Assembly (NCBI GenBank): GCA_017476005.1
Contig: JAFVEM010000046.1
Coordinates: 16,000-79,999, forward strand
DNA length: 64,000 bases
Direction of reading: 5' to 3'
DNA from: Selenomonadaceae bacterium
GTDB lineage: Bacteria > Bacillota > Negativicutes > Selenomonadales > Selenomonadaceae
In this document: positions 1-64,000 of the stretch, one piece after another
Layout of the letters: every line of letters begins with the position of its first letter
Position numbering within the stretch: position 1 is the first letter of the stretch
Position numbers and translations under genes: made by a program
Notes under the pieces: generated by a model
The model's database searches: none
The model's input: the letters and a program-made list of their open reading frames with translations, nothing else
Told to the model about the DNA's origin: nothing

Positions 1-650
1 ATGTTGACATCATGTTCATAGACGTCACTTCTCAAATCATGACTGAGATTGTTCAGCGGACGTTGATTCTGGTAATAAGTCATATCGCCGTTTTTATCTA
101 AATGTTGGCTACTATAGCCGGTCTCGTGTTTATCTTTCGGCAAAAACCGCTCACGGGCAAAGCCAAGTAAATCCCAAGAATACATACTGTAAACAAAACG
201 TATTTTTTTCCAAAGGTCTAACTCCTGAAAATATTCCGGTTTATACCCTAAAATATAGGCGGTATATTCATTGCCAAAACTGCCATCCTTATAGAAAACC
301 GGCTCCAGTGGCAACAAAACAATATCTCCAGCTTTTATGTTGTCGCGGTATATTTTAAATTCTTGTCGTCCTAATGTGCCGTGGGTACCCATATTAACTA
401 CCGGTATATTGAGTGTCCGTTCCATCCGGGCGGCATCGATGCCAAACAGGGCGCTGGAAGCGGTAATTATGTTTAGTTTCGGGCGATTTACGGTGCCTGC
501 ATAGTGCTTCTTTATCTCTACCCATTCCGCCAAATAGCGCTCTCGTTCATTAGGTACGCCCCATGCTGTTGCAAATAGCAACGGATGCACGATGACAAAT
601 ACAGCCAGACAACTTAATAGGCAAGTCGCTAAAAATGATTTCTGCGTCAC
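1..650 (-). CDS. DltD-like / SGNH-type membrane-anchored accessory protein (first ~216 codons; 3' end lies beyond the window start)
   Basis: Absent from the ORF track because its stop is outside the window. My reverse-strand translation from GTG (650-648) reads VTQKSFLATCLLSCLAVFVIVHPLLF (TM anchor) ...PKLNIITASSALFGIDAARMERTLNIPVVNMGTHG... and stays open to position 1. It starts 12 nt after the MBOAT stop. Its position and the Ser-containing block resemble DltD/AlgJ-type partners of MBOATs. Confidence 0.45.
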   Translation of the reverse strand, partial: MTQKSFLATCLLSCLAVFVIVHPLLFATAWGVPNERERYLAEWVEIKKHYAGTVNRPKLNIITASSALFGIDAARMERTLNIPVVNMGTHGTLGRQEFKIYRDNIKAGDIVLLPLEPVFYKDGSFGNEYTAYILGYKPEYFQELDLWKKIRFVYSMYSWDLLGFARERFLPKDKHETGYSSQHLDKNGDMTYYQNQRPLNNLSHDLRSDVYEHDVN

Positions 651-662
651 ATTGCCAGCTCC

Positions 663-2126
663 TCAAAATTGAAAATAAATGAACTCGGTATCCTTATCTC
701 TTATGAGCATTATTATTATCGCTAAAATGATGCCAACAGCCCAAGCAATCTTTCGATTTAAGGCTAGTTTTTTTATAATCTCGTTTGAGCTGGGAACAAA
801 TGCTACCAGTAAAATAGCCGACATAAAAGCCAGTTTGGGAAAGTCACTATAAATATGTGGATTTGATTCGAGAGAGAATGCAAGATGGTTATTCAGGAAG
901 TCGGCCACCTTGGGATGCCACAAGAAACCGTTTGCTCCCGTCATGGCCGTGAGCATATTTAGGGCATCACCGATACTTTTCGCCCGGAAAAACACATCGC
1001 CGATTAAAACAGTTAATAGGGTTAAAGCATAGCCCAGCGGACGCCACATCCAAAAATGAAATTTTTTCCAAACGTGATTTACCACCAGTCCCATCCCGTG
1101 TATAGCGCCGAATACCACAAATGTCCACCCTGCTCCGTGCCAAATTCCGGCGATGAACATAGCACTAAAAGTGGCTAACATTGCTTTGGGAAAGGTGATT
1201 TTTTTGCAGTTCATTACCATGGGGGTATAGAGGTAATTGGTGATAGTGGTGGTTAGCGACATGTGGAACCGACTCCAGAAATCAATGATGCCGTAAGCGC
1301 GGTAAGGAGAATTGAAATTTATCGGAATCTTGATATTCATCATACGCGCCAGCCCCACGGCCATATCGCTGTAACCTGAGAAGTCAAAGAAGAGTTGCGT
1401 CATATAACAGAGCGCAGTTAGCCAAGCGTCAAAAAAGGTAAGCGTGCTGGTATCGTTGTCATAACCTATGCCAACATATTTTACAAAACTATCGGCGATA
1501 ATAACTTTTTTGGCCAAGCCAATAACGAAAAGCACGAACCCTCGCGCCATATTTTCCCAATCAACCCACCGGAGTTTTTCATCGGCAAACTGTTTCATCA
1601 TGGACTTGTGATAGAGTATGGGGCCGGCCAAAAGATGGGGGAAGAAGGAAACAAATAGGGCGTAATCAATAAGGTTGCGCTCCTTGGCCACTTCCTCGTA
1701 GCAATCCACCAAGAAAACCATTTGGGTAATGGTGAAAAAGCTGATGCCCAATGGCAAGATGATGTGGAGCAGGGGCAAATTCGCCCCCAGCAAATCCAAA
1801 TTCTCAATGAAAAAATCCGTGTACTTGTAGAAGCCTAACAGTCCGGCATTAAACACAATCCCCAGCCAAAAGGCTTTTTGGGCGGCGCCTTTCATTTTGG
1901 CCTTGCGATAACGCAGTATGTAGCCGCTGATGAGGTAATTCAGGCCGATACTCGCAAGGAGCAAAGGGAGATATTTCACGTTCCAATAGGAATAGAAGAA
2001 AAGACTGGCCAGCACCAGCCAAACATTGGCCAGTCGGCTTTTTCCTTTCATACCGCCGAAGAAAAAATATCCCCCCAGAACGATGGGCAAGAAGAGAAAC
2101 AAAAACTCATAGGAATTAAAAAGCAC
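663..2126 (-). CDS. MBOAT-family membrane-bound O-acyltransferase (DltB/AlgI-like)
   Basis: 487-aa polytopic ORF. The N-terminus MLFNSYEFLFLFLPIV and the IWHGAGW histidine block are typical of DltB/AlgI. A 3-nt gap separates it from the upstream carrier-protein gene. Confidence 0.9.
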   Translation of the reverse strand: MLFNSYEFLFLFLPIVLGGYFFFGGMKGKSRLANVWLVLASLFFYSYWNVKYLPLLLASIGLNYLISGYILRYRKAKMKGAAQKAFWLGIVFNAGLLGFYKYTDFFIENLDLLGANLPLLHIILPLGISFFTITQMVFLVDCYEEVAKERNLIDYALFVSFFPHLLAGPILYHKSMMKQFADEKLRWVDWENMARGFVLFVIGLAKKVIIADSFVKYVGIGYDNDTSTLTFFDAWLTALCYMTQLFFDFSGYSDMAVGLARMMNIKIPINFNSPYRAYGIIDFWSRFHMSLTTTITNYLYTPMVMNCKKITFPKAMLATFSAMFIAGIWHGAGWTFVVFGAIHGMGLVVNHVWKKFHFWMWRPLGYALTLLTVLIGDVFFRAKSIGDALNMLTAMTGANGFLWHPKVADFLNNHLAFSLESNPHIYSDFPKLAFMSAILLVAFVPSSNEIIKKLALNRKIAWAVGIILAIIIMLIRDKDTEFIYFQF

Positions 2127-2129
2127 GAA

Positions 2130-2408
2130 TCAGTCCTCCTCCAATTTCTCCGCGATGAGGTCAATCATCTCCCCCACGTTCTTCAGTTCTTGGAGCTCGC
2201 CGAAGGCAAACTTAATGTCGAAATGCTTTTCGATGGCCACCACCAAGCGAATATGAGAGAGGGAATCCCAGTCCTCGATTTCCTCGGCGTTGGTCGCGTT
2301 CGTCACCACAATGCTTTCGTCGTCGAAAATATCGTGGAAAATGGGTTGCAGGTCGGCGAGAATGTTGTCTTTGGTCATGTGAAACAACTCCTTAAAATTT
2401 GTTGACAT
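2130..2408 (-). CDS. small acyl/peptidyl carrier protein (DltC-like)
   Basis: 92 aa, acidic, with the DWDSLSHIRLV phosphopantetheinyl-serine motif. Sits immediately upstream of the MBOAT gene. Confidence 0.85.
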   Translation of the reverse strand: MSTNFKELFHMTKDNILADLQPIFHDIFDDESIVVTNATNAEEIEDWDSLSHIRLVVAIEKHFDIKFAFGELQELKNVGEMIDLIAEKLEED

Positions 2409-2452
2409 ATGGTCTTATGTGAGATATACTTGACGCAACTTACTATTTGCTA

Positions 2453-2469
2453 AATTGCACTGTGCAAAT
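2453..2469. promoter_or_regulatory. inverted repeat AATTGCAC-T-GTGCAAAT in the divergent carrier-protein/antitoxin intergenic region (candidate antitoxin operator)
   Basis: Read directly from the sequence: 7 of 8 positions are complementary across one central base, about 35 nt upstream of the antitoxin start codon. Confidence 0.3.
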
Positions 2470-2501
2470 ATGTATGTATTTGATTTAGGGGTGATGACAG
2501 A

Positions 2502-2777
2502 ATGAACTTTTATCCCGTTGACGAATGGGCAACCATGTCAGAGGATGTCATGTCGGATTTAAGCGATGGCCAAGAGGTAATTCTCACCGAAAAAGGCCGC
2601 CCCAAGGTGCTGATGCTCAGTATTCCCCAAGGTGGGTTTGATGAAACCGTGCGAGCAGTGCGCTCAGCCAAGGCCATGTTGGCGCTGGAGAGTATGCGTC
2701 GCAGAGCCGCCAAAGACGGCTTTATGTCCGATGAGGAGATAAACACTCTCATAGACGAGGCAAGGGCGGCAGTATGA
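2502..2777 (+). CDS. type II antitoxin (small protein partnered with the PIN toxin)
   Basis: 91 aa. Its stop overlaps the PIN gene start as ATGA. The size and genetic arrangement are typical of type II toxin-antitoxin pairs; the family assignment is uncertain. Confidence 0.55.
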   Translation: MNFYPVDEWATMSEDVMSDLSDGQEVILTEKGRPKVLMLSIPQGGFDETVRAVRSAKAMLALESMRRRAAKDGFMSDEEINTLIDEARAAV

Positions 2778-3166
2778 ATGTGGTCTTGGATACGAATATT
2801 TTGGTGTCGGCTGCGCTTTCACCGGGACGCAATGCCAGCAATATTCTTGCTGGCGTTGTCCAAGGGAGGTTCACCGCCTGTTATGATTCGCGTATACTGG
2901 AAGAGTATGAACGTGTGTTGCACTATCCCAAGTTCAAACTTACTTCATGGGAAATTTATTATGTTCTATCTCCTGTTATGGAGGGTGGCATGCGTATTAT
3001 GGCGCGTCCGCTACCTGATGTTTCCTTTGACAGAGACGAAACCGACCGCAAATTCTACGAAGTGGCTAGGACGTGCCACGGCATTTTGATAACGGGCAAC
3101 CTCGCCCATTACCCTAGCGAACCATTCATCATGTCGCCCGGCGATTTTTACCGTCGTTATTTGTGA
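2774..3166 (+). CDS. PIN-domain toxin (TIGR00305-like putative TA toxin)
   Basis: 130 aa. The N-terminus NVVLDTNILVSAALSPGRNASNIL carries the first PIN acidic residue, and RILEEYERVLHYPKF is typical of this PIN subfamily. 4-nt overlap with the antitoxin gene. Confidence 0.8.
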   Translation: MNVVLDTNILVSAALSPGRNASNILAGVVQGRFTACYDSRILEEYERVLHYPKFKLTSWEIYYVLSPVMEGGMRIMARPLPDVSFDRDETDRKFYEVARTCHGILITGNLAHYPSEPFIMSPGDFYRRYL

Positions 3167-3192
3167 GTCCCCATCTGGGGGCTTTTTCTTTT
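3167..3192 (+). terminator. short hairpin plus T-run after the PIN gene
   Basis: GTCCCC-atct-GGGGGC followed by TTTTTCTTTT. It lies between the convergent PIN and VOC stops. Confidence 0.4.
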
Positions 3193-3195
3193 CCC

Positions 3196-3612
3196 TCAAA
3201 CATCTCTCTTCTCGTTACGTGGATATTGCTCAACCAGTTCTATCATGCCTATGGCCTGATGATAAAAAAAGGCTACTTGCCTGTTGTCAATAGCCACAGC
3301 CGGTTGAGGTGGCTGAATCATTGCCCAGCCTCTTTGCTGCAGTTTATCTACGTCGGCGGCAAAATCATCGGCAAGGTAACAGAGGTGATAGGGGGCATCG
3401 CCTATCCTTTTTTGCAGGGCGCGAAAATTCTTGGCTTCCTTACGCGGCGCTACAAGCTCTACCACCGTGCCATCGTTCTCTAGAAAAACAATATCCACTT
3501 GGCGAGCGTCATCATAGCGACTGGACTTAACCACCGTGAAACCAAGCTGACGTAAGGAATCCATCGCCGAGGCTATATCGTGTACCAAATACCCTATATG
3601 ATGAATTTTCAT
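3196..3612 (-). CDS. VOC-family protein (glyoxalase / methylmalonyl-CoA-epimerase-like fold)
   Basis: 138 aa. MKIHHIGYLVHDI...VVELVAP...YHLCYL...MIELVE gives the paired beta-alpha-beta-beta-beta metal-ligand pattern. It starts 16 nt downstream of the FkbH-like gene with an AAGGAGG SD. Confidence 0.8.
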   Translation of the reverse strand: MKIHHIGYLVHDIASAMDSLRQLGFTVVKSSRYDDARQVDIVFLENDGTVVELVAPRKEAKNFRALQKRIGDAPYHLCYLADDFAADVDKLQQRGWAMIQPPQPAVAIDNRQVAFFYHQAIGMIELVEQYPRNEKRDV

Positions 3613-3628
3613 AAAATCGCCTCCTTTT

Positions 3629-5479
3629 TTATTTTGCCCCCGACACCGCGATATACCTGCCGCGCCTCTCGTAGTCTGCCAGCGGTAGTTCCCAAGTGGC
3701 TCCCCCTTCTGCTTCGCTTAGTTTTGTGAACCCAAACTCGCCGTAGAGATTCGCTACCATTGGGTTTTTCTTGGTGGGATAATAATAGCCCACGAGTTTA
3801 TGGCAACCGCGCTCCATAGCCGCGGCGGCCAAAGCGTCCAACATGGCCTGCTCCATGCCTCGCTTTAAGACGCGACAACTCATCAGCCACAAAATTATGT
3901 GTACCTCATCGCCTTTAATTTCGCCGATAACCACGGACACTAAGCCGTTGTCGCCGAATTTATCCGTTAAGCGACCGTAGAGAGTGAGGTAACGCGAATC
4001 GGCGGCCATGTTCTCAATGTCGGCGCGAGTGTAGCGACGGGTGGTGAGGTTGAATTGGTTGCTTTTATTGGTAAGCTGGGCGATGCGGTCGAAGTAGATG
4101 GGACGAAAGGCGTCGATTTCCGCTTGCATCGCTAAAGATTTCAGAAAATCGTCATAGCTACCCATGGCGGAGGCCATTTTTTGCCGGGCGGCGTTGGCGC
4201 GATAAGTGTCGGCGCGTTTTTGGTCGTCGGCGGAAATGCTTACCGGCTCGAAATATCCGGCTCCTTCGATGGCGCGAATATAGGAGAAAACGTCGGTGGG
4301 ATTAACCTCCGGCACCGCTACCTCCGGCATGGTGTCCCGGATAAGCTGTCTTTCCGCCGGGTTGTCGTCGATGAACACCAAGCTGTCTGTGCCGATATTC
4401 AGCTCGGCGGCAATGGCGGCAAGGCTCAAATTTTTCGGCTCCCAGTTAGCGTGGAAAGTGGCGAAATCAGCTAGGTCGAGTACGCTGTCAGGGTGAGAGA
4501 AACCGCCTCTCGCCACTGCTTCATCATTCTTGGAGGCCACGGCGAGAATGACGCCCCGTTTTTTTAGGGCGAGAACGTATTCTTGAAAGGCGGTGTAGGC
4601 TTCGGCGGTGGGCGTTTCCCGGCCGATTTTGATACCTTCCATGCCGTCGTCGCCGATAACGCCGCCCCAGAGGGTGTTGTCTAAGTCCAACACCAAGCAT
4701 TTTTTGTTCTTACCCAAAATCCCCCTGATGATTTTGGCGAGGCTCAAGGCCACCTCTGGCATCACGTCGTAATTCATGGGGAATTTGTAGGCGTAATATT
4801 GGAAGGGATTGTGATAGCGGTCAAGGCCAATCTTGGCGGCTAGGGAATTAAGGTCGTGGAGATAAAACCCGGGGGCGGCGTAGGCGGCAAATTTTTCGTT
4901 TAAACCGGCGATAAATCGCGCTAACCCGTAAGGCTCCCTCGCTTCCAGACTGCCCAGGGGCAAAGCCGCCGGCAGGTCGAAATTGTTCTGGATAATGACG
5001 GCGTGGTAACGGGCGAAAAGTTTCTCCCACGCCTCTTGATAACGAGCGAACTCCGCCGAAAGTTTCCCCCTGACGATTTCGGGACTGTCCCCCGGCTCCG
5101 GCAAATGACTGAGGTTATGATGGCCGGTGAAGATAACGATGATTTCCGGGCGAAACTCAGCCAAAGTGGGATTCTCAAAGACAGCGTCCTCATACCATTT
5201 GTTGTATTCGGACTGATAAAAACTGGGCTTTATGCCGGAGGCCAAGAGAAAAATTTCCAAGAGGTTCTTAATATCGTCGGTGGTGGCGCCTCCCAAAATG
5301 GCGATACGCTTCTCGACGTATTCCACGCCTTCTCGTGCCAATAGTTCTCGCCGAAGGCTCTTTTGTTTTCGCAAAATTAGTTCATTGTCATAGGGATAAG
5401 TAAATATTTTGTGCAGATCCAAGAGACATTCTCCTTTTAGGATATGGCCGCCTCTCCCCCGATGGGCGAGGCTTCCCAT
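3629..5479 (-). CDS. FkbH-like protein (HAD-IIIC phosphatase domain plus C-terminal acyltransferase-like domain)
   Basis: LVLDLDNTLWGGVIGDDG is the HAD-IIIC/FkbH motif I, and WLMSCRVLKRGME with a GNAT-like tail is the FkbH C-terminal block. The ATG at 5479 has no SD. An in-frame TTG at 5422 follows AAAGGAG by 8 nt and is the more likely start. Confidence 0.85.
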   Translation of the reverse strand: MGSLAHRGRGGHILKGECLLDLHKIFTYPYDNELILRKQKSLRRELLAREGVEYVEKRIAILGGATTDDIKNLLEIFLLASGIKPSFYQSEYNKWYEDAVFENPTLAEFRPEIIVIFTGHHNLSHLPEPGDSPEIVRGKLSAEFARYQEAWEKLFARYHAVIIQNNFDLPAALPLGSLEAREPYGLARFIAGLNEKFAAYAAPGFYLHDLNSLAAKIGLDRYHNPFQYYAYKFPMNYDVMPEVALSLAKIIRGILGKNKKCLVLDLDNTLWGGVIGDDGMEGIKIGRETPTAEAYTAFQEYVLALKKRGVILAVASKNDEAVARGGFSHPDSVLDLADFATFHANWEPKNLSLAAIAAELNIGTDSLVFIDDNPAERQLIRDTMPEVAVPEVNPTDVFSYIRAIEGAGYFEPVSISADDQKRADTYRANAARQKMASAMGSYDDFLKSLAMQAEIDAFRPIYFDRIAQLTNKSNQFNLTTRRYTRADIENMAADSRYLTLYGRLTDKFGDNGLVSVVIGEIKGDEVHIILWLMSCRVLKRGMEQAMLDALAAAAMERGCHKLVGYYYPTKKNPMVANLYGEFGFTKLSEAEGGATWELPLADYERRGRYIAVSGAK

Positions 5480-5654
5480 AAAACTAAGCGGTAAAACGCT
5501 CTTTAGTATAGCACGCTCGCCCCCCCCTGCAAGACATTTATGGGCAAAAATACTGTCAAAGAAAATCGTATTTCGTATTGATTGATAGGAAATTCCGTAG
5601 TAATATAGCTAGTGGAAAATTTCCTTGCGGACAAACGTTGCACTGAGGGGTGCC

Positions 5655-6254
5655 ATGACCAAATTTTTATTTGACCTAGACGGAACCATCACTCGGCAGG
5701 AAACTCTGCCGCTGATAGCCGAGCATTTTCATGTCAGGCATAAAATTGACCGACTGACGGCGGACACAGTGGCCGGTAACGTACCTTTTGTAGAGTCCTT
5801 TATCAGGCGCGTGCAAATTCTGGGGACGTTGCCGGTAAGCGAGGTGGATGCTCTCCTAGCTAAGGTGGAACTTTACCCGTTGCTATTGGCGTTCATTCAA
5901 GCGCACCCCCGAGCGGCCTGTGTAGTGACCGGTAACCTCTTCTGCTGGATAGAGAGTTTAATGCGTCGCATAGGTTGCCCCGGTTTCGCTTCACAGGCGC
6001 AGGTGGAAAATGACCGAGTCGCAAAGCTCCTTTCCATCGTAAACAAAGAAGCGGTGGTCAGGGAAATGCAAGCGGCAGGTCACTATGTGGTCTTTGTGGG
6101 AGATGGTAATAACGATGTAGCAGCCATGCATCTGGCCAATGTGGCCATAGCCTCCGGGCTTACCCACCCTCCTGCCGACGGAGTCCTGGCGGTAGCCGAT
6201 TACTTGGCGCTAGACGAGTCAGACCTGTGCATACAGCTGAATAAGTTTTTATAG
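5655..6254 (+). CDS. HAD-IB family hydrolase (phosphoserine-phosphatase-like)
   Basis: MTKFLFDLDGTIT (DxDxT motif) and GDGNNDVAAM (motif IV). I prefer ATG 5655 after GAGGGG over the TTG at 5625 in the track. 33 nt upstream of glpA. Confidence 0.75.
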   Translation: MTKFLFDLDGTITRQETLPLIAEHFHVRHKIDRLTADTVAGNVPFVESFIRRVQILGTLPVSEVDALLAKVELYPLLLAFIQAHPRAACVVTGNLFCWIESLMRRIGCPGFASQAQVENDRVAKLLSIVNKEAVVREMQAAGHYVVFVGDGNNDVAAMHLANVAIASGLTHPPADGVLAVADYLALDESDLCIQLNKFL

Positions 6255-6287
6255 ATATTGTGAGATTTTAGGAGAGGAAGAGCAAAG

Positions 6288-7895
6288 ATGAGAAAAGCGA
6301 GGGTTGTGGTCATCGGAGGTGGAGCAACCGGCGTGGGGATTTTGCGCGATCTTTCCATGCGAGGCGTGGATGCCTTGCTGGTGGAAAAATGCGATTTGGT
6401 GAACGGCGCCAGCTCCCGTTATCACGGACTACTCCATAGCGGCGGTCGCTACGCGGTGAAAGACCAAGAGGCCGCCAAGGAATGTATCATTGAAAATCAA
6501 ATCCTGCGGAAAATCGGCAAGTCCTGCGTGGAACCTACCGGCGGTATGTTCGTTCGCCTTGACATCGATGACCCCGAATATGAAACCGCGTGGGTGAAAG
6601 GTTGCGCCGACAGCGGCATCGAGGCCAAACAGATTTCCCTTGACGAGGCTTTCGCCATGGAGCCGTTGCTCTCTCGTCATGCGGTGTCGGCTTATCTCGT
6701 GCCGGATGCGGCCATCGACGGTTTCCGGATGTCTTGGCAAAACGTGGAGTCGGCCAAACGCTACGGCGGTCGCTGTCTGACTTATCGCGAAGCCGTGGGG
6801 GTACTCACGGAAAACGGCAAAGTCACGGGCGTGACCTTACGCAACAACATCACCGGCGACGAAGAAACCGTGGAGTGTGAGATGCTGGTGAACGCCGCCG
6901 GTGGTTGGGCGGGCAAAGTCGCGAAACTGGCCGGGCTTGACGTGGGGGTGCAGCCCGACAAAGGAACCCTCCTTGCTTTTAATCAGCGGCTCACCAGTCA
7001 TGTGGTGAATCGTCTCCACAAATCTTCCGACGGGGATATTTTCGTCCCCCACGGCTCCATTACCATCCTCGGCACCTCCTCCATGAGCATACCCGACCCG
7101 GAGGACACTTCCACCTCCCGGGAAGAGGTGGAGAACCTCCTAGCCATCGGCGAAAAAACCTTTGAGCATCTGCGCGACTGCCGGATGCTGCGCTCTTTCG
7201 CCGGTTCTCGCCCCCTCTACATACCTCCCGGCGGCGAAGTCGGCCGCAGCGCTTCCCGGGGATTTGCCATCGTTGACCATAAAAACGACGGACTTGACGG
7301 CATGATGACCATTGTGGGCGGCAAGTTCACCACCTATCGCCTCATGGCGGAAAAAATTGTGGATCAAATCTGTGCCAAATTTAAGGTAACTACCCCCTGC
7401 CGTACCGCCGAAGAACCTTTGGTGCCGGAGGTGGCGCCGGAAAAGAAACAGGCGGCGCGACAATACTTCCCGGCTTACGGCACGGATTTAGCGGCGACGC
7501 GCCTCGGCCCCGAGCGTTTTGACAAAGTGGTGGAACGCCTCGAAAAAGACCCGGAATCTCGCGAACTCGTCTGCGAGTGTGAAAACGTCACTTTGGCCGA
7601 AGTGGAAGAAATGGCCGCAGAGTTTTCCAGTTTCCAAATCAACGACATTCGCCGCCGCACCCGTATAGGCATGGGTACCTGCCAAGGCAACTTCTGCGCC
7701 CTCAGGAGCGCCGGAGTTTTTGCCAAATACGGCAAGACTCCCGGCGCCAAAGATACTTTGGGACGCATGAAGGAATTTTTGCAGGGACGCTGGAAGGGGA
7801 TTCGTCCTGTTTTGGTGGGACGGACTTTGCGCGAAACGGAAATGACGCGCGCCCTCTATGAACTTTCTTTCCATGTCAACGGAGGTGAAGCATAA
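6288..7895 (+). CDS. glpA: anaerobic glycerol-3-phosphate dehydrogenase subunit A
   Basis: FAD fold VVVIGGGATGVGILRDL, SSRYHGLLHSGGRY, and a C-terminal BFD-like Cys cluster (CECENV...GMGTCQGNFC). Confidence 0.9.
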   Translation: MRKARVVVIGGGATGVGILRDLSMRGVDALLVEKCDLVNGASSRYHGLLHSGGRYAVKDQEAAKECIIENQILRKIGKSCVEPTGGMFVRLDIDDPEYETAWVKGCADSGIEAKQISLDEAFAMEPLLSRHAVSAYLVPDAAIDGFRMSWQNVESAKRYGGRCLTYREAVGVLTENGKVTGVTLRNNITGDEETVECEMLVNAAGGWAGKVAKLAGLDVGVQPDKGTLLAFNQRLTSHVVNRLHKSSDGDIFVPHGSITILGTSSMSIPDPEDTSTSREEVENLLAIGEKTFEHLRDCRMLRSFAGSRPLYIPPGGEVGRSASRGFAIVDHKNDGLDGMMTIVGGKFTTYRLMAEKIVDQICAKFKVTTPCRTAEEPLVPEVAPEKKQAARQYFPAYGTDLAATRLGPERFDKVVERLEKDPESRELVCECENVTLAEVEEMAAEFSSFQINDIRRRTRIGMGTCQGNFCALRSAGVFAKYGKTPGAKDTLGRMKEFLQGRWKGIRPVLVGRTLRETEMTRALYELSFHVNGGEA

Positions 7896-9142
7896 TGGCC
7901 AAAACCGATACCATCGTTATTGGCAGTGGCCTCGCCGGTCTCACGGCGGCCATTGTCAGCGCCCAAAAGGGGCAAAATGTCAAGCTGCTCACCTACGGTT
8001 CCGGTACGCTTTCGCTGAACAGCGGCGTAATTGACGTACTGGGTTACGATCAGCAGCATAAATATGTGGCCTCCCCCCGTCAGGGCATCCAAAATCTCCC
8101 GGATAATCACCCCTACCGGAAAATCGGCCTACAGGCCATCGCGGACAGCGTCTCTTTCTTCCTGAAGCTAACTGAAGAACAGGGCTTTCCATACGGTGGG
8201 GATTTGGACAGTCAATTGCCGGTTCCCACCGCCGTGGGGACGTTGAAGCCCACTTGCTTGGCGCCGGAATCCTTAAACGGTTCCCATTTGGTCGATAGTC
8301 ACAAAATAGTTATCGTTACCGTTAAGGGCTTGAAAGATTTTTACGGCAACATCATCGAGGATAATCTGCGGAAGGTGGCCGCCCTCAAGGATAAAACCTA
8401 CGAGCTTATCGAATTTGACAGCGGTCTTACCGGCGGTCGGGACATTACCACTTTGGATGTTGCGCGTTACTTAGATACAGACGCAGGACTGGCGGCGCTT
8501 GTCGCTTTGCTCAAACCTGTGGCGCAAAACGGCGTTTCCTTCGTTTTGCCGCAGATTTTGGGTACTAAGGGGGACACTTGCCATAAGAGCCTCAAAGCCC
8601 AACTCGGCTCGGCGCAAGTCGTCGAAACCACTTGTCTGCCGCCGTCGGTGAACGGTTTGCGCCTCCAAAATCTCCTCAAAGGAGCTTTTAAGCAATTGGG
8701 GGGAGAAATCGTGGAGGACTGCCGAGTGTTGCGCGGCATTATGGAAGGCGCCAAATGCGTCGGCGTGGTGACCCAGGCGGCCGCCAGAAAGAAGAGCTAT
8801 TACGCGACCAAATTCATCTTGGCCACCGGCGGTTTCTATAGCGGCGGTCTCGCCATGCGCGAATTTGAAAAGCCGCAGGAAACTATCTTTGGTTTTCCCG
8901 TATATTTCGTGCCGGGAGAGGAGAATTGGAGCAATGCGGAGCTTTTCAGCGACAAGCCCCAAGGTTTTGCCCTCACCGGCATTATGACGGACGAAAACCT
9001 GCGCCCCGTGGACGGGAGCGGCCAAGTGGTGGCCGATAACGTGTATATCGTGGGACGCAACTTAGGCGGCTACGATTTCTGTTTTGAGCATTCCGGCAAC
9101 GGCGTGGCTTTGGCTTCGGCTTACAAGGCCGGCAATATGTGA
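7895..9142 (+). CDS. glpB: anaerobic glycerol-3-phosphate dehydrogenase subunit B
   Basis: TIVIGSGLAGLTAA...LSLNSGVIDVLGY. Its start codon abuts the glpA stop. Confidence 0.85.
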   Translation: MAKTDTIVIGSGLAGLTAAIVSAQKGQNVKLLTYGSGTLSLNSGVIDVLGYDQQHKYVASPRQGIQNLPDNHPYRKIGLQAIADSVSFFLKLTEEQGFPYGGDLDSQLPVPTAVGTLKPTCLAPESLNGSHLVDSHKIVIVTVKGLKDFYGNIIEDNLRKVAALKDKTYELIEFDSGLTGGRDITTLDVARYLDTDAGLAALVALLKPVAQNGVSFVLPQILGTKGDTCHKSLKAQLGSAQVVETTCLPPSVNGLRLQNLLKGAFKQLGGEIVEDCRVLRGIMEGAKCVGVVTQAAARKKSYYATKFILATGGFYSGGLAMREFEKPQETIFGFPVYFVPGEENWSNAELFSDKPQGFALTGIMTDENLRPVDGSGQVVADNVYIVGRNLGGYDFCFEHSGNGVALASAYKAGNM

Positions 9143-9156
9143 GGGGGGAGTAGGAA

Positions 9157-10386
9157 ATGAGCGATACCAAAATAAAACAGATTGCCCCGGAGGAGGCGGC
9201 TGTATTCACCGCCGACCATTGCCTCTCCTGCACCTCCTGTATGTCCAGTTGCCCGGTGATGGAAGCCACCAAAGAATATCGTGGGCCGAAACTCGTCGGC
9301 CCTGCCCATAGCCGCATGCATTTTTCGCAGGAAGATGAGGAAGATAGCCTCGACTTTTGTTCCAACTGCAAGAGTTGCGACCGCGCTTGTCCTTCGGGGG
9401 TGGCGGTTTCTACTCTCAATATGCTCCAACGTGGGGAGTACTACAAAACCCATGCCCATTCTCAGCGCGACGAGATGCTCGCTCACGGGGAAAAAATGGG
9501 CAAGCTGGTACACTCGCTTCCCTTGGGGGCTACCTGCGCCAATATCGGCATGAGAATCGGCAAGGCTTTGGGTATCTTTGGCCTTTTTGGCTTGGCGGTA
9601 GAAAGGGATATGCCTAGCTACGCCGCCAGTACCTTCAAAAGCCTGTATAAAAATATTTCCCAGAAAAAATCCGACAAAAAAGTGGTTTTCTTCCCCGGCT
9701 GTTTCATCAACGACAACGAGCCGTCGGTGGGCGAAGCCATGGTGAAGGTCATGCAGGTCAACGGCTATGAAGTCCTCCTCGACGATAAATTCTGCTGTTG
9801 CGGTTCTCCCATGGTGGTGACGGGCTATATTGACGAAGCCAAGGAACACGCCGACCGAAACGTGGAGCGCATTCTCTATTGGAAAAATCAAGGCGTCCCC
9901 GTGGTGGCGGCTTGCACCAGTTGCTCTTTGATGCTCAAAAAGGAGTACGAAGAACTCTTTAACGAGGCCAAGATGAAACAGGCCGCCGCCAATGTCTATG
10001 ATCTCTTTGAATTTCTCGATATTCTCGCCGATAAGGGCGAACTGAATACCAATTTCCAGAGCGTGTCCGCAAAACTCACCTATCATGTGCCTTGTCACCT
10101 GAAGGCGCAAGGCTTCGGCGTACCGGCGGCGAGCATTTTGCGCGACGTCCCCGGTGTCACCGTAGAGCTGGCGGATGCCGGTTGTTGCGGTATGTCGGGC
10201 AACTACGGTTTCAAGGGCGATAAATACGATATTTCCATGAAAATTGGGGAGAAACTCTTCTCCAGGATAAAAGAACAGGCCGCAGACTCGGTAATTTGCG
10301 ATTGCGGCACCTGTAGGTTACAGATTCGACACGGGACGCAGGCTAAGGCTTGTCACCCCGTTGAGATATTGGCCAAGGCTTACTGA
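9157..10386 (+). CDS. glpC: anaerobic glycerol-3-phosphate dehydrogenase subunit C (Fe-S / CCG-domain)
   Basis: Two ferredoxin-type clusters (CLSCTSCMSSCPV, CSNCKSCDRACPSG) plus Cys-rich CCG repeats. Confidence 0.85.
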   Translation: MSDTKIKQIAPEEAAVFTADHCLSCTSCMSSCPVMEATKEYRGPKLVGPAHSRMHFSQEDEEDSLDFCSNCKSCDRACPSGVAVSTLNMLQRGEYYKTHAHSQRDEMLAHGEKMGKLVHSLPLGATCANIGMRIGKALGIFGLFGLAVERDMPSYAASTFKSLYKNISQKKSDKKVVFFPGCFINDNEPSVGEAMVKVMQVNGYEVLLDDKFCCCGSPMVVTGYIDEAKEHADRNVERILYWKNQGVPVVAACTSCSLMLKKEYEELFNEAKMKQAAANVYDLFEFLDILADKGELNTNFQSVSAKLTYHVPCHLKAQGFGVPAASILRDVPGVTVELADAGCCGMSGNYGFKGDKYDISMKIGEKLFSRIKEQAADSVICDCGTCRLQIRHGTQAKACHPVEILAKAY

Positions 10387-10400
10387 GAGCTTGGTTTAAG

Positions 10401-10543
10401 TTTTTTTGGGGTTTCACCCCAAACCCCAGCAGGGAAATAATTTCCCTGCACCCTTAATAAATTTATTACGGGGTGCAGGGACGCAAGTCCCTGCCGGAGT
10501 CAAGAGGTAGCGCCTCTTGTGGGGTATGGGGCAGCGCCCCATG
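10401..10543. repeat. full-length stacked-hairpin intergenic repeat (copy A, five hairpin modules around an AT-rich palindromic core)
   Basis: GGGGTttcACCCC / GCAGGGAAAtaaTTTCCCTGC / core TTAATAAATTTATTA / GCAGGGAcgcaagTCCCTGC / CAAGAGGtagcgCCTCTTG / ATGGGGCagcGCCCCAT. Related copies lie at 25083, 29861 and 47428. Confidence 0.85.
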
Positions 10544-10559
10544 TGTAGGAAAGGAGTAA

Positions 10560-12065
<1,506 letters not shown>

Positions 12066-12070
12066 GTAAA

Positions 12071-12129
12071 AAACTTGAGGCTCCGCCTCAAACTCCGCCT
12101 AAGGGCATAGCCCTTAGGAATCCCGGTTG
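12071..12129. repeat. type-2 hairpin repeat (TTGAGGCtccGCCTCAA + CCTAAGGGCataGCCCTTAGG + AATCCCGGTTG)
   Basis: The 34-nt segment 12096-12129 recurs perfectly at 13024-13057. Confidence 0.8.
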
Positions 12130-12182
12130 ATTTTAGGTATTGCTAACACGTTTGGTTTATGCTAACATACCTAGATTGAGTT

Positions 12183-12203
12183 TTTGGGGGATTTTCCCCC
12201 AAA
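12183..12203. repeat. single TTTGGGGGattttCCCCCAAA hairpin module
   Basis: Same module type as the terminal hairpin of the large repeats. 49 nt upstream of the glpF start. Confidence 0.6.
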
Positions 12204-12251
12204 GGCTCCTCCGCATTAATTCTTTATTTTTTAGAAAGAAGGCTGAAAAAC

Positions 12252-12992
12252 ATGGTAACGGGTTCTGAGAACTTGTTGGGTGAGTTTTTGGGCACGTTGG
12301 TACTGGTAGTCTTTGGTTGCGGCGTCTGCGCCAACCTGACCCTGACGAAATCCAAGGGTGTCGGCGGCGGTTGGATTTGCATCGCTTTCGGGTGGGGGTT
12401 TGCCGTCACCATGGGCGTATTTACCGCTACGACCTTGGGCGCGCCGCAAGGTGACCTCAATCCGGCGGTGACTTTGGCTAAGACCATGGCCGGCATCTAT
12501 ACCTTCGGTCAATTCATCGCTACCTCCATCGCGCAACTCGTGGGCGCCATCGTTGGCGCAGCCATCGTTTGGCTCTGCTATCTGCCTCACTGGGCTGAAA
12601 CCAAGGATCAAGCGGCCAAACTCGGCATTTTTGCCACGGCTCCGGCCATTCGCAACGGCGCGGCCAACTTCCTCACCGAGGTTATCGCCACTTTCTTCCT
12701 GATGTTCGTCATTTGGATGATTTTCTCCGCTCCCGTTGGCGGTTTGGTTCCCGGCTATGGGCCTTACATCGTGGGTATGCTCATTGTGGCTTTGGGTCTT
12801 TCTTTGGGCGGCCCCACCGGTTACGCCATGAATCCCGCGCGTGACCTTGGCCCGCGTATCGCTCATGCCATCCTGCCTATCGCCGGTAAAGGCGGCTCCG
12901 ATTGGGGTTACGCTTGGGTGCCTGTCCTCGGCCCCTTGTGCGGCGCGCTCCTCGCTTACCTTGTAGCCACTGCCGTGGGTTTCCCTTTCTGA
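12252..12992 (+). CDS. glpF: glycerol uptake facilitator (MIP/aquaglyceroporin)
   Basis: Two NPA boxes (DLNPAVTLA and MNPARDLGPR); 246 aa with six TM segments. Confidence 0.9.
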   Translation: MVTGSENLLGEFLGTLVLVVFGCGVCANLTLTKSKGVGGGWICIAFGWGFAVTMGVFTATTLGAPQGDLNPAVTLAKTMAGIYTFGQFIATSIAQLVGAIVGAAIVWLCYLPHWAETKDQAAKLGIFATAPAIRNGAANFLTEVIATFFLMFVIWMIFSAPVGGLVPGYGPYIVGMLIVALGLSLGGPTGYAMNPARDLGPRIAHAILPIAGKGGSDWGYAWVPVLGPLCGALLAYLVATAVGFPF

Positions 12993-12999
12993 GTATAAA

Positions 13000-13057
13000 A
13001 CCGTGAGGCGCTGCCTTGCGCTTCGCCTAAGGGCATAGCCCTTAGGAATCCCGGTTG
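13000..13057. repeat. type-2 hairpin repeat, second copy
   Basis: 13024-13057 is identical to 12096-12129. Confidence 0.8.
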
Positions 13058-13061
13058 GGAT

Positions 13062-13106
13062 GCCAAACAGGCTCTGCCATTTAGCGGCAGAGCCTGTTTG
13101 GCGTTT
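13062..13106 (+). terminator. 17-bp perfect hairpin after glpF
   Basis: GCCAAACAGGCTCTGCC-atttagc-GGCAGAGCCTGTTTGGC followed by GTTTG. The U-tract is weak. Confidence 0.6.
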
Positions 13107-13283
13107 GAGAAAGGGAGGGGGAACCGCGAAGCGGTGGGAGGGTTCCGGCAAACTTCACTTATTCAAAGTAACCGGTTGTGAAAATAGTCTAGGTGTTGTC
13201 GAGACAAATATGCTCTTGGATGGCTTAGGAGAGACTTTATTGTTGGGTGACTTTTGAATGAAACTGGCTCTCAGCTTTAGCCA

Positions 13284-13331
13284 ATCAAAAAAGGAGCTGT
13301 CGCACGAAGGTTTTTCCCTTCGTGCGACAGC
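13284..13331 (-). terminator. intrinsic terminator of the 278-aa orphan gene
   Basis: GCTGTCGCACGAAGG / CCTTCGTGCGACAGC stem. On the minus strand it is followed by UCCUUUUUUG. Confidence 0.75.
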
Positions 13332-13352
13332 CCCATGCCGTAGAATTTTATT

Positions 13353-14189
13353 TCAATTTGAGTTCCAGGCCAGACTGGCTATTTGCGAGCGTAATTCTTC
13401 GGCGGAACTTGCCATGAGGCGCAGAGTCTGACCGTCTTCTGGCGAGATGCGGCTGAGGTGATTGCGTTGCAACTCGCGCAGACGGCGCTCCAGCTCGGCT
13501 TGCTTCTCCTCGGCCTCCCGTTTTCTTTCCTCTAGCTCTTGCTGTTTGACCTTCTTCTCGCGAGTTTCGTTCAGGCGTTTCTCCTGTTCGTCGGAGAGCT
13601 TCTCCAGCTCGGCGAAGAGCTTCATGTTCCCGTCATCGTCAAAACTGATGGCCAATTGCTTTAGCTGCACGCCGCTGGAGAGTTCGCCTTCGGCAATGAG
13701 ATCCTCGGCGATGTCAATGGCCTCATCTACCTTGTCCATGACCTCCTGAGCGTACTCCTCATTCGCGGCCATTTTTTCCAGCTCTTCGTTAGTAAAGATG
13801 ACGGAATACTTTTTGGTTCCCTTGTCCGCCCAATCCTGTGGGTCGCCTATTTTGTCGGTAGTGAAGAAATCATACTCCCCGTATTCCTCCTGCAGACGGT
13901 TCAAGAGATTCTTAGCCCGAGGCGAAAGCTCTTGGGGTTCGCGCCAAGCGTCTGTCAGCGCCCAATCGCTGTCCTCGGTTTCGCGGAGAGGCGAAGCGCG
14001 ATGCTTTATCAGCGCGGCCATTCCTTCCTCGGAAAGCTCCACGGTGGCACCTCGGTCGTATCGTCCAGCCGTGTCCTTAGCCGCACCGGCAGCGCTTCCT
14101 TTCTCCGCACCCGACATGCGCTTAGCGCTGGCAAATTGGGTCGCCTGCCGGGCATAGGCTTGATAGATGGTATTGATTGTGGTAGCCAT
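13353..14189 (-). CDS. hypothetical protein with a charged coiled-coil C-terminal third
   Basis: 278 aa, a strong SD (AAGGAGGACACCACC-ATG), its own terminator, and an EKRLNETREKKVKQQELEERKREAEEKQAELERRLRELQ heptad-like stretch. I recognise no family. Confidence 0.7.
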   Translation of the reverse strand: MATTINTIYQAYARQATQFASAKRMSGAEKGSAAGAAKDTAGRYDRGATVELSEEGMAALIKHRASPLRETEDSDWALTDAWREPQELSPRAKNLLNRLQEEYGEYDFFTTDKIGDPQDWADKGTKKYSVIFTNEELEKMAANEEYAQEVMDKVDEAIDIAEDLIAEGELSSGVQLKQLAISFDDDGNMKLFAELEKLSDEQEKRLNETREKKVKQQELEERKREAEEKQAELERRLRELQRNHLSRISPEDGQTLRLMASSAEELRSQIASLAWNSN

Positions 14190-14367
14190 GGTGGTGTCCT
14201 CCTTTGACCCGGAACTTGTTTACGCACGCCGCCAAAACAAGCCCTCACTCCATGAAATCCATTTCACCGAGAAGCTATAGCACCCTCCGCATAGCCTGCA
14301 ATGGTATAAACGAAACATAATTACAAAATATATGGCTACACTTCTGGATTTCGCTCTCTCACTAACT

Positions 14368-14394
14368 ATATCGTCTTTTTTCGTTAAATCTTAA
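14368..14394 (-). promoter_or_regulatory. sigma-28/SigD-like promoter candidate (TTAAGATT-N11-GACGATAT)
   Basis: Compared with the TAAAGTTT-N11-GCCGATAA consensus it matches 6/8 and 6/8 with exact 11-nt spacing. About 180 nt upstream of the orphan gene start. Confidence 0.35.
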
Positions 14395-14436
14395 GGGATT
14401 AGGAATTTTTTTTGGCAGAGAAAAGATGTTTTTTTC

Positions 14437-14466
14437 GCAAAAAAATCCCCCCTCGTGAGGGGGGAG
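14437..14466 (-). terminator. aspA intrinsic terminator
   Basis: On the minus strand: TCCCCCCT-cacg-AGGGGGGA followed by TTTTTTTG. Confidence 0.75.
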
Positions 14467-14493
14467 CCAACAGGGGCGGTAGGGAAGCTATCT

Positions 14494-15906
14494 TTAGTTT
14501 GTTATCCCGGGATGAGTCATCTGTGCCGGGGACATGATGTGATTTAGTTCGTCTTCGGTGAGAATATTTTTTTCCAAAATTATATCCCGAATGGGACGGC
14601 CGGTGTTATAGGCTTCTTTGGCCAGCATAGCCGACTGTTCGTAGCCGATGTGAGGAAGTAGCGCCGTTACCACCCCCACGCTTTTGTTCACCCACTTTTG
14701 GCACTGCTCCAAATTCGGCTCCATGCCTTTTAAGAGTTTGTCCACGAAGGTACGCACCCCTCCGGCCACATAGTTCATGGAGCTGAAAAGATTGTAGGCC
14801 ATGATGGGCTCCATGACGTTGAGTTCCAGTTGGCCGTTTTCCACGCCTAAAGTCACGGCCAAATCGTTGCCGATGACCTGATAGCAAGCCTGATCCAGCA
14901 CTTCGGCGATAACGGGATTGACCTTTCCCGGCATAATGGAGGAACCGGGCTGCCGCTGAGGGAGTTTTATTTCGCCCAAGCCGCAACGGGGGCCGGAGGC
15001 CATCAGGCGAAAATCGTTGGCCATTTTGATGAGTACCAAGGCGGTGTTTTTCAGCGCCGAGGAAACATCCACAAAACCGTCGGTGTTGTTGGTGGCGTCG
15101 ATGATGTTGGTGGAGGTCTCAAAATTTTCGCCGGTGATTTCCCGTAGCTTCCGCGCTACGATTTTTATGTAGGCCGGCTCGGCGTTTAGGCCGGTGCCTA
15201 CCGCCGTGCCGCCCATGTTAATGAGGCGGATGCTGTCTATGGCCCACTCGATGCGCCTCACGCTGCGACGCACCGCCGAAGCATAGGAACCCATTTCCTG
15301 TCCGAGGGTGATAGGAACGGCATCCTGCAAATGGGTACGCCCCATTTTTAAGACATCCTTGTATTCCTCGGCCTTTTGCTCCAAGGTAGTGGCAAGGTAG
15401 TCAAGAGCTTTTGTTACCTTGTGGCTTTTGTAGGTGAGGCACACTTTTATGGCGGTGGGCAGAGAATCGTTGGTGGATTGCGCCATGTTGGCGTGATTGT
15501 TGGGGGAAATGATGTCGTAGCGGCCTTTGGCCTCGCCGATTATTTCCAAGGCGCGGTTGCAGAGAACCTCGTTCATGTTCATGTTAATGGAAGTACCGGC
15601 GCCGCCCTGAATGGGATCCACCGGAAATTCTTCGAGGAAACCGCCGTCGATGATTTCCTCGGCGGCTTGCACCAAAGCGTTGCCAATCCGGCGATCGAGT
15701 CTCCCCGTTTCCATGTTGGCTTGCGCCGCCGCTTTTTTTACCTTGGCCAACGCCTGAATGAAATCGGGATCCAGCCGCCGCCCGGTGATGGTGAAATTTT
15801 CCACCGCCCGCATGGTTTGCACCCCGTAATAAGCCTCGTCCGGGACTTCCAGTTCCCCGATAAAATCATGCTCTTTACGCACCCTCAAACACTGTCCTTT
15901 CCCCAT
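14494..15906 (-). CDS. aspA: aspartate ammonia-lyase
   Basis: Class-II fumarase/aspartase signature GSSIMPGKVNPVIAE. DFIGELEVPDEAYYGVQTMRAVENF is aspartase-like; 470 aa. Confidence 0.85.
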   Translation of the reverse strand: MGKGQCLRVRKEHDFIGELEVPDEAYYGVQTMRAVENFTITGRRLDPDFIQALAKVKKAAAQANMETGRLDRRIGNALVQAAEEIIDGGFLEEFPVDPIQGGAGTSINMNMNEVLCNRALEIIGEAKGRYDIISPNNHANMAQSTNDSLPTAIKVCLTYKSHKVTKALDYLATTLEQKAEEYKDVLKMGRTHLQDAVPITLGQEMGSYASAVRRSVRRIEWAIDSIRLINMGGTAVGTGLNAEPAYIKIVARKLREITGENFETSTNIIDATNNTDGFVDVSSALKNTALVLIKMANDFRLMASGPRCGLGEIKLPQRQPGSSIMPGKVNPVIAEVLDQACYQVIGNDLAVTLGVENGQLELNVMEPIMAYNLFSSMNYVAGGVRTFVDKLLKGMEPNLEQCQKWVNKSVGVVTALLPHIGYEQSAMLAKEAYNTGRPIRDIILEKNILTEDELNHIMSPAQMTHPGITN

Positions 15907-15995
15907 AGCCTTGCTTTTGTTTGGAAAATGTATTTTGTATACACGGGTAATATAGCACAGCGACAGGAGAGGCGCAAGGGGTTTTTGCGGCTATT

Positions 15996-16424
15996 TTACA
16001 GTCCTTTGACAAAATCGCGACCAAGGGCGCGGCAAGCCTCCAATACTTCCGCCGACGGGCTGTTTTCGGCGATTAGTCCTTCGGCGAAGAGTTTGCCGCC
16101 GGCGTTTTTGACCCGTTCCTGCCAAGTTTGCATCCAAGCGCCGCCGCCCCAGCCGTAGGAACCAAAGAGCGCCACCGGCACTCCCGTCAGTTTATCTTCA
16201 ATATCGGCAAAGAAGGGTTCAAAGGAACCTTCCTCCAGCACCTCGTCTCCCATGGCCGGGCAACCGAAAATAAAACCGGCGTAGTCCGCCGCCTTTTCCC
16301 CGGCAAAGGCATCGACCTCAAAGAGGGCGACCGCCCCCACCTCTTTGGCGCCTTCGTAAATAGCCTTAGCCATGGCCTCGGTATTCCCCGTGCCGCTCCA
16401 ATAAACAATTGCAATTTTTTTCAT
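15996..16424 (-). CDS. short-chain flavodoxin
   Basis: MKKIAIVYWSGTGNTEAMA FMN-binding loop. ATG 16424 is preceded by GGAGGG at 7 nt, so the track start at 16439 falls inside the SD. Confidence 0.9.
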   Translation of the reverse strand: MKKIAIVYWSGTGNTEAMAKAIYEGAKEVGAVALFEVDAFAGEKAADYAGFIFGCPAMGDEVLEEGSFEPFFADIEDKLTGVPVALFGSYGWGGGAWMQTWQERVKNAGGKLFAEGLIAENSPSAEVLEACRALGRDFVKGL

Positions 16425-16455
16425 GTAAAATCCCTCCATAGCGAAAAAATAAAAA

Positions 16456-17022
16456 TTATCCGGCTTGCAGCAGTTGGCTCAAACTGACGCCGGCGGCCAG
16501 TTTGGCGCAAAACTCTTTGGTACAGGCGGTGTAAAGGTCGAATAAGCGGCGAGTGGCCGTTTCGTTGGCATAAACTTTCCAGTAACCGCTGTACAAAAAA
16601 TCATGTCCTCGGTGTTGCATGAAGCCTTTTACATCCTCCACTGGGTAGCCCAGAAACAGCCCAATTTCATGAGGGAAAGCCTCTGCCTCTTGCAAACGTT
16701 GACGTAGCGCGGCCAGTAGTTCGCCCAAGGTCGCGCCCTCGGGATAACCGCAAGTCGATAGGAGACGAGCCGTTTCCTTTTCGGCCAGTAACCGCTCAAG
16801 TTTAGCGGCGCGGTAAAACAGGATAAGAACGCACTCGCGGCTTTCGGACAAACGGCACACAGAGATGCCGCGACAGGCAAAACAAGGACGATAAGACGCC
16901 AGAAGCTCCGTAAAATTAGGAAATTTACTTTTCCGAAAGGCAACTAAGCTGGCCACCTTTAGCCCCAACAAAGTAGGCGCCGCGTGCGCTCCCATAATCG
17001 CTTCAAACCTCCCCTTAAGCAC
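16456..17022 (-). CDS. DUF3793-family protein
   Basis: AAPTLLGLKVASLV...FPHEIGLFLGYPVEDVKGF...YSGYWKVY is the DUF3793 pattern. GTG start 7 nt after GAGGAGG. This family is commonly paired with flavodoxin. Confidence 0.7.
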   Translation of the reverse strand: MLKGRFEAIMGAHAAPTLLGLKVASLVAFRKSKFPNFTELLASYRPCFACRGISVCRLSESRECVLILFYRAAKLERLLAEKETARLLSTCGYPEGATLGELLAALRQRLQEAEAFPHEIGLFLGYPVEDVKGFMQHRGHDFLYSGYWKVYANETATRRLFDLYTACTKEFCAKLAAGVSLSQLLQAG

Positions 17023-17128
17023 GCCATAACCTCCTCGCTTGAACAGTAAAGGACTCGCCTGAGCCGAGCGAGTCCCCTGACTGCTGTGTAATATATTTTG
17101 GGAGAGCCTTTAACGAAAGCCTAAGAGG

Positions 17129-17157
17129 AGTATAATGATTTTGATAATCATTGTCAA
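17129..17157 (-). promoter_or_regulatory. near-consensus sigma-70 promoter (TTGACA-17-TATACT) whose spacer is a Fur-box-like sequence
   Basis: The minus strand reads TTGACAatgattatcaaaatcatTATACT. On the plus strand, TGATAATCATTGTC matches 13 of 14 positions of the TGATAATCATTATC half of the classical Fur box. About 105 nt upstream of the DUF3793-flavodoxin operon. Confidence 0.6.
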
Positions 17158-17206
17158 GAGGTGATTTTAAATTTCAGCCGTTTTTTTCGCGAGCCGGGCG
17201 ATTCAT

Positions 17207-17235
17207 TTGAAAAACTCGGCCTTTTCCTATATAAT
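17207..17235 (+). promoter_or_regulatory. sigma-70 promoter TTGAAA-17-TATAAT for the decarboxylase gene
   Basis: I counted exact 17-nt spacing. The -10 element ends 54 nt before the start codon. Confidence 0.55.
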
Positions 17236-17289
17236 CAGGCCGTAAGTCGCGAGTACAAGAAAACAATTACCTAGAAAGAAGGCCAAGAT

Positions 17290-18546
17290 ATGCCCGAAAA
17301 AAATTTCCCTTTGACGGGAGAGCAGCTCAAGGAAATCATTAAGGAATACCCCACCCCTTTCCATCTGTATGATGAAAAGGCCATCCGGGAAAATATACGC
17401 GCCCTGAAGAACGCTTTTGCTTGGGCGCCGGAGTTTAGGGAGCATTTTGCCGTCAAGGCTACCCCGAATCCCCGTATCATACAAATTATGGCGGAGGAGG
17501 GCGCCGGCACCGATTGCAGTTCCTTAGCAGAACTTTACCTGTCCGCCGCTGCCTACGTCACCGGCGAAAAGATAATGCTCACCAGCAACGACACCCCAGC
17601 CGACGAGTTTCAAAAAGCCAGAGAGCTTAAAGCCATTATCAATTTGGACGACATCAGTCATCTGGATTATCTGGATAAATGCGCCGGGATGCCGGAGTGC
17701 CTCTCTTTCCGCTACAATCCCGGGGATCTCATCGAGGGCAACGCCATTATCGGCAAACCCACGGAAGCCAAATACGGCTTGACGCGCGACCAACTCTTTG
17801 CCGCCTACGCTCTCGCCAAGGCCAAGGGGGTGAAACGTTTCGGACTGCACACCATGGTTATCTCCAACGAACTGCGATCCGAAGCCTTCATCTTTACGGC
17901 CAAACTCATGTTTAATTTGGCGGTGGAACTAAAAGAGCGACTGGACATTCATCTGGAATTTGTGAACTTGGGGGGCGGCATCGGGATTCCTTATCGGCCG
18001 GAAGAGAAGCCGGTGGATTTAACCTTCGTGGGCTGGGGCGTGCAACAGGCCTACAATGAAATCCTAGGCCCCCACTGTCTCACGGATATCGCCATCGCCA
18101 TGGAAAGCGGCCGCGCCATGACAGGCCCTGCCGGGTGGCTTATCGCCACCGTCCTCCACGAAAAAAATACCTACAAAAATTATATCGGCCTCGACGCCTG
18201 TATGGCCAATCTCATGCGTCCGGCGCTCTACGGCGCCTATCATCATATCACCGTGGTGGGCAAGGAACGGGAACCCCACGACCATGTTTACGATGTCACC
18301 GGCTCCCTATGCGAGAACAACGACAAATTTGCCATTGATCGCGCCCTCCCCAAGATAGACATCGGCGATATCCTCATCATCCATGACGCCGGCGCTCACG
18401 GTCACGCCATGGGTTTCAATTACAACGGCAAACTCAGGAGCGCCGAGCTTCTCCTGCGAGAAAACGGCGACATAGAGCTTATTCGCCGCGCGGAAACCTT
18501 GGACGATTACTTTGCTACCCTGCGGTATCCGGGAGGGCTGGTATAA
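17290..18546 (+). CDS. lysA: diaminopimelate decarboxylase family (PLP fold-III Orn/DAP/Arg decarboxylase)
   Basis: TPFHLYDE...FAVKATPNP (PLP lysine) ...GGGIGIPY...ESGRAM...CENNDKF; 418 aa. Confidence 0.7.
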   Translation: MPEKNFPLTGEQLKEIIKEYPTPFHLYDEKAIRENIRALKNAFAWAPEFREHFAVKATPNPRIIQIMAEEGAGTDCSSLAELYLSAAAYVTGEKIMLTSNDTPADEFQKARELKAIINLDDISHLDYLDKCAGMPECLSFRYNPGDLIEGNAIIGKPTEAKYGLTRDQLFAAYALAKAKGVKRFGLHTMVISNELRSEAFIFTAKLMFNLAVELKERLDIHLEFVNLGGGIGIPYRPEEKPVDLTFVGWGVQQAYNEILGPHCLTDIAIAMESGRAMTGPAGWLIATVLHEKNTYKNYIGLDACMANLMRPALYGAYHHITVVGKEREPHDHVYDVTGSLCENNDKFAIDRALPKIDIGDILIIHDAGAHGHAMGFNYNGKLRSAELLLRENGDIELIRRAETLDDYFATLRYPGGLV

Positions 18547-18565
18547 AGCGAACGGGCGTACAAAA

Positions 18566-18612
18566 AGCGGCGGAGAATCTGCTATTTTACGCAGACTCTC
18601 TGCCGCTTATTT
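18566..18612. terminator. bidirectional terminator between lysA and thrB
   Basis: AGCGGCGGAGAATCTGC / GCAGACTCTCTGCCGCT stem, flanked by an A-run and a T-run. Confidence 0.7.
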
Positions 18613-18613
18613 T

Positions 18614-19549
18614 TTATGTCCATTCATTCACGATATGTGCGCCCTTGGTATCCACATCTAACACGAGGGCGTTTGCCTTGACGCCGTTCTGAGCAAATCC
18701 TGCTACCATGGCGTCGGCTACCGCCGAAGCGCATTGATCGCGCTCCAAAACAAAGGCACGAATTGTGGGGCCGGCACCGCTTATGACCGCGCCTAAGGCT
18801 CCGGCGTACCGCGCCATGCGAAACACCTCCTGAAGGCCGGGGATGAGTTTGGCGCGATAATTTTGATGCATGGCATCCGTGAGGGAATGTCTGAGATAGC
18901 GTTCGTTACCGCGACACAGCGCCGCCACCAGCATGGAGGCATGCCCCACGTTAAACACCGCATCCTTAAAGGGAATTACCTCCGGTAAGGCTTGCCTCGC
19001 CAGCTTGGTATCCAAAGGAAAATCCGGCACCGCCGCCACCAATTTCAGTTTCACCTTAGGCAAAAAGGAACAGGTGTCAACCTTCCCATTGTTGACAATA
19101 CTGACGGTGAAACCGCCGAAGATGGCCGGACCTACGTTGTCCGGGTGGCCTTCCAGTTCGGTGGCAAATTGCATGATTTCCCGACGATTAAAACGATTGT
19201 CAATCAGCACATTGGCGGCTCTGAGGCCGGCCACAATGGCGGCGGCGCTGCTACCCAATCCTCGGGACAGGGGGATGTGATTTTCCATGCGCATGATGCA
19301 ACCCTGAAAATGATCCTCTTCCTGAGCTTGCTCCAACAAATATTGCACGGAACGCCAAACCATGTTGCGCTCATCTACGGGGATATCCGCCGCTCCCTCG
19401 CCGGTGACTTTTATGTCCAGTCGCGGCTCATGGGTCAGGCTCAGCGTCAACTCGTTATACACGGTACACGCCAGCCCCAAGCTGTCAAACCCGGGCCCAC
19501 AGTTAGCGCTGGTACCCGGCACCCTGATCCGGATGCTTCTTTCTCCCAT
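18614..19549 (-). CDS. thrB: homoserine kinase
   Basis: VPGTSANCGPGFDSLGLA and the GHMP motif LSRGLGSSAA. Confidence 0.9.
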   Translation of the reverse strand: MGERSIRIRVPGTSANCGPGFDSLGLACTVYNELTLSLTHEPRLDIKVTGEGAADIPVDERNMVWRSVQYLLEQAQEEDHFQGCIMRMENHIPLSRGLGSSAAAIVAGLRAANVLIDNRFNRREIMQFATELEGHPDNVGPAIFGGFTVSIVNNGKVDTCSFLPKVKLKLVAAVPDFPLDTKLARQALPEVIPFKDAVFNVGHASMLVAALCRGNERYLRHSLTDAMHQNYRAKLIPGLQEVFRMARYAGALGAVISGAGPTIRAFVLERDQCASAVADAMVAGFAQNGVKANALVLDVDTKGAHIVNEWT

Positions 19550-19555
19550 CTAATT

Positions 19556-20854
19556 TTACCCCCGGTCTTTTTCCACTCTGATCACATTCCTGATATCATC
19601 TACTACCTTTAGCTCGCGCAAACTCGCCAGCGCCTCGTTTAATTTGCGGTGTTCCACTAAATGGGTAATGGCTACTATCTCGGTGCGTCCCTCCACGGAA
19701 GGTTTGGTTTGGATAACGGATTTGAGGCTTACCTGCGCGTTGCCAAAGGCGGTGGCGATATTGCCCAGCACCCCCGGCTCGTCATCCACCCACAGCCGCA
19801 CATAATAACAGGATTCTATCTCCGCAATGGGACATAGCGGTTTGGCGGCGTAACAGGTGCAACCAAGTCCCTCCAGCGAGCCGCCGATTTTGGCTCGCGC
19901 CGCTTCGATAATATCCGCTACCACCGCCGAGGCCGTAGGCAACGATCCGGCTCCGGGGCCGTAGAACATGGCCTCGCCGATAGCGTTTCCCTTGAGGAAA
20001 ATGGCGTTATAGACTCCGTTCACCGCCGCCAAGGGATGATTTTGCGGCAAAAACACCGGGTGAACTCGGACGCTTACCCCTTTACCGGAAATATCCTGCC
20101 CCACGGCTAAAAGTTTCACCGCGTACCCCAAATCAGAGGCGTAGCTGATGTCGTCGGCGGTAATGCGCGTAATTCCCTCCACATAAACGTCCCTAAGGCT
20201 GATTCTGGTATTAAAAGCCAAGGAGGCCAAAATGGCGGCCTTGCGCGCCGCATCCATTCCGGCCACGTCGGCGGTGGGATCAGCCTCGGCGTAGCCCTTG
20301 GCCTGCGCCTCTTGGAGTGCCTGTTCGTAACCGACCTTCGCCTCCGCCATGCGAGTCAGCATGTAGTTGGTGGTGCCGTTTACAATCCCCATGACCTCCG
20401 TTAAACGGTTTGCCGTCAAAGATCTTTTTAAGGGGGCGATGATGGGAATGCCGCCGCCCACGCTGGCCTCGAACAAAAAGGCCACCCGGTGTTTTTCCGC
20501 CATGGCAAACATTTCTTGGCCGTATTCGGCCACCACGTCTTTATTGGCCGTCACAACGCTCTTGCCGGCCTCCATGGCGCGAAGCATGTAGTCTTTGGAG
20601 GGGGTCGTCCCCCCCATGACTTCTACCACCACGGAAATGGACGGATCCTGCAAGATCTCTTCCACATCCTCCACCACGGCCAGCCCTGTAAGTTCCGGGC
20701 GAGTTTTTTTGGCATCTCGTACCAATACCTTGGCAATAACAAGCTCCGTTCCGACTCTGGCCTTGATGGCGGCGGCATTCTCGCGTAAGACCTTAATCAC
20801 GCCGGAGCCAACCGTGCCGGCTCCCAAGAGGCCGATTTTTATTGTATCCGTCAA
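19556..20854 (-). CDS. hom: homoserine dehydrogenase (with C-terminal ACT domain)
   Basis: IGLLGAGTVGSGV NAD fold, and VVTANKDV...GGGIPII; 432 aa. Confidence 0.9.
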   Translation of the reverse strand: MTDTIKIGLLGAGTVGSGVIKVLRENAAAIKARVGTELVIAKVLVRDAKKTRPELTGLAVVEDVEEILQDPSISVVVEVMGGTTPSKDYMLRAMEAGKSVVTANKDVVAEYGQEMFAMAEKHRVAFLFEASVGGGIPIIAPLKRSLTANRLTEVMGIVNGTTNYMLTRMAEAKVGYEQALQEAQAKGYAEADPTADVAGMDAARKAAILASLAFNTRISLRDVYVEGITRITADDISYASDLGYAVKLLAVGQDISGKGVSVRVHPVFLPQNHPLAAVNGVYNAIFLKGNAIGEAMFYGPGAGSLPTASAVVADIIEAARAKIGGSLEGLGCTCYAAKPLCPIAEIESCYYVRLWVDDEPGVLGNIATAFGNAQVSLKSVIQTKPSVEGRTEIVAITHLVEHRKLNEALASLRELKVVDDIRNVIRVEKDRG

Positions 20855-20872
20855 ACTCCTTCGCCACTCCTC

Positions 20873-21334
20873 TCAAGAAAAGCCCATGGTCTGCAAACGG
20901 CGCACCCCATCTGTCTCTTTCAGCTCATCCAGCAAGGTATTCAAATCAACCGTCATTTTGCTGGTTTCGAGGGACACGGTAATGTCGGCTACTCCCTGCA
21001 AGGGCAGACTTTGATTGATGGTGACAATGCTGCCGCCGTTTTTAGCAATGATATGGAGTAAATCCGCCAGCTGTCCCTTGCGGTGTTCCAGCATGACGCG
21101 CAGGGTAACTACCTTTTCTTTGCCCACCACATAGAAGGGATGGACAAAATCCTTGTATTTATAAAAGGCGCTGCGGCTGAGACCCTTTCTTTTCACCGCA
21201 TCGTTAATGGTACGATCTTCGCCGCGACGCAAAGCCTCTTTAACCCGAATGGTTTTCCTGATGGCTTCCGGCAAAATGCCTTCATCCACCAAAAACAGTT
21301 CGCCGGTACTTATGGGCTTTTCTGATCTCCTCAT
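20873..21334 (-). CDS. ACT-domain protein (UPF0735/PheB-like)
   Basis: 153 aa with an N-terminal HTH-like segment and a C-terminal ACT fold. First gene of the hom-thrB operon. Confidence 0.65.
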   Translation of the reverse strand: MRRSEKPISTGELFLVDEGILPEAIRKTIRVKEALRRGEDRTINDAVKRKGLSRSAFYKYKDFVHPFYVVGKEKVVTLRVMLEHRKGQLADLLHIIAKNGGSIVTINQSLPLQGVADITVSLETSKMTVDLNTLLDELKETDGVRRLQTMGFS

Positions 21335-21489
21335 CTGTCATCACTCCGACTTGACTTATTAGCAAAATAAAAGCGCATATCCACCGTAAGCGAATACACG
21401 CCGTCAAAAAGCTCCTCCGGGGGCTCCTATATTCGCCCCGATTCTACCGCAGGTACAAACAAATGTCAATATGGGAAATGGCATTGAAA

Positions 21490-21614
21490 ATATCCCTTCA
21501 AAACCCACATTCAGCAGGACGTTAGCCGTATTGGATTGCTTACTCAGTGATACGCTCTTGTTGAAATTGATTGCATTTATCAAAATATAGTGACCACTTT
21601 ATGAAACGAACGTG
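21490..21614 (+). mobile_element. 3'-end remnant of an ISAs1-family IS
   Basis: 21531-21614 is about 90% identical to 35637-35720 (about 8 mismatches in 84 nt). It still encodes the transposase C-terminal tail LDCLLSDTLLLKLIAFIKI-stop. Confidence 0.7.
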
Positions 21615-21776
21615 CTTTTATCATAGCGCATCACCTCTCGGGCAAAAGATAAAGTCAAAATTTTTTATCTTTACGCCCCACCCAAAATTTTCCCACTTTC
21701 TCCAGAATCAGGCAGGAAAATAAGAATTTAGCCAGAATACATATCTGTGAGAAATTTTTATGGGAGGATGAACAGT

Positions 21777-23066
21777 ATGGGATTGATTAAAGCAGCGATG
21801 GGTGCCGCCAGCGGCGTTATGTCCGACCAGTGGAAGGATTTCATTTATTGCGACAGCATCCCAGCGGATGTTCTCGTCACCAAGGGACATCGCCGCACCG
21901 GTTCGCGCAGTTCCAACCGGGGAGACGACAACATTATCTCGAACGGCTCCGGCATTGCCGTCAACGTGGGGCAGTGCATGATTATCGTGGAATCCGGCAA
22001 AGTGGTGGAGCTGTGCGCCGAGCCGGGAACCTTCACCTACAACAATTCCTCGGAGCCTTCGGTCTTTGCCGGGGAACTGGGGGATTTGGCGGACAACGCC
22101 AAGTCCGTGCTGAAGGAAATGGTCAGGCGTTTCACTTACGGCGGCGACACGGGCAAAGACCAGCGAGTTTACTACTTCAACACCAAGGAGATAATGGGCA
22201 ACAAGTACGGCACCCCGGCGCCCATTCCCTTCAAGGTGCGAGATGACGAACTGCAATTTTCCCAGACCATTCAAATACGTTGCTTCGGCGAGTACAGCTA
22301 TCGCATTGTCAACCCCATACTCTTCTACACCAACGTCTGCGGCAATGTGGCGGAGGAATATCGGCGCAGCGAAATCGAAAGCCAGTTGAAATCGGAGCTA
22401 CAGACGGCTCTGCAACCGGCCATGGCCAAAATTTCCGCCATGCGGATAGGTTACGACGAACTGCCGGCGCATACCATGGACATAGCCGATGCCTTAAACC
22501 AAGTTCTCAGCCAAAAATGGGGCGAAAAACGGGGCATTCAGGTGGTATCCTTCGGGGTCAGTAGCGTAAACATCAGCGAAGAATCCCAGAAGGCTCTCGA
22601 TAAGCTCCAAGAAATGCAAGCGGCCAGAGTAGCCGGCAGTAGCGCCGCCATGATGGCCGGTGTCTTAGGCAACGCTCAAGCGGATGCCATGCGCGCGGCG
22701 GCCGCTAACCCCAACGGCGGCGTGATGGGTTTCATGGGCATGAATATGGCCGGAGGAGCCGGTGGCGCCAGCATCAACAATCTCATGGGCATGGCGCAAC
22801 AACAGCAACAGGCCATGCCCCAACAGCCGGCGGCACCGTCCGGCGGCTGGACTTGCTCCTGCGGCCACGGCGGTAATCAAGGCAAATTCTGCGCCGAATG
22901 TGGCAAGCCCAAACCGGAGGGCTGGACGTGTTCCTGTGGCACCAAGAACAGCGGTAAATTCTGCCAAAACTGCGGCAAGCCTAAACCCGAAGGCCCTTGG
23001 ACTTGCGTCTGCGGCACCCAAAACACCGGCAAGTTCTGCCAGAACTGCGGCAAGCCCAAAGCATAA
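21777..23066 (+). CDS. SPFH/band-7 domain protein (YdjI-like) with three C-terminal zinc-ribbon repeats
   Basis: MGLIKAAMGAASGVMSDQWKDFIYCD is the YdjI / virion-core-like SPFH N-terminus. ATG 21777 lies 9 nt after GGAGG. The C-terminus has GWTCSCG..GKFC..CGKPKPE three times. Confidence 0.8.
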   Translation: MGLIKAAMGAASGVMSDQWKDFIYCDSIPADVLVTKGHRRTGSRSSNRGDDNIISNGSGIAVNVGQCMIIVESGKVVELCAEPGTFTYNNSSEPSVFAGELGDLADNAKSVLKEMVRRFTYGGDTGKDQRVYYFNTKEIMGNKYGTPAPIPFKVRDDELQFSQTIQIRCFGEYSYRIVNPILFYTNVCGNVAEEYRRSEIESQLKSELQTALQPAMAKISAMRIGYDELPAHTMDIADALNQVLSQKWGEKRGIQVVSFGVSSVNISEESQKALDKLQEMQAARVAGSSAAMMAGVLGNAQADAMRAAAANPNGGVMGFMGMNMAGGAGGASINNLMGMAQQQQQAMPQQPAAPSGGWTCSCGHGGNQGKFCAECGKPKPEGWTCSCGTKNSGKFCQNCGKPKPEGPWTCVCGTQNTGKFCQNCGKPKA

Positions 23067-23090
23067 ATTTTTTCGTTAAGGAGTGACAAA

Positions 23091-24194
23091 ATGGCGGCCA
23101 CAGCGGTAAATTACCAGTGTCCGAACTGTACGGCGCCCCTCTCCTTTCAGCCGGGACATGACAAGGTGACTTGCGAGTATTGCGGCGAAGAGTTTGAAGT
23201 AGGCGCCATCGAGGAGATGTTCCGGCAGAGGGAGGCCATGGCGGCGCAAGCGGCTGACGCGAGGGATGCCAAATGGGATACGGCGGCGGCCGGGGGCGAT
23301 TGGGATCAGGCGGATATTGACGCGCTGAAGGCTTTTACCTGTAGTTCCTGCGGTGCGGAAATCGTCAGCGACGGCAACACCATGGCTACGGAATGTTGCT
23401 ATTGCGGCAACCCGACTATGCTCCCCCAACGCTTCGAGGGGATGTTGAAGCCAGACTTCGTGATACCCTTCAAGAAAACCAAGGAAGAAGCCGTGGCGGC
23501 GCTGAAAAAATTCTACGAGGGACGACGGCTTCTGCCCAGCGCTTTTACGGCCAATAATCGGGTGGAATCCATTCAGGCCATGTATGTTCCTTTTTGGCTT
23601 TTTGATACCAAGACGGATGCTTACGCCACTTTCCGGGCGGAAAAAGTGCGCGTCATTGAGACGAACAATGAAACCATCACCGAAACCAAGGTCTATGAAT
23701 GTTTGCGTTCCGGCTCCATGGCTTTTGAGCGTATTCCCGTAGATGGTAGCGAGAAGATGGACGATACCTACATGGAAAGCATCGAGCCTTTTGATTATCG
23801 GGAAATGGTGCCTTTCAGCACCGCCTACCTCACGGGATATTTGGCGGATAAATACGATGTGGATGCCGAACAGTCTGCCCCGCGCGCCGACAAACGGGTG
23901 GAGCGTAGCGCCGTGGAAGTTTTGGAGGGTACAGTGACGGGTTACGACCACTGTACCTGCAAAGAATCCTCCGTGGCCAAGGAACACGGTCAAGTTTCCT
24001 ACGCTATGGTGCCGGTGTGGATTTTAACGACAAAGTATGAGGGCAAGCCCTATACCTTTATGATGAACGGCCAAACGGGTAAAGTGGTGGGATCGCTCCC
24101 CTACGATAAGGGCAAGGCCATGATGTACGCGCTAGTGACCGCCGTCATTATCTGCCCCATCGCTTACTTCATCGCCAAGATATTGCTGACTTGA
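23091..24194 (+). CDS. double zinc-ribbon, C-terminally membrane-anchored protein (YdjG-like)
   Basis: YQCPNCTAPL...CEYCG and FTCSSCGAEI...CCYCGN ribbons, with a C-terminal TM segment MYALVTAVIICPIAYFIAKILL. Confidence 0.7.
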   Translation: MAATAVNYQCPNCTAPLSFQPGHDKVTCEYCGEEFEVGAIEEMFRQREAMAAQAADARDAKWDTAAAGGDWDQADIDALKAFTCSSCGAEIVSDGNTMATECCYCGNPTMLPQRFEGMLKPDFVIPFKKTKEEAVAALKKFYEGRRLLPSAFTANNRVESIQAMYVPFWLFDTKTDAYATFRAEKVRVIETNNETITETKVYECLRSGSMAFERIPVDGSEKMDDTYMESIEPFDYREMVPFSTAYLTGYLADKYDVDAEQSAPRADKRVERSAVEVLEGTVTGYDHCTCKESSVAKEHGQVSYAMVPVWILTTKYEGKPYTFMMNGQTGKVVGSLPYDKGKAMMYALVTAVIICPIAYFIAKILLT

Positions 24195-24208
24195 AGGGAG
24201 GGCGAACT

Positions 24209-25048
24209 GTGCATAGAAAAGAAAAACTCGTCGCTCTCTGCTTAACGCTCATGCTGATTTTGGCGTACGCCGTGGCTTTAGCCGCCCCCAAAGCGACCAC
24301 GGGGAGTCAAGGCGCGGCGGCCACCGGCGCGCCAGTGATAGCTCTTGGAGCCTCCGTCACCGACGAAGCCGGACTACTTAGCGAGGGAGAAAAAAATTCC
24401 CTGACGGCGGCGATACAAAAGGTGGAAAAAGCCCACGGAGTCAGAATCGGTATCTACACCACTAAGGTTTTGCCCCAAGGGTATTCGCCGGAGAAATTGG
24501 CCAATAAGCTCGTGGATGATTACTATAGTGATGCGGCGAATGGCGGCATGGTGTTGATTCTCGCCATGAAAGAACGGGATTGGCATCTCTCCACCAACAA
24601 TCCCATGCGCCAGCGTATCACCGATGACGCAGGGTTTCCCTATCTTCGGGACAGTTTCCTTTCCCAACTCAGCGACGGCAAATACGCCGGGGCTTTTACC
24701 ACCTTGGTGCAAAAAAGCGACGAGATGCTGACTTACTACGAAAAAGAAGGTAAACCCTACGACCCGGCTTCCGAGTTTAACATTTTAGCGGCGGTGGCGG
24801 CAGTCATCATTGCGGCATTGGGAGGCTTTATGGTGCGCGCTTCCATGATAGCCAGCATGAGCAATGTGCAAGCGGCCACGGAAGCCGACACCTATCTGAA
24901 ACGGGACAGCGTCAACATTAAACGAAGCCACGATACTTACCTATTCACCAACGTGACGCGAACGGCTAAGTCCAAGAAGAGTTCCGATAGCTCTTCCGGT
25001 GATGGTGGCGGCGGTGGCAGTCACGGCGGTGGCGGCGGCAAGTTTTAG
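24209..25048 (+). CDS. TPM-domain protein (YdjH/YgcG-like) with a glycine-rich tail
   Basis: Signal/TM segment, then VTDEAGLLSEGEKNSLTAAIQKVEKAHGVRIGIYTT (TPM), a second TM, and the tail GDGGGGGSHGGGGGKF. The GTG at 24209 after GAAGGGAGGG is preferred to the TTG at 24191. Confidence 0.75.
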   Translation: MHRKEKLVALCLTLMLILAYAVALAAPKATTGSQGAAATGAPVIALGASVTDEAGLLSEGEKNSLTAAIQKVEKAHGVRIGIYTTKVLPQGYSPEKLANKLVDDYYSDAANGGMVLILAMKERDWHLSTNNPMRQRITDDAGFPYLRDSFLSQLSDGKYAGAFTTLVQKSDEMLTYYEKEGKPYDPASEFNILAAVAAVIIAALGGFMVRASMIASMSNVQAATEADTYLKRDSVNIKRSHDTYLFTNVTRTAKSKKSSDSSSGDGGGGGSHGGGGGKF

Positions 25049-25082
25049 CAAACAATGACAAAAAATAAATTTTTTAAAGTCT

Positions 25083-25146
25083 ATTAAGGGGTGCAGGGGA
25101 AATTATTTCCCCTGCTGGGGTTTGGGGTGAAACCCCAAAAAATAAA
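25083..25146. repeat. half-copy (left arm, inverted) of the stacked-hairpin repeat (copy B)
   Basis: GGGGTGCAGGGGAAattatTTCCCCTGCTGGGGTTTGGGGTgaaACCCCAAAAAA is the reverse complement of modules 1-2 of copy A. Confidence 0.8.
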
Positions 25147-25175
25147 AGCAAAAATAAAGAATTGAGGTGCGGAAA

Positions 25176-26555
25176 ATGACCGGTGATAAGGACATGGACA
25201 AGGAAGTAGGCAAGGGGAAAGTTAGCGCCCCTGAAAGCGTTGGCGCCGCCAATCGGCAGATATATGCAGAGGCGGCGGAGGCCTTTAAGACGCTGACCGA
25301 GCGGAAGCACAGCAGTCGCAAGCGGCAACTTCATCGCGCCGGGGACAAGGATACTCACTTCTTCTTGATCTTGAAAGAGGGGACTACGCCCAAGCATTTG
25401 GACTATCTTCAGAAAATCCTCATGCTGGCCAAACCGGAGATGCGCGGCCAGCGCGAAATAATCCCTGACGTGGAAATCGACGATGCCATGTACGAGGATG
25501 ACGAGTCCCTGTACGAGATGGAGGACGCGGCCAAAGCCTCACCGGGAACCGGCGACACCGGGGACGACGGGAGCGAGATGGACCCGGCCAGAGCCTTCTT
25601 CCTCAGCGTGGGACAGCAATTCCAACTGGTGGTAACGGGTAGCGCCCCCGAAGACGATGAGGGCAACTATACTCTAAACCGCCTGACTTGGCTCTTTGAC
25701 TATGATATTCCCTTCCAAGGCAGAATCAGCCTGTCTTTCAACCGCGCCATACCGGAGAGCGCCGAGTTCGTGGCGGGCATAAAATATTTCACCGGCCGCG
25801 AGTTCTCCAAGGTGGGTAAATTTTCCAGCGGCCTGGTGTCCTCGCTGTATGTGTTCTTTGCCTTCGCGATACATCGGGAGTACGAGCGGCGCAGCAATGA
25901 GCGCATCAAGGCCAGCCGTTTCAGCGCCCAGATATCGGCCAGACTTTCCGAGTTCATGGATGTCTATGAAATTGAAGGCGATAAGGAAAACTTCAAGAAG
26001 ACGGTTTTAATACCGGCCATTGAGGAAATCAACAACGCCGATTTCGGCAAATTCCTTGTCACCCTCGACGAAACGGCGGAAGATGGGGATAAGCTCACTT
26101 TCACGGGGCGGTTTGCCGCCAGTCACCCCTTGGTGGTACATGAAGGCATGGCGAAACTGAATCCCTTGGGCGAGCAGGGCTATGTGGTTTCTAAGGAATA
26201 CCTCCTCCAGAGCGAGTTCCCGTACAATGGCGTTCCCAGTGCCGACGACGTTGGTATCCCGGCGGTGGTGGTATCCTCCGGTGACGATACTTTCAGCGTG
26301 GAGATACTAGATGACAGCCGTAGCGACGATGAGGAAGGGGAAGTCATCAAATTCTCCAAGGTCACTCGGGAAAATATCGGCCACAGCATTTATAGCGGCC
26401 TCTTAGAGTATTTCCCCTCGGCGGAGGACGTGCTGTATTATTTCCAAAGCAAGGCGGCCACTCAAGAACTGCAACGTATCATCAACCGCTACGATATGCT
26501 CAGCGTTACCACGGTAAATCGTATTCGGGCGATACTCGCCAGCGAAGAAGGTTAA
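25176..26555 (+). CDS. hypothetical acidic protein (459 aa from ATG 25176)
   Basis: SD GAGG lies 8 nt upstream and a terminator follows directly. It has very acidic internal stretches. The segment NFKKTVLIPAIEEINNADFGKFLVTLDE...KLTFTGRF recalls the second winged helix of Rep_3-type initiators, which is weak evidence. Confidence 0.7.
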   Translation: MTGDKDMDKEVGKGKVSAPESVGAANRQIYAEAAEAFKTLTERKHSSRKRQLHRAGDKDTHFFLILKEGTTPKHLDYLQKILMLAKPEMRGQREIIPDVEIDDAMYEDDESLYEMEDAAKASPGTGDTGDDGSEMDPARAFFLSVGQQFQLVVTGSAPEDDEGNYTLNRLTWLFDYDIPFQGRISLSFNRAIPESAEFVAGIKYFTGREFSKVGKFSSGLVSSLYVFFAFAIHREYERRSNERIKASRFSAQISARLSEFMDVYEIEGDKENFKKTVLIPAIEEINNADFGKFLVTLDETAEDGDKLTFTGRFAASHPLVVHEGMAKLNPLGEQGYVVSKEYLLQSEFPYNGVPSADDVGIPAVVVSSGDDTFSVEILDDSRSDDEEGEVIKFSKVTRENIGHSIYSGLLEYFPSAEDVLYYFQSKAATQELQRIINRYDMLSVTTVNRIRAILASEEG

Positions 26556-26573
26556 GCTAAAGAAGTAAAGGGG

Positions 26574-26617
26574 GCTGTCGCACGAAGAAGAAAATTCTTC
26601 GTGTGACAGCTCTTTTC
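26574..26617 (+). terminator. intrinsic terminator of the acidic orphan gene
   Basis: GCTGTCGCACGAAGAA-gaaaa-TTCTTCGTGTGACAGC followed by TCTTTTC. The stem shares a 14-nt core with the terminator at 13296. Confidence 0.75.
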
Positions 26618-26682
26618 ATCATTTAGACAATATTCTGAACTAATAACCCAATTTGTTACGTAAAAATGAACACACTAAATAA

Positions 26683-27195
26683 TGCGAAGAAATCAAGGAT
26701 TATGTTCAGGACGAGCATCTGCGCCAAGAGATGGACAGAGTGCAAACCACAGAGAAAAATCGCAACCGTCTGGAGTGCAGGACTGCCTACAGCACCACGG
26801 GCATCGACTGGATGTCGTGCAAAAAGGACTGGGTCAATCTGAAATGCATCGGTGCGATCTGTTTGGAATCTACGAGGGCGGATGTTACGGCGTTGGAATG
26901 GCATTACTACATTTCTAGCCGTGAACTGTCGGCCAAAGGACTGCTTTGTATTACACGACTGGAGTGGTCGGTGGAGACGATGCATTGGCTTCTAGACGTG
27001 GATTATGGAGAGGACTTCTGTCGGCTGGCGTCCGAGCGTTCTCAAAAAACATTGAATATATTGCGCAAGACGGCCATCAACCTTCTGCGCAGGTACAAAG
27101 AACAAACCGGAACCAAGAAGGCGTTTACTGGTCTTATGCTGGACTGCCTGATGAATCCGCAGCACCTGCTCCCGATTCTCAGCCTAAAGACCTAG
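26683..27195 (+). pseudogene. ISAs1-family transposase, C-terminal ~170 codons only
   Basis: TTEKNRNRLECR...WHYYISSRELSAKGLL...EWSVETMHWLLDVDYGEDFCR...NILRKTAINLL matches the ISAs1 / H-repeat transposase C-terminal half. No N-terminal half is present. Confidence 0.75.
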
Positions 27196-27465
27196 ACAAA
27201 GCACAAGTAAATATACGGTTATAGATTGCCCCTTCAGTGGGGAGGGGGGCTTTTGTCCTTTTGGGAGATTTGAACACCAAAAAGATGATGTTTGCACCCA
27301 ATTTTGTTATGCCATTAGGTTAAGTTCCACGTTGTGTTTCAGAAAATTGATTTCCGTGTAATAACCCAAATTCTCATAGTAAATTTTTCGCCGACGTGGT
27401 ATGATACGGTTTATAGTTTAGCTTTTTTGTCTGTGGTATATCCGTAAAAACATAAGGAGAAACTA

Positions 27466-29847
27466 ATGTCTGCAATACATATATTGGACGGAGCCATGGG
27501 TACCATGCTCCAAGCCGGGGGACTGAAACAGGGAGCCTGCCCGGAGCTGATGAACGTGGAAAATCCCGAGGTGGTACAAAAGATCCATGCCGCGTATCTC
27601 GCGGCCGGAGCTAACATCATCGAGACTAATACCTTTGGCGCCAGTCCCTTGAAACTTTCCCATTACGGTCTGTCGGATCGCGCCGACGAACTTAACGCCG
27701 CCGCCGTGGGTATTGCTCGCAAAGCTATCGTGGCCTCCTCCTTGCCGGGAAAAATCGCCGGTTCCATGGGACCAACCGGACGTTTTGTCTATCCTTTGGG
27801 AGATTTGGATTTTGAGGTGGCCTATCAAAATTTTCGCCGTCAGGCCAGAGCGCTCGCTGAAGCCGGCGCCGATTATCTCATCATCGAAACCTGCATCGAC
27901 TTGCAGGAAATGCGCGCGGCGCTCCTAGCGGCTAAGGATGTTTGCGACCTGCCGATTATCTGTCAACTTTCCTACAGCGAAGACGGCCGCACGGTAACGG
28001 GAACGGATCCGCTTTCCGCCGCCGTGACCCTTGCCGCCATGGGAGCGGACATCATCGGGGCGAATTGTTCCCTAGGGCCTAAGCAACTACTCCCCATTGT
28101 GGAAGAGCTTTTTGCCGCCACCAATAAGCCCGTCAGCGTCCTGCCTAACGCCGGAATGCCCTTTTTGGAACGAGGCGTTACTAAGTTTCCCATGCAGCCG
28201 GAGGAATTTGGGACGTGGGGGAGAAAATTGGCCGAGGCCGGAGCCAGTTTCATCGGCGGTTGTTGCGGCACCACGCCGGCGCATATTAAGTGTCTGGCGG
28301 ATGCTCTCCAAGGAGTAACCTTGCCGACGGCGAAAGCGAAAAAATCCCTTGTCTTAACCAGTCGTAGCAGCCATATTGTCATCGATAAGACCCTTCCTCC
28401 CAGACTTATCGGCGAACGCATTAACCCCACGGGACGCAAACAAATGGCCGCCGAAATCAAAAATGGCTCCCTGTTGGCCGTCAAAAAAGAGGCCTTGGGA
28501 CAAGCCAAGGCCGGAGCGCACATTTTGGATGTGAACATGGGAGTACCCGGCATCGATCAGGCCAAAGCCATGCAGGAGGCGGTGACCCAAATCGCCCAAA
28601 TCTCCCCTTTACCCCTCGTCATCGATACCGGCGACCCGGCGGCTTTAGAGGCCGGACTCCGAGCTTATCCCGGCCGCGCTCTCGTTAATTCCGTGACGGC
28701 GGAAAAGGAGCGGCTAAAAACCTTCCTGCCGCTGGCCAAAAAATACGGCGCCGCCGTTCTCTGCTTGCCCATCACCGACGAAGGAGTGCCTAAAACAGCC
28801 CAAGACCGGGTAAAGGTTATGGGTGCCATCATTGAGGCCGCCAAAGAAGCTGGGCTGACGGATGGTGATTTTTTGCTGGATGCCTTGGTGATGACAGTTT
28901 CTGCCGAACCCCGAGCGGCGCTTGAGGTGCTGGAAACCTTGCGACTCTACCGAGAGGAATTTGGCTACCCTACCACCATGGGACTTAGCAATATTTCCTT
29001 TGGACTCCCCAATCGTCCCCTCATTAACAGCGTTTTCTTTGCCCAGTGTCTCACCGCCGGGCTGGATGCCCCCATTATGAATCCCTACGACGAGGCCATG
29101 CAAAACACCTTGGCGGCAAGCCTCGCTCTCTTAGGTCACGACCCCGGAGGGCTTAGTTACAGTCAGCAGGCCGTGCAGGAAAAAATTCCTCCCGCTGCCG
29201 CCGCTTTGGCGCATCGTCAGCTTGCCCCTTTGGCCGCCGTAAAATCGGCAATAAAGGAAGGGGCAAAGGATGAAGTGGCGGATTTGGTGGAAAAAGCCAT
29301 CGCCGCCGGACACTCCGGAAATGAAATAACCGAGAAGGCTCTCACCGCCGCCATGAATGAATTGGGGGTAGCCTTCGGCGCCGGAAAAATCTTCTTGCCG
29401 CAGGTACTCCTTTCCGCCGAAACCATGCGAGCGGCCTTTGACAAAATAAAAAGCCTCCTGCCCACCGAAGAGCAGGAGAAACTTGGTACCGTCGTTATGG
29501 CTACCGTTAAGGGCGACGTTCACGATTTAGGGAAAAACATCACCGGGGCGCTACTCTCTAACAGCGGTTTTCAACTGATTGACCTAGGCAAAGACGTGGA
29601 GTCGGCGGCTATCGTCAAGGCAGCCTTAGAAAACAAAGCGGACATCGTGGGGCTGTGCGCCCTGATGACCACCACCATGCCGGAAATTGACAAGGTAATC
29701 GTCGATTTGCGTAGCGCCGGTAGCCGAGCTAAGGTCATGGTAGGGGGCGCCGCCCTCACCCAAGAGTATGCCGACTCCGCCGGAGCCGATGCCTACGCTA
29801 AAGATGCGGTTAAAGCCGTGGAGCTGGCTAAGCAGTTAGTAGATTAA
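27466..29847 (+). CDS. metH: cobalamin-dependent methionine synthase, short form (Hcy-, pterin- and B12-binding modules, no AdoMet reactivation domain)
   Basis: Hcy-binding GGCCGTTPAHI, pterin-binding domain, and the B12 motif VKGDVHDLGKNI; 793 aa. Confidence 0.9.
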   Translation: MSAIHILDGAMGTMLQAGGLKQGACPELMNVENPEVVQKIHAAYLAAGANIIETNTFGASPLKLSHYGLSDRADELNAAAVGIARKAIVASSLPGKIAGSMGPTGRFVYPLGDLDFEVAYQNFRRQARALAEAGADYLIIETCIDLQEMRAALLAAKDVCDLPIICQLSYSEDGRTVTGTDPLSAAVTLAAMGADIIGANCSLGPKQLLPIVEELFAATNKPVSVLPNAGMPFLERGVTKFPMQPEEFGTWGRKLAEAGASFIGGCCGTTPAHIKCLADALQGVTLPTAKAKKSLVLTSRSSHIVIDKTLPPRLIGERINPTGRKQMAAEIKNGSLLAVKKEALGQAKAGAHILDVNMGVPGIDQAKAMQEAVTQIAQISPLPLVIDTGDPAALEAGLRAYPGRALVNSVTAEKERLKTFLPLAKKYGAAVLCLPITDEGVPKTAQDRVKVMGAIIEAAKEAGLTDGDFLLDALVMTVSAEPRAALEVLETLRLYREEFGYPTTMGLSNISFGLPNRPLINSVFFAQCLTAGLDAPIMNPYDEAMQNTLAASLALLGHDPGGLSYSQQAVQEKIPPAAAALAHRQLAPLAAVKSAIKEGAKDEVADLVEKAIAAGHSGNEITEKALTAAMNELGVAFGAGKIFLPQVLLSAETMRAAFDKIKSLLPTEEQEKLGTVVMATVKGDVHDLGKNITGALLSNSGFQLIDLGKDVESAAIVKAALENKADIVGLCALMTTTMPEIDKVIVDLRSAGSRAKVMVGGAALTQEYADSAGADAYAKDAVKAVELAKQLVD

Positions 29848-29860
29848 ATTTTTAACAGAA

Positions 29861-29950
29861 TTATTATGGGGTGCAGGGGCTTTAAGTCCCTGATGGGAGT
29901 CCAGAGGGCAAAGCCCTTTGGTGAGGTTTGGGGCAAAGCCCCAATAAAAA
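29861..29950. repeat. half-copy (right arm) of the stacked-hairpin repeat (copy C)
   Basis: GGGGTGCAGGGGctttaagTCCCTG / CCAGAGGGCaaaGCCCTTTGG / TTGGGGCaaaGCCCCAA, collinear with modules 3-5 of copy A. Confidence 0.8.
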
Positions 29951-29966
29951 TGAGAGAGGGAGAAAA

Positions 29967-31379
29967 ATGTTGAAGAAAACCAAGATTATTTGCACCCAAG
30001 GACCGGCCACCGATAAGCCGGAGGTGTTGGATGCGCTGATTATGAGTGGGATGGATTGCGCTCGCTTTAATTTTTCCCACGGTAGCCACGAGGAACATCT
30101 GCGCCGTATTAACAATGTACGGGAAGCCGCCCAAAAGTATGGACGGGTTATTTCCCTCATTCTCGATACCAAAGGGCCGGAGATGCGGCTGGGGGAATTT
30201 AAGGACGGCAAGGTCATGCTGGAAAAGGGGAGCAAATTCACCTTGACCTATGAGGACACTCCCGGCGACGAAACCCATGTTTCCATCAATCACAAGAAAC
30301 TTTACACGGAGGTCAAACCCGGCGATACCCTGCTCCTTTCCGACGGCCTAGTGGCGCTGAAGGTGGAGGCCATTAAGGGCAAGGATATTGAAACCACCAT
30401 TTTAAACAGCGGCTCCATGAGTACCAAAAAACGAGTGGCGGCTCCCGGCGTGACCTTAGGACTGCCGCCTGTTTCCGAGCAGGACAGACGGGATATTATC
30501 TTTGGTTGCGAACAGGACATGGATTTCGTGGCGGCTTCCTTTATTCAGCGGCCGGAAGATGTGCTGGCCATCCGAAAACTGATTGAAGAACACCATGGAC
30601 ACATGGAAATCATTCCCAAAATCGAAAATTTGGCCGGGGTCAAGAATTTTGATAAGATATTAGAAGTCTCCGACGGCATTATGGTAGCCAGAGGCGATTT
30701 GGGCTTGGAAGTACCGGCGGAGGACGTTCCCCTCATTCAAAAGGAAATCATCAGGAAGTGCAACAAAGCCGGCAAGCCTGTCATCGTAGCCACGCAGATG
30801 CTGGAGAGCATGACGGAGAATCCTCGCCCCACACGCGCCGAGGTGTCCGACGTGGGCAACGCTATTTTAGACGGCACCGACGCCATTATGCTTTCGGGAG
30901 AAACCGCTAGCGGCAAGTATCCGGCGGAGGCGGTGGCCACCATGAACCGCATCGCCCTGCGGATTGAGGAATCCCTAGAGTACCGCCATATGTTCATGGA
31001 GCAGGGCATGGAGCATCTGAAATCTAGGACTCGCGCCGTCGCCCATGCCACGGTGCAAATGGCCTACGAAATGGATGCCGCCGCCATTATTACCCCCACC
31101 GAATCCGGCTATACCACGGAAGTGGTGTCTAAGTACCGCCCCAAGGCCGCCATTATCGCCTACACCCCCGATGCCCGAGCCGTGCGACACTTAAATCTCC
31201 GCTGGGGCGTTCATCCCATGCTGGGGCAACCTTGGTCGGATGAAAACGACATGGTTAGCGCCGCCACCGCCGTAGCCGTATCCCACGGTTACGTCAAACC
31301 CGGCGACTGCACCATCATCACCTCGGGCATTAAAACCGGCGATGGCAATACCAACGCCATTCGCGTCTATACCATTTAA
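29967..31379 (+). CDS. pyk: pyruvate kinase
   Basis: MLKKTKIICTQGPAT, MVARGDLG and IVATQMLESM. ATG 29967 follows GAGGGAG, so the track start at 29928 lies inside the repeat. Confidence 0.95.
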   Translation: MLKKTKIICTQGPATDKPEVLDALIMSGMDCARFNFSHGSHEEHLRRINNVREAAQKYGRVISLILDTKGPEMRLGEFKDGKVMLEKGSKFTLTYEDTPGDETHVSINHKKLYTEVKPGDTLLLSDGLVALKVEAIKGKDIETTILNSGSMSTKKRVAAPGVTLGLPPVSEQDRRDIIFGCEQDMDFVAASFIQRPEDVLAIRKLIEEHHGHMEIIPKIENLAGVKNFDKILEVSDGIMVARGDLGLEVPAEDVPLIQKEIIRKCNKAGKPVIVATQMLESMTENPRPTRAEVSDVGNAILDGTDAIMLSGETASGKYPAEAVATMNRIALRIEESLEYRHMFMEQGMEHLKSRTRAVAHATVQMAYEMDAAAIITPTESGYTTEVVSKYRPKAAIIAYTPDARAVRHLNLRWGVHPMLGQPWSDENDMVSAATAVAVSHGYVKPGDCTIITSGIKTGDGNTNAIRVYTI

Positions 31380-31382
31380 AAT

Positions 31383-32492
31383 TTAAATTACAATACTCTT
31401 TAAAATAACCTTCACAATATCCTCGGCGGCTCTGGGTCTTGCGACCTTTTGAGCCGCCTTTTTCATTTGCCGAAGACGGGACGCATCTTTTAGTAAGGCG
31501 GCCAGCTCCGCCGTTAAATTTTCTCGTTTTTTCAGCCACAGGGCGGCGCCGCAAGCCACGGCGTAGTTGGCATTTTCCGTCTCCGGGCCGGGAATCGGCT
31601 CGTGCAACACTAAGGGCAACCCCCAAGCGAAAGCCTCGCTGACCGTAAGGGCGCCGGGCTTGGTGATGATAAGGTCGGCGGCTTGCATGAGCAAAGAAAC
31701 GCGGTTTGTATAGCCCCACACTAAAATTTGTTTTTGACTGCGAGCGGCCATTTGATTCAGCCGTTCCTGCAATTCGTCGTTGCGTCCCGCCACCGCCAAA
31801 ATCGTCAGGGGTAAATCAAGCGCTATAAGCTCGTCCATGGTTTCTTCCATGCCGCCAAGCCCCAAGCCGCCTCCCATGAGCAGAATCACCTGATTGGCTG
31901 AGGGGATGTTAAGTCGCTCCCGGATTTTTTCTTTGGGCAAGGGATGGGCAAAAACCTTGGTTTTCAAGGGTATGCCTAGGGCGTGAGCGCGAAACCCTTG
32001 CTCGTTTAATTCTGCGGTCATGGAGGCTGTGGCGGTGAAATAAATATCCACTTGGGGGTAAAGCCAGATTTGGTGCAAAGAATAATCCGTGAGTACCGCC
32101 GTAAGCAGAAACTTACCGCCGCGACGTTTGGCGATGGCCGCCGCCCCCTCGGGAAAGGGATGAGTGCAGATAACCGCATCCGGCGTATAGCGGCGCAGGA
32201 TGCGTTGCATGGTGCCGTACATCAGCAGGGCAAAGAGTTGTCGCGATAAATATCCCCCGGAACTGCCTCCGGCCAAGTGAAAGAAACGGTCGTAAATATT
32301 GGGTACCAAACCAAGCATAATAAGATACAGCCGTTTCAGCAACCAGTTGAATTTGGATACGCGCCGTTCCATGAAATCCACACGGGTTGCTTCCACCTCC
32401 GGCAGGGAGGCCAGTTCTTCTTCCAAGGCTTCGGCGGCCTTGATATGGCCGGAACCGATGGAAGCCGTCATGATTAAAATCTTTTTTTTCAT
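31383..32492 (-). CDS. GT28-family glycosyltransferase (MGDG-synthase / diacylglycerol glycosyltransferase-like)
   Basis: [24 protein letters not shown]-terminus with a C-terminal GT-B fold. ATGA start/stop overlap with the upstream SDR gene. Confidence 0.75.
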
Positions 32493-33241
32493 GCCGTCAA
32501 CCCACCGTCCACGCTCCATACCGCTCCGGTCACAAAGGAGGCTTTGGCCGAAAGAAGAAAGGCGATCGCCTCCGCCACTTCCTCCGGCCGACCGATACGC
32601 CCCATAGGGTACAGACTCTCCATGGTAGAGAGAGCCGCCGGATCCTTACCCTGCCTGAGTTGCGCCTCCGTCATGGGGGTCATGATATCCCCGGGGCAAA
32701 GGCAGTTTACGCGCACCCCAAAACGCGCCGTCTCCAGCGCCAAAGCCCGAGTAAACATCACCACTGCTCCTTTGGCGGCGCAGTAGGCAGTGCAAAAATA
32801 ATTGCCGTGCAGTCCGGCGTCCGAGGCAATGTTCACGATACTGCCCTTTCCCGTTTCCTTGAGGAGGGGCATAGCCTCCCGGCACATGAAGTAGGTACCC
32901 TTCAGGTTGACGGCCATAACGCGCTCAAAATCCTCCTCAGAGGTGTCCTCGATGGCGCCTTCGTAATAAACCCCGGCCGAATTCACCAAGGCATCCACTC
33001 CACCCATGAGGTGACGCGCCTCGAAAATCACCTTTTGGCAATCCTCCGACTGGCTCACGTCTGCCGCCGCAAAGAATACCCTGTCGCTTGCCGCGGAAGG
33101 AAATTCCCGTAGGGCGCTCTCGGCTTTGGCAAAGGAGCGTCCCACGAGGAGTACCGTTGCCCCTTGCCGGGATAGGAGTTTGGCGGTGGCCAGTCCTATC
33201 CCGGAAGTGCCGCCGGTCATAATTACGCGCTTGTTTTCCAT
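32489..33241 (-). CDS. SDR-family oxidoreductase
   Basis: [10 protein letters not shown] cofactor motif and the YCAAK catalytic motif. ATG 33241 ([11 protein letters not shown]) is preferred. Confidence 0.85.
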
Positions 33242-33290
33242 GCTTATCTCCACAATGCAAAAACCCGGGCTAACCAAGCCCGGGAAAAAA

Positions 33291-33569
33291 TTACTTACGG
33301 TTGACCGCGTCTTTCAGGAGTTTGCCGGGGCGGAAAGCCGGATTTTTACGCGCCGGCAAGTCTATCGGTTCGCCGGTAACGGGCATACGCCCTTTTCGCG
33401 CCGCAATATCTCGCACCTCAAAGGTGCCGAAACCGATGAGTTGAATTTTCTCGCCGACGGCGAGGGTTTCCTCGATAACGGTGAAAAGCCCCTTTACCGC
33501 ACTGGCCGCCTCTTTCTTGTCCAGACCCGATTTTTCCGCCACGCTGGCCACCAAATCCGTTTTCGTCAT
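33291..33569 (-). CDS. hup: HU-family DNA-binding protein
   Basis: [21 protein letters not shown]...GFGTFEVR...[11 protein letters not shown]...PAFRPGK; 92 aa. Confidence 0.95.
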
Positions 33570-33659
33570 CCGTACACATCCTCCTAATCATTACTACAGT
33601 GAAGAATGTAGCAGAAAACAAACCAAAAAGCAAGCCGAAATTTGCGTCAGCCCCTGCAT

Positions 33660-34751
33660 TTAGCCGTTTTTCCGGCAAAAATCCCCCATGAAATCAGCTA
33701 AGGCCGCGCAACCTTCGTAGGGCATGGCGTTATAGATGGAGGCGCGCATCCCCCCGACGGAGCGATGCCCCTTCACGCCGCAGAGCTTTTGCGCCTTGGC
33801 TTCGGCGACAAATTTTTTCTCCAGTTCCTCGCTGGGCAGACGGAAGGTCACGTTCATGTAAGAACGGCTATCCGGGTCGGCATGACCGCGATAAAAACCG
33901 CCGGAAGCATCTATCACGTCATAAATGAGCTTGGCCTTCTTTTGATTGCGCTCGGCCATGGCACTTAGCCCTCCCTGCTTTTTCAGCCAGGCGGCGGTCT
34001 TGCCTACCATGTAAATGCAGAAGGCCGGCGGCGTGTTGTACAGGGAGTTCTTTCTGTAAAAAGTGTCGTAGCGAAGCATGGTGGGGAGTGTCTTGGGGCT
34101 GTTTTCCAGCAAGGATTTTTTGGCAATGACCAGCACTACCCCCGCCGGGCCAAGGTTTTTTTGCACCCCGGCGTAAATGAAGTCGAATTTCTTAAAATCA
34201 AGAGGACGGGAGAGAATATCGGAGGACATATCGGCAAAGAGGGGTACGCCCTTGGTGTCCGGGATATAGTGGAACTCGGTGCCGTAGATGGTGTTGTTGT
34301 AGCAAAGATGGACATAGGCGGCCTGAGGATTTATCTTCAGTTCCTCTTGGGTGGGAATGTGCTTAAAATTAACTTCTTTGCTAGAGGCCGCAACCTCCCC
34401 CACGCCCAAAATAGCGGCTTCTTCGTAGGCTTTAGTGGCAAAACTACCGGAGAGGACGTAGCTGCCGGGATGCTCCTTGGTGGCAAAATTCATAGGGAGC
34501 ATGGCGAACTGCAAGCTGGCGCCCCCCTGAATAAACAGGACTTCGTAGTCGTCTTCCAGCCCCATGAGTTCCTTGATGTCGGCTTTGGCCTTATTATGCA
34601 CCTCGTCATATTCGGGGGCGCGGTGGCTGATTTCCAAGATAGACATACCGCTAGCGTTAAAATTCAAGAACTCCTCCTGCGCCTCACGCAAAACCTCAAG
34701 GGGCAAGGTGGAAGGCCCCGGATTAAAATTATACACGCGCTCTGCTTCCAA
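33660..34751 (-). CDS. serC: 3-phosphoserine aminotransferase
   Basis: YNFNPGPSTLP, FIQGGASLQF and YAGVQKNLGPAG (PLP lysine); 363 aa. Confidence 0.9.
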   Translation of the reverse strand: MEAERVYNFNPGPSTLPLEVLREAQEEFLNFNASGMSILEISHRAPEYDEVHNKAKADIKELMGLEDDYEVLFIQGGASLQFAMLPMNFATKEHPGSYVLSGSFATKAYEEAAILGVGEVAASSKEVNFKHIPTQEELKINPQAAYVHLCYNNTIYGTEFHYIPDTKGVPLFADMSSDILSRPLDFKKFDFIYAGVQKNLGPAGVVLVIAKKSLLENSPKTLPTMLRYDTFYRKNSLYNTPPAFCIYMVGKTAAWLKKQGGLSAMAERNQKKAKLIYDVIDASGGFYRGHADPDSRSYMNVTFRLPSEELEKKFVAEAKAQKLCGVKGHRSVGGMRASIYNAMPYEGCAALADFMGDFCRKNG

Positions 34752-34862
34752 AGAAAAAACCTCCTGTCAAGTAAAAAAAATGTACGCACCTATTATAACC
34801 GCAAAGAATGGTTTTGGCCAGCGTATTATACTCGGAAAAAGCGCTATATTTAACCACTATAT

Positions 34863-34891
34863 TTGACACCATAGCGGCGGCTGTGTACAAT
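34863..34891 (+). promoter_or_regulatory. sigma-70 promoter TTGACA-17-TACAAT
   Basis: I counted exact spacing. 47 nt upstream of the DUF4870 gene start. Confidence 0.5.
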
Positions 34892-34938
34892 ATCGTGACG
34901 TTGGAATTATATTTTGGTTTGAGAAAGAAGGACACTTT

Positions 34939-35283
34939 ATGTTAATCACCGGTAAACAAAAAGCCTTGGCGCTGGCCGCCCATATTAGCTACCTGTTCTT
35001 TGGCGTAGGCTATATATTAGTGCCGCTGGCTATTTACCTCATTTACGACGGCAAGGATCACTTCGTGGCGCTCCACGCTAAACAAGCGCTTGTCGCGCAG
35101 GCCCTTTTGGGTATAATGGGCGCAGTGGTAGCGGGGCTCACCTTGGTATTGGTGGGATTCCTTCTGTGGCCGATTATGGCTTTGCTGGGGCTTGTGTGGT
35201 TTATCGCCTCTCTATACGATTGTTTCAAGGTAATAAACGGCGAGGATTACCGCTATCCGCTGTTGGGGAGGGTGGGCGCCTAA
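34939..35283 (+). CDS. DUF4870-family small membrane protein
   Basis: 114 aa, 3-4 TM segments, with the HAKQALVAQ block. Confidence 0.65.
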   Translation: MLITGKQKALALAAHISYLFFGVGYILVPLAIYLIYDGKDHFVALHAKQALVAQALLGIMGAVVAGLTLVLVGFLLWPIMALLGLVWFIASLYDCFKVINGEDYRYPLLGRVGA

Positions 35284-35289
35284 AAGGTA

Positions 35290-35720
35290 ACGCTAAGAAC
35301 CTGTTTTCACAAGAAGATTCATGGTATCCTACAGACATGAAAACGAATGAAACAAAGCGTCAGTCGTATCCGACCGACTTGAAAGTGATGATGTGGAACT
35401 TTACTTTAAAGATTGCCCTGACAACACCAAAGTAGATCAATTCTCAACTACCGAAAAAAATGGGGGAAGAGTAGAGAAGCGCATCTGCAAGAAGGTGGAT
35501 GATGCACGTTGGCTACAGGAACGGCATGACTGGCCGGGACTGCGTAGCTTTTTCAGCATTGAACGGATTGTGACCGCAGGCGGCAAAACGACGATATGTC
35601 TCACAATCGAAGAAATGTAGCGTCAAACGGCATTTGTTGGATTGCCTGCTCAGTGATACGCGCTTGTTGAAATTGATTGCGTTTATCAAAATATAGTGAC
35701 TATTTTATGAAACGAAAGTG
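35290..35720 (+). pseudogene. decayed ISAs1-family transposase remnant with an internal deletion and frameshifts
   Basis: STTEKNGGRVEKR...WLQERHDWPGLRSFFSIERI is followed, out of frame, by the tail LDCLLSDTRLLKLIAFIKI-stop. The 3' 84 nt are repeated at 21531. Confidence 0.7.
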
Positions 35721-35800
35721 GGGTTATTATTCATGAGCGCATTGTACTCCCTCCGCTCTACGGGTACCTCCCTCCAAGAGGGAGGCTTAAGGGAAACGTG

Positions 35801-35829
35801 TTGCAGTTACCCCTAGGTCGCGTTATAAT
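35801..35829 (+). promoter_or_regulatory. sigma-70 promoter TTGCAG-17-TATAAT upstream of polC
   Basis: I counted exact spacing. The -10 element ends 42 nt before ATG 35872. Confidence 0.5.
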
Positions 35830-35871
35830 GGCGAGAGTTTTTGTTAGCAAGCGTGAAAGGATTGGCCTGTG

Positions 35872-38800
35872 ATGCGAAAGTACCGTATAGTTCCCCAAAA
35901 AGAAAACATGTTTTGGCAACTGGTGCAGGGCATGGATTTAGCCGGGGAGGAGCGGAGGCTCTTAAAGAACGCCGCCATCACCCATGTGGAGGTAACCCCC
36001 AAAACAAACCGCTGGGAGGTACTATTGCAGACCCAGGAACTTATCGGCGAGGAATTACTGACTCGCGCCGCCGGTCATATCAGGACTAAATGCGCCTTGA
36101 GCGAGGTGCTGTTTTATCAGCAGGTGGCGGACGTAGAGGCGGCGGTGGCTAAAAATTGGGCGAAGCTGGCCAAAGAAGTGGCGGATGGAAATCAAATCGT
36201 TTACTTCAGTCTGCGTCGTATGAAACCAATTGTGGAGGGTAGCCGCTTAAAACTTACCGTGGGCGGCGAGTTCAGCGGCGAAATTCTCACCAACTACGGC
36301 ATCCCGGCTTTGCTACGCAAGACCGTGAAAAAAATGCTGGGCTTTAACTGCGACGTGGAAATTGTCAGGGATTTTGTGACCTCCCCCTCCGATTTCGGCT
36401 ATGACGAGGAGCTTGCCGAACGAAATATCCCCGTATATGCCCCTCCCGTCAGTCTCAAGGAATATCAACAAGCCGTAGCGGCAGAGAAAAGCGCCGCGCC
36501 GCCTCCCCCCACTTCCCAGCCAAGCGCGCCCACGCCGCATAGCGCCCCCTTACCGACTCTCCCCGGCGCCGACGGGTTGCTTCTGGGCAAGATCTTCGGC
36601 GGCGAGGCGGTGAAAATCGAAACCATCACCGAGGAAATGAAAAACGTCGTTATCGAGGGTTTTATCGGAGACGGCGCCATGTGCGGCGTGCGCACCAATG
36701 AGTTCAAGACCGGCACGAAGCTTTTGACCTTTGCCGTGGCCGATGACACCAACGGCATCGGTTGCAAGAAATTCTTTAAGGACAAGGAAAAGGAAGAGTT
36801 CGAACGGGTAACCGGCCTTTTAAAACCCGGTATGGAAGTGCGGCTGAAAGGCTCCGTTAAATTCGACACCTACCAGAACGAATATATGTTCTTCGTAGAT
36901 AGCATCGCCCAAAAGAAGGGACAAAAACGGGAGGACAAGGCCGCCGAGAAGCGCACGGAACTCCACGCCCACACCACCATGAGCAACATGGACGGGGTGG
37001 TGTCGGTGAAAAACCTCATCAAGACTGCCGCCCGTTGGGGGCATAAGGCCATTGCCATAACGGATCACGGCGTGGTACAAGCCTTTCCCGATGCCGCCAA
37101 AGCGGTGCATGACGGTAAGCTGGACATTAAAATAATTTACGGCATGGAAGGGTACTTGGTGGGGGAGGATTATGAGCAGAAAAGAGCCAACCACATTATA
37201 TTGCTGGCGAAAAATCCCCAAGGACTGCAACATCTCTACCAACTGGTTTCCCTTTCCCACTTGAAATACCTCCACCGGCAGCCCCGGATTCCCAAGGCGC
37301 TCCTCGCCGAATACCGAGAGGGCTTAATCATCGGTTCCGCCTGCGAGGCCGGGGAGCTTATCCGCGCCATCGTGGAGGGCAGGAGCGAGGAGGAACTCTT
37401 AGAAATCGCCGCCTTCTATGATTATTTGGAAATACAGCCCATCGGCAACAACGAGTTTTTGAAACGTAGCGACAATTTCCCTGACGTGCAAACGGACGAT
37501 GATTTGCGCAACATAAATCTAAAGGTGGCCGCCCTCGCCAAAAAGCTGGGCAAAATGCTCATTGCCACCGGGGACGTGCATTTTTTGAATCCCGAAGACG
37601 CCATTTACCGCGCCATTCTCATGAAAGGAAAGGGCTACGAGGACGCGGAAATGCAAGCCCCGTTGTTTTTGCGTACCACGGAGGAAATGCTGCAGGAATT
37701 TGCCTATCTGGGAGAGGAGGAGGCTTACGCCGCCGTCGTCACCAATCCCGGCCAAATCAGCGATATGGTGGAAGTCTTAAAACCCATCCCTGACGATTTG
37801 TATTCCCCCATGATACCGGGGGCGGACGAAGAAATCAGAGAAATGTCTTACCACCGCGCCAAGGAACTTTACGGCGAAAACTTGCCGAAGGTGGTAGAAG
37901 ACAGATTAGAGCAGGAATTAAAACCCATTATCGGCCACGGTTTTTCCGTGCTGTATCTCATTTCCCAGCGGTTGGTGAAAAAATCCAACGACGACGGCTA
38001 TCTCGTAGGTTCCCGTGGGTCGGTGGGGTCTTCCTTTATCGCCACCATGACGGGCATCACCGAGGTAAATCCTCTGCCGCCTCACTGGCGCTGTCCTCAT
38101 TGTCAGTATTCCAAGTTCATTGAAGACGGCTCCTACGGTTGCGGCTATGACCTGCCGGACAGGGAATGTCCCGTGTGCGGCACAGCGCTTATAAAGGACG
38201 GCCATGATATTCCCTTCGCGGTGTTCTTGGGCTTCGACGGCGATAAGGTGCCGGATATTGACCTGAATTTCTCCGGCGAATACCAACCGCAGGCGCATAA
38301 ATATACGGAGGTGTTGTTCGGCAAAGACAACGTGTATCGCGCCGGCACCATCGCCACGGTGGCGGATAAAACCGCCTTTGGCTATGTTTTAAAATTCTAC
38401 GAGGAAAAGGGCATCAAAAAACATCGCGCTTTCATCGAGCGGATGGCGCAAGGGTGCATGGGAGTGAAGCGCACCACGGGGCAACATCCGGCTGGCATTA
38501 TGGTTGTGCCGCGAAACATGGATATACACTTCTTTACGCCGATTCAACGACCCGCCGACGACAAGACCACCACTACCATCACCACTCATTTCGATTATCA
38601 GTCCATCAGCAGTCGCTTGGTGAAACTGGATATTCTGGGACACGATGACCCCACGGTGATAAAAATGCTGGAAGACCTCACCCATCGGGATCCCAAAACC
38701 ATTCCCTTCGACGATAAAGCCACCCTTTCCATTTTTTCTTCCACCGAGGCTTTAGGAGTTACCCCGGAGGAACTGGGAGCTAACTCTGGCACCTTCGGTA

Positions 38801-39684
38801 TCCCGGAATTTCGCACGGGCTTCACCAGACAAATGATCGATGATACTCACCCCAACTGTTTCAGCGACCTCGTGCGTATTTCCGGCTTTTCTCACGGTAC
38901 CGACGTGTGGCTGGGCAACGCTCAGGAACTCATTCGCGCCGGAACCTGTACCCTGAAGGACGCAATTTCCGCTCGGGACGACATCATGATGTACCTTATT
39001 CACCACGGCATTGATCCTTTGCTCTCCTTCAAAACCATGGAGGGAGTGCGTAAAGGCAAGGGCATCAAACCGGAAGTGGTGGAAATTCTTAGACAAGGCA
39101 ACGTGCCGGAATGGTACATCGAGTCCTGCCAAAAAATAAAATATCTGTTCCCCAGAGCTCACGCCACGGCCTATGTCATGATGGCTTACCGCATCGCTTT
39201 CTGCAAGGTGCATTACCCCCTAGCCTTCTACGCCGCCTATTTTTCCATTCGCGCTGCGGAATTTGATGCCAACGTGGTAGCCCGAGGCAAAGACTATGTG
39301 GGAGAGCAAATTAAGCTCCTAGAAGCCAAGGCCAAGGAGAAAAAGCTGGATGTAAAGGACAGCGGCACCCTTATCGTGTTGCAACTGGCTTGGGAAATGT
39401 ATCTCCGGGGTTTTAAAGTGGAATACGTGGATTTGTATAAATCCGACGCGGAAAAATTCATCATTTTGGAGGATTCGCTCTTGCCCCCCTTGGCCTCGTT
39501 GGCCGGTATGGGAAACGTAGCGTCCCGAAATATTGTGGAAGCTAGGCAAGCCGGCTACTTTACCTCGGTGGATGACCTCCACAAACGCTCCGGCATTTCC
39601 AAAACCTGCGTGGAGATTCTCCGAGAACACGGCTGCCTCGACGGCATGAGCGAAAGCGATCAAATGGCTTTGTTCGGTGGGTAA
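35872..39684 (+). CDS. polC: PolC-type DNA polymerase III alpha subunit lacking the 3'-5' exonuclease insert
   Basis: Present: the PolC N-domain, OB region, PHP motifs (ELHAHTTMSNMDG, ITDHGVVQAFPDA), the PolC zinc module (HWRCPHCQY...CPVCG) and the polymerase core. The PHP halves join directly at ...IIYGMEGYLVGEDYEQKRANHIILLAKNPQGL... with no DEDD exonuclease domain. About 1270 aa. Confidence 0.85.
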   Translation: MRKYRIVPQKENMFWQLVQGMDLAGEERRLLKNAAITHVEVTPKTNRWEVLLQTQELIGEELLTRAAGHIRTKCALSEVLFYQQVADVEAAVAKNWAKLAKEVADGNQIVYFSLRRMKPIVEGSRLKLTVGGEFSGEILTNYGIPALLRKTVKKMLGFNCDVEIVRDFVTSPSDFGYDEELAERNIPVYAPPVSLKEYQQAVAAEKSAAPPPPTSQPSAPTPHSAPLPTLPGADGLLLGKIFGGEAVKIETITEEMKNVVIEGFIGDGAMCGVRTNEFKTGTKLLTFAVADDTNGIGCKKFFKDKEKEEFERVTGLLKPGMEVRLKGSVKFDTYQNEYMFFVDSIAQKKGQKREDKAAEKRTELHAHTTMSNMDGVVSVKNLIKTAARWGHKAIAITDHGVVQAFPDAAKAVHDGKLDIKIIYGMEGYLVGEDYEQKRANHIILLAKNPQGLQHLYQLVSLSHLKYLHRQPRIPKALLAEYREGLIIGSACEAGELIRAIVEGRSEEELLEIAAFYDYLEIQPIGNNEFLKRSDNFPDVQTDDDLRNINLKVAALAKKLGKMLIATGDVHFLNPEDAIYRAILMKGKGYEDAEMQAPLFLRTTEEMLQEFAYLGEEEAYAAVVTNPGQISDMVEVLKPIPDDLYSPMIPGADEEIREMSYHRAKELYGENLPKVVEDRLEQELKPIIGHGFSVLYLISQRLVKKSNDDGYLVGSRGSVGSSFIATMTGITEVNPLPPHWRCPHCQYSKFIEDGSYGCGYDLPDRECPVCGTALIKDGHDIPFAVFLGFDGDKVPDIDLNFSGEYQPQAHKYTEVLFGKDNVYRAGTIATVADKTAFGYVLKFYEEKGIKKHRAFIERMAQGCMGVKRTTGQHPAGIMVVPRNMDIHFFTPIQRPADDKTTTTITTHFDYQSISSRLVKLDILGHDDPTVIKMLEDLTHRDPKTIPFDDKATLSIFSSTEALGVTPEELGANSGTFGIPEFRTGFTRQMIDDTHPNCFSDLVRISGFSHGTDVWLGNAQELIRAGTCTLKDAISARDDIMMYLIHHGIDPLLSFKTMEGVRKGKGIKPEVVEILRQGNVPEWYIESCQKIKYLFPRAHATAYVMMAYRIAFCKVHYPLAFYAAYFSIRAAEFDANVVARGKDYVGEQIKLLEAKAKEKKLDVKDSGTLIVLQLAWEMYLRGFKVEYVDLYKSDAEKFIILEDSLLPPLASLAGMGNVASRNIVEARQAGYFTSVDDLHKRSGISKTCVEILREHGCLDGMSESDQMALFGG

Positions 39685-39695
39685 CGGGGGAAAAT

Positions 39696-40253
39696 ATGCG
39701 TTTAGTAATCGGAATTTCCGGCGCCAGCGGCGTTATCATGGGCTACGAACTGCTCAAAGTTTTGCGCGCCACCCCGGAGGTAGAAACTCATCTGGTCATA
39801 ACGGAGGGTGCCAAAAAAACTTTTTCGCTGGAAACCGGCATCTCACCGACGCAGGCGGAGGCGCTGGCGGATTTTGCCTACGACAGCGCCGACTTTGCCG
39901 CGCCCATCGCCAGCGGTTCCTTTTTAACCGCCGGTATGGTAGTAATGCCCTGTAGTATGAAAACTTTAGCTGGGATAACCGTGGGTTACGCGGAAAATTT
40001 GCTGCTCAGAGCGGCGGACGTGACTTTAAAAGAGGGGAGACCCCTAGTCTTGGTGCCTAGGGAAACGCCTCTTTCCAAATTGCACCTGCGAAATCTTAAA
40101 GAAGCGGCAGACCTAGGCGCCACCATTCTCCCCCCCATGCTGACTTTTTATAACGGTGCCGACACGGTGGAAAAACAAATCAATCACCTGCTGGGCAAAA
40201 CTCTGCGTCTTTTGGGGCTAGACATGCCCGGATTTAAATCTTGGGGCGAGTAA
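39696..40253 (+). CDS. ubiX: UbiX-type flavin prenyltransferase
   Basis: MRLVIGISGASGVIMG...MVVMPCSMKTLAGI...LVLVPRETPL; 185 aa. Confidence 0.9.
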   Translation: MRLVIGISGASGVIMGYELLKVLRATPEVETHLVITEGAKKTFSLETGISPTQAEALADFAYDSADFAAPIASGSFLTAGMVVMPCSMKTLAGITVGYAENLLLRAADVTLKEGRPLVLVPRETPLSKLHLRNLKEAADLGATILPPMLTFYNGADTVEKQINHLLGKTLRLLGLDMPGFKSWGE

Positions 40254-40369
40254 GTAAAATTTGCTTTTTGCTTGCCATGGCGGTCGTATTTGAGTAAAAT
40301 AAACAAATATGAAAGACATCTGAAAAGACAGCTGGAAAGGAAAATATTTAATCTCGGGTGGTGTATTGC

Positions 40370-43300
40370 ATGGATTCAAAGTGGAACGTGGGCATAGACA
40401 TAGGCTCAACCACCATTAAATTGGTGGTCATGGACAAGGCGAAAAATCTTGTCCACCAAAGCTATGCTCGCCACTTTTCCGAAATTGGTCGAGCTTTGCG
40501 GGAAAATTTGACCACCCTCAAAAACATCGTGGGGGGACAGAAATTTTCTTTTGCTTTGACGGGTTCTGCCGGAATGGGAGTTGCCAGCCGCTTGCGTCTG
40601 CCCTTTGTGCAGGAGGTCATGGCTTCCGCCGCCGCGGTGAAAGCCTTTATTCCCCAGACCGATACGGTGGTGGAACTGGGGGGAGAGGATGCCAAGATAA
40701 CTTACTTGGGGGACGCCCCGGAACAACGGATGAACGGCGTGTGCGCCGGAGGTACCGGCTCTTTTATCGACCACATGGCGGCTCTCCTTGCGACCGACGC
40801 TCCGGGTCTCAATGCGCTGGCGGCCAAGGGCAAACAAATTTATACCATCGCTTCCCGGTGCGGCGTTTTTGCCAAGACGGATATTCAAGCCTTGATGAAC
40901 GACGGCGCGGCCAAAGCCGACATCGCCCTGTCCATTTTTCAAGCGGTGGTAAATCAAACCATCGGCAATTTGGCGCAGGGACGCCCTATCAGCGGCAAAG
41001 TAGCTTTCTTAGGCGGCCCTTTGCATTTTCTGCCGGAGCTGAAGAAGCGTTTTATCGCCACCTTAGGGCTGACCGAGGAAAACGTGGTGCAGGTCAAGAA
41101 CGGCAATTTCTTCGTGGCCATGGGGGCGGCGCTGTCAGACGAAGCGGAGCTTATGGACGAAAAACGTCTCGACCAAAGTCTGAACGCCGCTAATGAGGAA
41201 AATCGCCGGGAAAGCAAGCCGGAGTTGGTTCTTTTTGCCGACGAAAACGAATACGCCGCTTTTAAAATCCGTCACGACCAGCATAAAGTGCCGCGAGGCG
41301 AGCTAAAAACTTATCGCGGCGCGGTGTATCTGGGCATTGATGCCGGTTCCACCACCACTAAAATCGCCGCCATCGGCGAACATAAAGAACTCTTATACAC
41401 TTCTTACGGCAGCAACCACGGTTCGCCCTTAAAAACCGTGGTAAGAGAGCTGACGGAGTTTTATCGCGTCCTGCCGCACGCAGCGCATCTAGCCGCCGTT
41501 TATACCACCGGTTACGGCGAAGCCATCGTGAAGGCGGCGCTCCATGCCGACGGCTCGGAGGTAGAAACCTTTGCCCATCTCAGGGCGGCGCAGGAATTTT
41601 GCCCCGAGGTCTCTTTTGTCATGGACATCGGCGGTCAAGACATGAAATGCTTCTTTGTGCAAGAGGGCAGCATTGGCAACATCACCTTGAATGAGGCGTG
41701 TTCCGCCGGATGCGGCTCCTTTATCGAAAATTTTGCCCAAGGTCTGCATCTCACCGCCGGAGAATTTGCGAGGCTCGCCGTGAGCGCCACAGCGCCGGTG
41801 GATTTAGGCACTCGTTGCACCGTGTTCATGAACTCCAAGGTGAAACAGGCGCAAAAAGAAGGGGCGGAAGTAGCGGATATTTCGGCTGGCATCGCTGTTT
41901 CCGTGGTGAAAAACGCCCTCTTCAAGGTCATGCAACTAAAAGACGTGGCCGAGCTGGGAGAACATATTGTAGTCCAAGGCGGCACCTTTTATAACGACGC
42001 AGTACTGCGCGCCATGGAAAAAATTCTCGGCAGGGAGGTAATTCGCCCGGACATAGCCGGTCTGATGGGCGCTTACGGCGCGGCGATTTTGGCCTGCGAG
42101 TCGGGAGCTTACGCATCAGGCTTGCTGTCGGCGGAGAAGCTGGCGGATTTTGCCGTGAAAACCGATTCATATCGCTGTAAGGGTTGCGGCAACTCTTGCC
42201 TCATTACTAGGCAAGAGTTTTCCGACGGGGGCAAATATTTTACCGGGAATCGATGCGAGCGAGGTATCGGCGGCAAAAAAACGCAGGATAACGCCACTAA
42301 CATTTACGCTTACAAGTATGAGCGGCTCTTTGTTCCCTACAAGCCGCTGGAAAATCCCCGGCGAGGGGTAATCGGCATTCCGCGTACGCTGAATATGTAC
42401 GAGGAATATCCCTTTTGGTTCACTTTCTTTAACGAGCTGGGCTATAGAGTGGAAATTTCCGGCAAATCCACGGCCAAAATGTACTGCAAGGGCATGGCCA
42501 CCGTGCCGTCGGATTCCCTTTGCTATCCGGCGAAACTCGCCCACGGGCATATCATGGATTTGGTGGAGCGTGGGATTAAGAAGATTTTCTACCCCTGCGA
42601 GCCTTATAACATGGTTGATGAAGCTCATAAAAACGCCAATCATTTCAATTGTCCCGTGGTGGCCTCCTACGCCGAAAACATTCGGGGCAACATGGACATT
42701 TTAAGAGAAAAAAATATAACCTTTATCCAGCCATTCCTCCCCATTAACGACCCTAAACGGCTGACGGAACGTCTCGTCGAAGAACTCACGGGCGAGAATC
42801 TCACCAAAAAAGAAATCGCCGCCGCCGTAGATAGAGCTTACGCGGAACTGGCGCATTATCGGGCAGACGTGCGCCGCTACGGCGAGAAGCTACTGGCGGA
42901 GCTCAATAAAGCCAACGCTCCGGCCATAATGCTGGTGGGACGGCCTTATCACATCGACCCGGAAATAAACCACGGCATCCCGGAAATGATTGCTTCCTAC
43001 GGACTGCCCATTATTTCCGAAGATGCGGTATATCATCTGCCGGTAAAAAATTACCCCTTGCAAGTGGTGAACCAGTGGAGCTATCACGCTAGGCTTTATC
43101 ATGCCGCCGAATTTGTAGCCGCCCACCCGAACATTACCCTCATTCAACTCAGCTCCTTCGGTTGCGGCCTTGACGCTATCACCACCGGGCAGGTCAAGGA
43201 AATTTTGGAATCCCGGCGGCGCATTTACACCATGATTAAATTGGACGAGGTGTCGAATTTAGGCGCGGCGCGGATTCGTTTGCGGTCTTTGCTGGCGGCG

Positions 43301-44620
43301 CTGAAAAGGCGGCAGGAAATCCCCTACCGCCCGATGGTAGCGGTAGAGCGGCCTCATTTCACCGAGGACTGCAAGGCTACCCACACGGTTTTGGTGCCGC
43401 AAATGGCGCCCATTCATTTTGAGCTTTTAAAAACCGCTATTGAAAAGTACGGCTACGTTTTGGCTATTCCTCCCATGCCGGACAAAGCGGCCATCGACCT
43501 AGGACTGCGCTATGTGAACAACGATATGTGTTACCCGGCCATAGTGGTCATCGGGCAACTGATTGCCGCCTTGCGTTCGGGAAAATACGACGTAAACCAC
43601 ACGTCCATCATGCTCTTTCAGACCTGCGGCGCCTGTCGCGCCACCAATTATTTGGGGGTACTGAGGCAAGCCTTAAAATACGCCGGTTACGGTCAGGTGC
43701 CGGTCTTTGCTTGCCGGGGACTGCCGGAGGAGACAGACTCCTTTAAATTAAATCCCTCCATGTTGGCGGATGTCATTAAAGCCGCCGTCTATGGGGATCT
43801 GTTGATGAACGTCAAAAATCGGATGCTCCCTTACGAAACAATACGCGGCGAAACTCAGCGGCTATTTGACAAGTGGCTGGAAAAGAGCAAGGCCGAATTG
43901 CAAGATGGCAATTACTTTAAATTCCGCCGCAACATTAAACAAGCGGTGCGAGAATTTGATAATTTACCCATCGACGATACCCGGTGGAAACCGAAAGTGG
44001 GGGTGGTGGGAGAAATTTTGGTGAAATATCATCCGGTAGCCAACAACCGCTTGGAAGAAGTGTTGCTGAAGGAAGGCGCCGAGGTGGTGATGCCGGATTT
44101 CGTTGATTTCTTCCTCTATGCGGCTTACGATGCCGTAGCCGGTCATCGACTTTTGGCCGGTTCCCTGAAGGACAAACTTTTCGCCAAAATGTTTATCCGC
44201 TTCATGGAATTTTTCCGCGCCCCCATGCGGCACGCCTTGACAGCCAGCCGCCATTTTCGGTCGCCTCAAGACATCGCCGCCACAGCCAAAATGGCCGAGC
44301 GGCATGTGAGTCTGGGGAATATGGCCGGCGAGGGCTGGTTCCTCACCGGGGAAATGGTGAAGCTCATCGAAGAAGGAGTTCCCAATGTGGTGTGCTTGCA
44401 GCCCTTCGGGTGTTTGCCCAATCACATCACCGGCAAAGGCGTTATGCACGAGTTGCGCGCCCACTATCATCAGGCCAACATCGTGGCCATTGACTGCGAT
44501 GCCGGTTCCAGCGAAGTTAATCAGCTGAATCGCATCAAACTTATGTTGGCGGTGGCTAAAGATAAGCAACCGGCAGAGGCAGAAGGGGAGGCCAGCTATG
44601 GCAGAGTACAAACCTTATAA
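40370..44620 (+). CDS. fusion of two BcrAD/BadFG/HgdC-type ATPase (activase) domains with 2-hydroxyacyl-CoA-dehydratase-like domains
   Basis: Acetate/sugar-kinase-fold starts occur twice (VGIDIGSTTIKLVV and LGIDAGSTTTKIAA), followed by Cys-rich dehydratase-like C-terminal halves. ATG 40370 follows GGGTGG by 8 nt. Confidence 0.75.
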   Translation: MDSKWNVGIDIGSTTIKLVVMDKAKNLVHQSYARHFSEIGRALRENLTTLKNIVGGQKFSFALTGSAGMGVASRLRLPFVQEVMASAAAVKAFIPQTDTVVELGGEDAKITYLGDAPEQRMNGVCAGGTGSFIDHMAALLATDAPGLNALAAKGKQIYTIASRCGVFAKTDIQALMNDGAAKADIALSIFQAVVNQTIGNLAQGRPISGKVAFLGGPLHFLPELKKRFIATLGLTEENVVQVKNGNFFVAMGAALSDEAELMDEKRLDQSLNAANEENRRESKPELVLFADENEYAAFKIRHDQHKVPRGELKTYRGAVYLGIDAGSTTTKIAAIGEHKELLYTSYGSNHGSPLKTVVRELTEFYRVLPHAAHLAAVYTTGYGEAIVKAALHADGSEVETFAHLRAAQEFCPEVSFVMDIGGQDMKCFFVQEGSIGNITLNEACSAGCGSFIENFAQGLHLTAGEFARLAVSATAPVDLGTRCTVFMNSKVKQAQKEGAEVADISAGIAVSVVKNALFKVMQLKDVAELGEHIVVQGGTFYNDAVLRAMEKILGREVIRPDIAGLMGAYGAAILACESGAYASGLLSAEKLADFAVKTDSYRCKGCGNSCLITRQEFSDGGKYFTGNRCERGIGGKKTQDNATNIYAYKYERLFVPYKPLENPRRGVIGIPRTLNMYEEYPFWFTFFNELGYRVEISGKSTAKMYCKGMATVPSDSLCYPAKLAHGHIMDLVERGIKKIFYPCEPYNMVDEAHKNANHFNCPVVASYAENIRGNMDILREKNITFIQPFLPINDPKRLTERLVEELTGENLTKKEIAAAVDRAYAELAHYRADVRRYGEKLLAELNKANAPAIMLVGRPYHIDPEINHGIPEMIASYGLPIISEDAVYHLPVKNYPLQVVNQWSYHARLYHAAEFVAAHPNITLIQLSSFGCGLDAITTGQVKEILESRRRIYTMIKLDEVSNLGAARIRLRSLLAALKRRQEIPYRPMVAVERPHFTEDCKATHTVLVPQMAPIHFELLKTAIEKYGYVLAIPPMPDKAAIDLGLRYVNNDMCYPAIVVIGQLIAALRSGKYDVNHTSIMLFQTCGACRATNYLGVLRQALKYAGYGQVPVFACRGLPEETDSFKLNPSMLADVIKAAVYGDLLMNVKNRMLPYETIRGETQRLFDKWLEKSKAELQDGNYFKFRRNIKQAVREFDNLPIDDTRWKPKVGVVGEILVKYHPVANNRLEEVLLKEGAEVVMPDFVDFFLYAAYDAVAGHRLLAGSLKDKLFAKMFIRFMEFFRAPMRHALTASRHFRSPQDIAATAKMAERHVSLGNMAGEGWFLTGEMVKLIEEGVPNVVCLQPFGCLPNHITGKGVMHELRAHYHQANIVAIDCDAGSSEVNQLNRIKLMLAVAKDKQPAEAEGEASYGRVQTL

Positions 44621-45458
44621 GTCGGGCAAGGTGCGGGAAGTTTACGATTTAGGCGATCACCTCATCATGGTCGCCACGGATAGAATTTCCGCCTTCGACC
44701 ACATTCTCAAAAATAAAGTGACTGGCAAAGGCGTTATCCTCACCAAAATGTCCGAGTTTTGGTTTAACCTCACGGCGGATATTTTGCCCAATCACCTCTT
44801 AACCACGGACAACGACGCTATGCCGGAGTTTTTCCGGCAGGAAGAATTTTTAGGACGCAGCACGAAATGCCGCAAGCTCCGAATGCTCCCATTAGAATGC
44901 ATTGTCCGGGGTTACATCACCGGCAGCGGCTGGGAAAGCTACCGACAAGACGGCACGATCTGCGGTATCAAACTCCCCCCGGGGCTGAAGGAAGCGGAAA
45001 AACTTACCAACCCCATCTTCACCCCCAGCACCAAAGCTGAACTGGGCGACCACGACGAAAATGTTTCCCTAACGGAGGCGGCCAGAGCAATAGAAAAATC
45101 TTTTCCCGGCAAGGGCGAAGAATACGCCGCTAAAGCTTGCGACTACTCCCTGCGCGTCTATGAAAAATGCGCCGCCTACGCCAAAGAGCGCGGTATCATC
45201 ATCGCCGACACCAAATTCGAGTTTGGGGTAGATGACGAGGGACAAATCCGTTTGGCCGACGAGGTACTCACCCCGGACAGCTCGCGTTTTTGGCCGCTCG
45301 CCGGTTATACCCCCGGCCAAAGCCAACCTTCCTACGATAAACAATTTGTTCGCGACTGGCTGAAAGCCAATCCTACCAGCGACTACGCCTTGCCCCAAGA
45401 CATTATCGACAAAACCATCGCGAAATACCAAGAGGCTTACGATTTGCTGACGCGTTAG
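44598..45458 (+). CDS. purC: SAICAR synthetase
   Basis: YKSGKVREVYDLGDHLIMVATDRISAFD. Its start overlaps the end of the preceding gene by 23 nt. Confidence 0.9.
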   Translation: MAEYKPYKSGKVREVYDLGDHLIMVATDRISAFDHILKNKVTGKGVILTKMSEFWFNLTADILPNHLLTTDNDAMPEFFRQEEFLGRSTKCRKLRMLPLECIVRGYITGSGWESYRQDGTICGIKLPPGLKEAEKLTNPIFTPSTKAELGDHDENVSLTEAARAIEKSFPGKGEEYAAKACDYSLRVYEKCAAYAKERGIIIADTKFEFGVDDEGQIRLADEVLTPDSSRFWPLAGYTPGQSQPSYDKQFVRDWLKANPTSDYALPQDIIDKTIAKYQEAYDLLTR

Positions 45459-45476
45459 ACAAAAAAGGAGAAAGCC

Positions 45477-45965
45477 ATGAAAGTTGCAGTGATGATGGGG
45501 AGCGATTCGGACTGGCCGATTATTAAGCCGGCCACGGAACTTTTGAAAGAATTTGGGATAGAGGCGCAAATAATCGTAGCTTCGGCGCACCGCACGCCGG
45601 AAAAAGTCCGGGATATTGCGCTGAACTCAGGTCAAGACGGCATCGACCTCTTTATTGTGGCGGCCGGAGCGGCGGCGCATTTGGCCGGAGTGGTGGCAAG
45701 CTATACCGTGAAGCCCGTTATCGGCGTACCCATAAATGCCACCCCTTTAAACGGCATGGACGCGCTTCTCAGTACGGTGCAGATGCCTTCCGGGGTTCCC
45801 GTGGCCACCATGGCAGTGAACGGCGCCAAAAATGCGGCGGTGATGGCGGCGGAAATCCTCGCGGTAGGCAGTCCCGACCTGCGAGAGAAACTGGCGGCTT
45901 ATCGCGAGAAGTTAAAAGTCGCCGTGGAGAAAAAAGCCGCTCGGGTGGCGGCGCAACAGCTGTAA
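45477..45965 (+). CDS. purE: PurE (N5-CAIR mutase / AIR carboxylase family)
   Basis: VAVMMGSDSDWPI...SAHRTPEK...AGAAAHLAGVVAS. Confidence 0.9.
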   Translation: MKVAVMMGSDSDWPIIKPATELLKEFGIEAQIIVASAHRTPEKVRDIALNSGQDGIDLFIVAAGAAAHLAGVVASYTVKPVIGVPINATPLNGMDALLSTVQMPSGVPVATMAVNGAKNAAVMAAEILAVGSPDLREKLAAYREKLKVAVEKKAARVAAQQL

Positions 45966-45991
45966 CAGCCTTGAAGAGAAACGAGCGATAT

Positions 45992-47425
45992 ATGCAAGAA
46001 AATTTTACGGTCTCGCCTTGGCATGAGGAATGTGGGGTTTATGGAGTTTATTCTCGCGCCGAGGACGTGGCGGAAATGACTTACTACGGCCTTTACGCTC
46101 TGCAACATCGAGGACAGGAGAGCGCCGGTATCGCCATTACCGACGGCGCTTGGATGGATGTCAATCGTGGCATGGGGCTGGTAGGCGAAGTCTTCAGGCA
46201 TCAGCTCCCCCACATGGAGGGACAATATATTGCCATCGGCCATGTGCGCTACTCCACCACCGGCTCCAGTCTTTTGAGCAATACCCAGCCGCTCATGGTG
46301 AATTTTTCCGGGGGGAAAATCGCCCTCGCCCATAACGGCAACCTCACCAACGCCGCCGAAATTCGTCACGAGCTGGAAGAGAACGGCACTACCTTTCAAA
46401 CTACCATTGATTCGGAAGTCATAGTCAATTTAATTGCTCGCTCTCGCGCCGCCACCATCGAAGAGCGCATCAGAGAAAGCCTTAGCAAGATAAAAGGGGC
46501 TTACTGCCTAACGCTGATGACGGAGAATAAACTCATCGGCGTTAGGGATCCTCAAGGCTTCAGGCCTCTTTGCCTAGGGAAAACCGAGGCCGGCTCTTGG
46601 GTAATTTCCTCCGAAAGCGCCGCCCTTGATGTAGTCGGAGCAGAATTTATCCGGGACGTGGCGCCGGGAGAAATGGTGGTCATTGACGACGAGGGACTCC
46701 GTTCCTATGAATTTGCCACCAAGGAAAAACGCGCCGCCTGCGTCTTTGAGTACATTTACTTTGCCAGACCCGATTCGATAATTGACGGTCAAAGCGTCCA
46801 CGAGGCCAGATTCATGATGGGGAGGATGCTGGCCAGAGAAAGCGGCTGCATGGGTGATATTGTGATTTCCGTGCCGGATTCCGGCAATACGGCGGCATCG
46901 GGCTTTGCCGTGGAGGCTAAAATCCCCTACATGGAAGGTTTGGTGAAAAATCGTTACGTTGGCCGCACCTTCATTCAACCCTCCCAAAAAAAACGGGACA
47001 AGGCGGTGCAGTTAAAACTAAATCCCATTCGCTCCGTGGTGGCGAGTAAAGCCGTCATTTTGGTAGATGATTCCATCGTGCGCGGCACCACCAGCGGCAA
47101 AATCGTCAAGATGCTGAGAAACGCCGGCGCCAAAGAAGTGCATATGTGCGTAAGTTCTCCCCCCATCGGTTTTCCTTGCTACTACGGCATTGACACTTCC
47201 ATTCGCAAGGAGTTAATCGCCGCCTCCAAAACAGTGGAGGAAATCTGCGCTTATATCGGCGCCGATTCCCTGCATTTTTTGTCTTTGGATGGTTTAAAGG
47301 CCGCTTTCTCTGCCGCCCAAGCGGAAAACATGTGCTACGCCTGTTTCAACAGCGCTTACCCGGTGGAGCAGGGAAAATGTCCTCGGAGCGCCGGAAAATA
47401 CGTTTTCGAGCCTAGGAAATGTTGA
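45992..47425 (+). CDS. purF: amidophosphoribosyltransferase
   Basis: The propeptide ends in EECGVYG (Ntn cysteine), with the PRPP loop VILVDDSIVRGTT. ATG 45992 gives a 13-residue propeptide. Confidence 0.9.
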   Translation: MQENFTVSPWHEECGVYGVYSRAEDVAEMTYYGLYALQHRGQESAGIAITDGAWMDVNRGMGLVGEVFRHQLPHMEGQYIAIGHVRYSTTGSSLLSNTQPLMVNFSGGKIALAHNGNLTNAAEIRHELEENGTTFQTTIDSEVIVNLIARSRAATIEERIRESLSKIKGAYCLTLMTENKLIGVRDPQGFRPLCLGKTEAGSWVISSESAALDVVGAEFIRDVAPGEMVVIDDEGLRSYEFATKEKRAACVFEYIYFARPDSIIDGQSVHEARFMMGRMLARESGCMGDIVISVPDSGNTAASGFAVEAKIPYMEGLVKNRYVGRTFIQPSQKKRDKAVQLKLNPIRSVVASKAVILVDDSIVRGTTSGKIVKMLRNAGAKEVHMCVSSPPIGFPCYYGIDTSIRKELIAASKTVEEICAYIGADSLHFLSLDGLKAAFSAAQAENMCYACFNSAYPVEQGKCPRSAGKYVFEPRKC

Positions 47426-47427
47426 GC

Positions 47428-47578
47428 ATGGGGCTTTGCCCCATACCCCACCAAAGGGCTTTGCCCTCTGGACTTCCAGCAGGGACTTTCGCCCCTGCAC
47501 CCCATAATAAGTTTATTAAAGGGTGCAGGGGGATTATCCCCCTGCTGGGGTTTGGGGCAAAGCCCCAAAAATAAAAAT
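47428..47578. repeat. full-length stacked-hairpin repeat, inverted relative to copy A (copy D)
   Basis: Its reverse complement is collinear with 10401-10543, module by module, with paired (compensatory) stem substitutions. It begins 3 nt after the purF stop. Confidence 0.85.
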
Positions 47579-47592
47579 ATAAGGAGGGACAT

Positions 47593-48651
47593 ATGGCAGA
47601 AGAACTTACATATCGCGCCGCCGGCGTGGATATTGATGCCGGCAATCGCGCCGTGGAAATGATAAAGAAAAGCGTTCGCGCCACTTATCGCCCGGAGGTT
47701 ATGGGGGACTTGGGCGGTTTTGGCGGCCTTTTTGCCCTAAACCCGAAGTATAAAGAGCCGGTGCTAGTGTCCGGCACCGACGGCGTCGGCACGAAACTGA
47801 AACTGGCTTTCAGGCTGAATAAACACGATACCATCGGGCAAGATGCGGTGGCCATGTGCGTCAACGATATTTTGGTGCAGGGAGCGGAGCCGCTTTTCTT
47901 TTTGGATTATTTGGCGGTGGGGAAATTAAACCCGGAGCAGGTGGCGGAAGTAGTTAAGGGCGTGGCGGCGGCTTGCAAGGAATCCGGGTGCGCCCTGATT
48001 GGCGGCGAAACGGCGGAAATGAGCGGTTTTTATCCGCCGGGGGAATACGACATCGCCGGATTCGCCGTGGGAGTGGTGGAAAAAGAACGCCTCATCACCG
48101 CGGCGCTGGTGAACGAAGGGGATATTCTCTTGGGACTGCCGTCCTCTGGGCTTCACTCCAACGGCTATACCCTAGCGCGAAAAATTGTTTTTGAGCGTCG
48201 GCAAATGACCGGTAGCGAATACATCCCCGAACTCGCCAAAACTATCGGCGAGGAACTTTTGACACCCACGCGGCTGTACCCGAAAATTATTTTGCCCCTG
48301 CTCGCAGAATTTGCCGCAGCTGTTCGCGGCTTGGTGCATATCACCGGCGGCGGCTTCTACGATAATATCCCTCGGGCGTTGCCGAAGGGTCTCGCGGTAG
48401 AAATAAATAGCGACGCATGGGAAAAGCCCCCCATTTTTTCTTTGCTACAAGCGTGGGGCAATGTGCCTTGGAAGGAAATGTATCGGACTTTCAACATGGG
48501 CATAGGCATGGTCGTTGTGGTGGCGGCGGATAAGGCCGGAGCGGTACGGGAGTTTTTGACCGCGCAAGGCGAAAAGTGCTACGAAATTGGCCGGGTCACC
48601 ACGGGAGAGGGTGTCACCATCAGAGGCGAGGTTTTTGACCATGCCGACTAA
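47593..48651 (+). CDS. purM: AIR synthetase
   Basis: [12 protein letters not shown]...GTDGVGTKL...DYLA. Confidence 0.9.
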
Positions 48652-49282
48652 AGAACGCTTAGGAGTGCTTTGTTCCGGCCGCGGCACGGATCTACAATCC
48701 ATCATTGACGCCATTGACCGGGGCGAAGTCAACGCCGAAATAGCCGTGGTGTTGACGGACAAACCTAACGTCATGGCGCTGGAACGCGCCGCCAAAGCCA
48801 AGATAAAAAATCTTTGCGTCAATCGACAGGAGTTTGCGAGCCGGGAGGATTTTGAACGCGCATTGGTGCGAGAACTCCAAGCGGCAAGTGTTACCTTGGT
48901 GGTACTGGCCGGCTTCATGCGGCTCCTCAGTCCCTATTTCGTCCACGCCTACCAAGGCCGCATCATGAATATTCACCCCTCTCTTTTGCCCTCCTTCGGC
49001 GGCGCTCACGCTCATCGTGACGTTTTGGCCTACGGCGTTAAGGTTTCGGGTTGCACGGTGCATTTTGTGGATGAGGGCATGGACCGCGGCCCCATTATTC
49101 TGCAAGAGGCTGTTCCCGTGTGGGAAAACGACACGGAAGAAACACTAGCGGCTAGAGTACTCGAAAAAGAACACCTCGTTTACCCCAAGGCCATTCAGCT
49201 TTACTGCGAGGGTAGATTGAAAGTGGAAGGACGTCAGGTGCGGATTTTGGATTTCGCTGGGGGCAAGGAAAATGGCCAATAA
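48641..49282 (+). CDS. purN: GAR formyltransferase
   Basis: [16 protein letters not shown]...NIHPSLLP...[20 protein letters not shown] 48641 overlaps the purM end by 11 nt. Confidence 0.85.
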
Positions 49283-51050
49283 GGTTGTAGTCATCACCGT
49301 GACCAAAATCGAATCGGATATCGTGGAGAGCTTCGTGCGTCACACGCTGACCTTTGCCGATGAAATCATCATCGCCGACAACGGCAGTAGCGACGGCACT
49401 TGGGAAATTCTGCAACACTTGCGCGACGAAGGACTGCCCCTGCACTGTCGGCGGCTCCTGCCCAAAGTGGAGTTTGCCCACGACGAAATGATGCTGTCTT
49501 TGCTGTGGGACGCCTTGGATAATCACGGAGCCGATTTGGTGTTGCCCTTGGATACCGACGAGTTTTTAATCGGCACGGAACCGGGCATTTCCTGCCGTGA
49601 CGTGCTCCGTAAGCTACCGAGCGACGACATCTACGCGCTGAAATTGGTGAAATACAATCCCGAAGTCCCCTATGTGGATTCCACTGCCTTCTTATTGCAA
49701 GGTATTTGTCGGCGCGAGGCGCCGCCGCGTGAGGTAAAAACCTACAAGGTGGTGGTGGGCGCCAAAGGATTGCCGCCGGGACGCACCTTTCGTTATGTCC
49801 CCGGTTGTCACAGCGCCTACGCCGCGTTGCCTTCGGGTGACGAAAACATTACCCTCACCGCCTTGCCCGATCTGCACTTGGCTCATTTTCACTGGCGCAG
49901 CGACGAGCGCTACCTAATCAAGTCCATCCTTGGTTGGCCGGGCATGGTATGCCAATATACGGCTTATACGGCGAACTGCTCATACATGAAGGACATCTAC
50001 GAAAGCATCATCCGCGGAAACCGTCAAGGGTTCCAACCGTCATTCGGTACCAAAAGCGAAAGCGTGAATATCGCCTCCTACTGCGCTCCTCAAGTCATGC
50101 GCTACGGTAACGAAGCCAAATTAGACGGGCTGGCCACCTCCATGTTGGAATGCGTCAAGATAGCCGAAGCCTACGTTGAGGAAAAAGTCCTTCGCTTGGT
50201 GCGCCGCGTTGACCTGCTATTGCCTTACTTTGGAGACATGGCGGCTCTGCGCCAAGCGCTTTGTTTGGCGCGAGAGCAGACTTATCCCCATATCAACCTG
50301 TTCATACTGAACTTGACCGCCAGCGACATACCACCAGGCTCATTGCTTGACGGTTCTCCCGTTGCCCGGGTCATACCGCTAGCCGGAATATCCCACGAAC
50401 AAGGCGAGGCCACCTTAAATCGCGAACTCAATGGTGATTACGTTCAGTGGATTTTGCCGGGAAGTTACTTAGAGCCGCCCCATGTGAACCGCTTGCTAGC
50501 GCTGACCGAAACCCAAAGTATGCGACTGTCGCTGTATATGTTCAGTGGAGCCGCGCCTTTTACGCCGTTGCATCCCTATGTGGATCTGTGTGGCGCCTAC
50601 AGTTACGATAACGTCGATGCCAAAAAACTTTGGCCGCGACTGTTGGCGCAAGGTCGCTATCCGGTGGGCGGACTTGATAATCTCCTGTTGCCGCGACAGG
50701 TCATGCACGATTGTCACTGGTTGCTAGCTTGCCTGACGGCCACGGGATTGCAACTTATGTCCGCGTGGCGAGCGCTGCTCGGCGTTACCGCTAAAATTTT
50801 CGTGACTCGCGGCAACGCTACGGCCACGCGTTGCGTAACTGCAGAGGAATACATTTATCACCAACTGGACTGGTTCAATCTGCTGAATGAGGACAACAGC
50901 TTACTCGACGATGAGGGATTGCGCGCGGCTTTGGCTCTGTGGCGCGACAATTATTTGTCCCTCAGCGCTAACGAATCATTGCGAAATACTGAGGCATGGT
51001 CGGCCTATGCAAAGACCGCCGCTATTTTTTTCTCAAGAGGTGCACTATGA
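49272..51050 (+). CDS. two-domain GT-A (family-2-like) glycosyltransferase-like protein embedded in the pur operon
   Basis: N-terminal [38 protein letters not shown]...LDTDEFL (DxD motif). A second GT-A-like module begins around [10 protein letters not shown]...[10 protein letters not shown]. It overlaps purN by 11 nt and the IMP cyclohydrolase gene by 4 nt. Confidence 0.65.
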
Positions 51051-51640
51051 AAGTAAAACGCGCGCTGATTAGCGTCTCGGATAAAACCGGCGTGGTGGAA
51101 TTTGCCAAAAGTTTGACGGAGGCCGGAGTGGAAATAGTTTCCACGGGGGGAACCATGAAAGCGTTGAAGGAAGCCGGCCTACCCGTTACCTACGTCAGCG
51201 ATGTTACCGGTTTCCCCGAAATTATGGACGGTCGGGTGAAGACCTTGAATCCCTACATTCACGGCGGTATTTTGGCGGTGAGGGACAATCCCCGTCATAA
51301 GCAGGAAATGCAGGAACATAAAATCACCCCCATTGACCTCGTGGCGGTAAATCTCTATCCCTTCAGAGAAACGGTGATGAGGCAGAACGTGACGCTGGCA
51401 GAAGCCGTGGAAAATATCGACATTGGTGGGCCGGCCATGATCCGCGCCGCCGCCAAGAATTTTAAATTCGTGACGGTAATTACCAGTCCCACCCGTTACG
51501 CCGAGGTGGCCGCCCTTATCAAAAAAGACGGTTGCGTCAGCGGTATGTTGCGCATGGAACTGGCGCGAGAAGCCTTTGCTCACACGGCGGAATACGATGA
51601 CGCCATTCAAAAATACCTCAGCGAGCAGGTGGCAAAATGA
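51047..51640 (+). CDS. purH: IMP cyclohydrolase (MGS-like N-terminal domain of PurH only; no AICAR transformylase domain)
   Basis: [21 protein letters not shown]...[22 protein letters not shown]...[16 protein letters not shown]. It ends after about 197 aa, at the position of the inter-domain linker of bifunctional PurH. Confidence 0.85.
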
Positions 51641-52911
51641 ACATTTTGATTATCGGCTCCGGAGGGAGAGAACACGCCCTCGCTTGGAAAATCGCCCAAA
51701 GCCCTCGGTGCGAAAAACTTTACGCCCTGCCCGGCAATCCCGGAATGGAAGAAATCGCGGAATGTTTGACGGGGCTTAGTATTGAAGATAATGAAGCGGT
51801 AGTTAGGATGGCTAAAGAAAAGTCTATCGACCTTGCGGTGATAGGCCCCGAGGTGCCGCTGATGAACGGCCTCGCCGACGCGTTAGAGGCCGCCGGTATT
51901 AGCGCTTTCGGCCCCAGTCAGAAGGCGGCAGCCATCGAAGGCTCCAAGGCTTTTGCCAAGGACATTATGAAAAAATACGGCATCCCCACGGCTAAATACC
52001 AAACGTTCAGCGAGGCGGCGACGGCCAAAAAATATATTGCAGAGGAAGGCGCCCCCATCGTGGTAAAAGCCGACGGGCTAGCAGCCGGCAAAGGGGTTAT
52101 CGTGGCCGCCACCTTAGAGGAAGCTCTGGCGGCGGTGGATGACATCTTCGGGGGAGCTTTCGGCGCGGCCGGCGCCAAAGTGGTTATCGAGGAATTTATG
52201 CAAGGTGAGGAAGCCTCCCTCCTCGCTTTCACTGACGGCAAAACCGCCCTCCCCATGCTTTCCTCGCAAGATCATAAGCGAGCCTACGACGGCGACAAGG
52301 GGCCAAATACGGGGGGTATGGGTACTTACGCTCCGGCGCCCGTCATGACCGCTAAAATGACCCAAGAAGCCACGGAAAAAATCTTGCAGCCCATCATTGC
52401 CGCCATGGCCAAAGAAGGCCGCCCCTTCAAAGGTTGCTTGTACGCCGGTTTGATGATTACCGAAGAAGGCCCTAAAGTAGTGGAGTTCAACGCCAGATTC
52501 GGCGACCCGGAGACGCAAGTCGTTCTGCCGCTCCTGAAAAGCGACTTGGTGGAAATAATGCTCGCTTGCGCCGAGGGCAACCTAGACAAACAAAAGATTG
52601 AATGGGAAGACGGCGCGGCGGTATGCGTGGTGCTGGCCTCCGGCGGCTATCCCGGCAAATACGTCAAGGGCTATCCCATTGAGGGACTGACGGCCGCTAA
52701 AGAGGCGGCTATGCTGGTTTTCCACGCCGGTACTAAAAGGCAAGGAGCCGAAATCGTTACCGCCGGGGGACGGGTCTTAGGCGTGGTGGCTAAGGCAAAA
52801 GATATTCCCTCCGCCGTAAACAAGGCTTATGTGGGAGTATCCCTGATAAAATTTAAAGATGTCCATTATCGCCATGATATTGCCCATTTAGCCATGAAAA
52901 AACGAGGCTAA
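51637..52911 (+). CDS. purD: GAR synthetase
   Basis: [18 protein letters not shown]...[13 protein letters not shown]...[10 protein letters not shown]. Confidence 0.95.
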
Positions 52912-52925
52912 CAGAATAATACGCC

Positions 52926-52960
52926 AAAAGGCGCAGACACTTTTACGGTCTGCGCCTTTT
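52926..52960. terminator. bidirectional terminator between purD and queF
   Basis: AAAAGGCGCAGAC-acttttacg-GTCTGCGCCTTTT. Confidence 0.75.
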
Positions 52961-53454
52961 TACCTGTTATCCACTTTTTCCAGATTCGTCAAATCGTGCT
53001 CCCACAAGCGATGGTCGGCTAGTTTTTCATACTTGGTGCCGGGGTGTCCCCAGTTGGCGTAAGGGTCGATGGAGATGCCGCCCCGGGGCAGGAATTTTCC
53101 CCACACCTCGATATAGCGCGGCTCTAACAACTTTATGAGATCCTTCATGATGATGTTTACCACGTCTTCGTGGAAATCCCCGTGGTTCCGAAAGCTCACT
53201 AGGTACAGCTTCAGGGATTTGCTCTCCACCATTCTCTTATCCGGGAGGTAAGCGATATAAAGGGTGGCGTAATCCGGCTGGCCGGTGATGGGGCATAAAG
53301 TGGTAAATTCCGGGCAGTTGAATTTCACCCAGTAATCGTTCTCCGGGTGCCGGTTGGCAAAAGTTTCCAAAAGTCCCGGGTCGTAGTCATACGCATAGGC
53401 TGTTTTTTTATTGCCGAGGAGAGAAAGCCCCTCGGCTTCTTTTTCTCTGGGCAT
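52960..53454 (-). CDS. queF: NADPH-dependent 7-cyano-7-deazaguanine reductase
   Basis: [25 protein letters not shown] (catalytic Cys) and SLKLYL.SFRN; 164 aa, unimodular type. Confidence 0.9.
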
Positions 53455-53470
53455 TACTTTCTCCTGTCAT

Positions 53471-55189
53471 TCATTCCATAGCCATAACGCTGCCGTGCAG
53501 AAACTTCGCCTCAAAATCCGGCACGGCCTCCGGCCGTCCGAACAGATAGCCCTGAATGGAATCGGCGCCGCACTCGGAGGCCAGTAGCTCATACTCCGCT
53601 TGCCCTTCGACTCCTTCGATGCAACTTTTCAAGCCGATACTGTGACAAAGCTCCACGGTGTATTTTACTAAACGGCGGTCAAAATCGCTTTCGAGGATTT
53701 TTTTCACAAACTCTCGGTCAATCTTTACGATGTCGCAGGAAAGATTTTTCAGGGAAGACAGCGAGGAGTAGCCCGTGCCGAAATCGTCCATGGCGATGGC
53801 AATGCCTTGTTCCCTAAAAACAGCGAATTGCTGATTGACAAAATTCCAATCCGCCACGATTTTGCTTTCGGTCAGCTCTAAAATAACCGCTTCCGGCGGC
53901 AAGCCGCTTTCCTTGATGCACTCCACCACAAATTCCTGAAAGCCGGGATCGCGCACCTGTTCGTAGCTTAAATTCACGCTGACGCGAAAATCAGGTTGAG
54001 TTTGCCGCCACTTTTTGCAGACGACGAGGGCTTCGCGTAAGATCCACTTGCCCACGGGGATTATTAGCCGGGTTTCTTCCAGTATGGGGATAAATTCCAT
54101 GGGGGATACCATGCGTCCCTTGGCGTTTTGCCAACGCAGAAGGGCTTCGGCGCCGATGAGTTTTCGTTCGCGCGCGCTGACTTGGGGCTGAAAGTACAGC
54201 TGGAACCCGGCGCACCCGGCCTCCACGCTGGCTCTAAGGCTATCCCGTAGGGAAATGGCGCGCACCCAACGATTGTACTGTTCTTTGCTGAAGAGACAGT
54301 TGCGGTTTTTGCCGTCCTGCTTGGCGATGTCCATGGCCGCTTCGGCGTGTTTGTGCAACACCAAATAATCCTTGCCCGACTGGGGGTAAAAAACTGTTCC
54401 CGCCGACACGGTGCAGAAAAAATTCTGGCCGCCGATGAGTGTCGGCTGGGCGAGGGAGCCTTGAATAGCGGTAAAGAGTCCGGCCACCTGCTCCTCCGTA
54501 GCCTTGGGGTAAATCAGGCCGAACTCATCGCCGTCCAGTTTGTAGAGAGTCAACGTCTGCGGCAGAATATCCGCGACGGTCTTGGCCACATGTTTTAGCA
54601 CCATGTCCCCTACCGTGCGGTTGCGCGTCTCGTTGACGATCTTAAAATTATCTAGGCCAAAGACCATTACCGCGCCCCCATCCCCGGTGGCGCGAAATTC
54701 CCCTAAGGCCATTTTGACGCTGTGTTCAAATTGGTATTTATTCAAAAGTCCCGTGATTTCATCGGCCTTATTGCGCCGCGCCATCTTGTTCATCATGCCG
54801 ACAAAGATGGCAGGTCGCCCCTCCTGATCCGTTCCCACTTGGCCGGTGGCTCTAATCCAGACATACTCTCCCTTGCGGTTTTTTACTCGGTATTCCCGGA
54901 AATACTCGCCGGTGTTTTTGCCCTCCAGCACATCGCGAATGGTGGCCAGATAAAACCCTCGTTCCTCGGGGTGTATCAGGGGACTCCAGTAGCTGTCCAT
55001 ATCCTCTAAAACCTCCGCCGGAAGTTCAAATTCCTGCACCATTCCGGGGGAGAGCATCACCACGTTGTTTTGCAGGTCGCTACAGAACATATAGGCATCG
55101 GTAGTTCTTTTTACGAGGTCAAAAAAGAATTTAAAACGCTTGAGAAGTGGGGTCAGGGGGACACGACTTATCTTTTTCATGTTCGTCAT
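53471..55189 (-). CDS. PAS - degenerate GGDEF - EAL protein (probable c-di-GMP phosphodiesterase)
   Basis: EAL-domain blocks are intact (EALLRW, ELTES, DDFGTGYSS, KIDREF, EGVE). The GGDEF site reads LDGDEF. Confidence 0.85.
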   Translation of the reverse strand: MTNMKKISRVPLTPLLKRFKFFFDLVKRTTDAYMFCSDLQNNVVMLSPGMVQEFELPAEVLEDMDSYWSPLIHPEERGFYLATIRDVLEGKNTGEYFREYRVKNRKGEYVWIRATGQVGTDQEGRPAIFVGMMNKMARRNKADEITGLLNKYQFEHSVKMALGEFRATGDGGAVMVFGLDNFKIVNETRNRTVGDMVLKHVAKTVADILPQTLTLYKLDGDEFGLIYPKATEEQVAGLFTAIQGSLAQPTLIGGQNFFCTVSAGTVFYPQSGKDYLVLHKHAEAAMDIAKQDGKNRNCLFSKEQYNRWVRAISLRDSLRASVEAGCAGFQLYFQPQVSARERKLIGAEALLRWQNAKGRMVSPMEFIPILEETRLIIPVGKWILREALVVCKKWRQTQPDFRVSVNLSYEQVRDPGFQEFVVECIKESGLPPEAVILELTESKIVADWNFVNQQFAVFREQGIAIAMDDFGTGYSSLSSLKNLSCDIVKIDREFVKKILESDFDRRLVKYTVELCHSIGLKSCIEGVEGQAEYELLASECGADSIQGYLFGRPEAVPDFEAKFLHGSVMAME

Positions 55190-55416
55190 CCTCTTAAACT
55201 TCTGAGGCTGGGCGAAAGCTCAATCTATAGCAGGCAGACCATTCGTTCAGTCACAAAAAACTTTTATACTCACAAGCATATCATAACTCATTGTGACCGC
55301 CTTGGCAAGAAATAATCTGTGAAGGGGCGGCTCTCATTTTTCGGCCAACTTTTTCTTGTGTTTCCCCGTGGAGGTGTTATACTGGATATACGCCAAGCAC
55401 GTCAACGACATGAGAG

Positions 55417-57228
55417 GTGAAACCTTTGCAACAGTTTATTTTTACCATAGATGACTTGACGGAAATCGAAGACAAACTTTCGCCGATACGGGCTTATATA
55501 GATAGACATAAGACGAAATCGGTTTTGGTGCATTGTTTCTGCGGCCGTTGGGTAATGGATGACGCCGCTCAAATCGTGACAGAAATAAAACGGGTACTGC
55601 CCCAAAGCGAAATCATCGGCACCATATCCTACGGCGAGGTGGTGCAAGGCGAATCCACGCGCATGAGTTACGCTCTTACCGTGACCATCTTCACGGAAAC
55701 CCAAGTGGAGGTTCTCTCTTACCTAGTGAAACGGGGCGAGGAAAAGGCGGTGGGGGAGGCAGTCAGCGCCGCTATTGCCGCCGACCCGGACAACGCCGCC
55801 GCCGAAATTTTTTCCACCGTCCTCCAGTTTGACAACCAGCTCCTCCTAGAGAGCATCGCCCTCCCCAGCGAAGATTTCTCTGTTTTTGGCGCCGGCGCTA
55901 TGGGGGCGGTGAAAAAAGGCGAGTGCTTCATTATCGCCAACGAAGAAATTATCACCTCCGGGCTGGTGGTGGCGCTGTATAAGGGCAGAGATTTTCACGT
56001 CCACATCGAACGCATTTCCGGCTGGAAACCCATGGGGCCGACTATGGACGTGACGAAAGTCGAGGGGTTGCTCCTAAAAGAAATAGACGGGGCGCCGGCT
56101 TTCGGCATATACCAGCATTACCTGCAAATCCCCTACGCCGAAAATTTCCTAGAGCATACCTTGGGGTTCCCTATGCTGTCGCTGGACAGAGGCTACGATG
56201 TGCTGAGGGTCTCCCATGGCGCCAAAGAGGACGGCAGTATTATTCTGTCGGCGCCGGTGCAAGCCGGTACGAAACTGCGCCTCACCTATGGGAATCTCAG
56301 CGAGATTTATCACGAGGTGGAAGTAGGTCACGAAAAAATTCGCCGGTTCGTCCCCCAAGGCATTCTGCTCTTTGACTGCGCCACTCGCCTCATGTACTGG
56401 CAGACGGGCATCAATCAGGAGACGGCTCCCTTTGAACGGCTGGCGCCTACCGCCGGTATTTTCTGCGAAGGGGAATTTCGCAGCGTAGCCACCAAGGAAA
56501 TTATCAATCACCAGTGTACCCTAGTGGCTGTGGGTATGCGCGAAGGGCCGCCGGGAAAACCGGTAGAGCGTGCGGCCAAACTGGAGGAAATGAAGTTCTA
56601 CACCGATTCTTCGGTGCTAAAACGTATGGCCGCCTTTATTCAGATGACCAGTCTTGATTTGGAAAAGGCCAATCAGCAACTGACAGAGCTGAACGTGCAA
56701 CTCAATGTAGCCAACGCCAAATTATCCTACATCGCTGTTACCGATGAGCTGACGAAGCTCTTTAACCGCCGGGAAATTGAGCATCGCTTCCAAACTGCCC
56801 TGAAAGAAACAGCTGAAAGCGCCGATCTCATGTCCCTCATCATGATAGACATAGATTTCTTTAAGCGAGTCAACGACACTTACGGTCACGCCATCGGCGA
56901 CAAGGTCTTGCAGGAGGCGGCGACGGTTATTCACGACACGCTGGGGGAATTTCCCGGAGCCTTGGCCGGACGCTGGGGCGGCGAAGAATTTTTGGCTATC
57001 CTGCCGGAAATGAATCTTCAGGCGGCGACTAAGGTGGCGGAGACCATCCGGCAAAATTTTGCCGCCCACGAATTTAAGGTCGCCGGTCATCAGACCATGA
57101 GCCTAGGAGTTACTTGCACCGATGGCCGCGAGGACGAAAAGAAAATCTTCATTCGCGCCGACGATGCCCTGTATCGCGCCAAAGGCGCCGGACGAAATCG
57201 AGTGGTGTCCATTGACATTGGCGGCTGA
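55417..57228 (+). CDS. FIST_N/FIST_C sensor - GGDEF diguanylate cyclase
   Basis: The C-terminal GRWGGEEFLAILP...RADDALYRAKGAGRNRV is an intact cyclase and the N-terminal ~380 aa are FIST-like. The start is uncertain: the GTG at 55417 abuts the SD, and an in-frame TTG at 55426 is also possible. Confidence 0.8.
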   Translation: MKPLQQFIFTIDDLTEIEDKLSPIRAYIDRHKTKSVLVHCFCGRWVMDDAAQIVTEIKRVLPQSEIIGTISYGEVVQGESTRMSYALTVTIFTETQVEVLSYLVKRGEEKAVGEAVSAAIAADPDNAAAEIFSTVLQFDNQLLLESIALPSEDFSVFGAGAMGAVKKGECFIIANEEIITSGLVVALYKGRDFHVHIERISGWKPMGPTMDVTKVEGLLLKEIDGAPAFGIYQHYLQIPYAENFLEHTLGFPMLSLDRGYDVLRVSHGAKEDGSIILSAPVQAGTKLRLTYGNLSEIYHEVEVGHEKIRRFVPQGILLFDCATRLMYWQTGINQETAPFERLAPTAGIFCEGEFRSVATKEIINHQCTLVAVGMREGPPGKPVERAAKLEEMKFYTDSSVLKRMAAFIQMTSLDLEKANQQLTELNVQLNVANAKLSYIAVTDELTKLFNRREIEHRFQTALKETAESADLMSLIMIDIDFFKRVNDTYGHAIGDKVLQEAATVIHDTLGEFPGALAGRWGGEEFLAILPEMNLQAATKVAETIRQNFAAHEFKVAGHQTMSLGVTCTDGREDEKKIFIRADDALYRAKGAGRNRVVSIDIGG

Positions 57229-57233
57229 ACCCG

Positions 57234-57270
57234 TCAAAAAAAGGCCGCGTGTAAACACGCGGCTTTTTTG
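57234..57270. terminator. bidirectional terminator between the GGDEF gene and rpsT
   Basis: AAAAAAAGGCCGCGTG-taaa-CACGCGGCTTTTTT. Confidence 0.8.
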
Positions 57271-57284
57271 CCCTTAATTTTATC

Positions 57285-57551
57285 TTAGCTGGCCATGGCG
57301 TTGACCTTACGCGCCAAACGAGACTTTTTCCGCGCGGCGGCGTTCTTATGATATACCCGGTTGGCTGCGGCCTGATCTATGGTCTTGCAAGCGATGGAGA
57401 GTAGCGTCTTAGCCTCGTCGGCCTTGCCGCCCTCGATGGCGTCCAGCACCCGACGGGTGGCCGTGCGTACCCGAGATTTCTCCGCCGCATTCTTGGCATG
57501 GCGTTTGGCATCAGCCTTGACGCTCCGTATGGAGGATTTTATATTCGGCAA
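57285..57551 (-). CDS. rpsT: 30S ribosomal protein S20
   Basis: MPNIKSSIRSVKADAKRHAKNAAEKS; 88 aa. Confidence 0.95.
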   Translation of the reverse strand: MPNIKSSIRSVKADAKRHAKNAAEKSRVRTATRRVLDAIEGGKADEAKTLLSIACKTIDQAAANRVYHKNAAARKKSRLARKVNAMAS

Positions 57552-57641
57552 CTATTTTCACCTCACTATACCCAAAATACCGCTTCATTCTATACTCGCG
57601 AAAGAAAAACTGGTTCTTTTTGTGACAGTTCGTCCGCGGTA

Positions 57642-57694
57642 TATACGGATAACGTAAGGCTTTCCTACGGAAAGACCTAACGTTATCCAGTATA
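57642..57694 (-). promoter_or_regulatory. 53-nt near-perfect palindrome at the predicted 5' end of the rpsT transcript
   Basis: TATAC-GGATAACGTAAGGCTTTCC-tac-GGAAAGACCTAACGTTATCC-a-GTATA, read directly from the sequence. Confidence 0.5.
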
Positions 57695-57717
57695 GCATAG
57701 ACAAATTTAAAAAGCAA
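57689..57717 (-). promoter_or_regulatory. rpsT promoter TTGCTT-17-TATACT
   Basis: Exact 17-nt spacing on the minus strand. The -10 is part of the outer arm of the palindrome, and the -35 overlaps the left copy of the 22-bp direct repeat. Confidence 0.5.
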
Positions 57718-57785
57718 CTACCTATTTATCGCTGCCACGGAAATCAATTTTCACCAAAGCGACATGACAAGGAGGCTTATGTTTC

Positions 57786-58565
57786 ATGCGTTTGGAAGAA
57801 ATCATCAACCAACATCGTCATGACTTGAACGATACGGACATGGCGGTTTACAAATACATTTTGCAACACCGAGCGGAGGCACGGCATATTTCTATTCATA
57901 AGCTCGCGCGAAATTGCGCCGTGTCCTCGGCTACCATTGTGCGCTTTGCCAAAAAATTGGGCTTTGACGGTTTCGGCGAGTTAAAAGCCGCGCTGAAATT
58001 GGAGCAGGAGGAGGCGCATTATCAGCAGGCTGATGTGTTGCAGGATTTACGGAATTTTTATGCCCAGACAGCGGCCAAAGTCTTTCAGCGTAATTTCGAC
58101 AGCGCTAGCCGTTTAATTCACGAGGCCAATCGGGTATTCATCTTCGCTTCCGGCTATGTGCAAAGCAACGTGGCGCAGGAGCTGAAGCGGCTGTTTTTTT
58201 ATGACAATGTGCTGATTTATGAAATCAGCGGCCGGGAGGAATTTGCCTCCATTGCCCGTAACCTCACGCCCGACGACCTCTTCATCTTCGTTTCGCTGTC
58301 CGGAGAAACGCCTGTTGTTGTGGATTTTGCCCGTAAACTTAGGTTGCTGGACGTACCCTTTATCTCCATCACCAAATTGCACGACAATACCCTGGCCAGC
58401 CTCTCCACCGTCAATCTCTACGTTTCTCCGGCGCGGTTTCAGCTCTACGACGATGATGACGAACGCACGGCGTTTCAATCCATGCTCCCCTATTTTATAC
58501 TGATTGAAGTATGGTTCGTTAAGTACCGTATGTACCTGCAAAGCCGCCGGGAACAGGGCTTGTAA
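57786..58565 (+). CDS. MurR/RpiR-family transcriptional regulator (HTH + SIS)
   Basis: HKLARNCAVSSATIVRFAKKLGFDGFGELK is the HTH_6 motif, followed by a C-terminal SIS fold. Confidence 0.85.
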   Translation: MRLEEIINQHRHDLNDTDMAVYKYILQHRAEARHISIHKLARNCAVSSATIVRFAKKLGFDGFGELKAALKLEQEEAHYQQADVLQDLRNFYAQTAAKVFQRNFDSASRLIHEANRVFIFASGYVQSNVAQELKRLFFYDNVLIYEISGREEFASIARNLTPDDLFIFVSLSGETPVVVDFARKLRLLDVPFISITKLHDNTLASLSTVNLYVSPARFQLYDDDDERTAFQSMLPYFILIEVWFVKYRMYLQSRREQGL

Positions 58566-58705
58566 CAAAGTACGCGCCATGAAACAAAGTACAACCCGGT
58601 TCCCGTGCCAAAGGGGCTGGAAGCTATTGCAAAGTATTTTTCAGCGTTGTATGCTCTCCTTGAAACGAGGCACTGAGTGTCTAAGCGAATAAGGAGGCAT
58701 TTGCG

Positions 58706-60817
58706 ATGAGTATCAACAAAGACCGTTTAATGCAGGGTATGCAACGGTTCGGCGGTGCTATGTACACGCCGGTTATCCTCTTTGCGTTCTTCGGTTTAAC
58801 GGTGGCGCTGGCCATCATCTGCAAGAACGAAGGGATTTTGGGCAGTCTCGCCGCCCAAGGAACTATGTGGTATGACTTTTGGTTTGTGGTGGAACAGGGT
58901 GCTTGGACGGTATTCGCCCAAATGCCTATCCTCTTTGCTATCGCCGTCCCCATCGGTTTTGCCAAAAAGGAACCGGCGCGTTGCGCCATGGAGTCCTTCG
59001 TTATCTACATCGTGTTTAACTATTTTATCGCCGGTTTTCTGACCCTGCACGGCGCTTACTTCGGCGTTGACTATGCGCAGGAGGCGGGAGCCGGAACAGG
59101 ACTGGCCATGATAGCCAACATCAAGACGCTGGACATGGGCATGCTCGGCGCTATCTTCATCGCCTGCATGACGGCTTATCTGCACAATCGCTTCTATGAC
59201 ACCGATATTCCCGATTGGCTCGGCATTTTCAAAGGGCCGGCCTTCGTGGTGGCCGTCGGTTTTGCGGTGATGATACCCATGGCTTTTCTCTTCTGCTTGG
59301 TATGGCCGGCAGTGCAACACGCCATCATGCAGTTCCAAGACTTTTTGAAAACCAGCGGTTTGGTGGGCGTATGGGCTTATACCTTCTCGGAGCGCATTTT
59401 ACTCCCGGCCGGGTTGCATCACTTCATCTACCTGCCCTTTATTTTCGGGCCTGCCGTGTGCGACGGCGGTATTCAGGCTTATTGGTTACAGCACATCAAT
59501 GATTTCGCCAATAGCGCGCAAAGTCTCAAAGAAATGTTCCCGGAGGGCGGTTTTGCCCTGCACGGCAGCTCCAAGATTTTCGGTCTGCCCGGCGCGGCGT
59601 TAGCTATATATATGTGCGCCAAGCCGGAGAAACGTAAAAAGACGGCGACCTTACTCATTCCCGCCACTTTGACGGCTGTTATTTGCGGCATCACGGAACC
59701 TTTGGAGTTTACCTTCCTCTTTGTAGCGCCCCTTCTCTATTTGGTACACGCCTTACTGGCGGCTACTCTTTCGGCGACGCTCTACGCCTTTGGCCTAGCC
59801 GGAAACTTCGGCGGCGGGCTTATCGATGCGTTCATTCAGAACTGGATTCCCCTCTTTTCTTATCACTCCGGCACCTATATCATGCAGATTGTCGTCGGCC
59901 TGTGCTTCACCGCCATTTATTTCGTGGTTTTCCGCACCCTGATTTTGAAATTCGACTACGCCACGCCGGGACGCACTGCCGACGACGTGGAGGACAAACT
60001 ATTTTCCAAAGCCGAGTACCAAGCCAAAAAGGAAATGGAAGAAATGGGACTCGCCGATAATCCCTTGGCCATTAAAGCCAAAGTTTTCCTCGACTGCTTG
60101 GGCGGCCCCGATAACATAAAAGAAGTCACCAACTGCGCCACTCGCTTGCGCGTGACGGTAGCCGATCCCGACAAGGTGGCGTCGGTGGGCAAATTTAACA
60201 AGGCCGGCGCCTTCGGACTGGTGAAAAACGGTCGCGCCGTGCAGGTCATCGTGGGGCTGTCTGTTCCGCAAGTCAGAGGTTATTTCGACGCTCTCCTGAA
60301 GGGCGAAAAAGTCACGGCCGCTCCTACCCAAAGCGCGCCGCAGGTGAAGAGCGACACGAGCCTTGCCATGCAAGTCAAGGCTTGCGTTTCCGGGCGTTTA
60401 ATGGACATGAGTGAAGTACCCGACGAGATGTTTTCCCAAAAGATGATGGGCGACGGGGTAGCTATTGAGCCGACCGGCGATACGGTGGTATCTCCGGCTG
60501 CGGCGGAAGTCACCATGGTCATGGAGGAAAGTCTGCACGCCGTAGGGCTTAGATTTGATAACGGCGCGGAAATGCTCATTCACATCGGCCTAGACACGGT
60601 GAATCTCCAAGGCCAAGGTTTCACGGCGCAAGTCAAAGCCGGTGACAAAGTGGCGGCCGGCACTCCCTTGATTAAATTCGACCAAGAAACAATAAAAGCC
60701 GCCGGTTACAAGACCACGGTCATCATGGCCGTGACCAATTCCGCCGACTATCCGCAAATGCAAAAAGCGCCCGACGGCGACGTAGTATCCGCCGAAACGC
60801 CGGTGCTGACTTTCTGA
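58706..60817 (+). CDS. PTS EIICBA component, glucose/maltose/alpha-glucoside family
   Basis: About 10-TM EIIC, EIIB motif NCATRLRV, and an EIIA-Glc C-terminus (GDGVAIEP...HIGLDTV); 703 aa. Confidence 0.85.
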   Translation: MSINKDRLMQGMQRFGGAMYTPVILFAFFGLTVALAIICKNEGILGSLAAQGTMWYDFWFVVEQGAWTVFAQMPILFAIAVPIGFAKKEPARCAMESFVIYIVFNYFIAGFLTLHGAYFGVDYAQEAGAGTGLAMIANIKTLDMGMLGAIFIACMTAYLHNRFYDTDIPDWLGIFKGPAFVVAVGFAVMIPMAFLFCLVWPAVQHAIMQFQDFLKTSGLVGVWAYTFSERILLPAGLHHFIYLPFIFGPAVCDGGIQAYWLQHINDFANSAQSLKEMFPEGGFALHGSSKIFGLPGAALAIYMCAKPEKRKKTATLLIPATLTAVICGITEPLEFTFLFVAPLLYLVHALLAATLSATLYAFGLAGNFGGGLIDAFIQNWIPLFSYHSGTYIMQIVVGLCFTAIYFVVFRTLILKFDYATPGRTADDVEDKLFSKAEYQAKKEMEEMGLADNPLAIKAKVFLDCLGGPDNIKEVTNCATRLRVTVADPDKVASVGKFNKAGAFGLVKNGRAVQVIVGLSVPQVRGYFDALLKGEKVTAAPTQSAPQVKSDTSLAMQVKACVSGRLMDMSEVPDEMFSQKMMGDGVAIEPTGDTVVSPAAAEVTMVMEESLHAVGLRFDNGAEMLIHIGLDTVNLQGQGFTAQVKAGDKVAAGTPLIKFDQETIKAAGYKTTVIMAVTNSADYPQMQKAPDGDVVSAETPVLTF

Positions 60818-60838
60818 CAGCAAAAAGAGGGTTTACAA

Positions 60839-62533
60839 ATGAAAGACTTAAAATGGTGGCAGAAAACGAATGTTTATCAGGTATATCCCAAGAGTTTCTT
60901 GGATACTACCGGCAGCGGCACGGGAGATCTTAACGGCGTTACGGCGAAACTGGACTACTTAAAAACTTTGGGAGTGGGCGCCGTGTGGCTCACGCCGGTT
61001 TATCCCTCGCCTATGGTGGATAACGGCTATGACATTGCCGACTTTACGGGGATTGACCCCTCCTACGGCACCATGGCCGACATGGAACGGCTCATTGCCG
61101 AAGCCAAGGAGCGCCATATCAGTATTGTCATGGACTTGGTTTATAACCATACCTCCGATAAGCATCCTTGGTTTGTGGATTCGGCTGCGTCGCGAGACAG
61201 CGCACACGCCGATTGGTATATTTGGCGTGACGCCAAGCCGAACGGAGAGCCGCCTACCAACTGGCGCTCCATTTTCGGCGGCAGCGCTTGGACTTGGTGC
61301 GAGGCGCGGCAGCAGTATTATCTGCACACCTTCGCCTCGGCGCAGCCCGATTTGAACTGGGAAAATCCGGCAGTGCGGCAGGCGCTCTATGAGGCGGCTA
61401 ATTTCTGGTTGGGCAAAGGCGTGGGCGGTTTCCGTATAGATGCCATTGTCTATATAAAAAAGCCGCCGGTTTTTGCCGACGGCGAGCCGGACAGCGACGA
61501 CGGAATGGTGAATGTCCACTCCATGATAGCCAATACCCCCGGCATCTTGGATTTTCTCCACGAGTTTAAGGACAAGGTTTTTGTAGGCCACGACATTTTC
61601 ACGGTGGCCGAGGCTAACGGGGTGGAACCTAAGGATTTAGATAAATGGGTGGGAGACAAAGGGGCTTTTGATATGCTCTTTGAATTTTCCCACACGACCT
61701 TGGAATTTCCCTCGGGAGAAATATGGACTCAAGCCACGGGCTATACGCCGAATTTAATTCCTCGGCTGAAAAAAGTTCTGACCGACAGTCAAAAAGCCAC
61801 GGCGCATAACGGTTGGTACCCCATCTTCTTTGAAAATCATGATCAAATGCGTTGCGTGGATCATTACTTCCCGGCAGAGGCCGATAAAAAATTGGCGGCT
61901 AAGGCTATGGCTACGCTAATCATGACTTTGCGCGGCACCCCCTTTATATACGAGGGACAGGAACTGGGACTGGGCAACGTGGCTTGGTCGTCAATACAAG
62001 ACTATAACGACATCTCCTCTCACGGACAGTATCAACTCGCTCTAGGCGAAGGCAAAAGCGAGAGCGAAGCGTTGCGCTTGGTGCATCGTTACAGCCGGGA
62101 CAACGCCCGTACCCCTATGCAGTGGACTAGCGAGAAAAATGCCGGGTTTACCGCCGGGCATCCTTGGCTCCCCGTGCACGCCGATTTTCGCGAGCAATGT
62201 GTGGAAAGCGAGTCGCTTGACGAAAATTCGGTGCTGAGTTTTTATCGCCGCTTGGCGAAACTCCGCATGGGCGGCGAAGTAGCGGAAGTTTTGCAACGGG
62301 GAGATTTTGCCGAGCTTTTGCCGAAAAACGCCTCCATTATGGCCTTTAAGCGGCAGTTAGGGACTACGGCAGTTTATACCTTGGTTAATTTTTCCGGCGA
62401 GATGCGGGCGTATGACTTGCCGGAACTGACGGAGACCAAAGCCATATCGGAGAGCATTACGGGTAGCCAAGTGGGACGCTTGCGGCCTTGGGAAGCTGTG
62501 GTGTATGTAGGGAAAGCCGGTGCAAAGTCATGA
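60839..62533 (+). CDS. GH13 alpha-glucosidase (oligo-1,6-glucosidase / TreC family)
   Basis: VYQVYPKSFLDTTGSGTGDLNG, DLVYNHTSDKHPWF, GGFRIDAI, and FENHDQ; 564 aa. Confidence 0.85.
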   Translation: MKDLKWWQKTNVYQVYPKSFLDTTGSGTGDLNGVTAKLDYLKTLGVGAVWLTPVYPSPMVDNGYDIADFTGIDPSYGTMADMERLIAEAKERHISIVMDLVYNHTSDKHPWFVDSAASRDSAHADWYIWRDAKPNGEPPTNWRSIFGGSAWTWCEARQQYYLHTFASAQPDLNWENPAVRQALYEAANFWLGKGVGGFRIDAIVYIKKPPVFADGEPDSDDGMVNVHSMIANTPGILDFLHEFKDKVFVGHDIFTVAEANGVEPKDLDKWVGDKGAFDMLFEFSHTTLEFPSGEIWTQATGYTPNLIPRLKKVLTDSQKATAHNGWYPIFFENHDQMRCVDHYFPAEADKKLAAKAMATLIMTLRGTPFIYEGQELGLGNVAWSSIQDYNDISSHGQYQLALGEGKSESEALRLVHRYSRDNARTPMQWTSEKNAGFTAGHPWLPVHADFREQCVESESLDENSVLSFYRRLAKLRMGGEVAEVLQRGDFAELLPKNASIMAFKRQLGTTAVYTLVNFSGEMRAYDLPELTETKAISESITGSQVGRLRPWEAVVYVGKAGAKS

Positions 62534-63303
62534 AAATAGGCGCCAGTGATTATGACGGGACGCTGTTTCGCGGCCAAACCATCGCGGCGGAGGATGTGGC
62601 CGGCGTGAGAGCGTGGCGCGCCGCCGGGCATAAATTCGGCGTGGTCAGCGGTCGGGATTACGGTATGTTAAGTCCGCAACTGAAATTTTACGGCATCGCG
62701 TCCGACTACGCCGTGTGCAATAACGGCAGCATTATCCTAAACGCCGCCGGCGCGCCTTTATGGCAGGGCAGTATTCCCTTGGCAGTGTTGGCGGAAATTG
62801 CCGAAGAGCCGTGCCTAACGAACTCCTTCCACTTCGCCTTTTCGGCGGCCGATAAAACCTATCTCTGCCACGAAGGCGAAGGCTCGTGGATAATGCGCGA
62901 GGCCAAGGAGTGGGATTTTCCCATTGTAAAAATTGCCGTGACCGACATTGGCAGTCTGCCGCAAATTCAGCAATTCTGCCTAGGTTATCACGAGGCGAAA
63001 GAGGCCGCCGCCACCAGCGATATTCTCAACGCCAAATACGGCGCCACGGTTCACGCCTACCCCAACGGTTGCAGCGTGGATATAACTCCCGCCAATGTTA
63101 GCAAGAGTCAAGGCATCAAGAAATTACTGGAGCTAATGCGCTGGGAGGATGCCGAGGTTTTTGCCATCGGCGACGAGACCAACGATTTGCCTATGCTGGA
63201 CGCTTTCGGAGGCTTTACCGTAGCCACCGCCAGAGATGCTATCAAGGCCAAAGCCAGAGCGGTATATCAAAGCGTAGGGGATATGTTGATAAACAATATT
63301 TGA
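62530..63303 (+). CDS. Cof-type HAD-IIB phosphatase
   Basis: MKIGASDYDGTLF (motif I) and FAIGDETNDLPML (motif IV). ATGA overlap with the GH13 stop. Confidence 0.8.
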   Translation: MKIGASDYDGTLFRGQTIAAEDVAGVRAWRAAGHKFGVVSGRDYGMLSPQLKFYGIASDYAVCNNGSIILNAAGAPLWQGSIPLAVLAEIAEEPCLTNSFHFAFSAADKTYLCHEGEGSWIMREAKEWDFPIVKIAVTDIGSLPQIQQFCLGYHEAKEAAATSDILNAKYGATVHAYPNGCSVDITPANVSKSQGIKKLLELMRWEDAEVFAIGDETNDLPMLDAFGGFTVATARDAIKAKARAVYQSVGDMLINNI

Positions 63304-63319
63304 GAGCGGTAATAACAAG

Positions 63320-63378
63320 CTGCCGGTGAGTGCAAGGTAACTGTAGCACTCACCGGCAGTTTTCTGTTTTTCTTTTTA
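63320..63378 (+). terminator. intrinsic terminator ending the PTS cassette
   Basis: CTGCCGGTGAGTGC / GCACTCACCGGCAG 14-bp stem followed by TTTTCTGTTTTTCTTTTT. Confidence 0.8.
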
Positions 63379-63396
63379 GGCGGCGGTCGCAACTAC

Positions 63397-64000
63397 CTAT
63401 TTATCGCTGCGTTTCACCATATCCCCATAAATCGTTTTGAACTCGTCGCGCATGGAAATGGTGTCCCAGCCGCGCTCGTCGGCAAAAGCTTTCAGCTTGT
63501 CGGCCTTGGCGGTGTTCCCCAGTTCGCGCTCGGTATCGTCGCACAGCACGAAGAAGGCGATGCTGGGATAGGGATTGTCCTGCAAGGTATATTCCAGCAT
63601 ACCGCTGTCACCCATGGAGTTGCCAAAGGCCAGCACCGGTTTTTTGCCGATTTGGTTTAAGATGGAATAAATTTTGGCCGTTTTGCCGTTTTCCACCAAG
63701 GGCTTGCCGGAGATAACGATTTTTTCCTTGTGCCGGTCGTAGAAATGGGTATTCGCCTTATCCTTGCCCATGCCGGTGGAGGTATAAGTGAAATCGGTAC
63801 CGGCGATGCGCTCAGGCTTCACGGGGATAACGCCATCGACTAAAACTCTGGTGGTATCCACGCCGCAGGCCGAGTCAATGAACACGGCAAAACCGTTGTT
63901 GCCTAGGTAAGACATAATTTCCACCATGGGCAGGTAAAAGGCCTCGCCCCGTTTCAGGTTGGTTAGTCCCACCTCGTTGGTTTCGACAAAATCCGCCACA
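63397..64000 (-). CDS. HAD-superfamily hydrolase-like protein (3' part; 5' end probably beyond the window)
   Basis: LAFGNSMGDSGML resembles HAD motif IV. The frame is open to the window edge. Confidence 0.55.
   Translation of the reverse strand, partial: VADFVETNEVGLTNLKRGEAFYLPMVEIMSYLGNNGFAVFIDSACGVDTTRVLVDGVIPVKPERIAGTDFTYTSTGMGKDKANTHFYDRHKEKIVISGKPLVENGKTAKIYSILNQIGKKPVLAFGNSMGDSGMLEYTLQDNPYPSIAFFVLCDDTERELGNTAKADKLKAFADERGWDTISMRDEFKTIYGDMVKRSDK

Follow-up and report, generated by a model that had tools for sequence, protein, structure and literature searches.

In the Dlt system a small carrier protein gene lies beside an MBOAT gene, and through an invariant His this MBOAT passes its acyl cargo to an SGNH-fold protein on the extracytoplasmic side. 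The PatA/PatB and AlgI/AlgJ/AlgX systems have an MBOAT of about 470–530 aa with a terminal FXYXXF motif and its acyl-shuttle Tyr, and after it an SGNH-fold partner anchored by a single membrane pass. A 2025 paper describes such non-Dlt MBOAT/SGNH pathways as working without a carrier protein, with acetyl-CoA as the donor in PatA/AlgI-type systems, and shows that FXYXXF bears the acyl group on its Tyr as it passes from the MBOAT to the SGNH partner (PMC12148441). In AT3-SGNH proteins such as OatA, an acyl-Tyr intermediate from the membrane domain is likewise handed to the SGNH domain (PMC12148441), but the membrane domain is an acyltransferase-3 fused to the SGNH domain, and acetyl-CoA supplies the acyl group. 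The FkbH enzymes belong to polyketide and NRPS pathways. All characterised members handle 1,3-bisphosphoglycerate (PMC7489565), and an FkbH domain loads glycerate onto an NRPS carrier (PMC10143770). Examples are Mad7 and Mad14 with the ACPs Mad8 and Mad12, and the FkbH domain of AerB (PMC7489565; PMC10143770).

The locus described here combines elements of these systems. It lies at the start of the window, the 64,000-nucleotide stretch of DNA that was analysed, and its minus strand carries, in transcription order, an FkbH-domain enzyme, a VOC protein, an ACP, an MBOAT and a membrane-anchored ORF that leaves the window (Table 1). All five ORFs and all four motifs cited in the first-pass annotation were found in the sequence, and the ORFs are full length with their catalytic residues retained. 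A plus-strand Phd/PIN toxin-antitoxin pair, absent from that annotation, splits VOC from ACP. We favour, with moderate confidence, the reading that the cassette is a carrier-protein-dependent MBOAT-SGNH pathway that O-acylates an extracytoplasmic glycan.

Table 1. Position and strand of each feature in the window, with the supporting matches.
Feature	Position	Strand	Remarks
Membrane-anchored SGNH-fold protein (P0121; predicted fold), N-terminal 216 of 316 residues	3..650	-	GTG at 650
MBOAT O-acyltransferase, PatA/AlgI-type, 487 aa	663..2126	-	PF03062, E 1.3e-19
Dedicated ACP, 82 aa (probable start)	2130..2378	-	PP-binding, E 5.7e-6; longest ORF 92 aa from 2408
Type II toxin-antitoxin pair, not a pathway part	2502..3166	+	between VOC and ACP, opposite strand
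Phd/YefM-like antitoxin	2502-2777	+	PhdYeFM, weak, E 0.008
PIN toxin	2774-3166	+	PIN_3, E 1.1e-13; TIGR00305, 41.7 bits (cutoff 29.15)
VOC protein (glyoxalase/methylmalonyl-CoA-epimerase-like), 138 aa	3196..3612	-	Glyoxalase_4, E 6.6e-18
FkbH-domain enzyme	3629..5422	-	597-aa database gene call; open frame reaches 5479

The FkbH-domain enzyme, 100% identical to the 597-aa database call (P0001), comprises FkbH_N (PF21211), a HAD-IIIC phosphatase domain and a C-terminal Cys acyl-transfer domain. It scored 293.1 bits with TIGR01686 (cutoff 146.65) and 66.6 bits with TIGR01681. Its DLDNTLWGG and MSCRVLKRG blocks are invariant across the FkbH alignment (A2); the DxDxT motif covers residues 246–250 (D246, codon 4685-4687) and the conserved Cys516 is encoded at 3875-3877. 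Among solved structures, B. fragilis BF1531 is the nearest (3slr, E 6.5e-53). The enzyme is similar to the FkbH/OzmB glyceryl-ACP synthases in its TIGR01686 score above cutoff, DxDxT, conserved Cys and dedicated standalone ACP (PMC7489565; PMC10143770), and it is predicted to be the loader of the ACP. Compared with FkbH/OzmB pathways, the cassette lacks PKS, NRPS, methoxymalonyl or tetronate companion genes, and, in place of a synthase, glycan acyltransferases (MBOAT here, GNAT or WcbI in relatives) would be the consumers.

The ACP carries its phosphopantetheine Ser in a DSL motif (codon 2262-2264). The DSL site of the proposed 92-aa carrier is confirmed, while its length probably is not; translation probably begins at ATG 2378, preceded by the ribosome-binding site AAGGAG, in agreement with an 82-aa database call. 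In the profile search the DltC model gave no match to the ACP, and housekeeping ACP models matched it below threshold only.

The MBOAT aligns with DltB (6bug, E 5.8e-25), and its catalytic His330 in the WHG block (codon 1137-1139) is opposite DltB His336. Its score with the DltB model TIGR04091, 156 bits, is under the cutoff of 375. The C-terminal hexapeptide FIYFQF (666-683; Tyr484, codon 675-677) fits FXYXXF, and this end is kept across related MBOATs. Of the DltB/AlgI-type assignment made earlier, the WHG histidine and the AlgI type stand, and the DltB type does not, given the FIYFQF end. A DltB plus DltX arrangement was rejected, since the C-terminus is a fused PatA/AlgI-type FXYXXF shuttle; with its own motif, the MBOAT would not need the DltX microprotein (PMC12148441).

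The full 316 aa of the SGNH-fold partner were read from the extended contig. The sequence had no Pfam, NCBIfam or PDB-sequence match and no DltD model match. Its AlphaFold2 model (pLDDT 94.9) has an N-terminal helix at residues 3–29, and every top Foldseek match to the model was an SGNH enzyme, PatB (8tlb) and DltD (7dxm) among them. In the alignment of its family (A1; 2316 cluster representatives), the invariant residues are Ser65, Asn86 and Asp109 inside the window and Asp291 and His295 beyond it. The former label ‘DltD-like’ is consequently appropriate for the modelled fold and not for the sequence family; the model points to an unnamed SGNH-fold family, and we predict that the protein works with the MBOAT as its extracytoplasmic transferase.

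The absence of an adenylating ligase, a key part of the original reading, was upheld. No AMP-binding or DltA-like gene was found on the contig extended 10 kb leftwards past the window start, and the AMP-binding signature, found nowhere in the window, turned up in just 2 of 104 related loci. The cassette resembles Dlt in having, beside the MBOAT gene, the gene for a carrier protein presumed to be the acyl donor, and in the predicted hand-over to an SGNH-fold protein. It differs in having an FkbH-domain enzyme as loader in place of DltA, in the low DltB score, in the MBOAT’s own FXYXXF, in the lack of a DltD match, and in its host, a diderm Negativicute whose relatives have such cassettes in O-antigen-like loci. 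The MBOAT size, FXYXXF end and following anchored partner are those of PatA/PatB and AlgI/AlgJ/AlgX; in contrast with these systems, an ACP gene abuts the MBOAT gene and an FkbH loader is present, which implies that the donor is a C3 hydroxyacyl group bound to a carrier protein.

The domain identities, conserved catalytic residues, gene order and recurrence across phyla are observations; we infer each chemical step, which acyl group is moved and which polymer receives it, as follows. The FkbH-domain enzyme would dephosphorylate 1,3-bisphosphoglycerate and place a glyceryl unit on the phosphopantetheine arm of the ACP, and VOC would alter the ACP thioester, most likely by C2 epimerisation. With the help of His330, the MBOAT would draw the acyl group off the ACP and onto its own Tyr484, on the membrane's outer face. 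The SGNH-fold partner would accept it on Ser65 and pass it to a surface polysaccharide hydroxyl.

The strongest competitor, which we still regard as unlikely, is that two unrelated cassettes lie side by side. The MBOAT and its partner would then be a PatAB/AlgIJ-like O-acetyltransferase using acetyl-CoA, as PatA-type MBOATs sharing FXYXXF do (PMC12148441), and FkbH, VOC and ACP would serve a cytoplasmic acyltransferase elsewhere, for example an amino-sugar N-acylating GNAT. The toxin-antitoxin pair does part FkbH-VOC from ACP-MBOAT, which leaves the ACP gene next to the MBOAT gene. The MBOAT start is 3 nt past the ACP stop codon here and in Selenomonas sp. CM52, and this adjacency recurs in many related loci, CM52 and metagenomic ones included. 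The 78 metagenomic FkbH loci include 31 with an MBOAT, mostly as contiguous FkbH-ACP-MBOAT; the share is 20 of 38 where both flanks reach 3 kb or more, and 23 of 62 when counted as clusters at 90% identity. These shares (37–53%) are well above the chance expectation of roughly 1%, itself a rough estimate from 1–3 MBOAT genes per genome, and bear out the co-conservation of the two halves on which the FkbH-fed envelope acylation reading depended. The recurrence spans loci with GC of 0.33–0.57, and the MBOATs linked to FkbH do not fall within one single clade. The architecture also recurs across phyla: all five components occur together in Alphaproteobacteria (Sinorhizobium meliloti megaplasmids and one Rhodobacteraceae plasmid), and a Polyangiales locus has MBOAT-FkbH-ACP.

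Some relatives fit separate cassettes better. An MBOAT is missing beside three close FkbH relatives (65–70% identity), with a GNAT in its place in two cases, and others pair FkbH-ACP with a WcbI acyltransferase. The closest MBOAT relatives outside Selenomonadaceae (reference genomes, 44% identity) have an SGNH-like neighbour and no ACP or FkbH gene within 10 kb. Because close relatives join FkbH-ACP to GNAT or WcbI, its coupling to MBOAT is modular, not obligatory.

The same architecture could instead carry another acyl group, which is also rather improbable. FkbH would load a unit other than glycerate, or VOC would make a different C3 acyl group, such as pyruvoyl by β-elimination. VOC scored 44 bits with the methylmalonyl-CoA epimerase model TIGR03081, far under the equivalog cutoff of 114.95; C2 epimerisation, proposed by analogy with that enzyme, is the most likely guess. 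VOC was present in 18 of the 78 metagenomic FkbH loci, in none alongside MaoC, and is also part of the Rhodobacteraceae and S. meliloti cassettes. Among the metagenomic loci, VOC alternates with a MaoC dehydratase plus SDR, and these mutually exclusive add-ons imply that the loaded unit is routinely remodelled. For some polyketide loading modules, lactyl starter units are proposed to arise by dehydratase and ketoreductase action on glyceryl-ACP. However, 18 of the 31 MBOAT-containing loci, the commonest arrangement, have no tailoring gene, which suggests that what FkbH makes can serve as a donor without modification, and 1,3-bisphosphoglycerate is the substrate common to the characterised FkbH enzymes (PMC7489565). 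VOC is predicted to be an optional tailoring enzyme for the ACP-bound acyl group.

A decaying or silent cassette, in which the insertion broke an ancestral operon whose genes no longer cooperate, is quite improbable given five intact genes in an identical arrangement on two independently assembled records. The toxin-antitoxin pair has a promoter-like site (2402-2430, 11/12 matches), strong and facing away from the ACP gene, and a terminator-like hairpin (3165-3184). CM52 lacks the insertion and has 32 bp between its SDR and ACP genes. GC3 is uneven (FkbH 0.64, VOC 0.47, SGNH partner 0.435), and VOC remnants truncated to 55–59 aa in relatives show that such cassettes do erode. The two halves may or may not be co-transcribed.

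Polyketide-type use of glyceryl-ACP, for a methoxymalonyl-ACP extender unit or tetronate formation, is extremely unlikely even though FkbH plus a standalone ACP is a hallmark of those pathways (PMC7489565), as relatives have glycan genes for neighbours and no PKS, no dehydrogenase pair with O-methyltransferase and no FabH-like gene was found within 10 kb on either side; the first-pass annotation had likewise seen no PKS genes or FkbG/I/K tailoring enzymes.

For the favoured carrier-dependent glycan acylation, the target is likely a Wzx-type polysaccharide or O-antigen (or capsule), not teichoic acid, judging from relatives. In this genome no glycan biosynthesis genes were found adjoining the locus; left of the 316-aa ORF, on the opposite strand, are M48/TPR, AAA and DUF2201 genes. 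No description of an FkbH/ACP-fed MBOAT-SGNH cassette was found in the literature searched, and the route, though widespread, appears to be undescribed. If the reading is correct, cell-surface sugars would be decorated with something besides acetate or D-alanine, a glyceryl group drawn from glycolysis. The CM52 cassette lies in an O-antigen-like locus, surrounded by glycosyltransferases, a Wzx-like flippase and sugar-nucleotide enzymes. In one related locus the partner matches the ALGX domain.

The FkbH-like enzyme of the cassette scored 293.1 bits on TIGR01686 (FkbH domain; curated cutoff 146.65 bits) and 66.6 bits on the HAD-IIIC model (cutoff 35.75 bits), above the cutoff in both cases. The database gene call gives a protein of 597 aa with its start at 5422. 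In six aligned sequences, down to 38% identity, DLDNT (residues 246–250) and Cys516 (in MSCRV) were unchanged, and the blocks DLDNTLWGG and MSCRVL were invariant. Cys516 is the conserved cysteine of the C-terminal domain, and we take its role to be catalytic. With the FkbH family, the window enzyme shares the domain score, the DxDxT motif, this cysteine, and a standalone ACP. The neighboring VOC protein belongs to the VOC superfamily by its Glyoxalase_4 match, but its score on the methylmalonyl-CoA epimerase model TIGR03081 was 44 bits, below the cutoff of 114.95 bits. The first-pass annotation had called it VOC/methylmalonyl-CoA-epimerase-like; the superfamily stands, and the protein falls outside the epimerase equivalog. 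All four motifs quoted in that annotation were present.

Features of the FkbH–ACP–MBOAT cassette and of the toxin–antitoxin insertion within it
Feature	Position (nt)	Strand	Evidence or remark
FkbH-like ORF	3629–5479	minus	open frame; TIGR01686, HAD-IIIC, and FkbH_N matches
VOC protein, 138 aa	3196–3612	minus	Glyoxalase_4, E 6.6e-18
Terminator-like hairpin and T-run of the toxin–antitoxin pair	3165–3184		
PIN-domain toxin	2774–3166	plus	overlaps the antitoxin by 4 nt
Phd/YefM-like antitoxin	2502–2777	plus	between the VOC and ACP genes
Near-consensus promoter of the toxin–antitoxin pair	2402–2430		
Carrier protein (ACP)	2130–2408 (longest ORF); 2130–2378 (likely gene)	minus	PP-binding, E 5.7e-6; DSL site
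MBOAT, 487 aa	663–2126	minus	PF03062, E 1.3e-19
SGNH-fold partner ORF	GTG start at 650, runs out of the window	minus	316 aa (P0121) on the extended contig

The carrier protein has the DSL site described at first pass, but the length of 92 aa given there is probably too long: the start is most likely the ATG at 2378, behind an AAGGAG site, which gives 82 aa as in the database call. The end of the ACP gene lies 3 nt from the start of the MBOAT gene. This dedicated standalone ACP accompanies the FkbH enzyme, with a toxin–antitoxin insertion between it and the FkbH–VOC half. The pair was missing from the first-pass description, and no such insertion was found at the equivalent position in Selenomonas sp. 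CM52. It splits the cluster, so each half may be transcribed on its own.

The MBOAT scored 71.1 bits on PF03062 (cutoff 27 bits) and aligned to Streptococcus thermophilus DltB (6bug) with an E-value of 5.8e-25, its WHG histidine (His330) matching DltB His336. Its score on the DltB equivalog TIGR04091 (156.1 bits) was far below the cutoff of 375 bits. The last six residues, FIYFQF, fit the hexapeptide FXYXXF, which was C-terminal in nearly all full-length MBOATs of the related loci. In PatA-type bacterial MBOATs this C-terminal segment acts as an ‘acyl shuttle’, whose tyrosine takes up the acyl group and hands it to the SGNH partner; DltB has no such segment and uses the microprotein DltX, which carries the tyrosine (Anderson et al. 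2025, PMC12148441). Judged from sequence, the FIYFQF end, the role of FXYXXF in PatA-type enzymes, and the same end in relatives therefore mark the window MBOAT as PatA/AlgI-type in architecture. Neither the MBOAT nor the 92-aa ACP ORF had a match in exact-sequence look-ups. In a neighbor-joining tree, FkbH-linked MBOATs were scattered and intermixed with unlinked ones, so the tree gives no evidence for donor specialization.

The partner ORF was studied as the full-length protein P0121, which had no Pfam, NCBIfam, or PDB-sequence match. A word-indexed search returned no close relatives, and the partial ORF as query matched only its own protein. Exhaustive HMMER searching placed P0121 in a family with 2316 cluster representatives, most of them about 320 aa long. 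In an alignment of 100 members Ser65 (in a GSN block), Asn86, Asp109, Gly188, and His295 were invariant and Asp291 nearly so, giving a predicted Ser/His/Asp set whose Asp–His spacing is DxxxH compared with the canonical DxxH. The family profile matched no solved structure by PDB sequence and no DltD; against Pfam it gave nothing beyond two weak GDSL matches, and neither P0121 nor the 100 members matched the DltD models of Pfam and NCBIfam. AlphaFold2 with the single 316-aa sequence was unusable (pLDDT 51), but with the 100-sequence alignment as input it gave a model with pLDDT 94.9 and pTM 0.91, including an N-terminal helix at residues 3–29. Nearly all of the top 50 Foldseek matches listed against PDB were SGNH-fold esterases or acyltransferases, among them TesA, acetyl-xylan esterases, and PatB (8tlb, E 7.9e-4). 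The match to DltD (7dxm_B, E 9.3e-4, TM 0.42) was a fold-level similarity only. P0121 is thus predicted by its model to be a membrane-anchored SGNH-fold partner adjoining the MBOAT. The ‘membrane-anchored DltD-like’ label of the first-pass annotation is correct for fold and topology but not for family membership.

Two readings would tie the cluster to a known pathway. One is a polyketide or tetronate route. The defining gene sets of the methoxymalonyl-ACP and tetronate pathways (PMC7489565) contain two dehydrogenases with an O-methyltransferase, or a FabH-like condensing enzyme, together with a PKS. None of these was found in the gene and Pfam list within 10 kb on each side, and this reading was rejected, in line with the absence of FkbG/I/K tailoring enzymes and PKS genes claimed earlier. 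The second is a Dlt pathway with its DltA adenylating ligase placed just beyond the window start. The 597-aa FkbH protein is recorded on a Selenomonadaceae metagenome scaffold of 175,954 bp. Beyond the 316-aa ORF this scaffold encodes, on the opposite strand, an M48/TPR peptidase, an AAA protein, and a DUF2201 protein. In the 10 kb of this extended contig past the window start, neither an adenylating ligase nor an AMP-binding gene was found, and a scan for the PROSITE-type AMP-binding signature gave no hit in the window; the same scan of 104 related loci gave two hits, both distant and on the opposite strand. A DltA beyond the window start was therefore rejected, and the earlier statement that no DltA-like ligase is visible holds past the window start as well. 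The cassette further differs from Dlt in its MBOAT, which is outside the DltB equivalog and itself carries the FXYXXF end, and in its partner.

With the PatAB type the cassette shares an MBOAT with the invariant catalytic histidine, the C-terminal hexapeptide, and an adjacent membrane-anchored partner with a predicted SGNH fold and Ser/His/Asp set. The two would differ in the donor. MBOAT/SGNH pathways other than Dlt have no carrier protein because they use acyl-CoA (PMC12148441), whereas the window has an ACP gene and an FkbH loader, with the ACP as putative donor.

Co-occurrence was followed in reference genomes and in metagenome contigs. Selenomonas sp. CM52 has an FkbH protein 68% identical to that of the window, in the order SGNH-like candidate, FkbH, MaoC dehydratase, SDR, ACP, MBOAT, with the same 3-nt ACP–MBOAT spacing. 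Its cassette lies inside a locus of glycosyltransferases, a Wzx-like flippase, DegT, and GDP-sugar enzymes. A scan of metagenome contigs with the FkbH alignment gave 80 full-length homologues (41–68% identity). An MBOAT was present in 31 of 78 metagenomic FkbH loci, in 20 of the 38 whose flanks were 3 kb or longer on both sides, and in 23 of 62 clusters at 90% identity, usually as a contiguous FkbH–ACP–MBOAT arrangement, which bears out the linkage of the two halves on which the first reading depended. An ACP was detected in 39/78 loci, VOC in 18/78, MaoC (with SDR) in 12/78, and VOC and MaoC together in 0/78; 18 of the 31 MBOAT-containing loci had neither tailoring gene. The GC content of MBOAT-containing loci ranged from 0.33 to 0.57. 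Their MBOAT was usually flanked by a single-pass membrane protein of 320–500 aa. Ten partner proteins were tested, nine from FkbH-linked loci and one from an FkbH-less locus: one had an ALGX SGNH domain, three had weak GDSL or DUF1574 matches, and the others gave nothing significant or relevant. Several carried GSS-type and DxxH motifs.

A reverse scan from MBOAT relatives in reference genomes gave 13 loci, with MBOAT–FkbH–ACP only in a Polyangiales locus; relatives 44% identical to the window MBOAT had an SGNH-like neighbor and no ACP. The order ACP–FkbH–MBOAT–hypothetical–VOC–acyltransferase was found on a plasmid of Rhodobacteraceae SC52, beside sulfotransferase and epimerase genes, and VOC–MBOAT–SGNH-like–ACP–FkbH on Sinorhizobium meliloti megaplasmids (40 records). 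In S. meliloti Ak57 (L107, 7938–9167) the gene between MBOAT and ACP is annotated ‘TonB-dependent receptor’, but the equivalent ORF of strain 1021 (pSymB, L105, region 8290–10349) has GGST and DPGH motifs like SGNH-type partners, so this annotation is probably wrong. In strain 1021 two overlapping ORFs stand in place of a single FkbH homologue, possibly because of a frameshift.

FkbH–ACP units were also found with other acyltransferases. A Niveispirillum plasmid (L108, 6785–11265) has FkbH–ACP–WcbI acetyltransferase–SDR. Sulfotransferase genes lie near FkbH–ACP both there and on the Rhodobacteraceae plasmid (L106, 3552–6410), recalling aeruginosin-type NRPS modules, in which FkbH-loaded glycerate is methylated and sulfated (PMC10143770). 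Three close relatives (65–70% identity to the window FkbH) had no MBOAT. The first (L019, 6376–11809) reads DegT aminotransferase–FdtA-like isomerase–FkbH–(VOC fragment)–small ORF–methyltransferase–GNAT, an order that suggests that a glyceroyl group, perhaps O-methylated, is attached by N-acylation to a 3-amino-3,6-dideoxy sugar in the cytoplasm; its small ORF encodes 94 aa similar to ACPs. The second has GNAT–FkbH–MaoC–SDR–ACP beside Wzz, and the third FkbH–(VOC fragment)–MaoC–SDR–ACP alone. A Campylobacter jejuni flagellin-glycan locus may likewise combine a HAD-IIIC gene with ACPs, a methyltransferase, and a GNAT; a search on this locus did not confirm the parallel, which carries no weight here.

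The genes of the cluster (3–5422) are uneven in composition, with GC3 of 0.64 for FkbH, 0.57 for ACP, 0.545 for MBOAT, 0.51 for PIN, 0.47 for VOC, and 0.435 for the SGNH partner, compared with 0.64–0.72 in the neighboring glp genes. Relatedness is uneven too: relatives at about 69% identity were found for FkbH, and none above 38% for the SGNH partner; CM52 contains strong matches to the ACP and the MBOAT. This pattern suggests that the cluster arose by piecewise cassette exchange, which the VOC remnants in relatives also fit. Such Glyoxalase_4 remnants of 55–59 aa lie straight after FkbH in two close relatives (L019, 9800–9979; L023, 9773–9940), one of which now uses MaoC and SDR. A VOC remnant beside MaoC and SDR looks like the trace of one tailoring module replacing the other.

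Across these loci, the conserved unit is FkbH with its dedicated ACP, and tailoring by VOC, or by dehydratase and reductase, is optional. The unit feeds one of several glycan acyltransferases, of which the MBOAT–SGNH pair is the most frequent. As an FkbH domain loads glycerate in an NRPS (PMC10143770) and the methoxymalonyl and tetronate companion genes are absent, a four-step mechanism appears the most economical. The FkbH enzyme would form glyceryl-ACP, which the VOC protein might epimerize at C2; His330 would then catalyze acyl transfer to Tyr484 of the MBOAT, and the SGNH partner would receive the acyl group on its Ser65 and pass it to a glycan hydroxyl. Variants with MaoC dehydratase and SDR would be expected, by analogy, to give lactyl-ACP; conversion of glyceryl-ACP to lactyl by a dehydratase and a reductase has been proposed for polyketide loading modules.

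We give an even chance to the reading that these loci represent an uncharacterized, widespread carrier-protein-dependent MBOAT–SGNH class, in which a C3 unit from 1,3-bisphosphoglycerate enters via FkbH and ends as glyceryl (or, with VOC or dehydratase and reductase, lactyl or other C3 hydroxyacyl) esters on extracytoplasmic polysaccharides. The cassette itself is best read as an MBOAT–SGNH acylation pathway, the new point being that its donor would be a carrier protein that an FkbH enzyme loads. MBOAT–SGNH pairs are general machinery for acylating bacterial surface polymers, and to our knowledge only two donors have been described, D-alanyl-DltC and, in the other characterized systems, acetyl-CoA. 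A recurrent FkbH–ACP–MBOAT–SGNH cassette would mean a third class of donor and, if the reading is right, the first MBOAT outside Dlt to be fed by a carrier protein. It would tie surface decoration directly to glycolytic flux and predict that O-antigens, capsules, or exopolysaccharides of gut, oral, soil, and symbiotic bacteria carry unrecognized esters of the glyceryl or lactyl type, which would matter for phage receptors, immune recognition, and the properties of the polymers. Bacterial sugars with N-glyceroyl substituents are known, and their genetic basis was called unknown in 2017 (PMC5378307); the cassette could account genetically for glycerate-type esters on bacterial glycans. As all five genes also occur on S. 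meliloti megaplasmids, the idea is directly testable in a genetic model.

No paper linking FkbH to an MBOAT–SGNH pair, O-antigen, or capsule was found in the searched literature, which covers subscription papers patchily. Searches on FkbH with MBOAT, lipopolysaccharide, lactyl, and gellan glyceryl transferase likewise returned no description of the cassette, though a prior description is possible. Within that literature, which lacks many subscription papers, the first-pass remark that no Dlt-type pathway with such a loader has been described was upheld. Public annotations of the cassette proteins are generic (‘HAD-IIIC family phosphatase’, ‘MBOAT family protein’).

No glycan biosynthesis genes were found near the window cluster, and no Rfam families or tRNAs in the window. 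The other flank holds a divergent HAD-IB gene and a glpABC–glpK–glpF block. Between 5625 and 13151, the HAD-IB phosphatase-like gene is followed by glpABC-like anaerobic glycerol-3-phosphate dehydrogenase genes and a glycerol kinase gene, with a MIP-family channel gene after it on the extended contig. Glycerol catabolism leads through triose phosphates to 1,3-bisphosphoglycerate; no relative showed this adjacency, which may be coincidental. In a Lachnospiraceae MAG (L011, 359–11404), three MBOAT paralogues lie within 11 kb, two of them ending in FLYFxF, interleaved with membrane-anchored ORFs of about 160 and 380–480 aa and with no ACP or FkbH. This locus looks like an array of conventional MBOAT–partner modules.

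Follow-up and report, generated by a model that had tools for sequence, protein, structure and literature searches.

The repeat in the spacer between glpC and glpK (copy A, positions 10400-10548) consists of two units of a single repeat family joined by their tails. We put at roughly 0.6 the probability that copy A is a member of a REP/BIME-like family of small, non-coding, non-autonomous, selfish insertion elements. Positions refer to the window, the whole 64,000-nucleotide stretch of Selenomonadaceae DNA analysed here, which comes from a 2.71-Mb draft genome (76 contigs, 51% GC, 93.6% completeness). The sequence-only reading had described a MITE/BIME-like composite palindrome at four sites. 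A genome-wide count with nhmmer gave 208 units in 172 elements, and the description was borne out for a dispersed, mostly intergenic family that is not confined to those sites but has about 170 elements in the genome. Perfect hairpins of the family type numbered 355, compared with 18 in a shuffled genome. The elements probably spread as DNA, through folded single-strand hairpin intermediates.

Copy A lies between the stop codon of a glpC-like gene (TGA, 10384-10386; the gene encodes CCG and 4Fe-4S domains) and glpK, which has a Shine-Dalgarno sequence AAGGAG at 10551-10556, an ATG at 10566 and FGGY domains. The six features read earlier in this spacer were all located where they had been placed. 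The left unit (10400-10463, minus strand; 58 bits, E 1e-18 with the covariance model R1) is a two-hairpin form that begins 14 nt past the glpC stop and directs its A/T tail at the centre. It contains H1, GGGGTTTCACCCC (10408-10420), flanked by a T-run and AAA, and H3, GCAGGGAAATAATTTCCCTGC (10429-10449). The A/T core TTAATAAATTTATTA (10454-10468) corresponds to the overlapping A/T tails of the left and right units. The right unit (10461-10548, plus strand; R1 76 bits, E 4e-25) is a three-hairpin form with H3, GCAGGGACGCAAGTCCCTGC (10475-10494), after the tail and a GGGGT linker, H2, CAAGAGGTAGCGCCTCTTG (10501-10519), after a GGAGT linker, and H1, ATGGGGCAGCGCCCCAT (10526-10542), after another GGGGT linker. 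Such inequality (two and three hairpins here) is frequent between the units of a pair. The two arms had been regarded as imperfect inverted copies of each other, and indeed both matched R1 in opposite orientations. The palindrome of about 145 bp that had been called a full copy is real, but the basic unit is the half copy, a tail with two to three hairpins, two of which are joined tail to tail. As RNA, the spacer folded far better than its shuffled versions on both strands (z = -5.7 on the plus and -8.7 on the minus strand), none of 200 shuffles being as good. At the strain level, an exact look-up of GlpK retrieved at least one Logan contig with an identical copy of the element.

A repeat search in the window revealed related copies at 25.1, 29.9 and 47.4-47.6 kb as well as a divergent pair around glpF. 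Four copies, two full and two half, had been counted from the sequence; these stand as two pairs and two singles, one short and one full, but R1 added two divergent singles for a total of six elements. All six are located between co-directional genes, as had been stated for the first four. The second tail-to-tail pair (47422-47574, between purF and purM) is inverted in orientation relative to copy A, with a three-hairpin unit at 47422-47512 (minus strand, R1 102 bits) and a two-hairpin unit at 47511-47574 (plus strand, R1 65 bits), and shares the inverted repeats I2, I3 and I8 with copy A. The full three-hairpin single (29859-29950, plus strand, R1 102 bits) is found between metH and the pyruvate kinase gene, its H1 ending 24 nt before the ATG, and the short single (25079-25144, plus strand, R1 55 bits), composed of tail, H3 and H1 without H2, lies between a TPM-domain gene and an orphan gene. 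The terminal hairpins are close to the next start codon, as had been noted, although the CCCC ends 22-39 nt before it rather than 24-40 nt. The two divergent singles, both on the minus strand and members of the direct-repeat family D1, belong to subfamily B. One (12069-12161, R1 41 bits) starts 4 nt past the glpK stop and has a CCTAAGGGC..GCCCTTAGG hairpin, and the other (12997-13082, R1 23.6 bits, E 1.5e-6) starts 5 nt past the stop of glpF, the upstream gene, which encodes a MIP domain. Subfamily B has the layout TCAACCGGGATTCC-AAAGGGC..GCCCTTT-GGCCGCCGGAGGCAAAA and about 30 copies in the genome. The idea that a direct repeat bracketing glpF was a glpF-specific duplication was rejected, these being two members of the genome-wide subfamily. 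A third, unrelated repeat family (…CACCGCCCTTCGGGC…CCTCCCCTGAAAGGGGAGG…GGGGGAACCGCGAAGCGGTGG…) occurs at about 13100-13140 of the window and, in relatives, at L162 4700-4900 and L221 3010-3200; in sister species it fills the same spacers as the main hairpin family.

From alignments of 60 to 84 genome copies, the repeat unit measures about 83-92 nt and consists of an A/T tail, roughly AAAAATTTATTAY on the G-rich strand, followed by two to three GC hairpins. H3 (GCAGGGG..CCCTGC; GCAGGGGC-loop-GTCCCTGC and variants) is preceded by GGGGT. H2, sometimes missing, follows a (C/T)GGGAGT linker and reads CCAGAGGGC-AAA-GCCCTTTGG or, in a shorter form, CAAGAGGC-AGMG-CCTCTTG. H1 (TTGGGGC-AAA-GCCCCAA, then an A-rich run) follows a TGGGGT(T) linker. 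Every hairpin is headed by a linker GGGGT, GGAGT or GGGT, and all hairpins of one unit carry the G-rich arm 5', only whole units being inverted, without exception tail to tail. Across 169 units, the 14 nt located 5' of the G-tag were a loose A5-T3-W2-T-W-A-H with G nearly absent at -12 to -5; a strict target motif at this place was rejected, only a loose T-W-A-H being present.

Stems were conserved beyond chance in the 60-sequence alignment, where 91.5% of the cells formed standard pairs against 86.6 ± 0.4% in shuffles. The pairing in H2 is understated since the MAFFT alignment places its short form out of register. Ten pairs had changed on both sides, the covariation score was reached by none of 500 shuffles, and sliding the 3' partner columns by one to three positions made the pairing collapse to 26-66%. 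The G-rich single-stranded linkers were conserved as much as the stems; the invariance at GTGCAGGGG is partly built in because the 60-copy set was chosen for that word. Pairwise identity between copies had a median of 74% (94.5% to the nearest neighbour, 97.4% at most), with no two identical in this genome, and the modules were mosaic, 33 H3 x H2 combinations occurring among the 60 copies. The copies are old and mosaic, their hairpins kept by compensatory changes while modules shuffle between copies. Folding of the G-rich strand was slightly better than that of its complement (-21.5 vs -19.1 kcal/mol).

A second hairpin element of about 50 nt, (T)AAGCAGACTCT(T)AGGnnnnnnnCC(G)TAGAGGTCGCTTAT plus a short variable tail, is present in about 45 copies in the same genome (e.g. 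G000:C36:94057, C5:24246 and C68:62403) and in none inside the window. Nearly all copies are placed in an H1, H2 or H3 loop or in the space between two hairpins of the main family, where the element extends the host stem coaxially. It had no Rfam match.

Of the 172 elements, 136 are singles and 36 are pairs. Every pair is joined tail to tail, with the A/T core in the centre, and no head-to-head or tandem arrangement was found within 80 nt. Based on a crude gene call, 85% of the elements lie between co-directional genes, and divergent and convergent spacers are under-used for their length. The H1 end always points toward the gene border. Median distances to the genes were 5.5 nt from the stop codon to a pair and 27.5 nt from the pair to the following start. 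Singles whose G strand is the sense strand leave 30 nt to the start codon and about 5-10 nt to the Shine-Dalgarno sequence, and singles in the opposite orientation begin 9 nt past the stop. The G-rich strand was the sense strand in 73 of 115 singles (73:42). A replication-strand bias was set aside, being only 39:18 and confounded with gene direction.

As judged from sequence comparison, the units are insertions relative to orthologous sequence, and spacer occupancy varies between sister species. In polA of the same genome, a whole unit is inserted in frame (C47:60071-60145, locus L188) between the exonuclease-like and polymerase parts of DNA polymerase I, adding about 36 residues (…YEASQKTKFIKGAGELFPCRSQEAEPLVEFEAKPQE…). 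The insert was absent from all five aligned PolA orthologues, and the homologues of relatives matched only from just past it. This is the one clear coding insertion among the 172 elements; other apparent cases were rejected as two genes fused by crude ORF calling. The glpC-glpK interval of a relative from another genus (G003) holds a small ORF and no element. We compared the orthologous spacers of two sister species, G082 and G105, which are about 90% identical and belong to another copy-rich genus. At least three spacers had the main family in one species and an unrelated repeat family in the other, and one spacer contained a full pair in G082 and only a lone H1, TTGGGGCAGCGCCCCAA, in G105. 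The same relation of pair to lone H1 was seen when the window's own genome was compared with G041, which is the same genome as G082. Because H1 is itself palindromic, both H1 copies in a pair also count as direct repeats, and a lone H1 is therefore either an excision scar or a landing site. A clean filled-versus-empty site with a target duplication was not found among the compared orthologous spacers, nor was a target-site duplication visible at the element ends, whose flanks are simply T-rich and A-rich. Orthologous spacers were often occupied in both the window's genome and a distant relative, by different modules; besides an insertion hot spot, this could mean selection for a structure there. 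A separate 151-nt insertion, which the sister species lacks and which has no relation to the hairpin family, was seen at L209 ~600-750 (G105:C60) relative to L162 4259, directly 5' of the Shine-Dalgarno sequence of a gene.

The elements carry no promoter or terminator. The earlier view that they are not simple terminators agrees with the absence of terminator-like sites in 10200-10700, and H1 has a T-run upstream and an A-run downstream on both strands, the reverse of an intrinsic terminator. A promoter role was also rejected, as promoter-like sites were no commoner than chance. No Rfam family reached its gathering score, whether for the window or at nine distant loci. The best permissive match was Clostridiales-2 (RF02937), with 23.6 bits against a gathering score of 58.6, and the best consensus copy of the hairpin family did not match this model. 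A six-frame search of the 93.6% complete draft for Y1_Tnp/RAYT (PF01797) found none, and the gene was likewise lacking in 8 of 14 other copy-rich genomes, among them all four other Selenomonadaceae; the family is therefore without the partner that defines REP/REPIN elements. The predicted proteins included no multi-copy transposase from a parent IS, although IS copies collapse in draft assemblies and such a partner could be missing from this one, with its 76 contigs and 93.6% completeness. A search of the draft assembly for a REPtron-like gene bracketed by inverted units found only ordinary operon genes. In the literature, to which this search was confined, there was no sequence-string match and no description of the family, and REP surveys had no GGGGT-tagged family.

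Dispersed palindromic repeats as such are already known, and the family resembles several of them. Like REP, BIME and REPIN sequences, it consists of short, GC-rich, imperfect palindromes in hundreds of extragenic copies, mostly at gene ends inside or after operons. It likewise occurs as singles and inverted doublets, has a short conserved tag beside the hairpin, is mosaic and is co-transcribed. The high-copy, GC-rich, extragenic imperfect palindromes of 20-40 nt by which REP/BIME sequences are recognised were found here in 208 mostly intergenic units. REPIN doublets are mobilised by RAYT (TnpA_REP) transposases, whose gene is typically flanked by repeats, and in this respect the family differs, with no Y1/RAYT gene in its own genome or in the eight other copy-rich genomes mentioned above. 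REP sequences conserve a GTAG or CGTC tetranucleotide at one palindrome end (PMC3733652), whereas the tag here is GGGGT or GGAGT. The hairpins of a unit here have the same orientation and an added A/T tail, while REP/BIME palindromes alternate in a cluster; unlike in REP, BIME and REPIN, pairs are joined only by their tails; and the sequence layout is common to different phyla, unlike the lineage-specific sequences of REP.

Other known repeats share parts of this design. BOX of Streptococcus pneumoniae (boxA-boxB-boxC), together with RUP and SPRITE, represents modular intergenic hairpin repeats of variable number that are transcribed with their neighbours, and we know of no dedicated transposase for BOX. 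The family is like BOX in having few hairpin-forming module types in variable number, but the sequences are unrelated, and BOX is limited to few streptococci and lacks the tail-to-tail rule and the G-rich linkers. Correia/NEMIS in Neisseria and ERIC/IRU in Enterobacteriaceae are imperfect palindromes of 100-150 bp inserted between co-transcribed genes; they fold in the transcript and can change how it is processed. The palindrome of about 145 bp between co-directional genes resembles them, although it is made of two separable units, unlike Correia and ERIC, and the 26-bp terminal repeats, TA duplication and IHF site of Correia were not found here. Rickettsia palindromic elements (RPE) offer a parallel for a palindromic repeat in frame in an essential gene, here polA, but their sequence is unrelated and only one clear coding insertion exists among the 172 elements. 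The 5' part of the Clostridiales-2 consensus, AuAAAauaGGGggUGcaGgGG...CCcCugCCG, equals the A/T tail and H3, while the remainder of the model has no match. As for the terminal inverted repeats of MITEs, pairs do end in inverted H1, but 136 of 172 elements are singles with unlike ends. The family is set apart by its tag, the same-orientation multi-hairpin unit, the strict way in which units pair, the lack of RAYT, a second element that sits within its loops and the cross-phylum layout.

Under the reading we favour, that of a selfish REP/BIME-like family, a trans-acting enzyme other than a Y1/RAYT transposase would read the G-rich linker and hairpin. The family would have been acquired sporadically by horizontal transfer and then expanded within the lineage, its elements surviving only where nothing breaks, between a stop codon and the next Shine-Dalgarno sequence. 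The tail-to-tail rule would agree with units that insert in one fixed polarity to the left or right of an A/T target, or that move as pairs. Units may subsequently lose arms, and a pair may collapse to a lone H1 by recombination of its two H1 palindromes. The elements would be co-transcribed because they are located inside operons, and the strong hairpins at the ends of neighbouring cistrons would be a by-product of this co-transcription. Counted against this explanation are the failure to find a mobilising enzyme or a clean filled-versus-empty site with a target duplication, the absence of two identical copies and the 73:42 sense bias for the G-rich strand. Moreover, linkers as conserved as stems and a layout common to many phyla are not predicted by plain selfish decay.

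The sense bias and the placement bring up a possible, though doubtful, alternative: the elements could be primarily cis-acting RNA structures of polycistronic mRNAs, acting as intercistronic decay barriers or processing modules. REP in E. coli malEFG uncouples the stability of neighbouring cistrons. Here, hairpins by the stop would block 3'-to-5' exonucleases, those before the Shine-Dalgarno sequence would block RNase J-type 5'-to-3' decay, and the A/U-rich core of a pair would be an RNase Y/E-type entry site, with the pair uncoupling the stabilities of glpABC and glpK. Such a function would suit elements found almost only inside co-directional gene strings and without terminators, with H1 5-9 nt past stops or about 5-10 nt before Shine-Dalgarno sequences, and the excess of G-rich sense strands (73/115) points the same way, although both orientations are common and a pair contains both. 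On the G-rich strand, G.U wobbles (H3 46/60, H2 31/60) accompany the slightly better folding noted above (-21.5 vs -19.1 kcal/mol). The re-occupation of spacers in relatives also favours a role in RNA, but an unrelated repeat can fill the same place in a sister species, the family is missing in 95% of related genomes and one unit lies within the polA coding sequence. The best sub-threshold Rfam match, Clostridiales-2, is a hairpin followed by a Shine-Dalgarno-like motif, which also favours this reading. A structural barrier, on the other side, needs no conservation of linker and stem sequences across phyla with different RNase sets.

The distribution of the family is sporadic. High copy numbers were found in about 6 of 201 Selenomonadaceae genomes (40 genera), with presence and absence inside one genus. 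The copy-rich ones were the window's genome, three species of genus g24 and one of two species of g3, and Selenomonas infelix had about 11 further copies on plasmid-like contigs. On small contigs of S. infelix (L064, L174-L183), an iteron-like A/T region and a small rep-like ORF follow the two-hairpin unit at a distance of about 100 nt; about ten near-identical short contigs carry the unit and look like the origin region of a plasmid population. A BLAST search of PLSDB plasmids gave no match to the element. Among phage sequences, the one weak match was MT838051.1, a 'Bacteriophage sp.' from human faeces (L184 401-468); this unannotated, viral-labelled scaffold of 5.8 kb has three hairpins in the same layout, GGGTCAAGGGAC.., GGAGTCCAGAGGC.. 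and GGTTCAAGGGC... In 16 other families of the class, at most one weak match was detected.

Beyond the class, R1 at E <= 1e-8 matched 3 of 150 evenly drawn Clostridia and 2 of 101 Alphaproteobacteria; the copy-rich genome on which each sample was centred is among those counted. Twelve cross-phylum genomes each had from 13 to at least 150 R1 matches. The exact linker and H3 pattern (GGGTGCAGGGG N4-9 CCCTGCYRG) was found in at least 120 stretches, compared with about 26 expected in the whole collection as estimated under uniform composition. The matches listed came from Chloroflexota, Alphaproteobacteria, Desulfovibrionaceae, Polyangium, Nitrospirota, Clostridia, Synergistaceae and others, and in 74% of them a second GGG/CCC hairpin began at most 14 nt downstream, against 2.5% of random segments from the same loci. 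These cross-phylum matches are not a GC artefact. Each lineage has its own composite built from common words, namely GTGCAGGGG, GTCAAGGGG, GTCCAGAGGG and GT(N)TGGGGC. The family had been called unrecognised from its sequence, which is correct as far as Rfam is concerned, but it is not peculiar to this organism, the hairpin layout occurring in many phyla. In Ktedonobacteraceae/Chloroflexia (L032, L043, L107), a GGGTGCAGGGG..CCCCTGCCGGGGTGCGGGGTGTCCCCGC hairpin pair lies within an element of about 130 nt, which has its own terminal inverted repeats, CTGACATCCACTCATAA…TTATGAGTGGATGTCAG, and is therefore a MITE carrying the hairpins. The cross-phylum reach of the layout is unusual, since MITEs were about 97% genus-specific in a survey of 183,232 genomes (PMC11602168). 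This reach would suit a larger scheme that we consider rather unlikely, in which the repeats are the Selenomonad branch of a horizontally spreading superfamily of 'GGGT-tagged' hairpin arrays, mobilised by a non-RAYT enzyme, with H1 as landing pad or scar and the second element parasitising the loops. Linker and stem words kept across phyla would then mirror the specificity of the enzyme.

Lone H1 hairpins also allow for site-specific or hairpin-apex-directed recombination, instead of cut-and-paste, with the H1 palindrome TTGGGGCnnnGCCCCAA as the attachment site, which we find improbable. Integration of a circular or hairpin intermediate would take place at a lone H1, excision would leave one, and the nested element would use the same chemistry on loops. 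Two independent comparisons did show a pair versus a lone H1 at orthologous sites, and about 15 lone H1 hairpins with the same T-run and A-run flanks occur in the window's genome; a lone H1 is, however, equally explained as a deletion scar between two near-identical palindromes. The confinement of the roughly 45 second elements almost entirely to H1, H2 and H3 loops or the space between hairpins, and the lack of a visible target duplication at element ends, are consistent with recombination. Single units have one H1 only, so they cannot be simple H1 x H1 products, no candidate recombinase was found, and the usual tyrosine-recombinase crossover region would not fit in a loop of 3 nt.

DNA-level host roles, as proposed for E. 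coli BIMEs, are very improbable here, whether as binding or cleavage sites for gyrase, nucleoid proteins or priming/replication factors or as plasmid-type single-strand initiation signals: the two inverted hairpin blocks around an A/T centre resemble BIME-1/RIP (REP-IHF site-REP; PMC3733652), the linkers are conserved and the S. infelix unit sits beside iterons and a rep-like gene on small plasmid-like contigs, but presence is sporadic among close relatives, the copy A core read by eye has no IHF-type consensus, one unit is inserted within polA and the spacing in the genome follows operon spacers with no regular pattern.

Small palindromic repeats make up a large share of bacterial intergenic DNA, and a means of spread has, to our knowledge, been established only for the REP/RAYT pair. 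The main family described here combines hundreds of copies without RAYT, a strict pairing rule and a nested second element. With a layout found in about 1-2% of genomes in distant phyla, when most MITEs are genus-specific (PMC11602168), it is a tractable system in which to look for a further mobilising enzyme. In annotation, the family accounts for spurious ORFs, contig breaks, the glpF 'direct repeats' and regulatory-looking operon spacers. If the hairpins affect mRNA decay, the family would modify operon expression generally in these rumen and gut bacteria.

Follow-up and report, generated by a model that had tools for sequence, protein, structure and literature searches.

Within the window, the 64,000-nucleotide stretch of DNA analysed here, a single intact 3.8-kb frame encodes a PolC-type DNA polymerase III alpha subunit of 1271 amino acids (Table 1). 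The frame opens with a GTG at 35869; the first-pass annotation had given a length of about 1270 residues and placed the start at 35872, which is the ATG of the following codon. The product scored 1493.2 bits against the equivalog model NF001688 (cut-off 873) and 1377.6 bits against the equivalog model TIGR01405 (cut-off 1043.45). A Pfam search found the PHP, DNA_pol3_alpha, finger and HhH domains, with weak matches for NI, NII and OB in residues 17-346. The E-values of 2.7e-4 for PF14480 and 4.1e-4 for PF11490 went with scores below the gathering scores of both models. Other PolCs from Selenomonadaceae nonetheless align with the protein over its full length including the N-terminal domains, while the alignments of distant PolC relatives start only at about residue 215-240.

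Table 1. Features of the polC locus (positions in the window)
Feature	Coordinates	Strand	Basis
polC, PolC-type DNA polymerase III alpha, 1271 aa, without Exo insertion	35869..39684	+	ORF, NF001688, TIGR01405
NI and NII N-terminal domains, residues 17-166, weakly recognisable	35917..36366	+	Pfam PF14480, PF11490
Pro/Ala/Ser-rich low-complexity linker between N-terminal domains and OB fold, about residues 196-236	36454..36576	+	translation
OB region	36700..36906	+	PF01336 E 4.5e-4; aligned to 3F2B OB region from residue 249
PHP domain, contiguous, about residues 364-640	36958..37788	+	Pfam PHP 116.6 bits
Junction loop E427-GYLVGEDYEQKRAN-H442, site of the canonical DEDDh exonuclease (~200 aa)	37147..37194	+	alignments
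Polymerase core (palm/thumb/fingers), residues 655-1064	37831..39060	+	PF07733 192.8 bits, PF17657 76.2 bits
PolC-specific zinc module CPHC...CPVC, residues 742-770	38092..38178	+	motif positions; aligned to 3F2B module
Tandem helix-hairpin-helix DNA-binding module, residues 1181-1263	39409..39657	+	PF14579, 42 bits
Putative sliding-clamp-binding motif QMALF, residues 1265-1269, QxxLF consensus	39661..39675	+	translation

The catalytic motifs PDIDLNF (residues 795-801) and GHDD (924-927) are present and recur in 116/116 and 115/116 relatives, respectively. The cysteines of the zinc module lie in CPHC at residue 742 and CPVC at 767, and relatives retain the CxxC pairs. We take the C-terminal QMALF to be a sliding-clamp motif; Q-x-x-L-F was present in all eight of the commonest variants listed for the Negativicutes relatives. 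The C-terminal QxxLF motif of PolC was read as clamp-binding by Timinskas et al. 2014 (PMC3919608). The PolC-specific features named in the first-pass annotation were thus recovered: the halves of the split PHP domain, the zinc module and the polymerase core were found, and the N-domain and OB region were weakly recognisable. With scores above both equivalog cut-offs, an N-terminal/OB region, the zinc module and the catalytic aspartates the protein has the marks of the PolC family. A profile search of the assembly, in which about 6% of the genome is unassembled, yielded one polC and one dnaE1-type gene. We conclude that the gene product is a genuine, single-copy and, as predicted from its sequence, catalytically competent PolC replicase of a rumen/gut Selenomonadaceae bacterium.

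In textbooks PolC exemplifies the replicase that carries its DnaQ-type proofreader within its own polypeptide. The hallmark of the canonical enzyme, a DEDDh exonuclease inserted into the PHP domain, is absent from this protein, as had been proposed from the DNA alone. A Pfam search of the protein gave no match to PF00929 (RNase_T) even at E<=1. The match to NF001688 was broken in two and its second part paired residues 433-1269 with model positions 607-1444, so that the Exo region of the model, up to position 606, was skipped. Alignment with the full-length PolC 9QPC paired query residues 179-433 with chain residues 188-431 and query residues 431-1269 with chain residues 630-1471, and the gap in the chain means that about 198 residues are absent here. 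The engineered delta-Exo Geobacillus PolC 3F2B, to which the protein had been likened, aligned in one collinear stretch (query 249-1271, chain 9-1032). The absence of the exonuclease is clean and natural. The PHP halves are joined where expected, at about 37145-37200: a loop of 14 residues between the PHP ligands E427 and H442 takes the place of the insert of about 200 residues. In an AlphaFold2 model the junction consists of a strand (model residues 70-80), a loop and a second strand (90-96), with a mean pLDDT of 89 for the block 81-90.

The spread of the short junction was surveyed in 201 Negativicutes genomes from 31 families and 75 genera. PolC was found in all 201, in open frames of 1085-1350 amino acids, and all 150 PolC matches listed begin at model position 602-615. 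The deletion is thus shared by the relatives, in every PolC match listed. Among the 115 further Negativicutes PolCs in the correct frame, the linker from E to H ranged over 12-32 residues, with 14 the commonest length. Named isolates with the same junction include S. ruminantium ATCC 12561, S. bovis DSM 23594 and Anaerovibrio lipolyticus LB2005, and the nearest relatives of this PolC belong to Selenomonas, Mitsuokella, Anaerovibrio and Schwartzia. In a tree the 29 Negativicutes PolCs, all without the exonuclease (Exo-less), formed one clade with an SH-like support of 99.

The missing domain could also be explained by an error of assembly or annotation, or by a paralogue in decay. We found no point in support of any of these. 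The frame is open over 3.8 kb, and 118 Negativicutes genomes that were assembled independently, those of isolates and some complete chromosomes among them, share the same short junction, which excludes an assembly artefact. Furthermore, this is the sole polC of the genome and its catalytic motifs are all conserved, which argues against decay, and we regard the likelihood of such an explanation as negligible. The first-pass annotation had also offered a second, specialised PolC paralogue. This option is not supported: the genome has one polC and one dnaE1-type gene, and no sampled genome of the class has a PolC other than the Exo-less one. It is hence virtually certain that the deletion is real and fixed across the sampled class in one PolC clade, and that a DnaE1-type polymerase is encoded in the same genome.

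The deletion leaves the PHP metal site complete. Its nine ligands, H366, H368, D375, H400, E427, H442, C492, D569 and H571 (HHDHEHCDH), align to those of Taq Pol III alpha (2HPI); between this wild-type enzyme and the PHP-inactivated Taq construct 3E0D, two of the ligand positions change from D to N. An active PHP motif reads HHDHEH[C/H]DH (PMC12926913). At the eighth position, in G(D/N)VH(F/Y), N is found in the Bacilli-type PolCs 3F2B and 9QPC, whereas this PolC has D569, which makes its motif the complete 'active' form. HHDHEHCDH was complete in 118/118 Negativicutes PolCs, in 116 directly and in two after frame correction; these two apparent exceptions were wrong-frame artefacts, the correct frames having LHAHT, TDHG, GMEGY, GSAC and DVHFL. 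For Sporomusa ovata, also a Negativicute, all PHP ligands had been noted in PolC1 (PMC4632017). The AlphaFold2 model of the PHP domain (pLDDT 91.1, pTM 0.88) had its best Foldseek matches in 3F2B (TMq 0.83) and 9QRL (TMq 0.90), while DnaE1 PHP domains gave a TMq of 0.72-0.75. The nine-ligand motif thus goes with a PHP barrel that is intact in the predicted structure.

The PHP domain and a separate DnaQ-like protein had been named as sources of proofreading, and these are the right alternatives to weigh. With moderate confidence we regard proofreading by the PHP domain of PolC itself as the most likely mechanism. The lineage of this PolC deleted the DnaQ-like DEDDh exonuclease from the PHP domain, and the 14-residue loop is what was left. 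A mis-paired primer 3' end would leave the polymerase site for the PHP metal centre of the same polypeptide, a trinuclear-metal set like that of the Mycobacterium tuberculosis DnaE1 and Thermus Pol III alpha exonucleases, and a DnaQ-type partner would be unnecessary. The DnaE1 of the genome, whose PHP motif is likewise intact, would proofread itself in the same manner. In Clostridium thermocellum, the PolC mutation C669Y at a PHP ligand causes a genome-wide mutator phenotype of roughly 30-fold, which is the only indirect in vivo support for an exonuclease role of the PHP domain. Exonuclease activity requires the full ligand set, but such a set alone does not suffice for it. The PHP metal sites may also be structural or serve some different activity; a pyrophosphatase activity of E. 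coli DnaE is claimed in PMC4822814. No biochemistry of any Exo-less PolC was found in the literature searched.

Alternatively, a stand-alone DnaQ-like DEDDh exonuclease could act on PolC as epsilon does on E. coli alpha. A search for a separate dnaQ or dnaE, as suggested by the first-pass annotation, returned besides the dnaE1-type gene two stand-alone exonucleases whose complete DEDDh motifs are visible in translation: a DnaQ-like protein of 191 amino acids encoded upstream of der (assembly G000, contig C46) and a KapD-like protein of 222 amino acids (contig C14). The best NCBIfam models of the former belong to the epsilon family (NF004964, 60 bits; TIGR00573, 48.7 bits; all below the cut-offs). 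Yet it is essentially a bare exonuclease domain without a C-terminal docking tail, and no more than about 7 of 40 relatives have a clear orthologue. As to the latter, we know of no KapD-type enzyme that is a replisome component, which speaks against the 222-residue candidate. Many Negativicutes have another exonuclease of about 186 amino acids that resembles the N-terminal half of PRK06195 (226 bits, cut-off 373), but this family is missing from our assembly and also from a 99%-complete relative (G026), in which PF00929 had no match at all. Proofreading in trans between C-family polymerases has been reported for DnaE3 and PolC of B. subtilis (PMC12926913). An alpha-epsilon arrangement would be expected to leave a DnaQ orthologue wherever the polymerase is without its own proofreader. 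This pattern was not seen: no stand-alone DEDDh family conserved across Negativicutes was found, and no single exonuclease family follows the universal Exo-less state. We therefore consider proofreading in trans unlikely.

It is also conceivable, albeit very improbable, that PolC of this lineage works without any proofreading and that fidelity is provided by nucleotide selectivity and MutS/MutL mismatch repair. A MutS1 orthologue is present in the genome (997 bits), and the delta-Exo Geobacillus enzyme 3F2B is a stable, crystallisable polymerase. Against this stands the invariance of the nine PHP ligands across 31 families, which an idle site would leave unexplained because the same ligands degenerate freely in 44/97 PolCs with an active Exo domain. 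Moreover, we know of no free-living bacterium without replicative proofreading.

A different question is how much of the chromosome PolC copies. If DnaE1, with an intact PHP domain and a clamp motif, copied most of it, PolC would be a specialised or minor polymerase and its proofreading would matter less. Timinskas et al. (PMC3919608) raised this possibility for organisms with PolC and DnaE1, and noted that all Exo-less PolCs come from such genomes. The DnaE of this genome, assigned by the motif criteria of PMC12926913, is a full DnaE1-type protein of 1151 amino acids (NF005298, 1600 bits) with the CTD present, HHDHEHCDH by inspection and an internal clamp-type motif QMGLF. On the other hand, the presence of PolC in all genomes of the survey with invariant catalytic, zinc, clamp and PHP residues argues for strong selection on PolC and for a role that demands high fidelity. 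The C. thermocellum mutator implies that, in at least one organism with PolC and DnaE1, much of the DNA is synthesised by PolC. A minor role of PolC thus appears doubtful; it would be compatible with proofreading by the PHP domain and does not exclude it.

The relation between the two proofreading sites was examined in PolC representatives clustered at 50% identity. The PHP motif was intact in 23/24 representatives without the exonuclease, the only degenerate one being P0116. Where the insert was present with a degenerate DEDDh motif, PHP was intact in 14/15 and the remaining protein was N-terminally truncated. Among representatives with an active Exo domain it was intact in only 53/97. The tree of representatives indicates that the insert was lost secondarily and repeatedly, almost always with an intact PHP domain; outside the Negativicutes it was lost or eroded many times. 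Yet in 15 phylogenetically independent contrasts the PHP state differed in 2-3, always in the expected direction, which is not significant. Because the PHP-intact state is common in Exo-containing clostridial-type PolCs too, the association of Exo and PHP states reflects mostly a shared background and not compensation. A rule of 'never neither', by which the DnaQ insert is lost or eroded only with an intact PHP domain and the ancestral PHP metal centre is the sole proofreader class-wide and in many independently derived clostridial lineages, may equally well hold or fail; it had about one exception in 38 scorable representative clusters without active Exo. If true, two proofreaders would be interchangeable within one scaffold, and proofreading through PHP would be shown for a PolC for the first time, in Negativicutes.

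The Negativicutes as a class, whose members (Veillonella, Selenomonas, Megasphaera and others) are abundant in the gut, mouth and rumen, use an Exo-less PolC. The choice of the proofreader bears on mutation rates and replisome evolution in Negativicutes, and may influence the behaviour of PolC inhibitors and nucleoside analogues there; PolC is the target of new Gram-positive antibiotics, e.g. ibezapolstat (PMC12592400).

Compared with canonical PolC (Geobacillus kaustophilus 3F2B, 9QPC, B. subtilis) the enzyme shares the domain order, the zinc module, the catalytic aspartates and the C-terminal clamp motif, but is without the DEDDh exonuclease of about 200 amino acids, and its partner is DnaE1 instead of DnaE3. 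The E. coli-type alpha-epsilon system likewise has a polymerase without a DEDDh domain in a genome with small DEDDh exonucleases. In E. coli alpha, however, the PHP site is degenerate and is where epsilon docks, whereas here PHP is intact and a class-conserved DEDDh family is absent. M. tuberculosis DnaE1 (5LEW, 7PU7; PMC5636811) and Thermus Pol III alpha (2HPI) have the same HHDHEHCDH in a contiguous PHP barrel and no DnaQ domain. They are of the DnaE type, with OB and CTD after the core and no zinc module, and their exonuclease activity is demonstrated, whereas we infer it for a PolC scaffold.

The closest likeness is to the Exo-less PolCs that Timinskas, Balvociute, Timinskas and Venclovas described in Clostridia and Negativicutes, always alongside DnaE1 (NAR 2014, PMC3919608); PolC proofreaders were revisited in a 2026 NAR survey. 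Hence the novelty implied by the first-pass annotation does not stand. The NTD-OB-PHP-Pol3-HhH order without Exo insert, the Negativicute host, the conserved PHP metal site and the pairing with a DnaE1-type polymerase, not DnaE3, are all shared, with no difference of substance. Thus this PolC is an unremarkable case of a variant that has been catalogued and, at the sequence level, already published; the locus is one further example, not a new phenomenon. What is added to PMC3919608 is the class-wide extent of the Exo-less form (201 genomes, 31 families), its unity as one clade, and the many losses or erosions of the insert outside it.

The polC frame of the window encodes a replicase that scored well above the cut-offs of two PolC equivalogs of NCBIfam, with 1493 bits against 873 for NF001688 and 1378 bits against 1043 for TIGR01405. 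Its GTG start at 35869 directly precedes the ATG at 35872 named in the first-pass annotation. The alignment with the PolC model fell into two stretches, the second of which placed residues 433-1269 on model positions 607-1444 of 1445. Against the full-length PolC 9QPC, residues 179-433 corresponded to chain positions 188-431 and residues 431-1269 to 630-1471, with about 198 residues missing. The engineered delta-Exo PolC of Geobacillus kaustophilus (3F2B) gave one continuous alignment, query 249-1271 to chain 9-1032. In Pfam searches the two N-terminal domains of PolC and the OB fold were matched weakly, and the DEDDh exonuclease family PF00929 was not matched in this protein even at E<=1. The first-pass annotation had claimed a PolC that naturally lacks the DEDDh 3'-5' exonuclease (Exo) inserted in the PHP domain of canonical PolC, with the PHP halves joined directly. 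Profile and structure alignments bear this out, the observation was correct in all checkable details, and we regard the natural absence of Exo as confirmed.

Features of the PolC of the window, its surroundings and stand-alone exonucleases
Feature	Location	Strand	Remarks
polC ORF	35869-39684	+	uninterrupted, 1271 aa, GTG start
PHP domain	residues 364-517		Pfam
Pol III alpha core	residues 655-924		Pfam
Fingers	residues 927-1064		Pfam
HhH	residues 1181-1263		Pfam
PHP junction	nt 37147-37194		E427-GYLVGEDYEQKRAN-H442
Zinc module	residues 742, 767		CPHC(742)...CPVC(767)
Catalytic motifs	residues 795, 924		PDIDLNF(795), GHDD(924)
Clamp-type motif	C-terminal		QMALF
Divergent ORF	33660-34751	-	363 aa, serC-like by eye; upstream of fragment 35393-35620
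Membrane-protein ORF	34939-35283		114 aa; upstream of fragment 35393-35620
DnaQ-like DEDDh exonuclease	own genome (G000), contig C46:2093-2662 = locus L002:1480-2055	-	191 aa; outside the window, between argH and der (engA)
PRK06195-like exonuclease, example	locus L132:2019-2579	+	

The nearest public relatives, which were 59-76% identical over the full length, belong to Selenomonas, Mitsuokella, Anaerovibrio and Schwartzia, genera of the family Selenomonadaceae in the class Negativicutes. The 40 nearest genomes had one PolC match apiece, none longer than about 3.9 kb of DNA, with full-length frames of about 1210-1330 aa. In a wider class sample of 201 genomes (31 families, 75 genera) all 150 PolC matches listed started at model positions 602-615, just past the Exo region, and their frames measured 1085-1350 aa; the deletion is thus shared by every class PolC match listed. 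We extracted 118 Negativicutes PolCs, among them one representative each of 27 other families. The gap between the flanking PHP ligands was 12-32 residues, most commonly 14, in all 116 correctly framed Negativicutes sequences, and the junction loop of isolates such as S. ruminantium ATCC 12561, S. bovis DSM 23594 and A. lipolyticus LB2005 was nearly the same as that of the window. Because of this comparative evidence, with the frame open and the junction identical in isolates and complete chromosomes, a mis-assembly at the junction is untenable, and the chance that the missing Exo is an artefact is negligible.

The first-pass annotation had also considered a second, specialised or decaying paralogue. 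When the own genome (2.7 Mb in 76 contigs, 93.6% complete) was searched, only the PolC of the window and one DnaE came up, and this idea was dropped. The DnaE has 1151 aa, scored 1600 bits on NF005298, retains its PHP ligand set by inspection and contains an internal QMGLF clamp-type motif. The genome thus has the PolC+DnaE1 arrangement. This pairing was described for the Exo-less PolCs of Clostridia and Negativicutes by Timinskas et al. (NAR 2014, PMC3919608), who asked which of the two is the main replicase. A lesser role for PolC beside DnaE1 as the real bulk replicase seems unlikely to us; it would be compatible with proofreading by the PHP domain and does not exclude it.

Upstream of polC lies a non-coding gap of about 0.6 kb that holds a short ORF fragment (35393-35620, plus strand, ...WLQERHDWPGLRSFFSIERIV...), which looks similar to the C-terminus of an ISAs1-family transposase. 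No Rfam match to a regulatory RNA was obtained in 33000-40500. Downstream, at 39696-44620 (plus strand), a 185-aa gene starts 11 nt after polC and is followed by a 1420-aa ORF. By eye, the former resembles a UbiX-like flavin prenyltransferase and the latter a fusion of activase-like and dehydratase-like parts of the 2-hydroxyacyl-CoA dehydratase type. These genes differ from the classical polC neighbourhood.

A separate DnaQ-like protein and the PHP domain, the proofreading alternatives named in the first-pass annotation, were the right ones to weigh. The nine PHP ligands of the PolC (H366, H368, D375, H400, E427, H442, C492, D569 and H571) align position for position with those of wild-type Thermus aquaticus Pol III alpha (2HPI), and in the PHP-inactivated crystallisation construct 3E0D exactly the equivalents of D375 and D569 are changed from D to N. 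The motif is complete in the Exo-less PolC of the window but not in the two canonical solved PolCs, because the Geobacillus enzyme and 9QPC read GNVHY where the window reads GDVHF. Of the 118 Negativicutes frames extracted, 116 carried HHDHEHCDH. An apparent degeneracy of the PHP domain at the Negativicutes loci L042 and L056 was traced to shadow frames; in the correct frame LHAHT, TDHG, GMEGY, GSAC and DVHFL are all there. Residues 352-660 were modelled confidently by AlphaFold2 from 33 homologues (pLDDT 91.1, pTM 0.88). The model predicts strand, short loop and strand at the junction, and its top structural matches were the PHP domains of PolC in 3F2B (TMq 0.83) and 9QRL (TMq 0.90), with DnaE1 PHP domains next.

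Proofreading in trans by a stand-alone DEDDh enzyme appears improbable. The own genome does encode a 191-aa DnaQ-like protein, whose gene lies upstream of der, and a KapD-like protein of 222 aa, both with visible DEDDh motifs (FDTETTG, NVKFDLRML and HGALADTKA intact in the former). Yet no more than about 7 of 40 relatives had a clear orthologue of the 191-aa gene. Neither protein is the excised Exo of PolC, as the Exo region of the PolC models gave both only 31-37 bits, less than epsilon or KapD models did. Another exonuclease family of about 186 aa (starting MNFVAIDFETAN...) is common in Negativicutes and matches the N-terminal half of NF004844/PRK06195 with about 226 bits, under the cut-off of 373. 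ORFs of about this length with PF00929 matches occur in many Negativicutes families, and all eight fetched (L130-L137) were of this PRK06195-like family; at L130, L132, L133 and L137 a conserved gene of about 160-170 aa adjoins the exonuclease. However, the family was not found in the assembly of the own genome, and a 99%-complete relative (G026) had zero PF00929 matches. No conserved trans proofreader was found among the relatives searched. Because the stand-alone exonucleases do not track the Exo-less trait, the PHP centre is the only proofreader candidate kept wherever Exo is absent.

When 1.84 billion representative proteins were searched exhaustively with HMMER, 150 PolC clusters were obtained. 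The 135 near-full-length clusters and the query were scored for the length of the insert, the DEDDh columns and the PHP motif. With an active Exo, PHP was intact in 53 and degenerate in 44; with the insert present and DEDDh degenerate, the counts were 14 and 1 (an N-terminally truncated sequence), and with Exo absent 23 and 1 (P0116). Twelve clostridial-type PolCs (P0016, P0018, P0025, P0038, P0042, P0054, P0064, P0086, P0106, P0111, P0125 and P0141) still had 140-290 aa inserted where Exo normally sits, with the DEDDh residues gone and PHP intact in all, and some of these calls may reflect misalignment of the insert. P0083 and P0122, also flagged as Exo-degenerate, deviate in the H column alone (DEDQD, DED-D) and may be mis-scored. 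In a FastTree phylogeny of the columns outside the insert, the Negativicutes formed a single clade (SH-like support 99) with 29 of 29 rows Exo-less. Elsewhere Exo-less PolCs branched at scattered points as sister to Exo-containing clostridial-type PolCs, and the tree requires no fewer than 17 state changes, a pattern that argues for repeated secondary deletion rather than an Exo-less ancestor.

The raw association of Exo absence with intact PHP (Fisher p ~9e-5) stems for the most part from lineage. Of 15 phylogenetically independent contrasts, just 2-3 showed a difference in PHP, each time in the direction expected, and the test was underpowered and not significant. We therefore claim a permissive background, in that Exo loss is tolerated where PHP is intact, and not compensation. 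P0116, of 1178 aa, combines an 11-aa linker in place of Exo with a degenerate PHP motif (HRSLENSDQ); its sister P0068 is Exo-active and PHP-degenerate. Perhaps P0116 is an additional paralogue, comparable to the Thermotogae copy of Timinskas et al.

In Clostridium thermocellum, PolC C669Y alone suffices for an approximately 30-fold mutator phenotype (bioRxiv 10.1101/2021.07.30.454558). C669 corresponds to C492 of the PolC of the window, a metal-binding cysteine of the PHP domain, and the mutator lends independent in vivo support to PHP proofreading. In the Negativicute Sporomusa ovata, PolC1 has likewise been noted to carry every PHP ligand (PMC4632017). On all this evidence we favor, with moderate confidence, the view that the PolC of the window would proofread in cis through its PHP domain as the likeliest mechanism. 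That it does not proofread at all and MutS-dependent repair bears the load is very improbable, even with MutS1 found in the own genome.

Our literature search found no biochemical work on any Exo-less PolC. The phenomenon is already catalogued, because two surveys cover it. Among about 2000 genomes, 6% of PolCs had no Exo insertion, and these were exclusive to Clostridia and Negativicutes bar one extra Thermotogae copy (PMC3919608); a 2026 survey took HHDHEH[C/H]DH as the defining motif of an 'active' PHP (PMC12926913). The interpretation in the first-pass annotation was thus borne out in part, the paralogue idea and the implied novelty having failed, and the PolC of the window is a typical representative of a variant in print since 2014.

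Follow-up and report, generated by a model that had tools for sequence, protein, structure and literature searches.

The window, which is the whole 64,000-nucleotide stretch of DNA that was analyzed, carries a purine biosynthesis operon in the order purC-E-F-M-N-[592-amino acid ORF]-purH'-purD. Pfam matches confirm purC, purE, purN and purD; purF and purM were assigned by reading the sequence, and a purM identical to that of the window, carried by an independent contig, matches AIRS/AIRS_C (Pfam). On the + strand, purM (AIR synthetase; 47593-48651) is followed by purN (GAR formyltransferase; 48641-49282, PF00551 at 4.5e-57), whose likely start at 48641 is that placed by gene callers. Next come the 592-codon reading frame (GT592; 49272-51050), specifying a two-domain GT-A glycosyltransferase-like protein, and purH' (51047-51640), specifying a 197-residue IMP cyclohydrolase-only protein of the PurH2 type. 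The last gene is purD (GAR synthetase; 51637-52911, with matches to GARS_N, GARS_A and GARS_C). The close packing of these genes that was pointed out in the original prediction is confirmed: purN and GT592 overlap by 11 nt (aaATGgccaaTAA), the stop of GT592 and the start of purH' by 4 nt (ATGA), and the stop of purH' and the start of purD likewise by 4 nt (ATGA). The purH' Shine-Dalgarno sequence (AGAGGTG) sits within the final codons of GT592. Similarly, the last ~9 codons of purN (FAGGKENGQ) overlap the Shine-Dalgarno sequence and start of GT592; they are not found in relatives, where, by comparison of the junctions, purN stops 1-5 codons past a conserved ...(V/I)RIL motif. The identical purM-purN-ORF-purH'-purD order is present in two independent metagenome assemblies; the arrangement is thus not an artefact of assembly.

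A terminator scan finds no + strand terminator from purN to purD. The promoter and terminator scans otherwise yield signals at background level only, and an Rfam scan of 39000-54000 yields no family at gathering score. Co-expression, which the original prediction drew from the coupling of these genes, is reasonable given the lack of a terminator, and GT592 is likely to be co-transcribed with the pur operon; the further step from coupling to shared function does not follow.

That purH' retains the cyclohydrolase part of PurH only, ending after ~197 residues, is borne out in detail. The protein covers the MGS domain (PF02142, 2.8e-26) and merely the first 59 of the 311 positions of PF01808, and it matches positions 1-192 of the 511-position model TIGR00355 and positions 4-196 of NF002049; its MGS-like domain is that of the N-terminal ~195 residues of PurH. 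The catalytic residues of the human IMP cyclohydrolase are K66, Y104, D125 and K137 (PMC3261824). RAAAKN and further motif residues (21 letters) of purH' bear the four corresponding Lys, Tyr, Asp and Lys, assigned by inspection of motifs and not by formal alignment to the human enzyme. The AICAR formyltransferase (AICARFT) domain said to be missing is indeed absent from the operon's purH', but it is not absent from the genome: a search of the kind that had been proposed finds a stand-alone 387-residue AICARFT gene on another contig, unlinked to the pur operon (G000:C58:9814-10974), which matches NF005492 from end to end (positions 4-390 of 390) and scores 698.8 bits, the cut-off being 415.

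This division of labor is widespread in the family. A ~200-residue purH' is found in 57 of 61 family genomes and an NF005492 AICARFT gene, at an unlinked position, in 58 of the 61; two small genomes (G019 and G020) are without both. In the phylum at large, 33 of 301 genomes (11%) have the stand-alone type of AICARFT, as does Bacteroides thetaiotaomicron. Judged by gene content, the split PurH is the family norm and predates the insertion of GT592, and purine synthesis is complete, with no step missing, without GT592. The window's bacterium, in common with nearly all of its family, makes PurH as two proteins, a 197-residue IMP cyclohydrolase encoded in the operon and a 387-residue folate-dependent AICAR formyltransferase encoded elsewhere.

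Comparison of the purN-purH' junction with that of 24 relatives, in which a 15-105 nt spacer stands in place of the additional DNA, delimits a lineage-specific insertion that extends approximately from 49250 to 51046 (+ strand) and is not flanked by repeats: the direct or inverted repeats sought at its ends are short matches at chance level, none of them significant. Nor were remnants of mobile elements found at the insertion. A REP/MITE-like repeat that is abundant in the genome is present in the purF-purM spacer, and among the BLAST matches listed on the contig none lies within GT592 or at its flanks. Recent foreign origin of GT592 was considered and rejected, its GC content, GC3 and synonymous codon usage being indistinguishable from those of the neighboring pur genes; recent duplication was rejected as well, the paralogues in the same genome being 36% and 29% identical and lying in other clades of the tree. 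Conservation of the purN-ORF-purH' arrangement, which had been proposed as a check, does not hold up: a homologue of GT592 lies in the pur operon of none of the 29 relatives inspected, and purN abuts purH', with a spacer of <110 nt, in 26 of the 29. The proposed course of events is that a single gene of ~1.8 kb was inserted into the short purN-purH' spacer in the lineage of the window alone. Overlapping purN at its start and purH' at its stop, GT592 would be a passenger, read through along with the rest of the operon and leaving expression of purH' and purD uninterrupted.

Other genomes have comparable guests at these sites. Among relatives, a putatively BrnT-like ORF, so named from resemblance of sequence, lies with a small partner ORF between purN and purH', and a zeta toxin gene lies between purH' and purD; the presence of these toxin-antitoxin modules at the same junctions argues that the spacers tolerate foreign DNA. 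The same two pur junctions have been invaded independently by toxin-antitoxin genes in other genera, and a core biosynthetic operon would appear to be able to absorb a foreign gene with exact overlaps of starts and stops.

These facts weigh heavily on the proposal that GT592 is part of purine metabolism, either replacing or assisting AICAR formyltransferase or catalyzing a ribosyl or nucleotide modification linked with the pathway. Such a role is favored by the translational coupling of GT592 with purN and purH' and by the terminator-free operon, and also by a 43%-identical relative of GT592 (P0002) found just 3.6 kb upstream of the pur operon in its own genome, a nearness that is treated here as coincidence. 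However, the genome has a bona fide AICARFT gene, and GT592 does not accompany the split purH, which occurs in 57-58 of 61 family genomes while the ORF is in the pur operon of 0 of 29 relatives. Its product shows a GT-A fold and a DxD motif but no formyltransferase or ATP-grasp features, and its family relatives sit in flagellin islands (below). With the pathway complete without GT592, and with a split that is family-wide and older than the insertion, neither a purine-linked modification nor a replacement of AICARFT is supported. With AICARFT present in the genome and GT592 in none of the 29 operons, the combination that the original prediction itself had named as telling against both of these roles has therefore been found, and the purine-linked reading is close to refuted. 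The other explanation offered at the time, AICARFT encoded elsewhere and GT592 a hitch-hiker, is supported by the same two findings.

Profile and structure searches, which had also been suggested, place the GT592 protein among the glycosyltransferases. Residues 14-102 match PF13704 (Glyco_tranf_2_4) at 1e-11 and 45.6 bits (cut-off 27.5); a match to PF00535 at 1.3e-5 and 25.7 bits is likewise above the gathering score (23.3). Pfam coverage is limited to ~90 residues, and no NCBIfam model matches. The AlphaFold2 model (pLDDT 90.2, pTM 0.84) finds its best Foldseek matches among two-GT-A-domain enzymes, of which the chondroitin polymerase of E. coli K4 (K4CP), Pasteurella PmHS2 and human LH3 are the top; the structural neighbors also include the wall-teichoic-acid glycosyltransferases TarP and RmlT. 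The two GT-A-like modules that had been noticed by eye, the first with the 12-letter and LDTDEFL motifs, are present, the first being recognized by PF13704 and the second by its relation to SpsA, TarS and GalT1.

The first domain (residues ~1-250; 49272-50021, + strand), predicted from its conserved columns and Glyco_tranf_2_4 match to be catalytic, is distinguished by D36/S39/D41, D94-x-D96-E97-F98, H180, H205, R209 and K217. An alignment of 27 family members has 25 invariant columns, nearly all in this domain and including D94-x-D96 and H205; GT592 keeps all 25. Domain 1 accordingly looks active as judged from conservation of its DxD and His, and would be a catalytically competent GT-A domain, using these residues for binding metal and nucleotide sugar. 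The second domain (residues ~305-515; 50184-50816, + strand) is a degenerate GT-A-like domain in which LPGS stands where a DxD motif would be, so that the combination of DxD and GT-A fold is confined to domain 1. When the family profile is set against GalT1, TarS and SpsA, 'wllpGe' falls opposite DSDD/TDD and 'ilnltga' opposite NDGSTD; domain 2 aligns to these GT2 structures, and conservation is limited to structural residues. Having lost the aspartates for nucleotide binding, it probably helps to bind the acceptor or acts as a scaffold. A helical C-terminal tail (residues ~520-592; 50829-51050, + strand), seen in the secondary structure of the model and in the sequence, completes the protein. 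All told, the GT592 product is likely to be soluble and a functional glycosyltransferase with enzymatic activity.

It might be argued instead that GT592 is a decaying or non-functional insertion, tolerated since expression of the operon is unbroken: it is found in the pur operon of one lineage only, the catalytic motifs of domain 2 are lost, and the toxin-antitoxin modules in relatives show that these spacers accept foreign DNA. Yet loss of the domain 2 DxD is common to the whole family and therefore does not signify decay of the window's copy. Moreover, the 592-codon frame is intact, every family-invariant residue is kept (the DxD and His of domain 1 among them), codon usage is native, and the exact overlaps keep downstream translation coupled. 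Inertness is therefore very unlikely.

What a functional GT592 might act on is suggested by its relatives. The family is patchy and multi-copy, with up to 9 copies in a genome, and in this material is almost restricted to Selenomonadaceae-type genomes; of 37 family genomes sampled, only ~10 have full-length members. Nine contexts were inspected in other genomes reached through database proteins (P0002, P0006, P0010, P0012, P0016, P0018, P0019, P0020 and P0025), and six of them are flagellin or GT41/TPR islands: in S. ruminantium, P0018 has flagellin genes on both sides; P0016, which clusters with GT41, GT9 and methyltransferase genes, is placed 4.5 kb downstream of a flagellin gene; P0025 is 2.7 kb from two flagellin genes; and P0012, P0019 and P0020 are in GT41/TPR/GT2 islands. 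Two genomes counted apart from these nine add to the association. In the complete genome G026, one strand encodes, in this order, FliS, flagellin, two GT2-TPR and two GT41 proteins, a TPR protein, a methyltransferase and a family member, and in G004 the family is represented in a ~38-kb flagellin or GT41/TPR island. Location in a flagellin island thus characterizes P0016, P0018, P0025 and the G026 and G004 copies. It does not characterize the window's GT592, which is not near flagellin or glycan-synthesis genes, the nearest Flagellin_N match on its contig being ~18 kb downstream and outside the window (C66:85174). The tree nevertheless groups the window copy with the flagellin-adjacent P0018 group in one clade with 100% support. 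Its closest relatives, P0002 and P0006 (43-44% identity), stand alone among housekeeping genes. The link to flagellin is one of family association only, because the window copy and P0002/P0006 stand away from such genes. Selenomonas flagella are reportedly heavily O-glycosylated, according to a passage of PMC13339959 that cites Rath et al. 2018.

The same survey furnishes the case for another target, namely that GT592 modifies a different glycoconjugate (LPS O-antigen or core, a capsule or teichoic-like polyol-phosphate polymer, or another surface protein) and has no role with flagellin. P0010 adjoins TagF-like (PF04464), IspD-like and epimerase genes, which would make a polyol-phosphate polymer a conceivable target; the paralogues on contigs C11 and C40 of the window's own genome, like P0002 and P0006, are solitary, with uninformative neighbors; and polysaccharide polymerases, TarP and RmlT are among the structural neighbors. 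Against this stand the six of nine contexts together with G026 and the G004 island, and a protein with neither a membrane segment nor polymerase-type features. A target other than flagellin is possible but somewhat unlikely.

The reading that is preferred, at a probability of about 0.8, is that the split PurH is normal and that GT592 is a surface- or flagellin-glycan transferase inserted in one lineage only, a hitch-hiker in the operon and not a purine enzyme. Its likely role would be to add or extend a sugar on the flagellin O-glycan, another surface glycan being the less likely alternative, and its acceptor is presumably the flagellin glycan. That placing such a transferase under purine-operon control is adaptive, so that glycan decoration varies with purine or nucleotide supply, is a speculative and rather improbable extension; if true, it would constitute nutrient-coupled surface variation, arising as a biosynthetic operon recruits a dispersed paralogue. 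A weaker version of this idea has the GT592 family represent an undescribed class of flagellin-glycan transferase that joins an active GT-A domain to a pseudo-GT-A domain. What the analysis accomplishes is, in part, the removal of a false lead: purine synthesis is complete, and the odd purH is the split form that is normal for the family. The GT592 family, with its active GT-A domain, degenerate GT-A domain and helical tail, is uncharacterized and makes a reasonable target for work on the heavy and unusual flagellar O-glycosylation in Selenomonas.

On the best reading, then, GT592 is a glycosyltransferase and no new purine enzyme. Its closest structural counterparts, the E. coli K4 chondroitin polymerase (2z86/2z87) and the heparosan synthase PmHS2 of Pasteurella (8vh7/8viw), are, like it, soluble proteins of ~550-600 residues with a tandem GT-A pair, and are the best Foldseek matches (E ~1e-10), but identity is just 10-12% and whole-chain TM 0.25-0.42. 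In both polymerases the two domains are catalytic and each carries a DxD. The second domain of GT592, unlike theirs, has none, and an alternating co-polymerase mechanism is therefore unlikely. Human LH3 (PLOD3; 6fxk and related), also a Foldseek match, resembles GT592 in that an active GT-A domain precedes a second Rossmann/GT-A-like domain, and its accessory GT-like domain is non-catalytic. LH3, in contrast to GT592, has a lysyl hydroxylase domain at its C terminus and takes collagen as substrate; the two sequences show no detectable relationship, and the likeness is architectural only. The flagellin islands of Firmicutes and Negativicutes, with GT2-TPR and GT41/OGT-like genes by fliC, embed relatives of GT592 on the same strand, directly downstream of flagellin; the GT592 family differs from these island enzymes in having its own two-domain layout without TPR repeats, it has no curated full-length model, and the window's copy lies outside any island. 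As for PurH, isolated domains have been described as frequent only in Archaea (PMC3261824); the bacterial split is thus known to annotation models and little discussed. The window organism has the same pairing of a stand-alone PurH2-type cyclohydrolase with an NF005492/PRK07106 AICARFT, and nothing in it is different in kind.

In the window, purN ends at 49282 on the + strand, and the 592-codon GT592 (49272-51050, +), which encodes a two-domain GT-A-like protein, has its start 11 nt upstream of the purN stop. The ATG of the 197-codon purH' (51047-51640, +) overlaps the GT592 TGA as ATGA, and the overlap of purH' with purD (51637-52911, +) is likewise ATGA. The list of ORFs and the junction sequences, read directly, bear out the coordinates and junctions of the original prediction, and Pfam searches confirm the identities of purC, purE, purN and purD. 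The purH' product matches, besides the MGS-like domain, only the first 59 of the 311 positions of PF01808 (Pfam) and covers positions 1-192 of the 511-position purH equivalog (profile search); the four motifs carrying the catalytic residues of IMP cyclohydrolase are present (residue list from PMC3261824). The purM-purN-GT592-purH'-purD order is found identically in two independent metagenome assemblies. Thus, the arrangement is not a mis-assembly. A scan of the pur operon for terminators on the + strand was negative, as was a search across it for known regulatory RNAs; given the overlaps of stops with starts, ribosomes should be able to translate GT592 in sequence with purN and purH'.

The AICAR formyltransferase (AICARFT) half of PurH, which had been thought missing, is encoded by a stand-alone gene. 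A PF01808 search of the same genome locates a second locus on contig C58 (~9814-10974), whose 387-aa product matches NF005492, the curated model for stand-alone AICAR formyltransferases, end to end (698.8 bits; cut-off 415). Among 61 genomes of the same family, 57 have a purH' whose open frame is ~200 aa long and 58 have an NF005492-type gene, which in the complete genomes is distant from purH'; two small genomes (G019 and G020) have neither purH' nor AICARFT. Across the phylum, 33 of 301 genomes sampled carry the stand-alone type, as does the control genome, Bacteroides thetaiotaomicron. On these counts, split PurH is ancestral to the family. A curated annotation model already covers the split form; isolated PurH domains have been described as frequent only in Archaea (review: PMC3261824). 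Within C58:293-12317 (loci L071, L001), two large flagellin genes, of 612 and 710 aa, lie ~5.5 kb from the AICARFT gene (9814-10974), and a 387-aa Cys-rich ORF (MLLYLRPTYLEKFKCDGAACQSNCCQGW...) with no Pfam match directly adjoins the AICARFT gene. We presume this ORF to resemble FliB-type flagellin lysine methylases. The closeness of the AICARFT gene to flagellar genes is probably coincidental.

GT592 itself is a lineage-specific insertion. In tblastn comparisons of purM, purN, GT592, purH' and purD with the purH' loci of 29 relatives, drawn from different genera, purN was found directly before purH' in 26 (spacers of 15-105 nt with a Shine-Dalgarno sequence), and a GT592 homologue at the purN-purH' junction in none. 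Nine extra C-terminal codons of the window purN contain the ribosome-binding site and start of GT592, and the ribosome-binding site of purH' lies within the last codons of GT592, which places the inserted segment at roughly 49250-51046. No flanking repeats were found around this segment, and the composition and codon usage of GT592 match those of neighbouring genes. The 168-nt purF-purM spacer (47426-47593) consists of one copy of a REP/MITE-like palindrome with a G/C stem, which has ~160 BLAST matches genome-wide, other copies inside the window included; the spacer constitutes a second insertion in this pur operon.

Three of the 29 relatives are exceptions. In genome G078 (L031 2164-2605), the spacer that GT592 occupies in the window holds, on the opposite strand, a 95-aa ORF (MKFEWDQNKNKINLQKH...), which we take from sequence resemblance to be BrnT-like, and a 60-aa partner ORF. 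The complete genome G026 (L048 2106-3238) has a 97-aa ORF and a 196-aa zeta-toxin-domain ORF between purH' and purD; the latter is possibly truncated, since its PF06414 match (5.9e-20) spans profile positions 76-189 only. The third operon (L038) is broken upstream of purH'. Junctions of the pur operon, then, evidently tolerate accessory DNA. With a stand-alone AICARFT gene at C58 and GT592 absent from the pur operons of all 29 relatives compared, the pairing that the original prediction had itself named as refuting a purine-linked role, the suggestion that GT592 is a hitch-hiker gains support, and the proposals of a purine-linked modification or a replacement for the AICARFT step lose their footing.

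In Pfam, GT592 matches GT2-type GT-A models only, over its first ~100 residues; no NCBIfam model matches it. An indexed protein search found 39 relatives, the best 43-44% identical and the few named ones all Selenomonas proteins; an exhaustive search yielded ~100 representative clusters at E<1e-30 and many further clusters matching the N-terminal domain only. The family is patchy: full-length copies occur in ~10 of 37 sampled family genomes, at 1-9 copies each, with three diverged copies in the genome of the window. Genome G031 has nine matches in all, and on its contig C14 (2872-10060) about six copies, full or partial, stand in tandem, one with an in-frame TGA, which suggests rapid duplication and decay. 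The closest relative, P0002 (43% identical), lies on a metagenome contig (L023 8001-17803) 3.6 kb upstream of its own purE-purC-purF-purM-purN operon, separated from it by htpG and an AraC-type gene; this nearness may be fortuitous or may be left over from shared ancestry.

Across 27 aligned family members, 25 columns are invariant, nearly all of them within residues 14-217, including D-x-S-x-D (36-41), P92-x-D94-x-D96-E97-F98, H180, H205, R209 and K217, the pattern of a putative metal-dependent GT-A active site. The AlphaFold2 model is of high confidence (pLDDT 90.2, pTM 0.84) and finds its best Foldseek matches in tandem two-GT-A-domain enzymes, K4 chondroitin polymerase and heparosan synthase 2; LH3 and single-domain GT2 enzymes rank next. 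Residues ~306-450 of the family profile align to GalT1, TarS and SpsA. Because "wllpGe" (LPGS in the window protein) stands there in place of DSDD/TDD, and "ilnltga" in place of NDGSTD, the second domain has kept its fold and lost its nucleotide-sugar and metal ligands family-wide. GT592 is best described as a predicted active GT-A domain followed by a pseudo-GT-A domain and a helical tail; reading the sequence by eye reveals no evident hydrophobic or signal segment.

The genomic contexts of its relatives are the sole functional lead. P0018 (S. ruminantium) has flagellin genes on both sides and immediately follows fliW-csrA-flaG-fliD-fliS-fliT-fliC; P0016, with a flagellin gene 4.5 kb upstream of it, belongs to a cluster on one strand that includes GT41, two GT9, GT2 and methyltransferase genes; P0025 has two flagellin genes 2.7 kb away. 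P0012, P0019 and P0020 are within GT41/TPR/GT2 islands, one of which also contains UDP-galactopyranose mutase and YjfB-motility genes. In G026, one strand encodes, in this order, FliS, flagellin, two GT2-TPR proteins, two GT41 proteins (the first of 1683 aa), a TPR protein, a methyltransferase, a family member and a nucleotidyltransferase. In G004 (C3:9001-49000; L073/L074), two family members share a ~38-kb island, all on one strand and downstream of a flagellin gene, with GT2 and TPR giants and with genes for phosphonate synthesis (a TPP-dependent decarboxylase and a PEP mutase-cytidylyltransferase fusion), a hint of phosphonate-decorated flagellin glycans.

The window copy, the two other copies in its genome and the closest relatives are, in contrast, solitary among housekeeping or accessory genes, and one relative adjoins TagF-like, IspD and epimerase genes, which could point to another surface glycoconjugate as the target of GT592; the relatives beside flagellin genes or in GT41/TPR/GT2 islands make that the less probable reading. 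In a maximum-likelihood tree, the window copy belongs to a 100%-support clade that holds both the solitary P0002-P0008 and the flagellin-adjacent P0018/P0012 group, and its genome encodes large flagellins and several GT41 proteins, one of 1691 aa. Weighing the flagellin contexts against the solitary and TagF-like ones, we put the probability of a role on flagellin glycan at about 55%. GT592 is read as a probable GT-A glycosyltransferase of flagellin-glycosylation toolkits, unusually placed beside an ordinary split purH; Selenomonas flagella are reported to be heavily O-glycosylated (PMC13339959, citing Rath et al. 2018).
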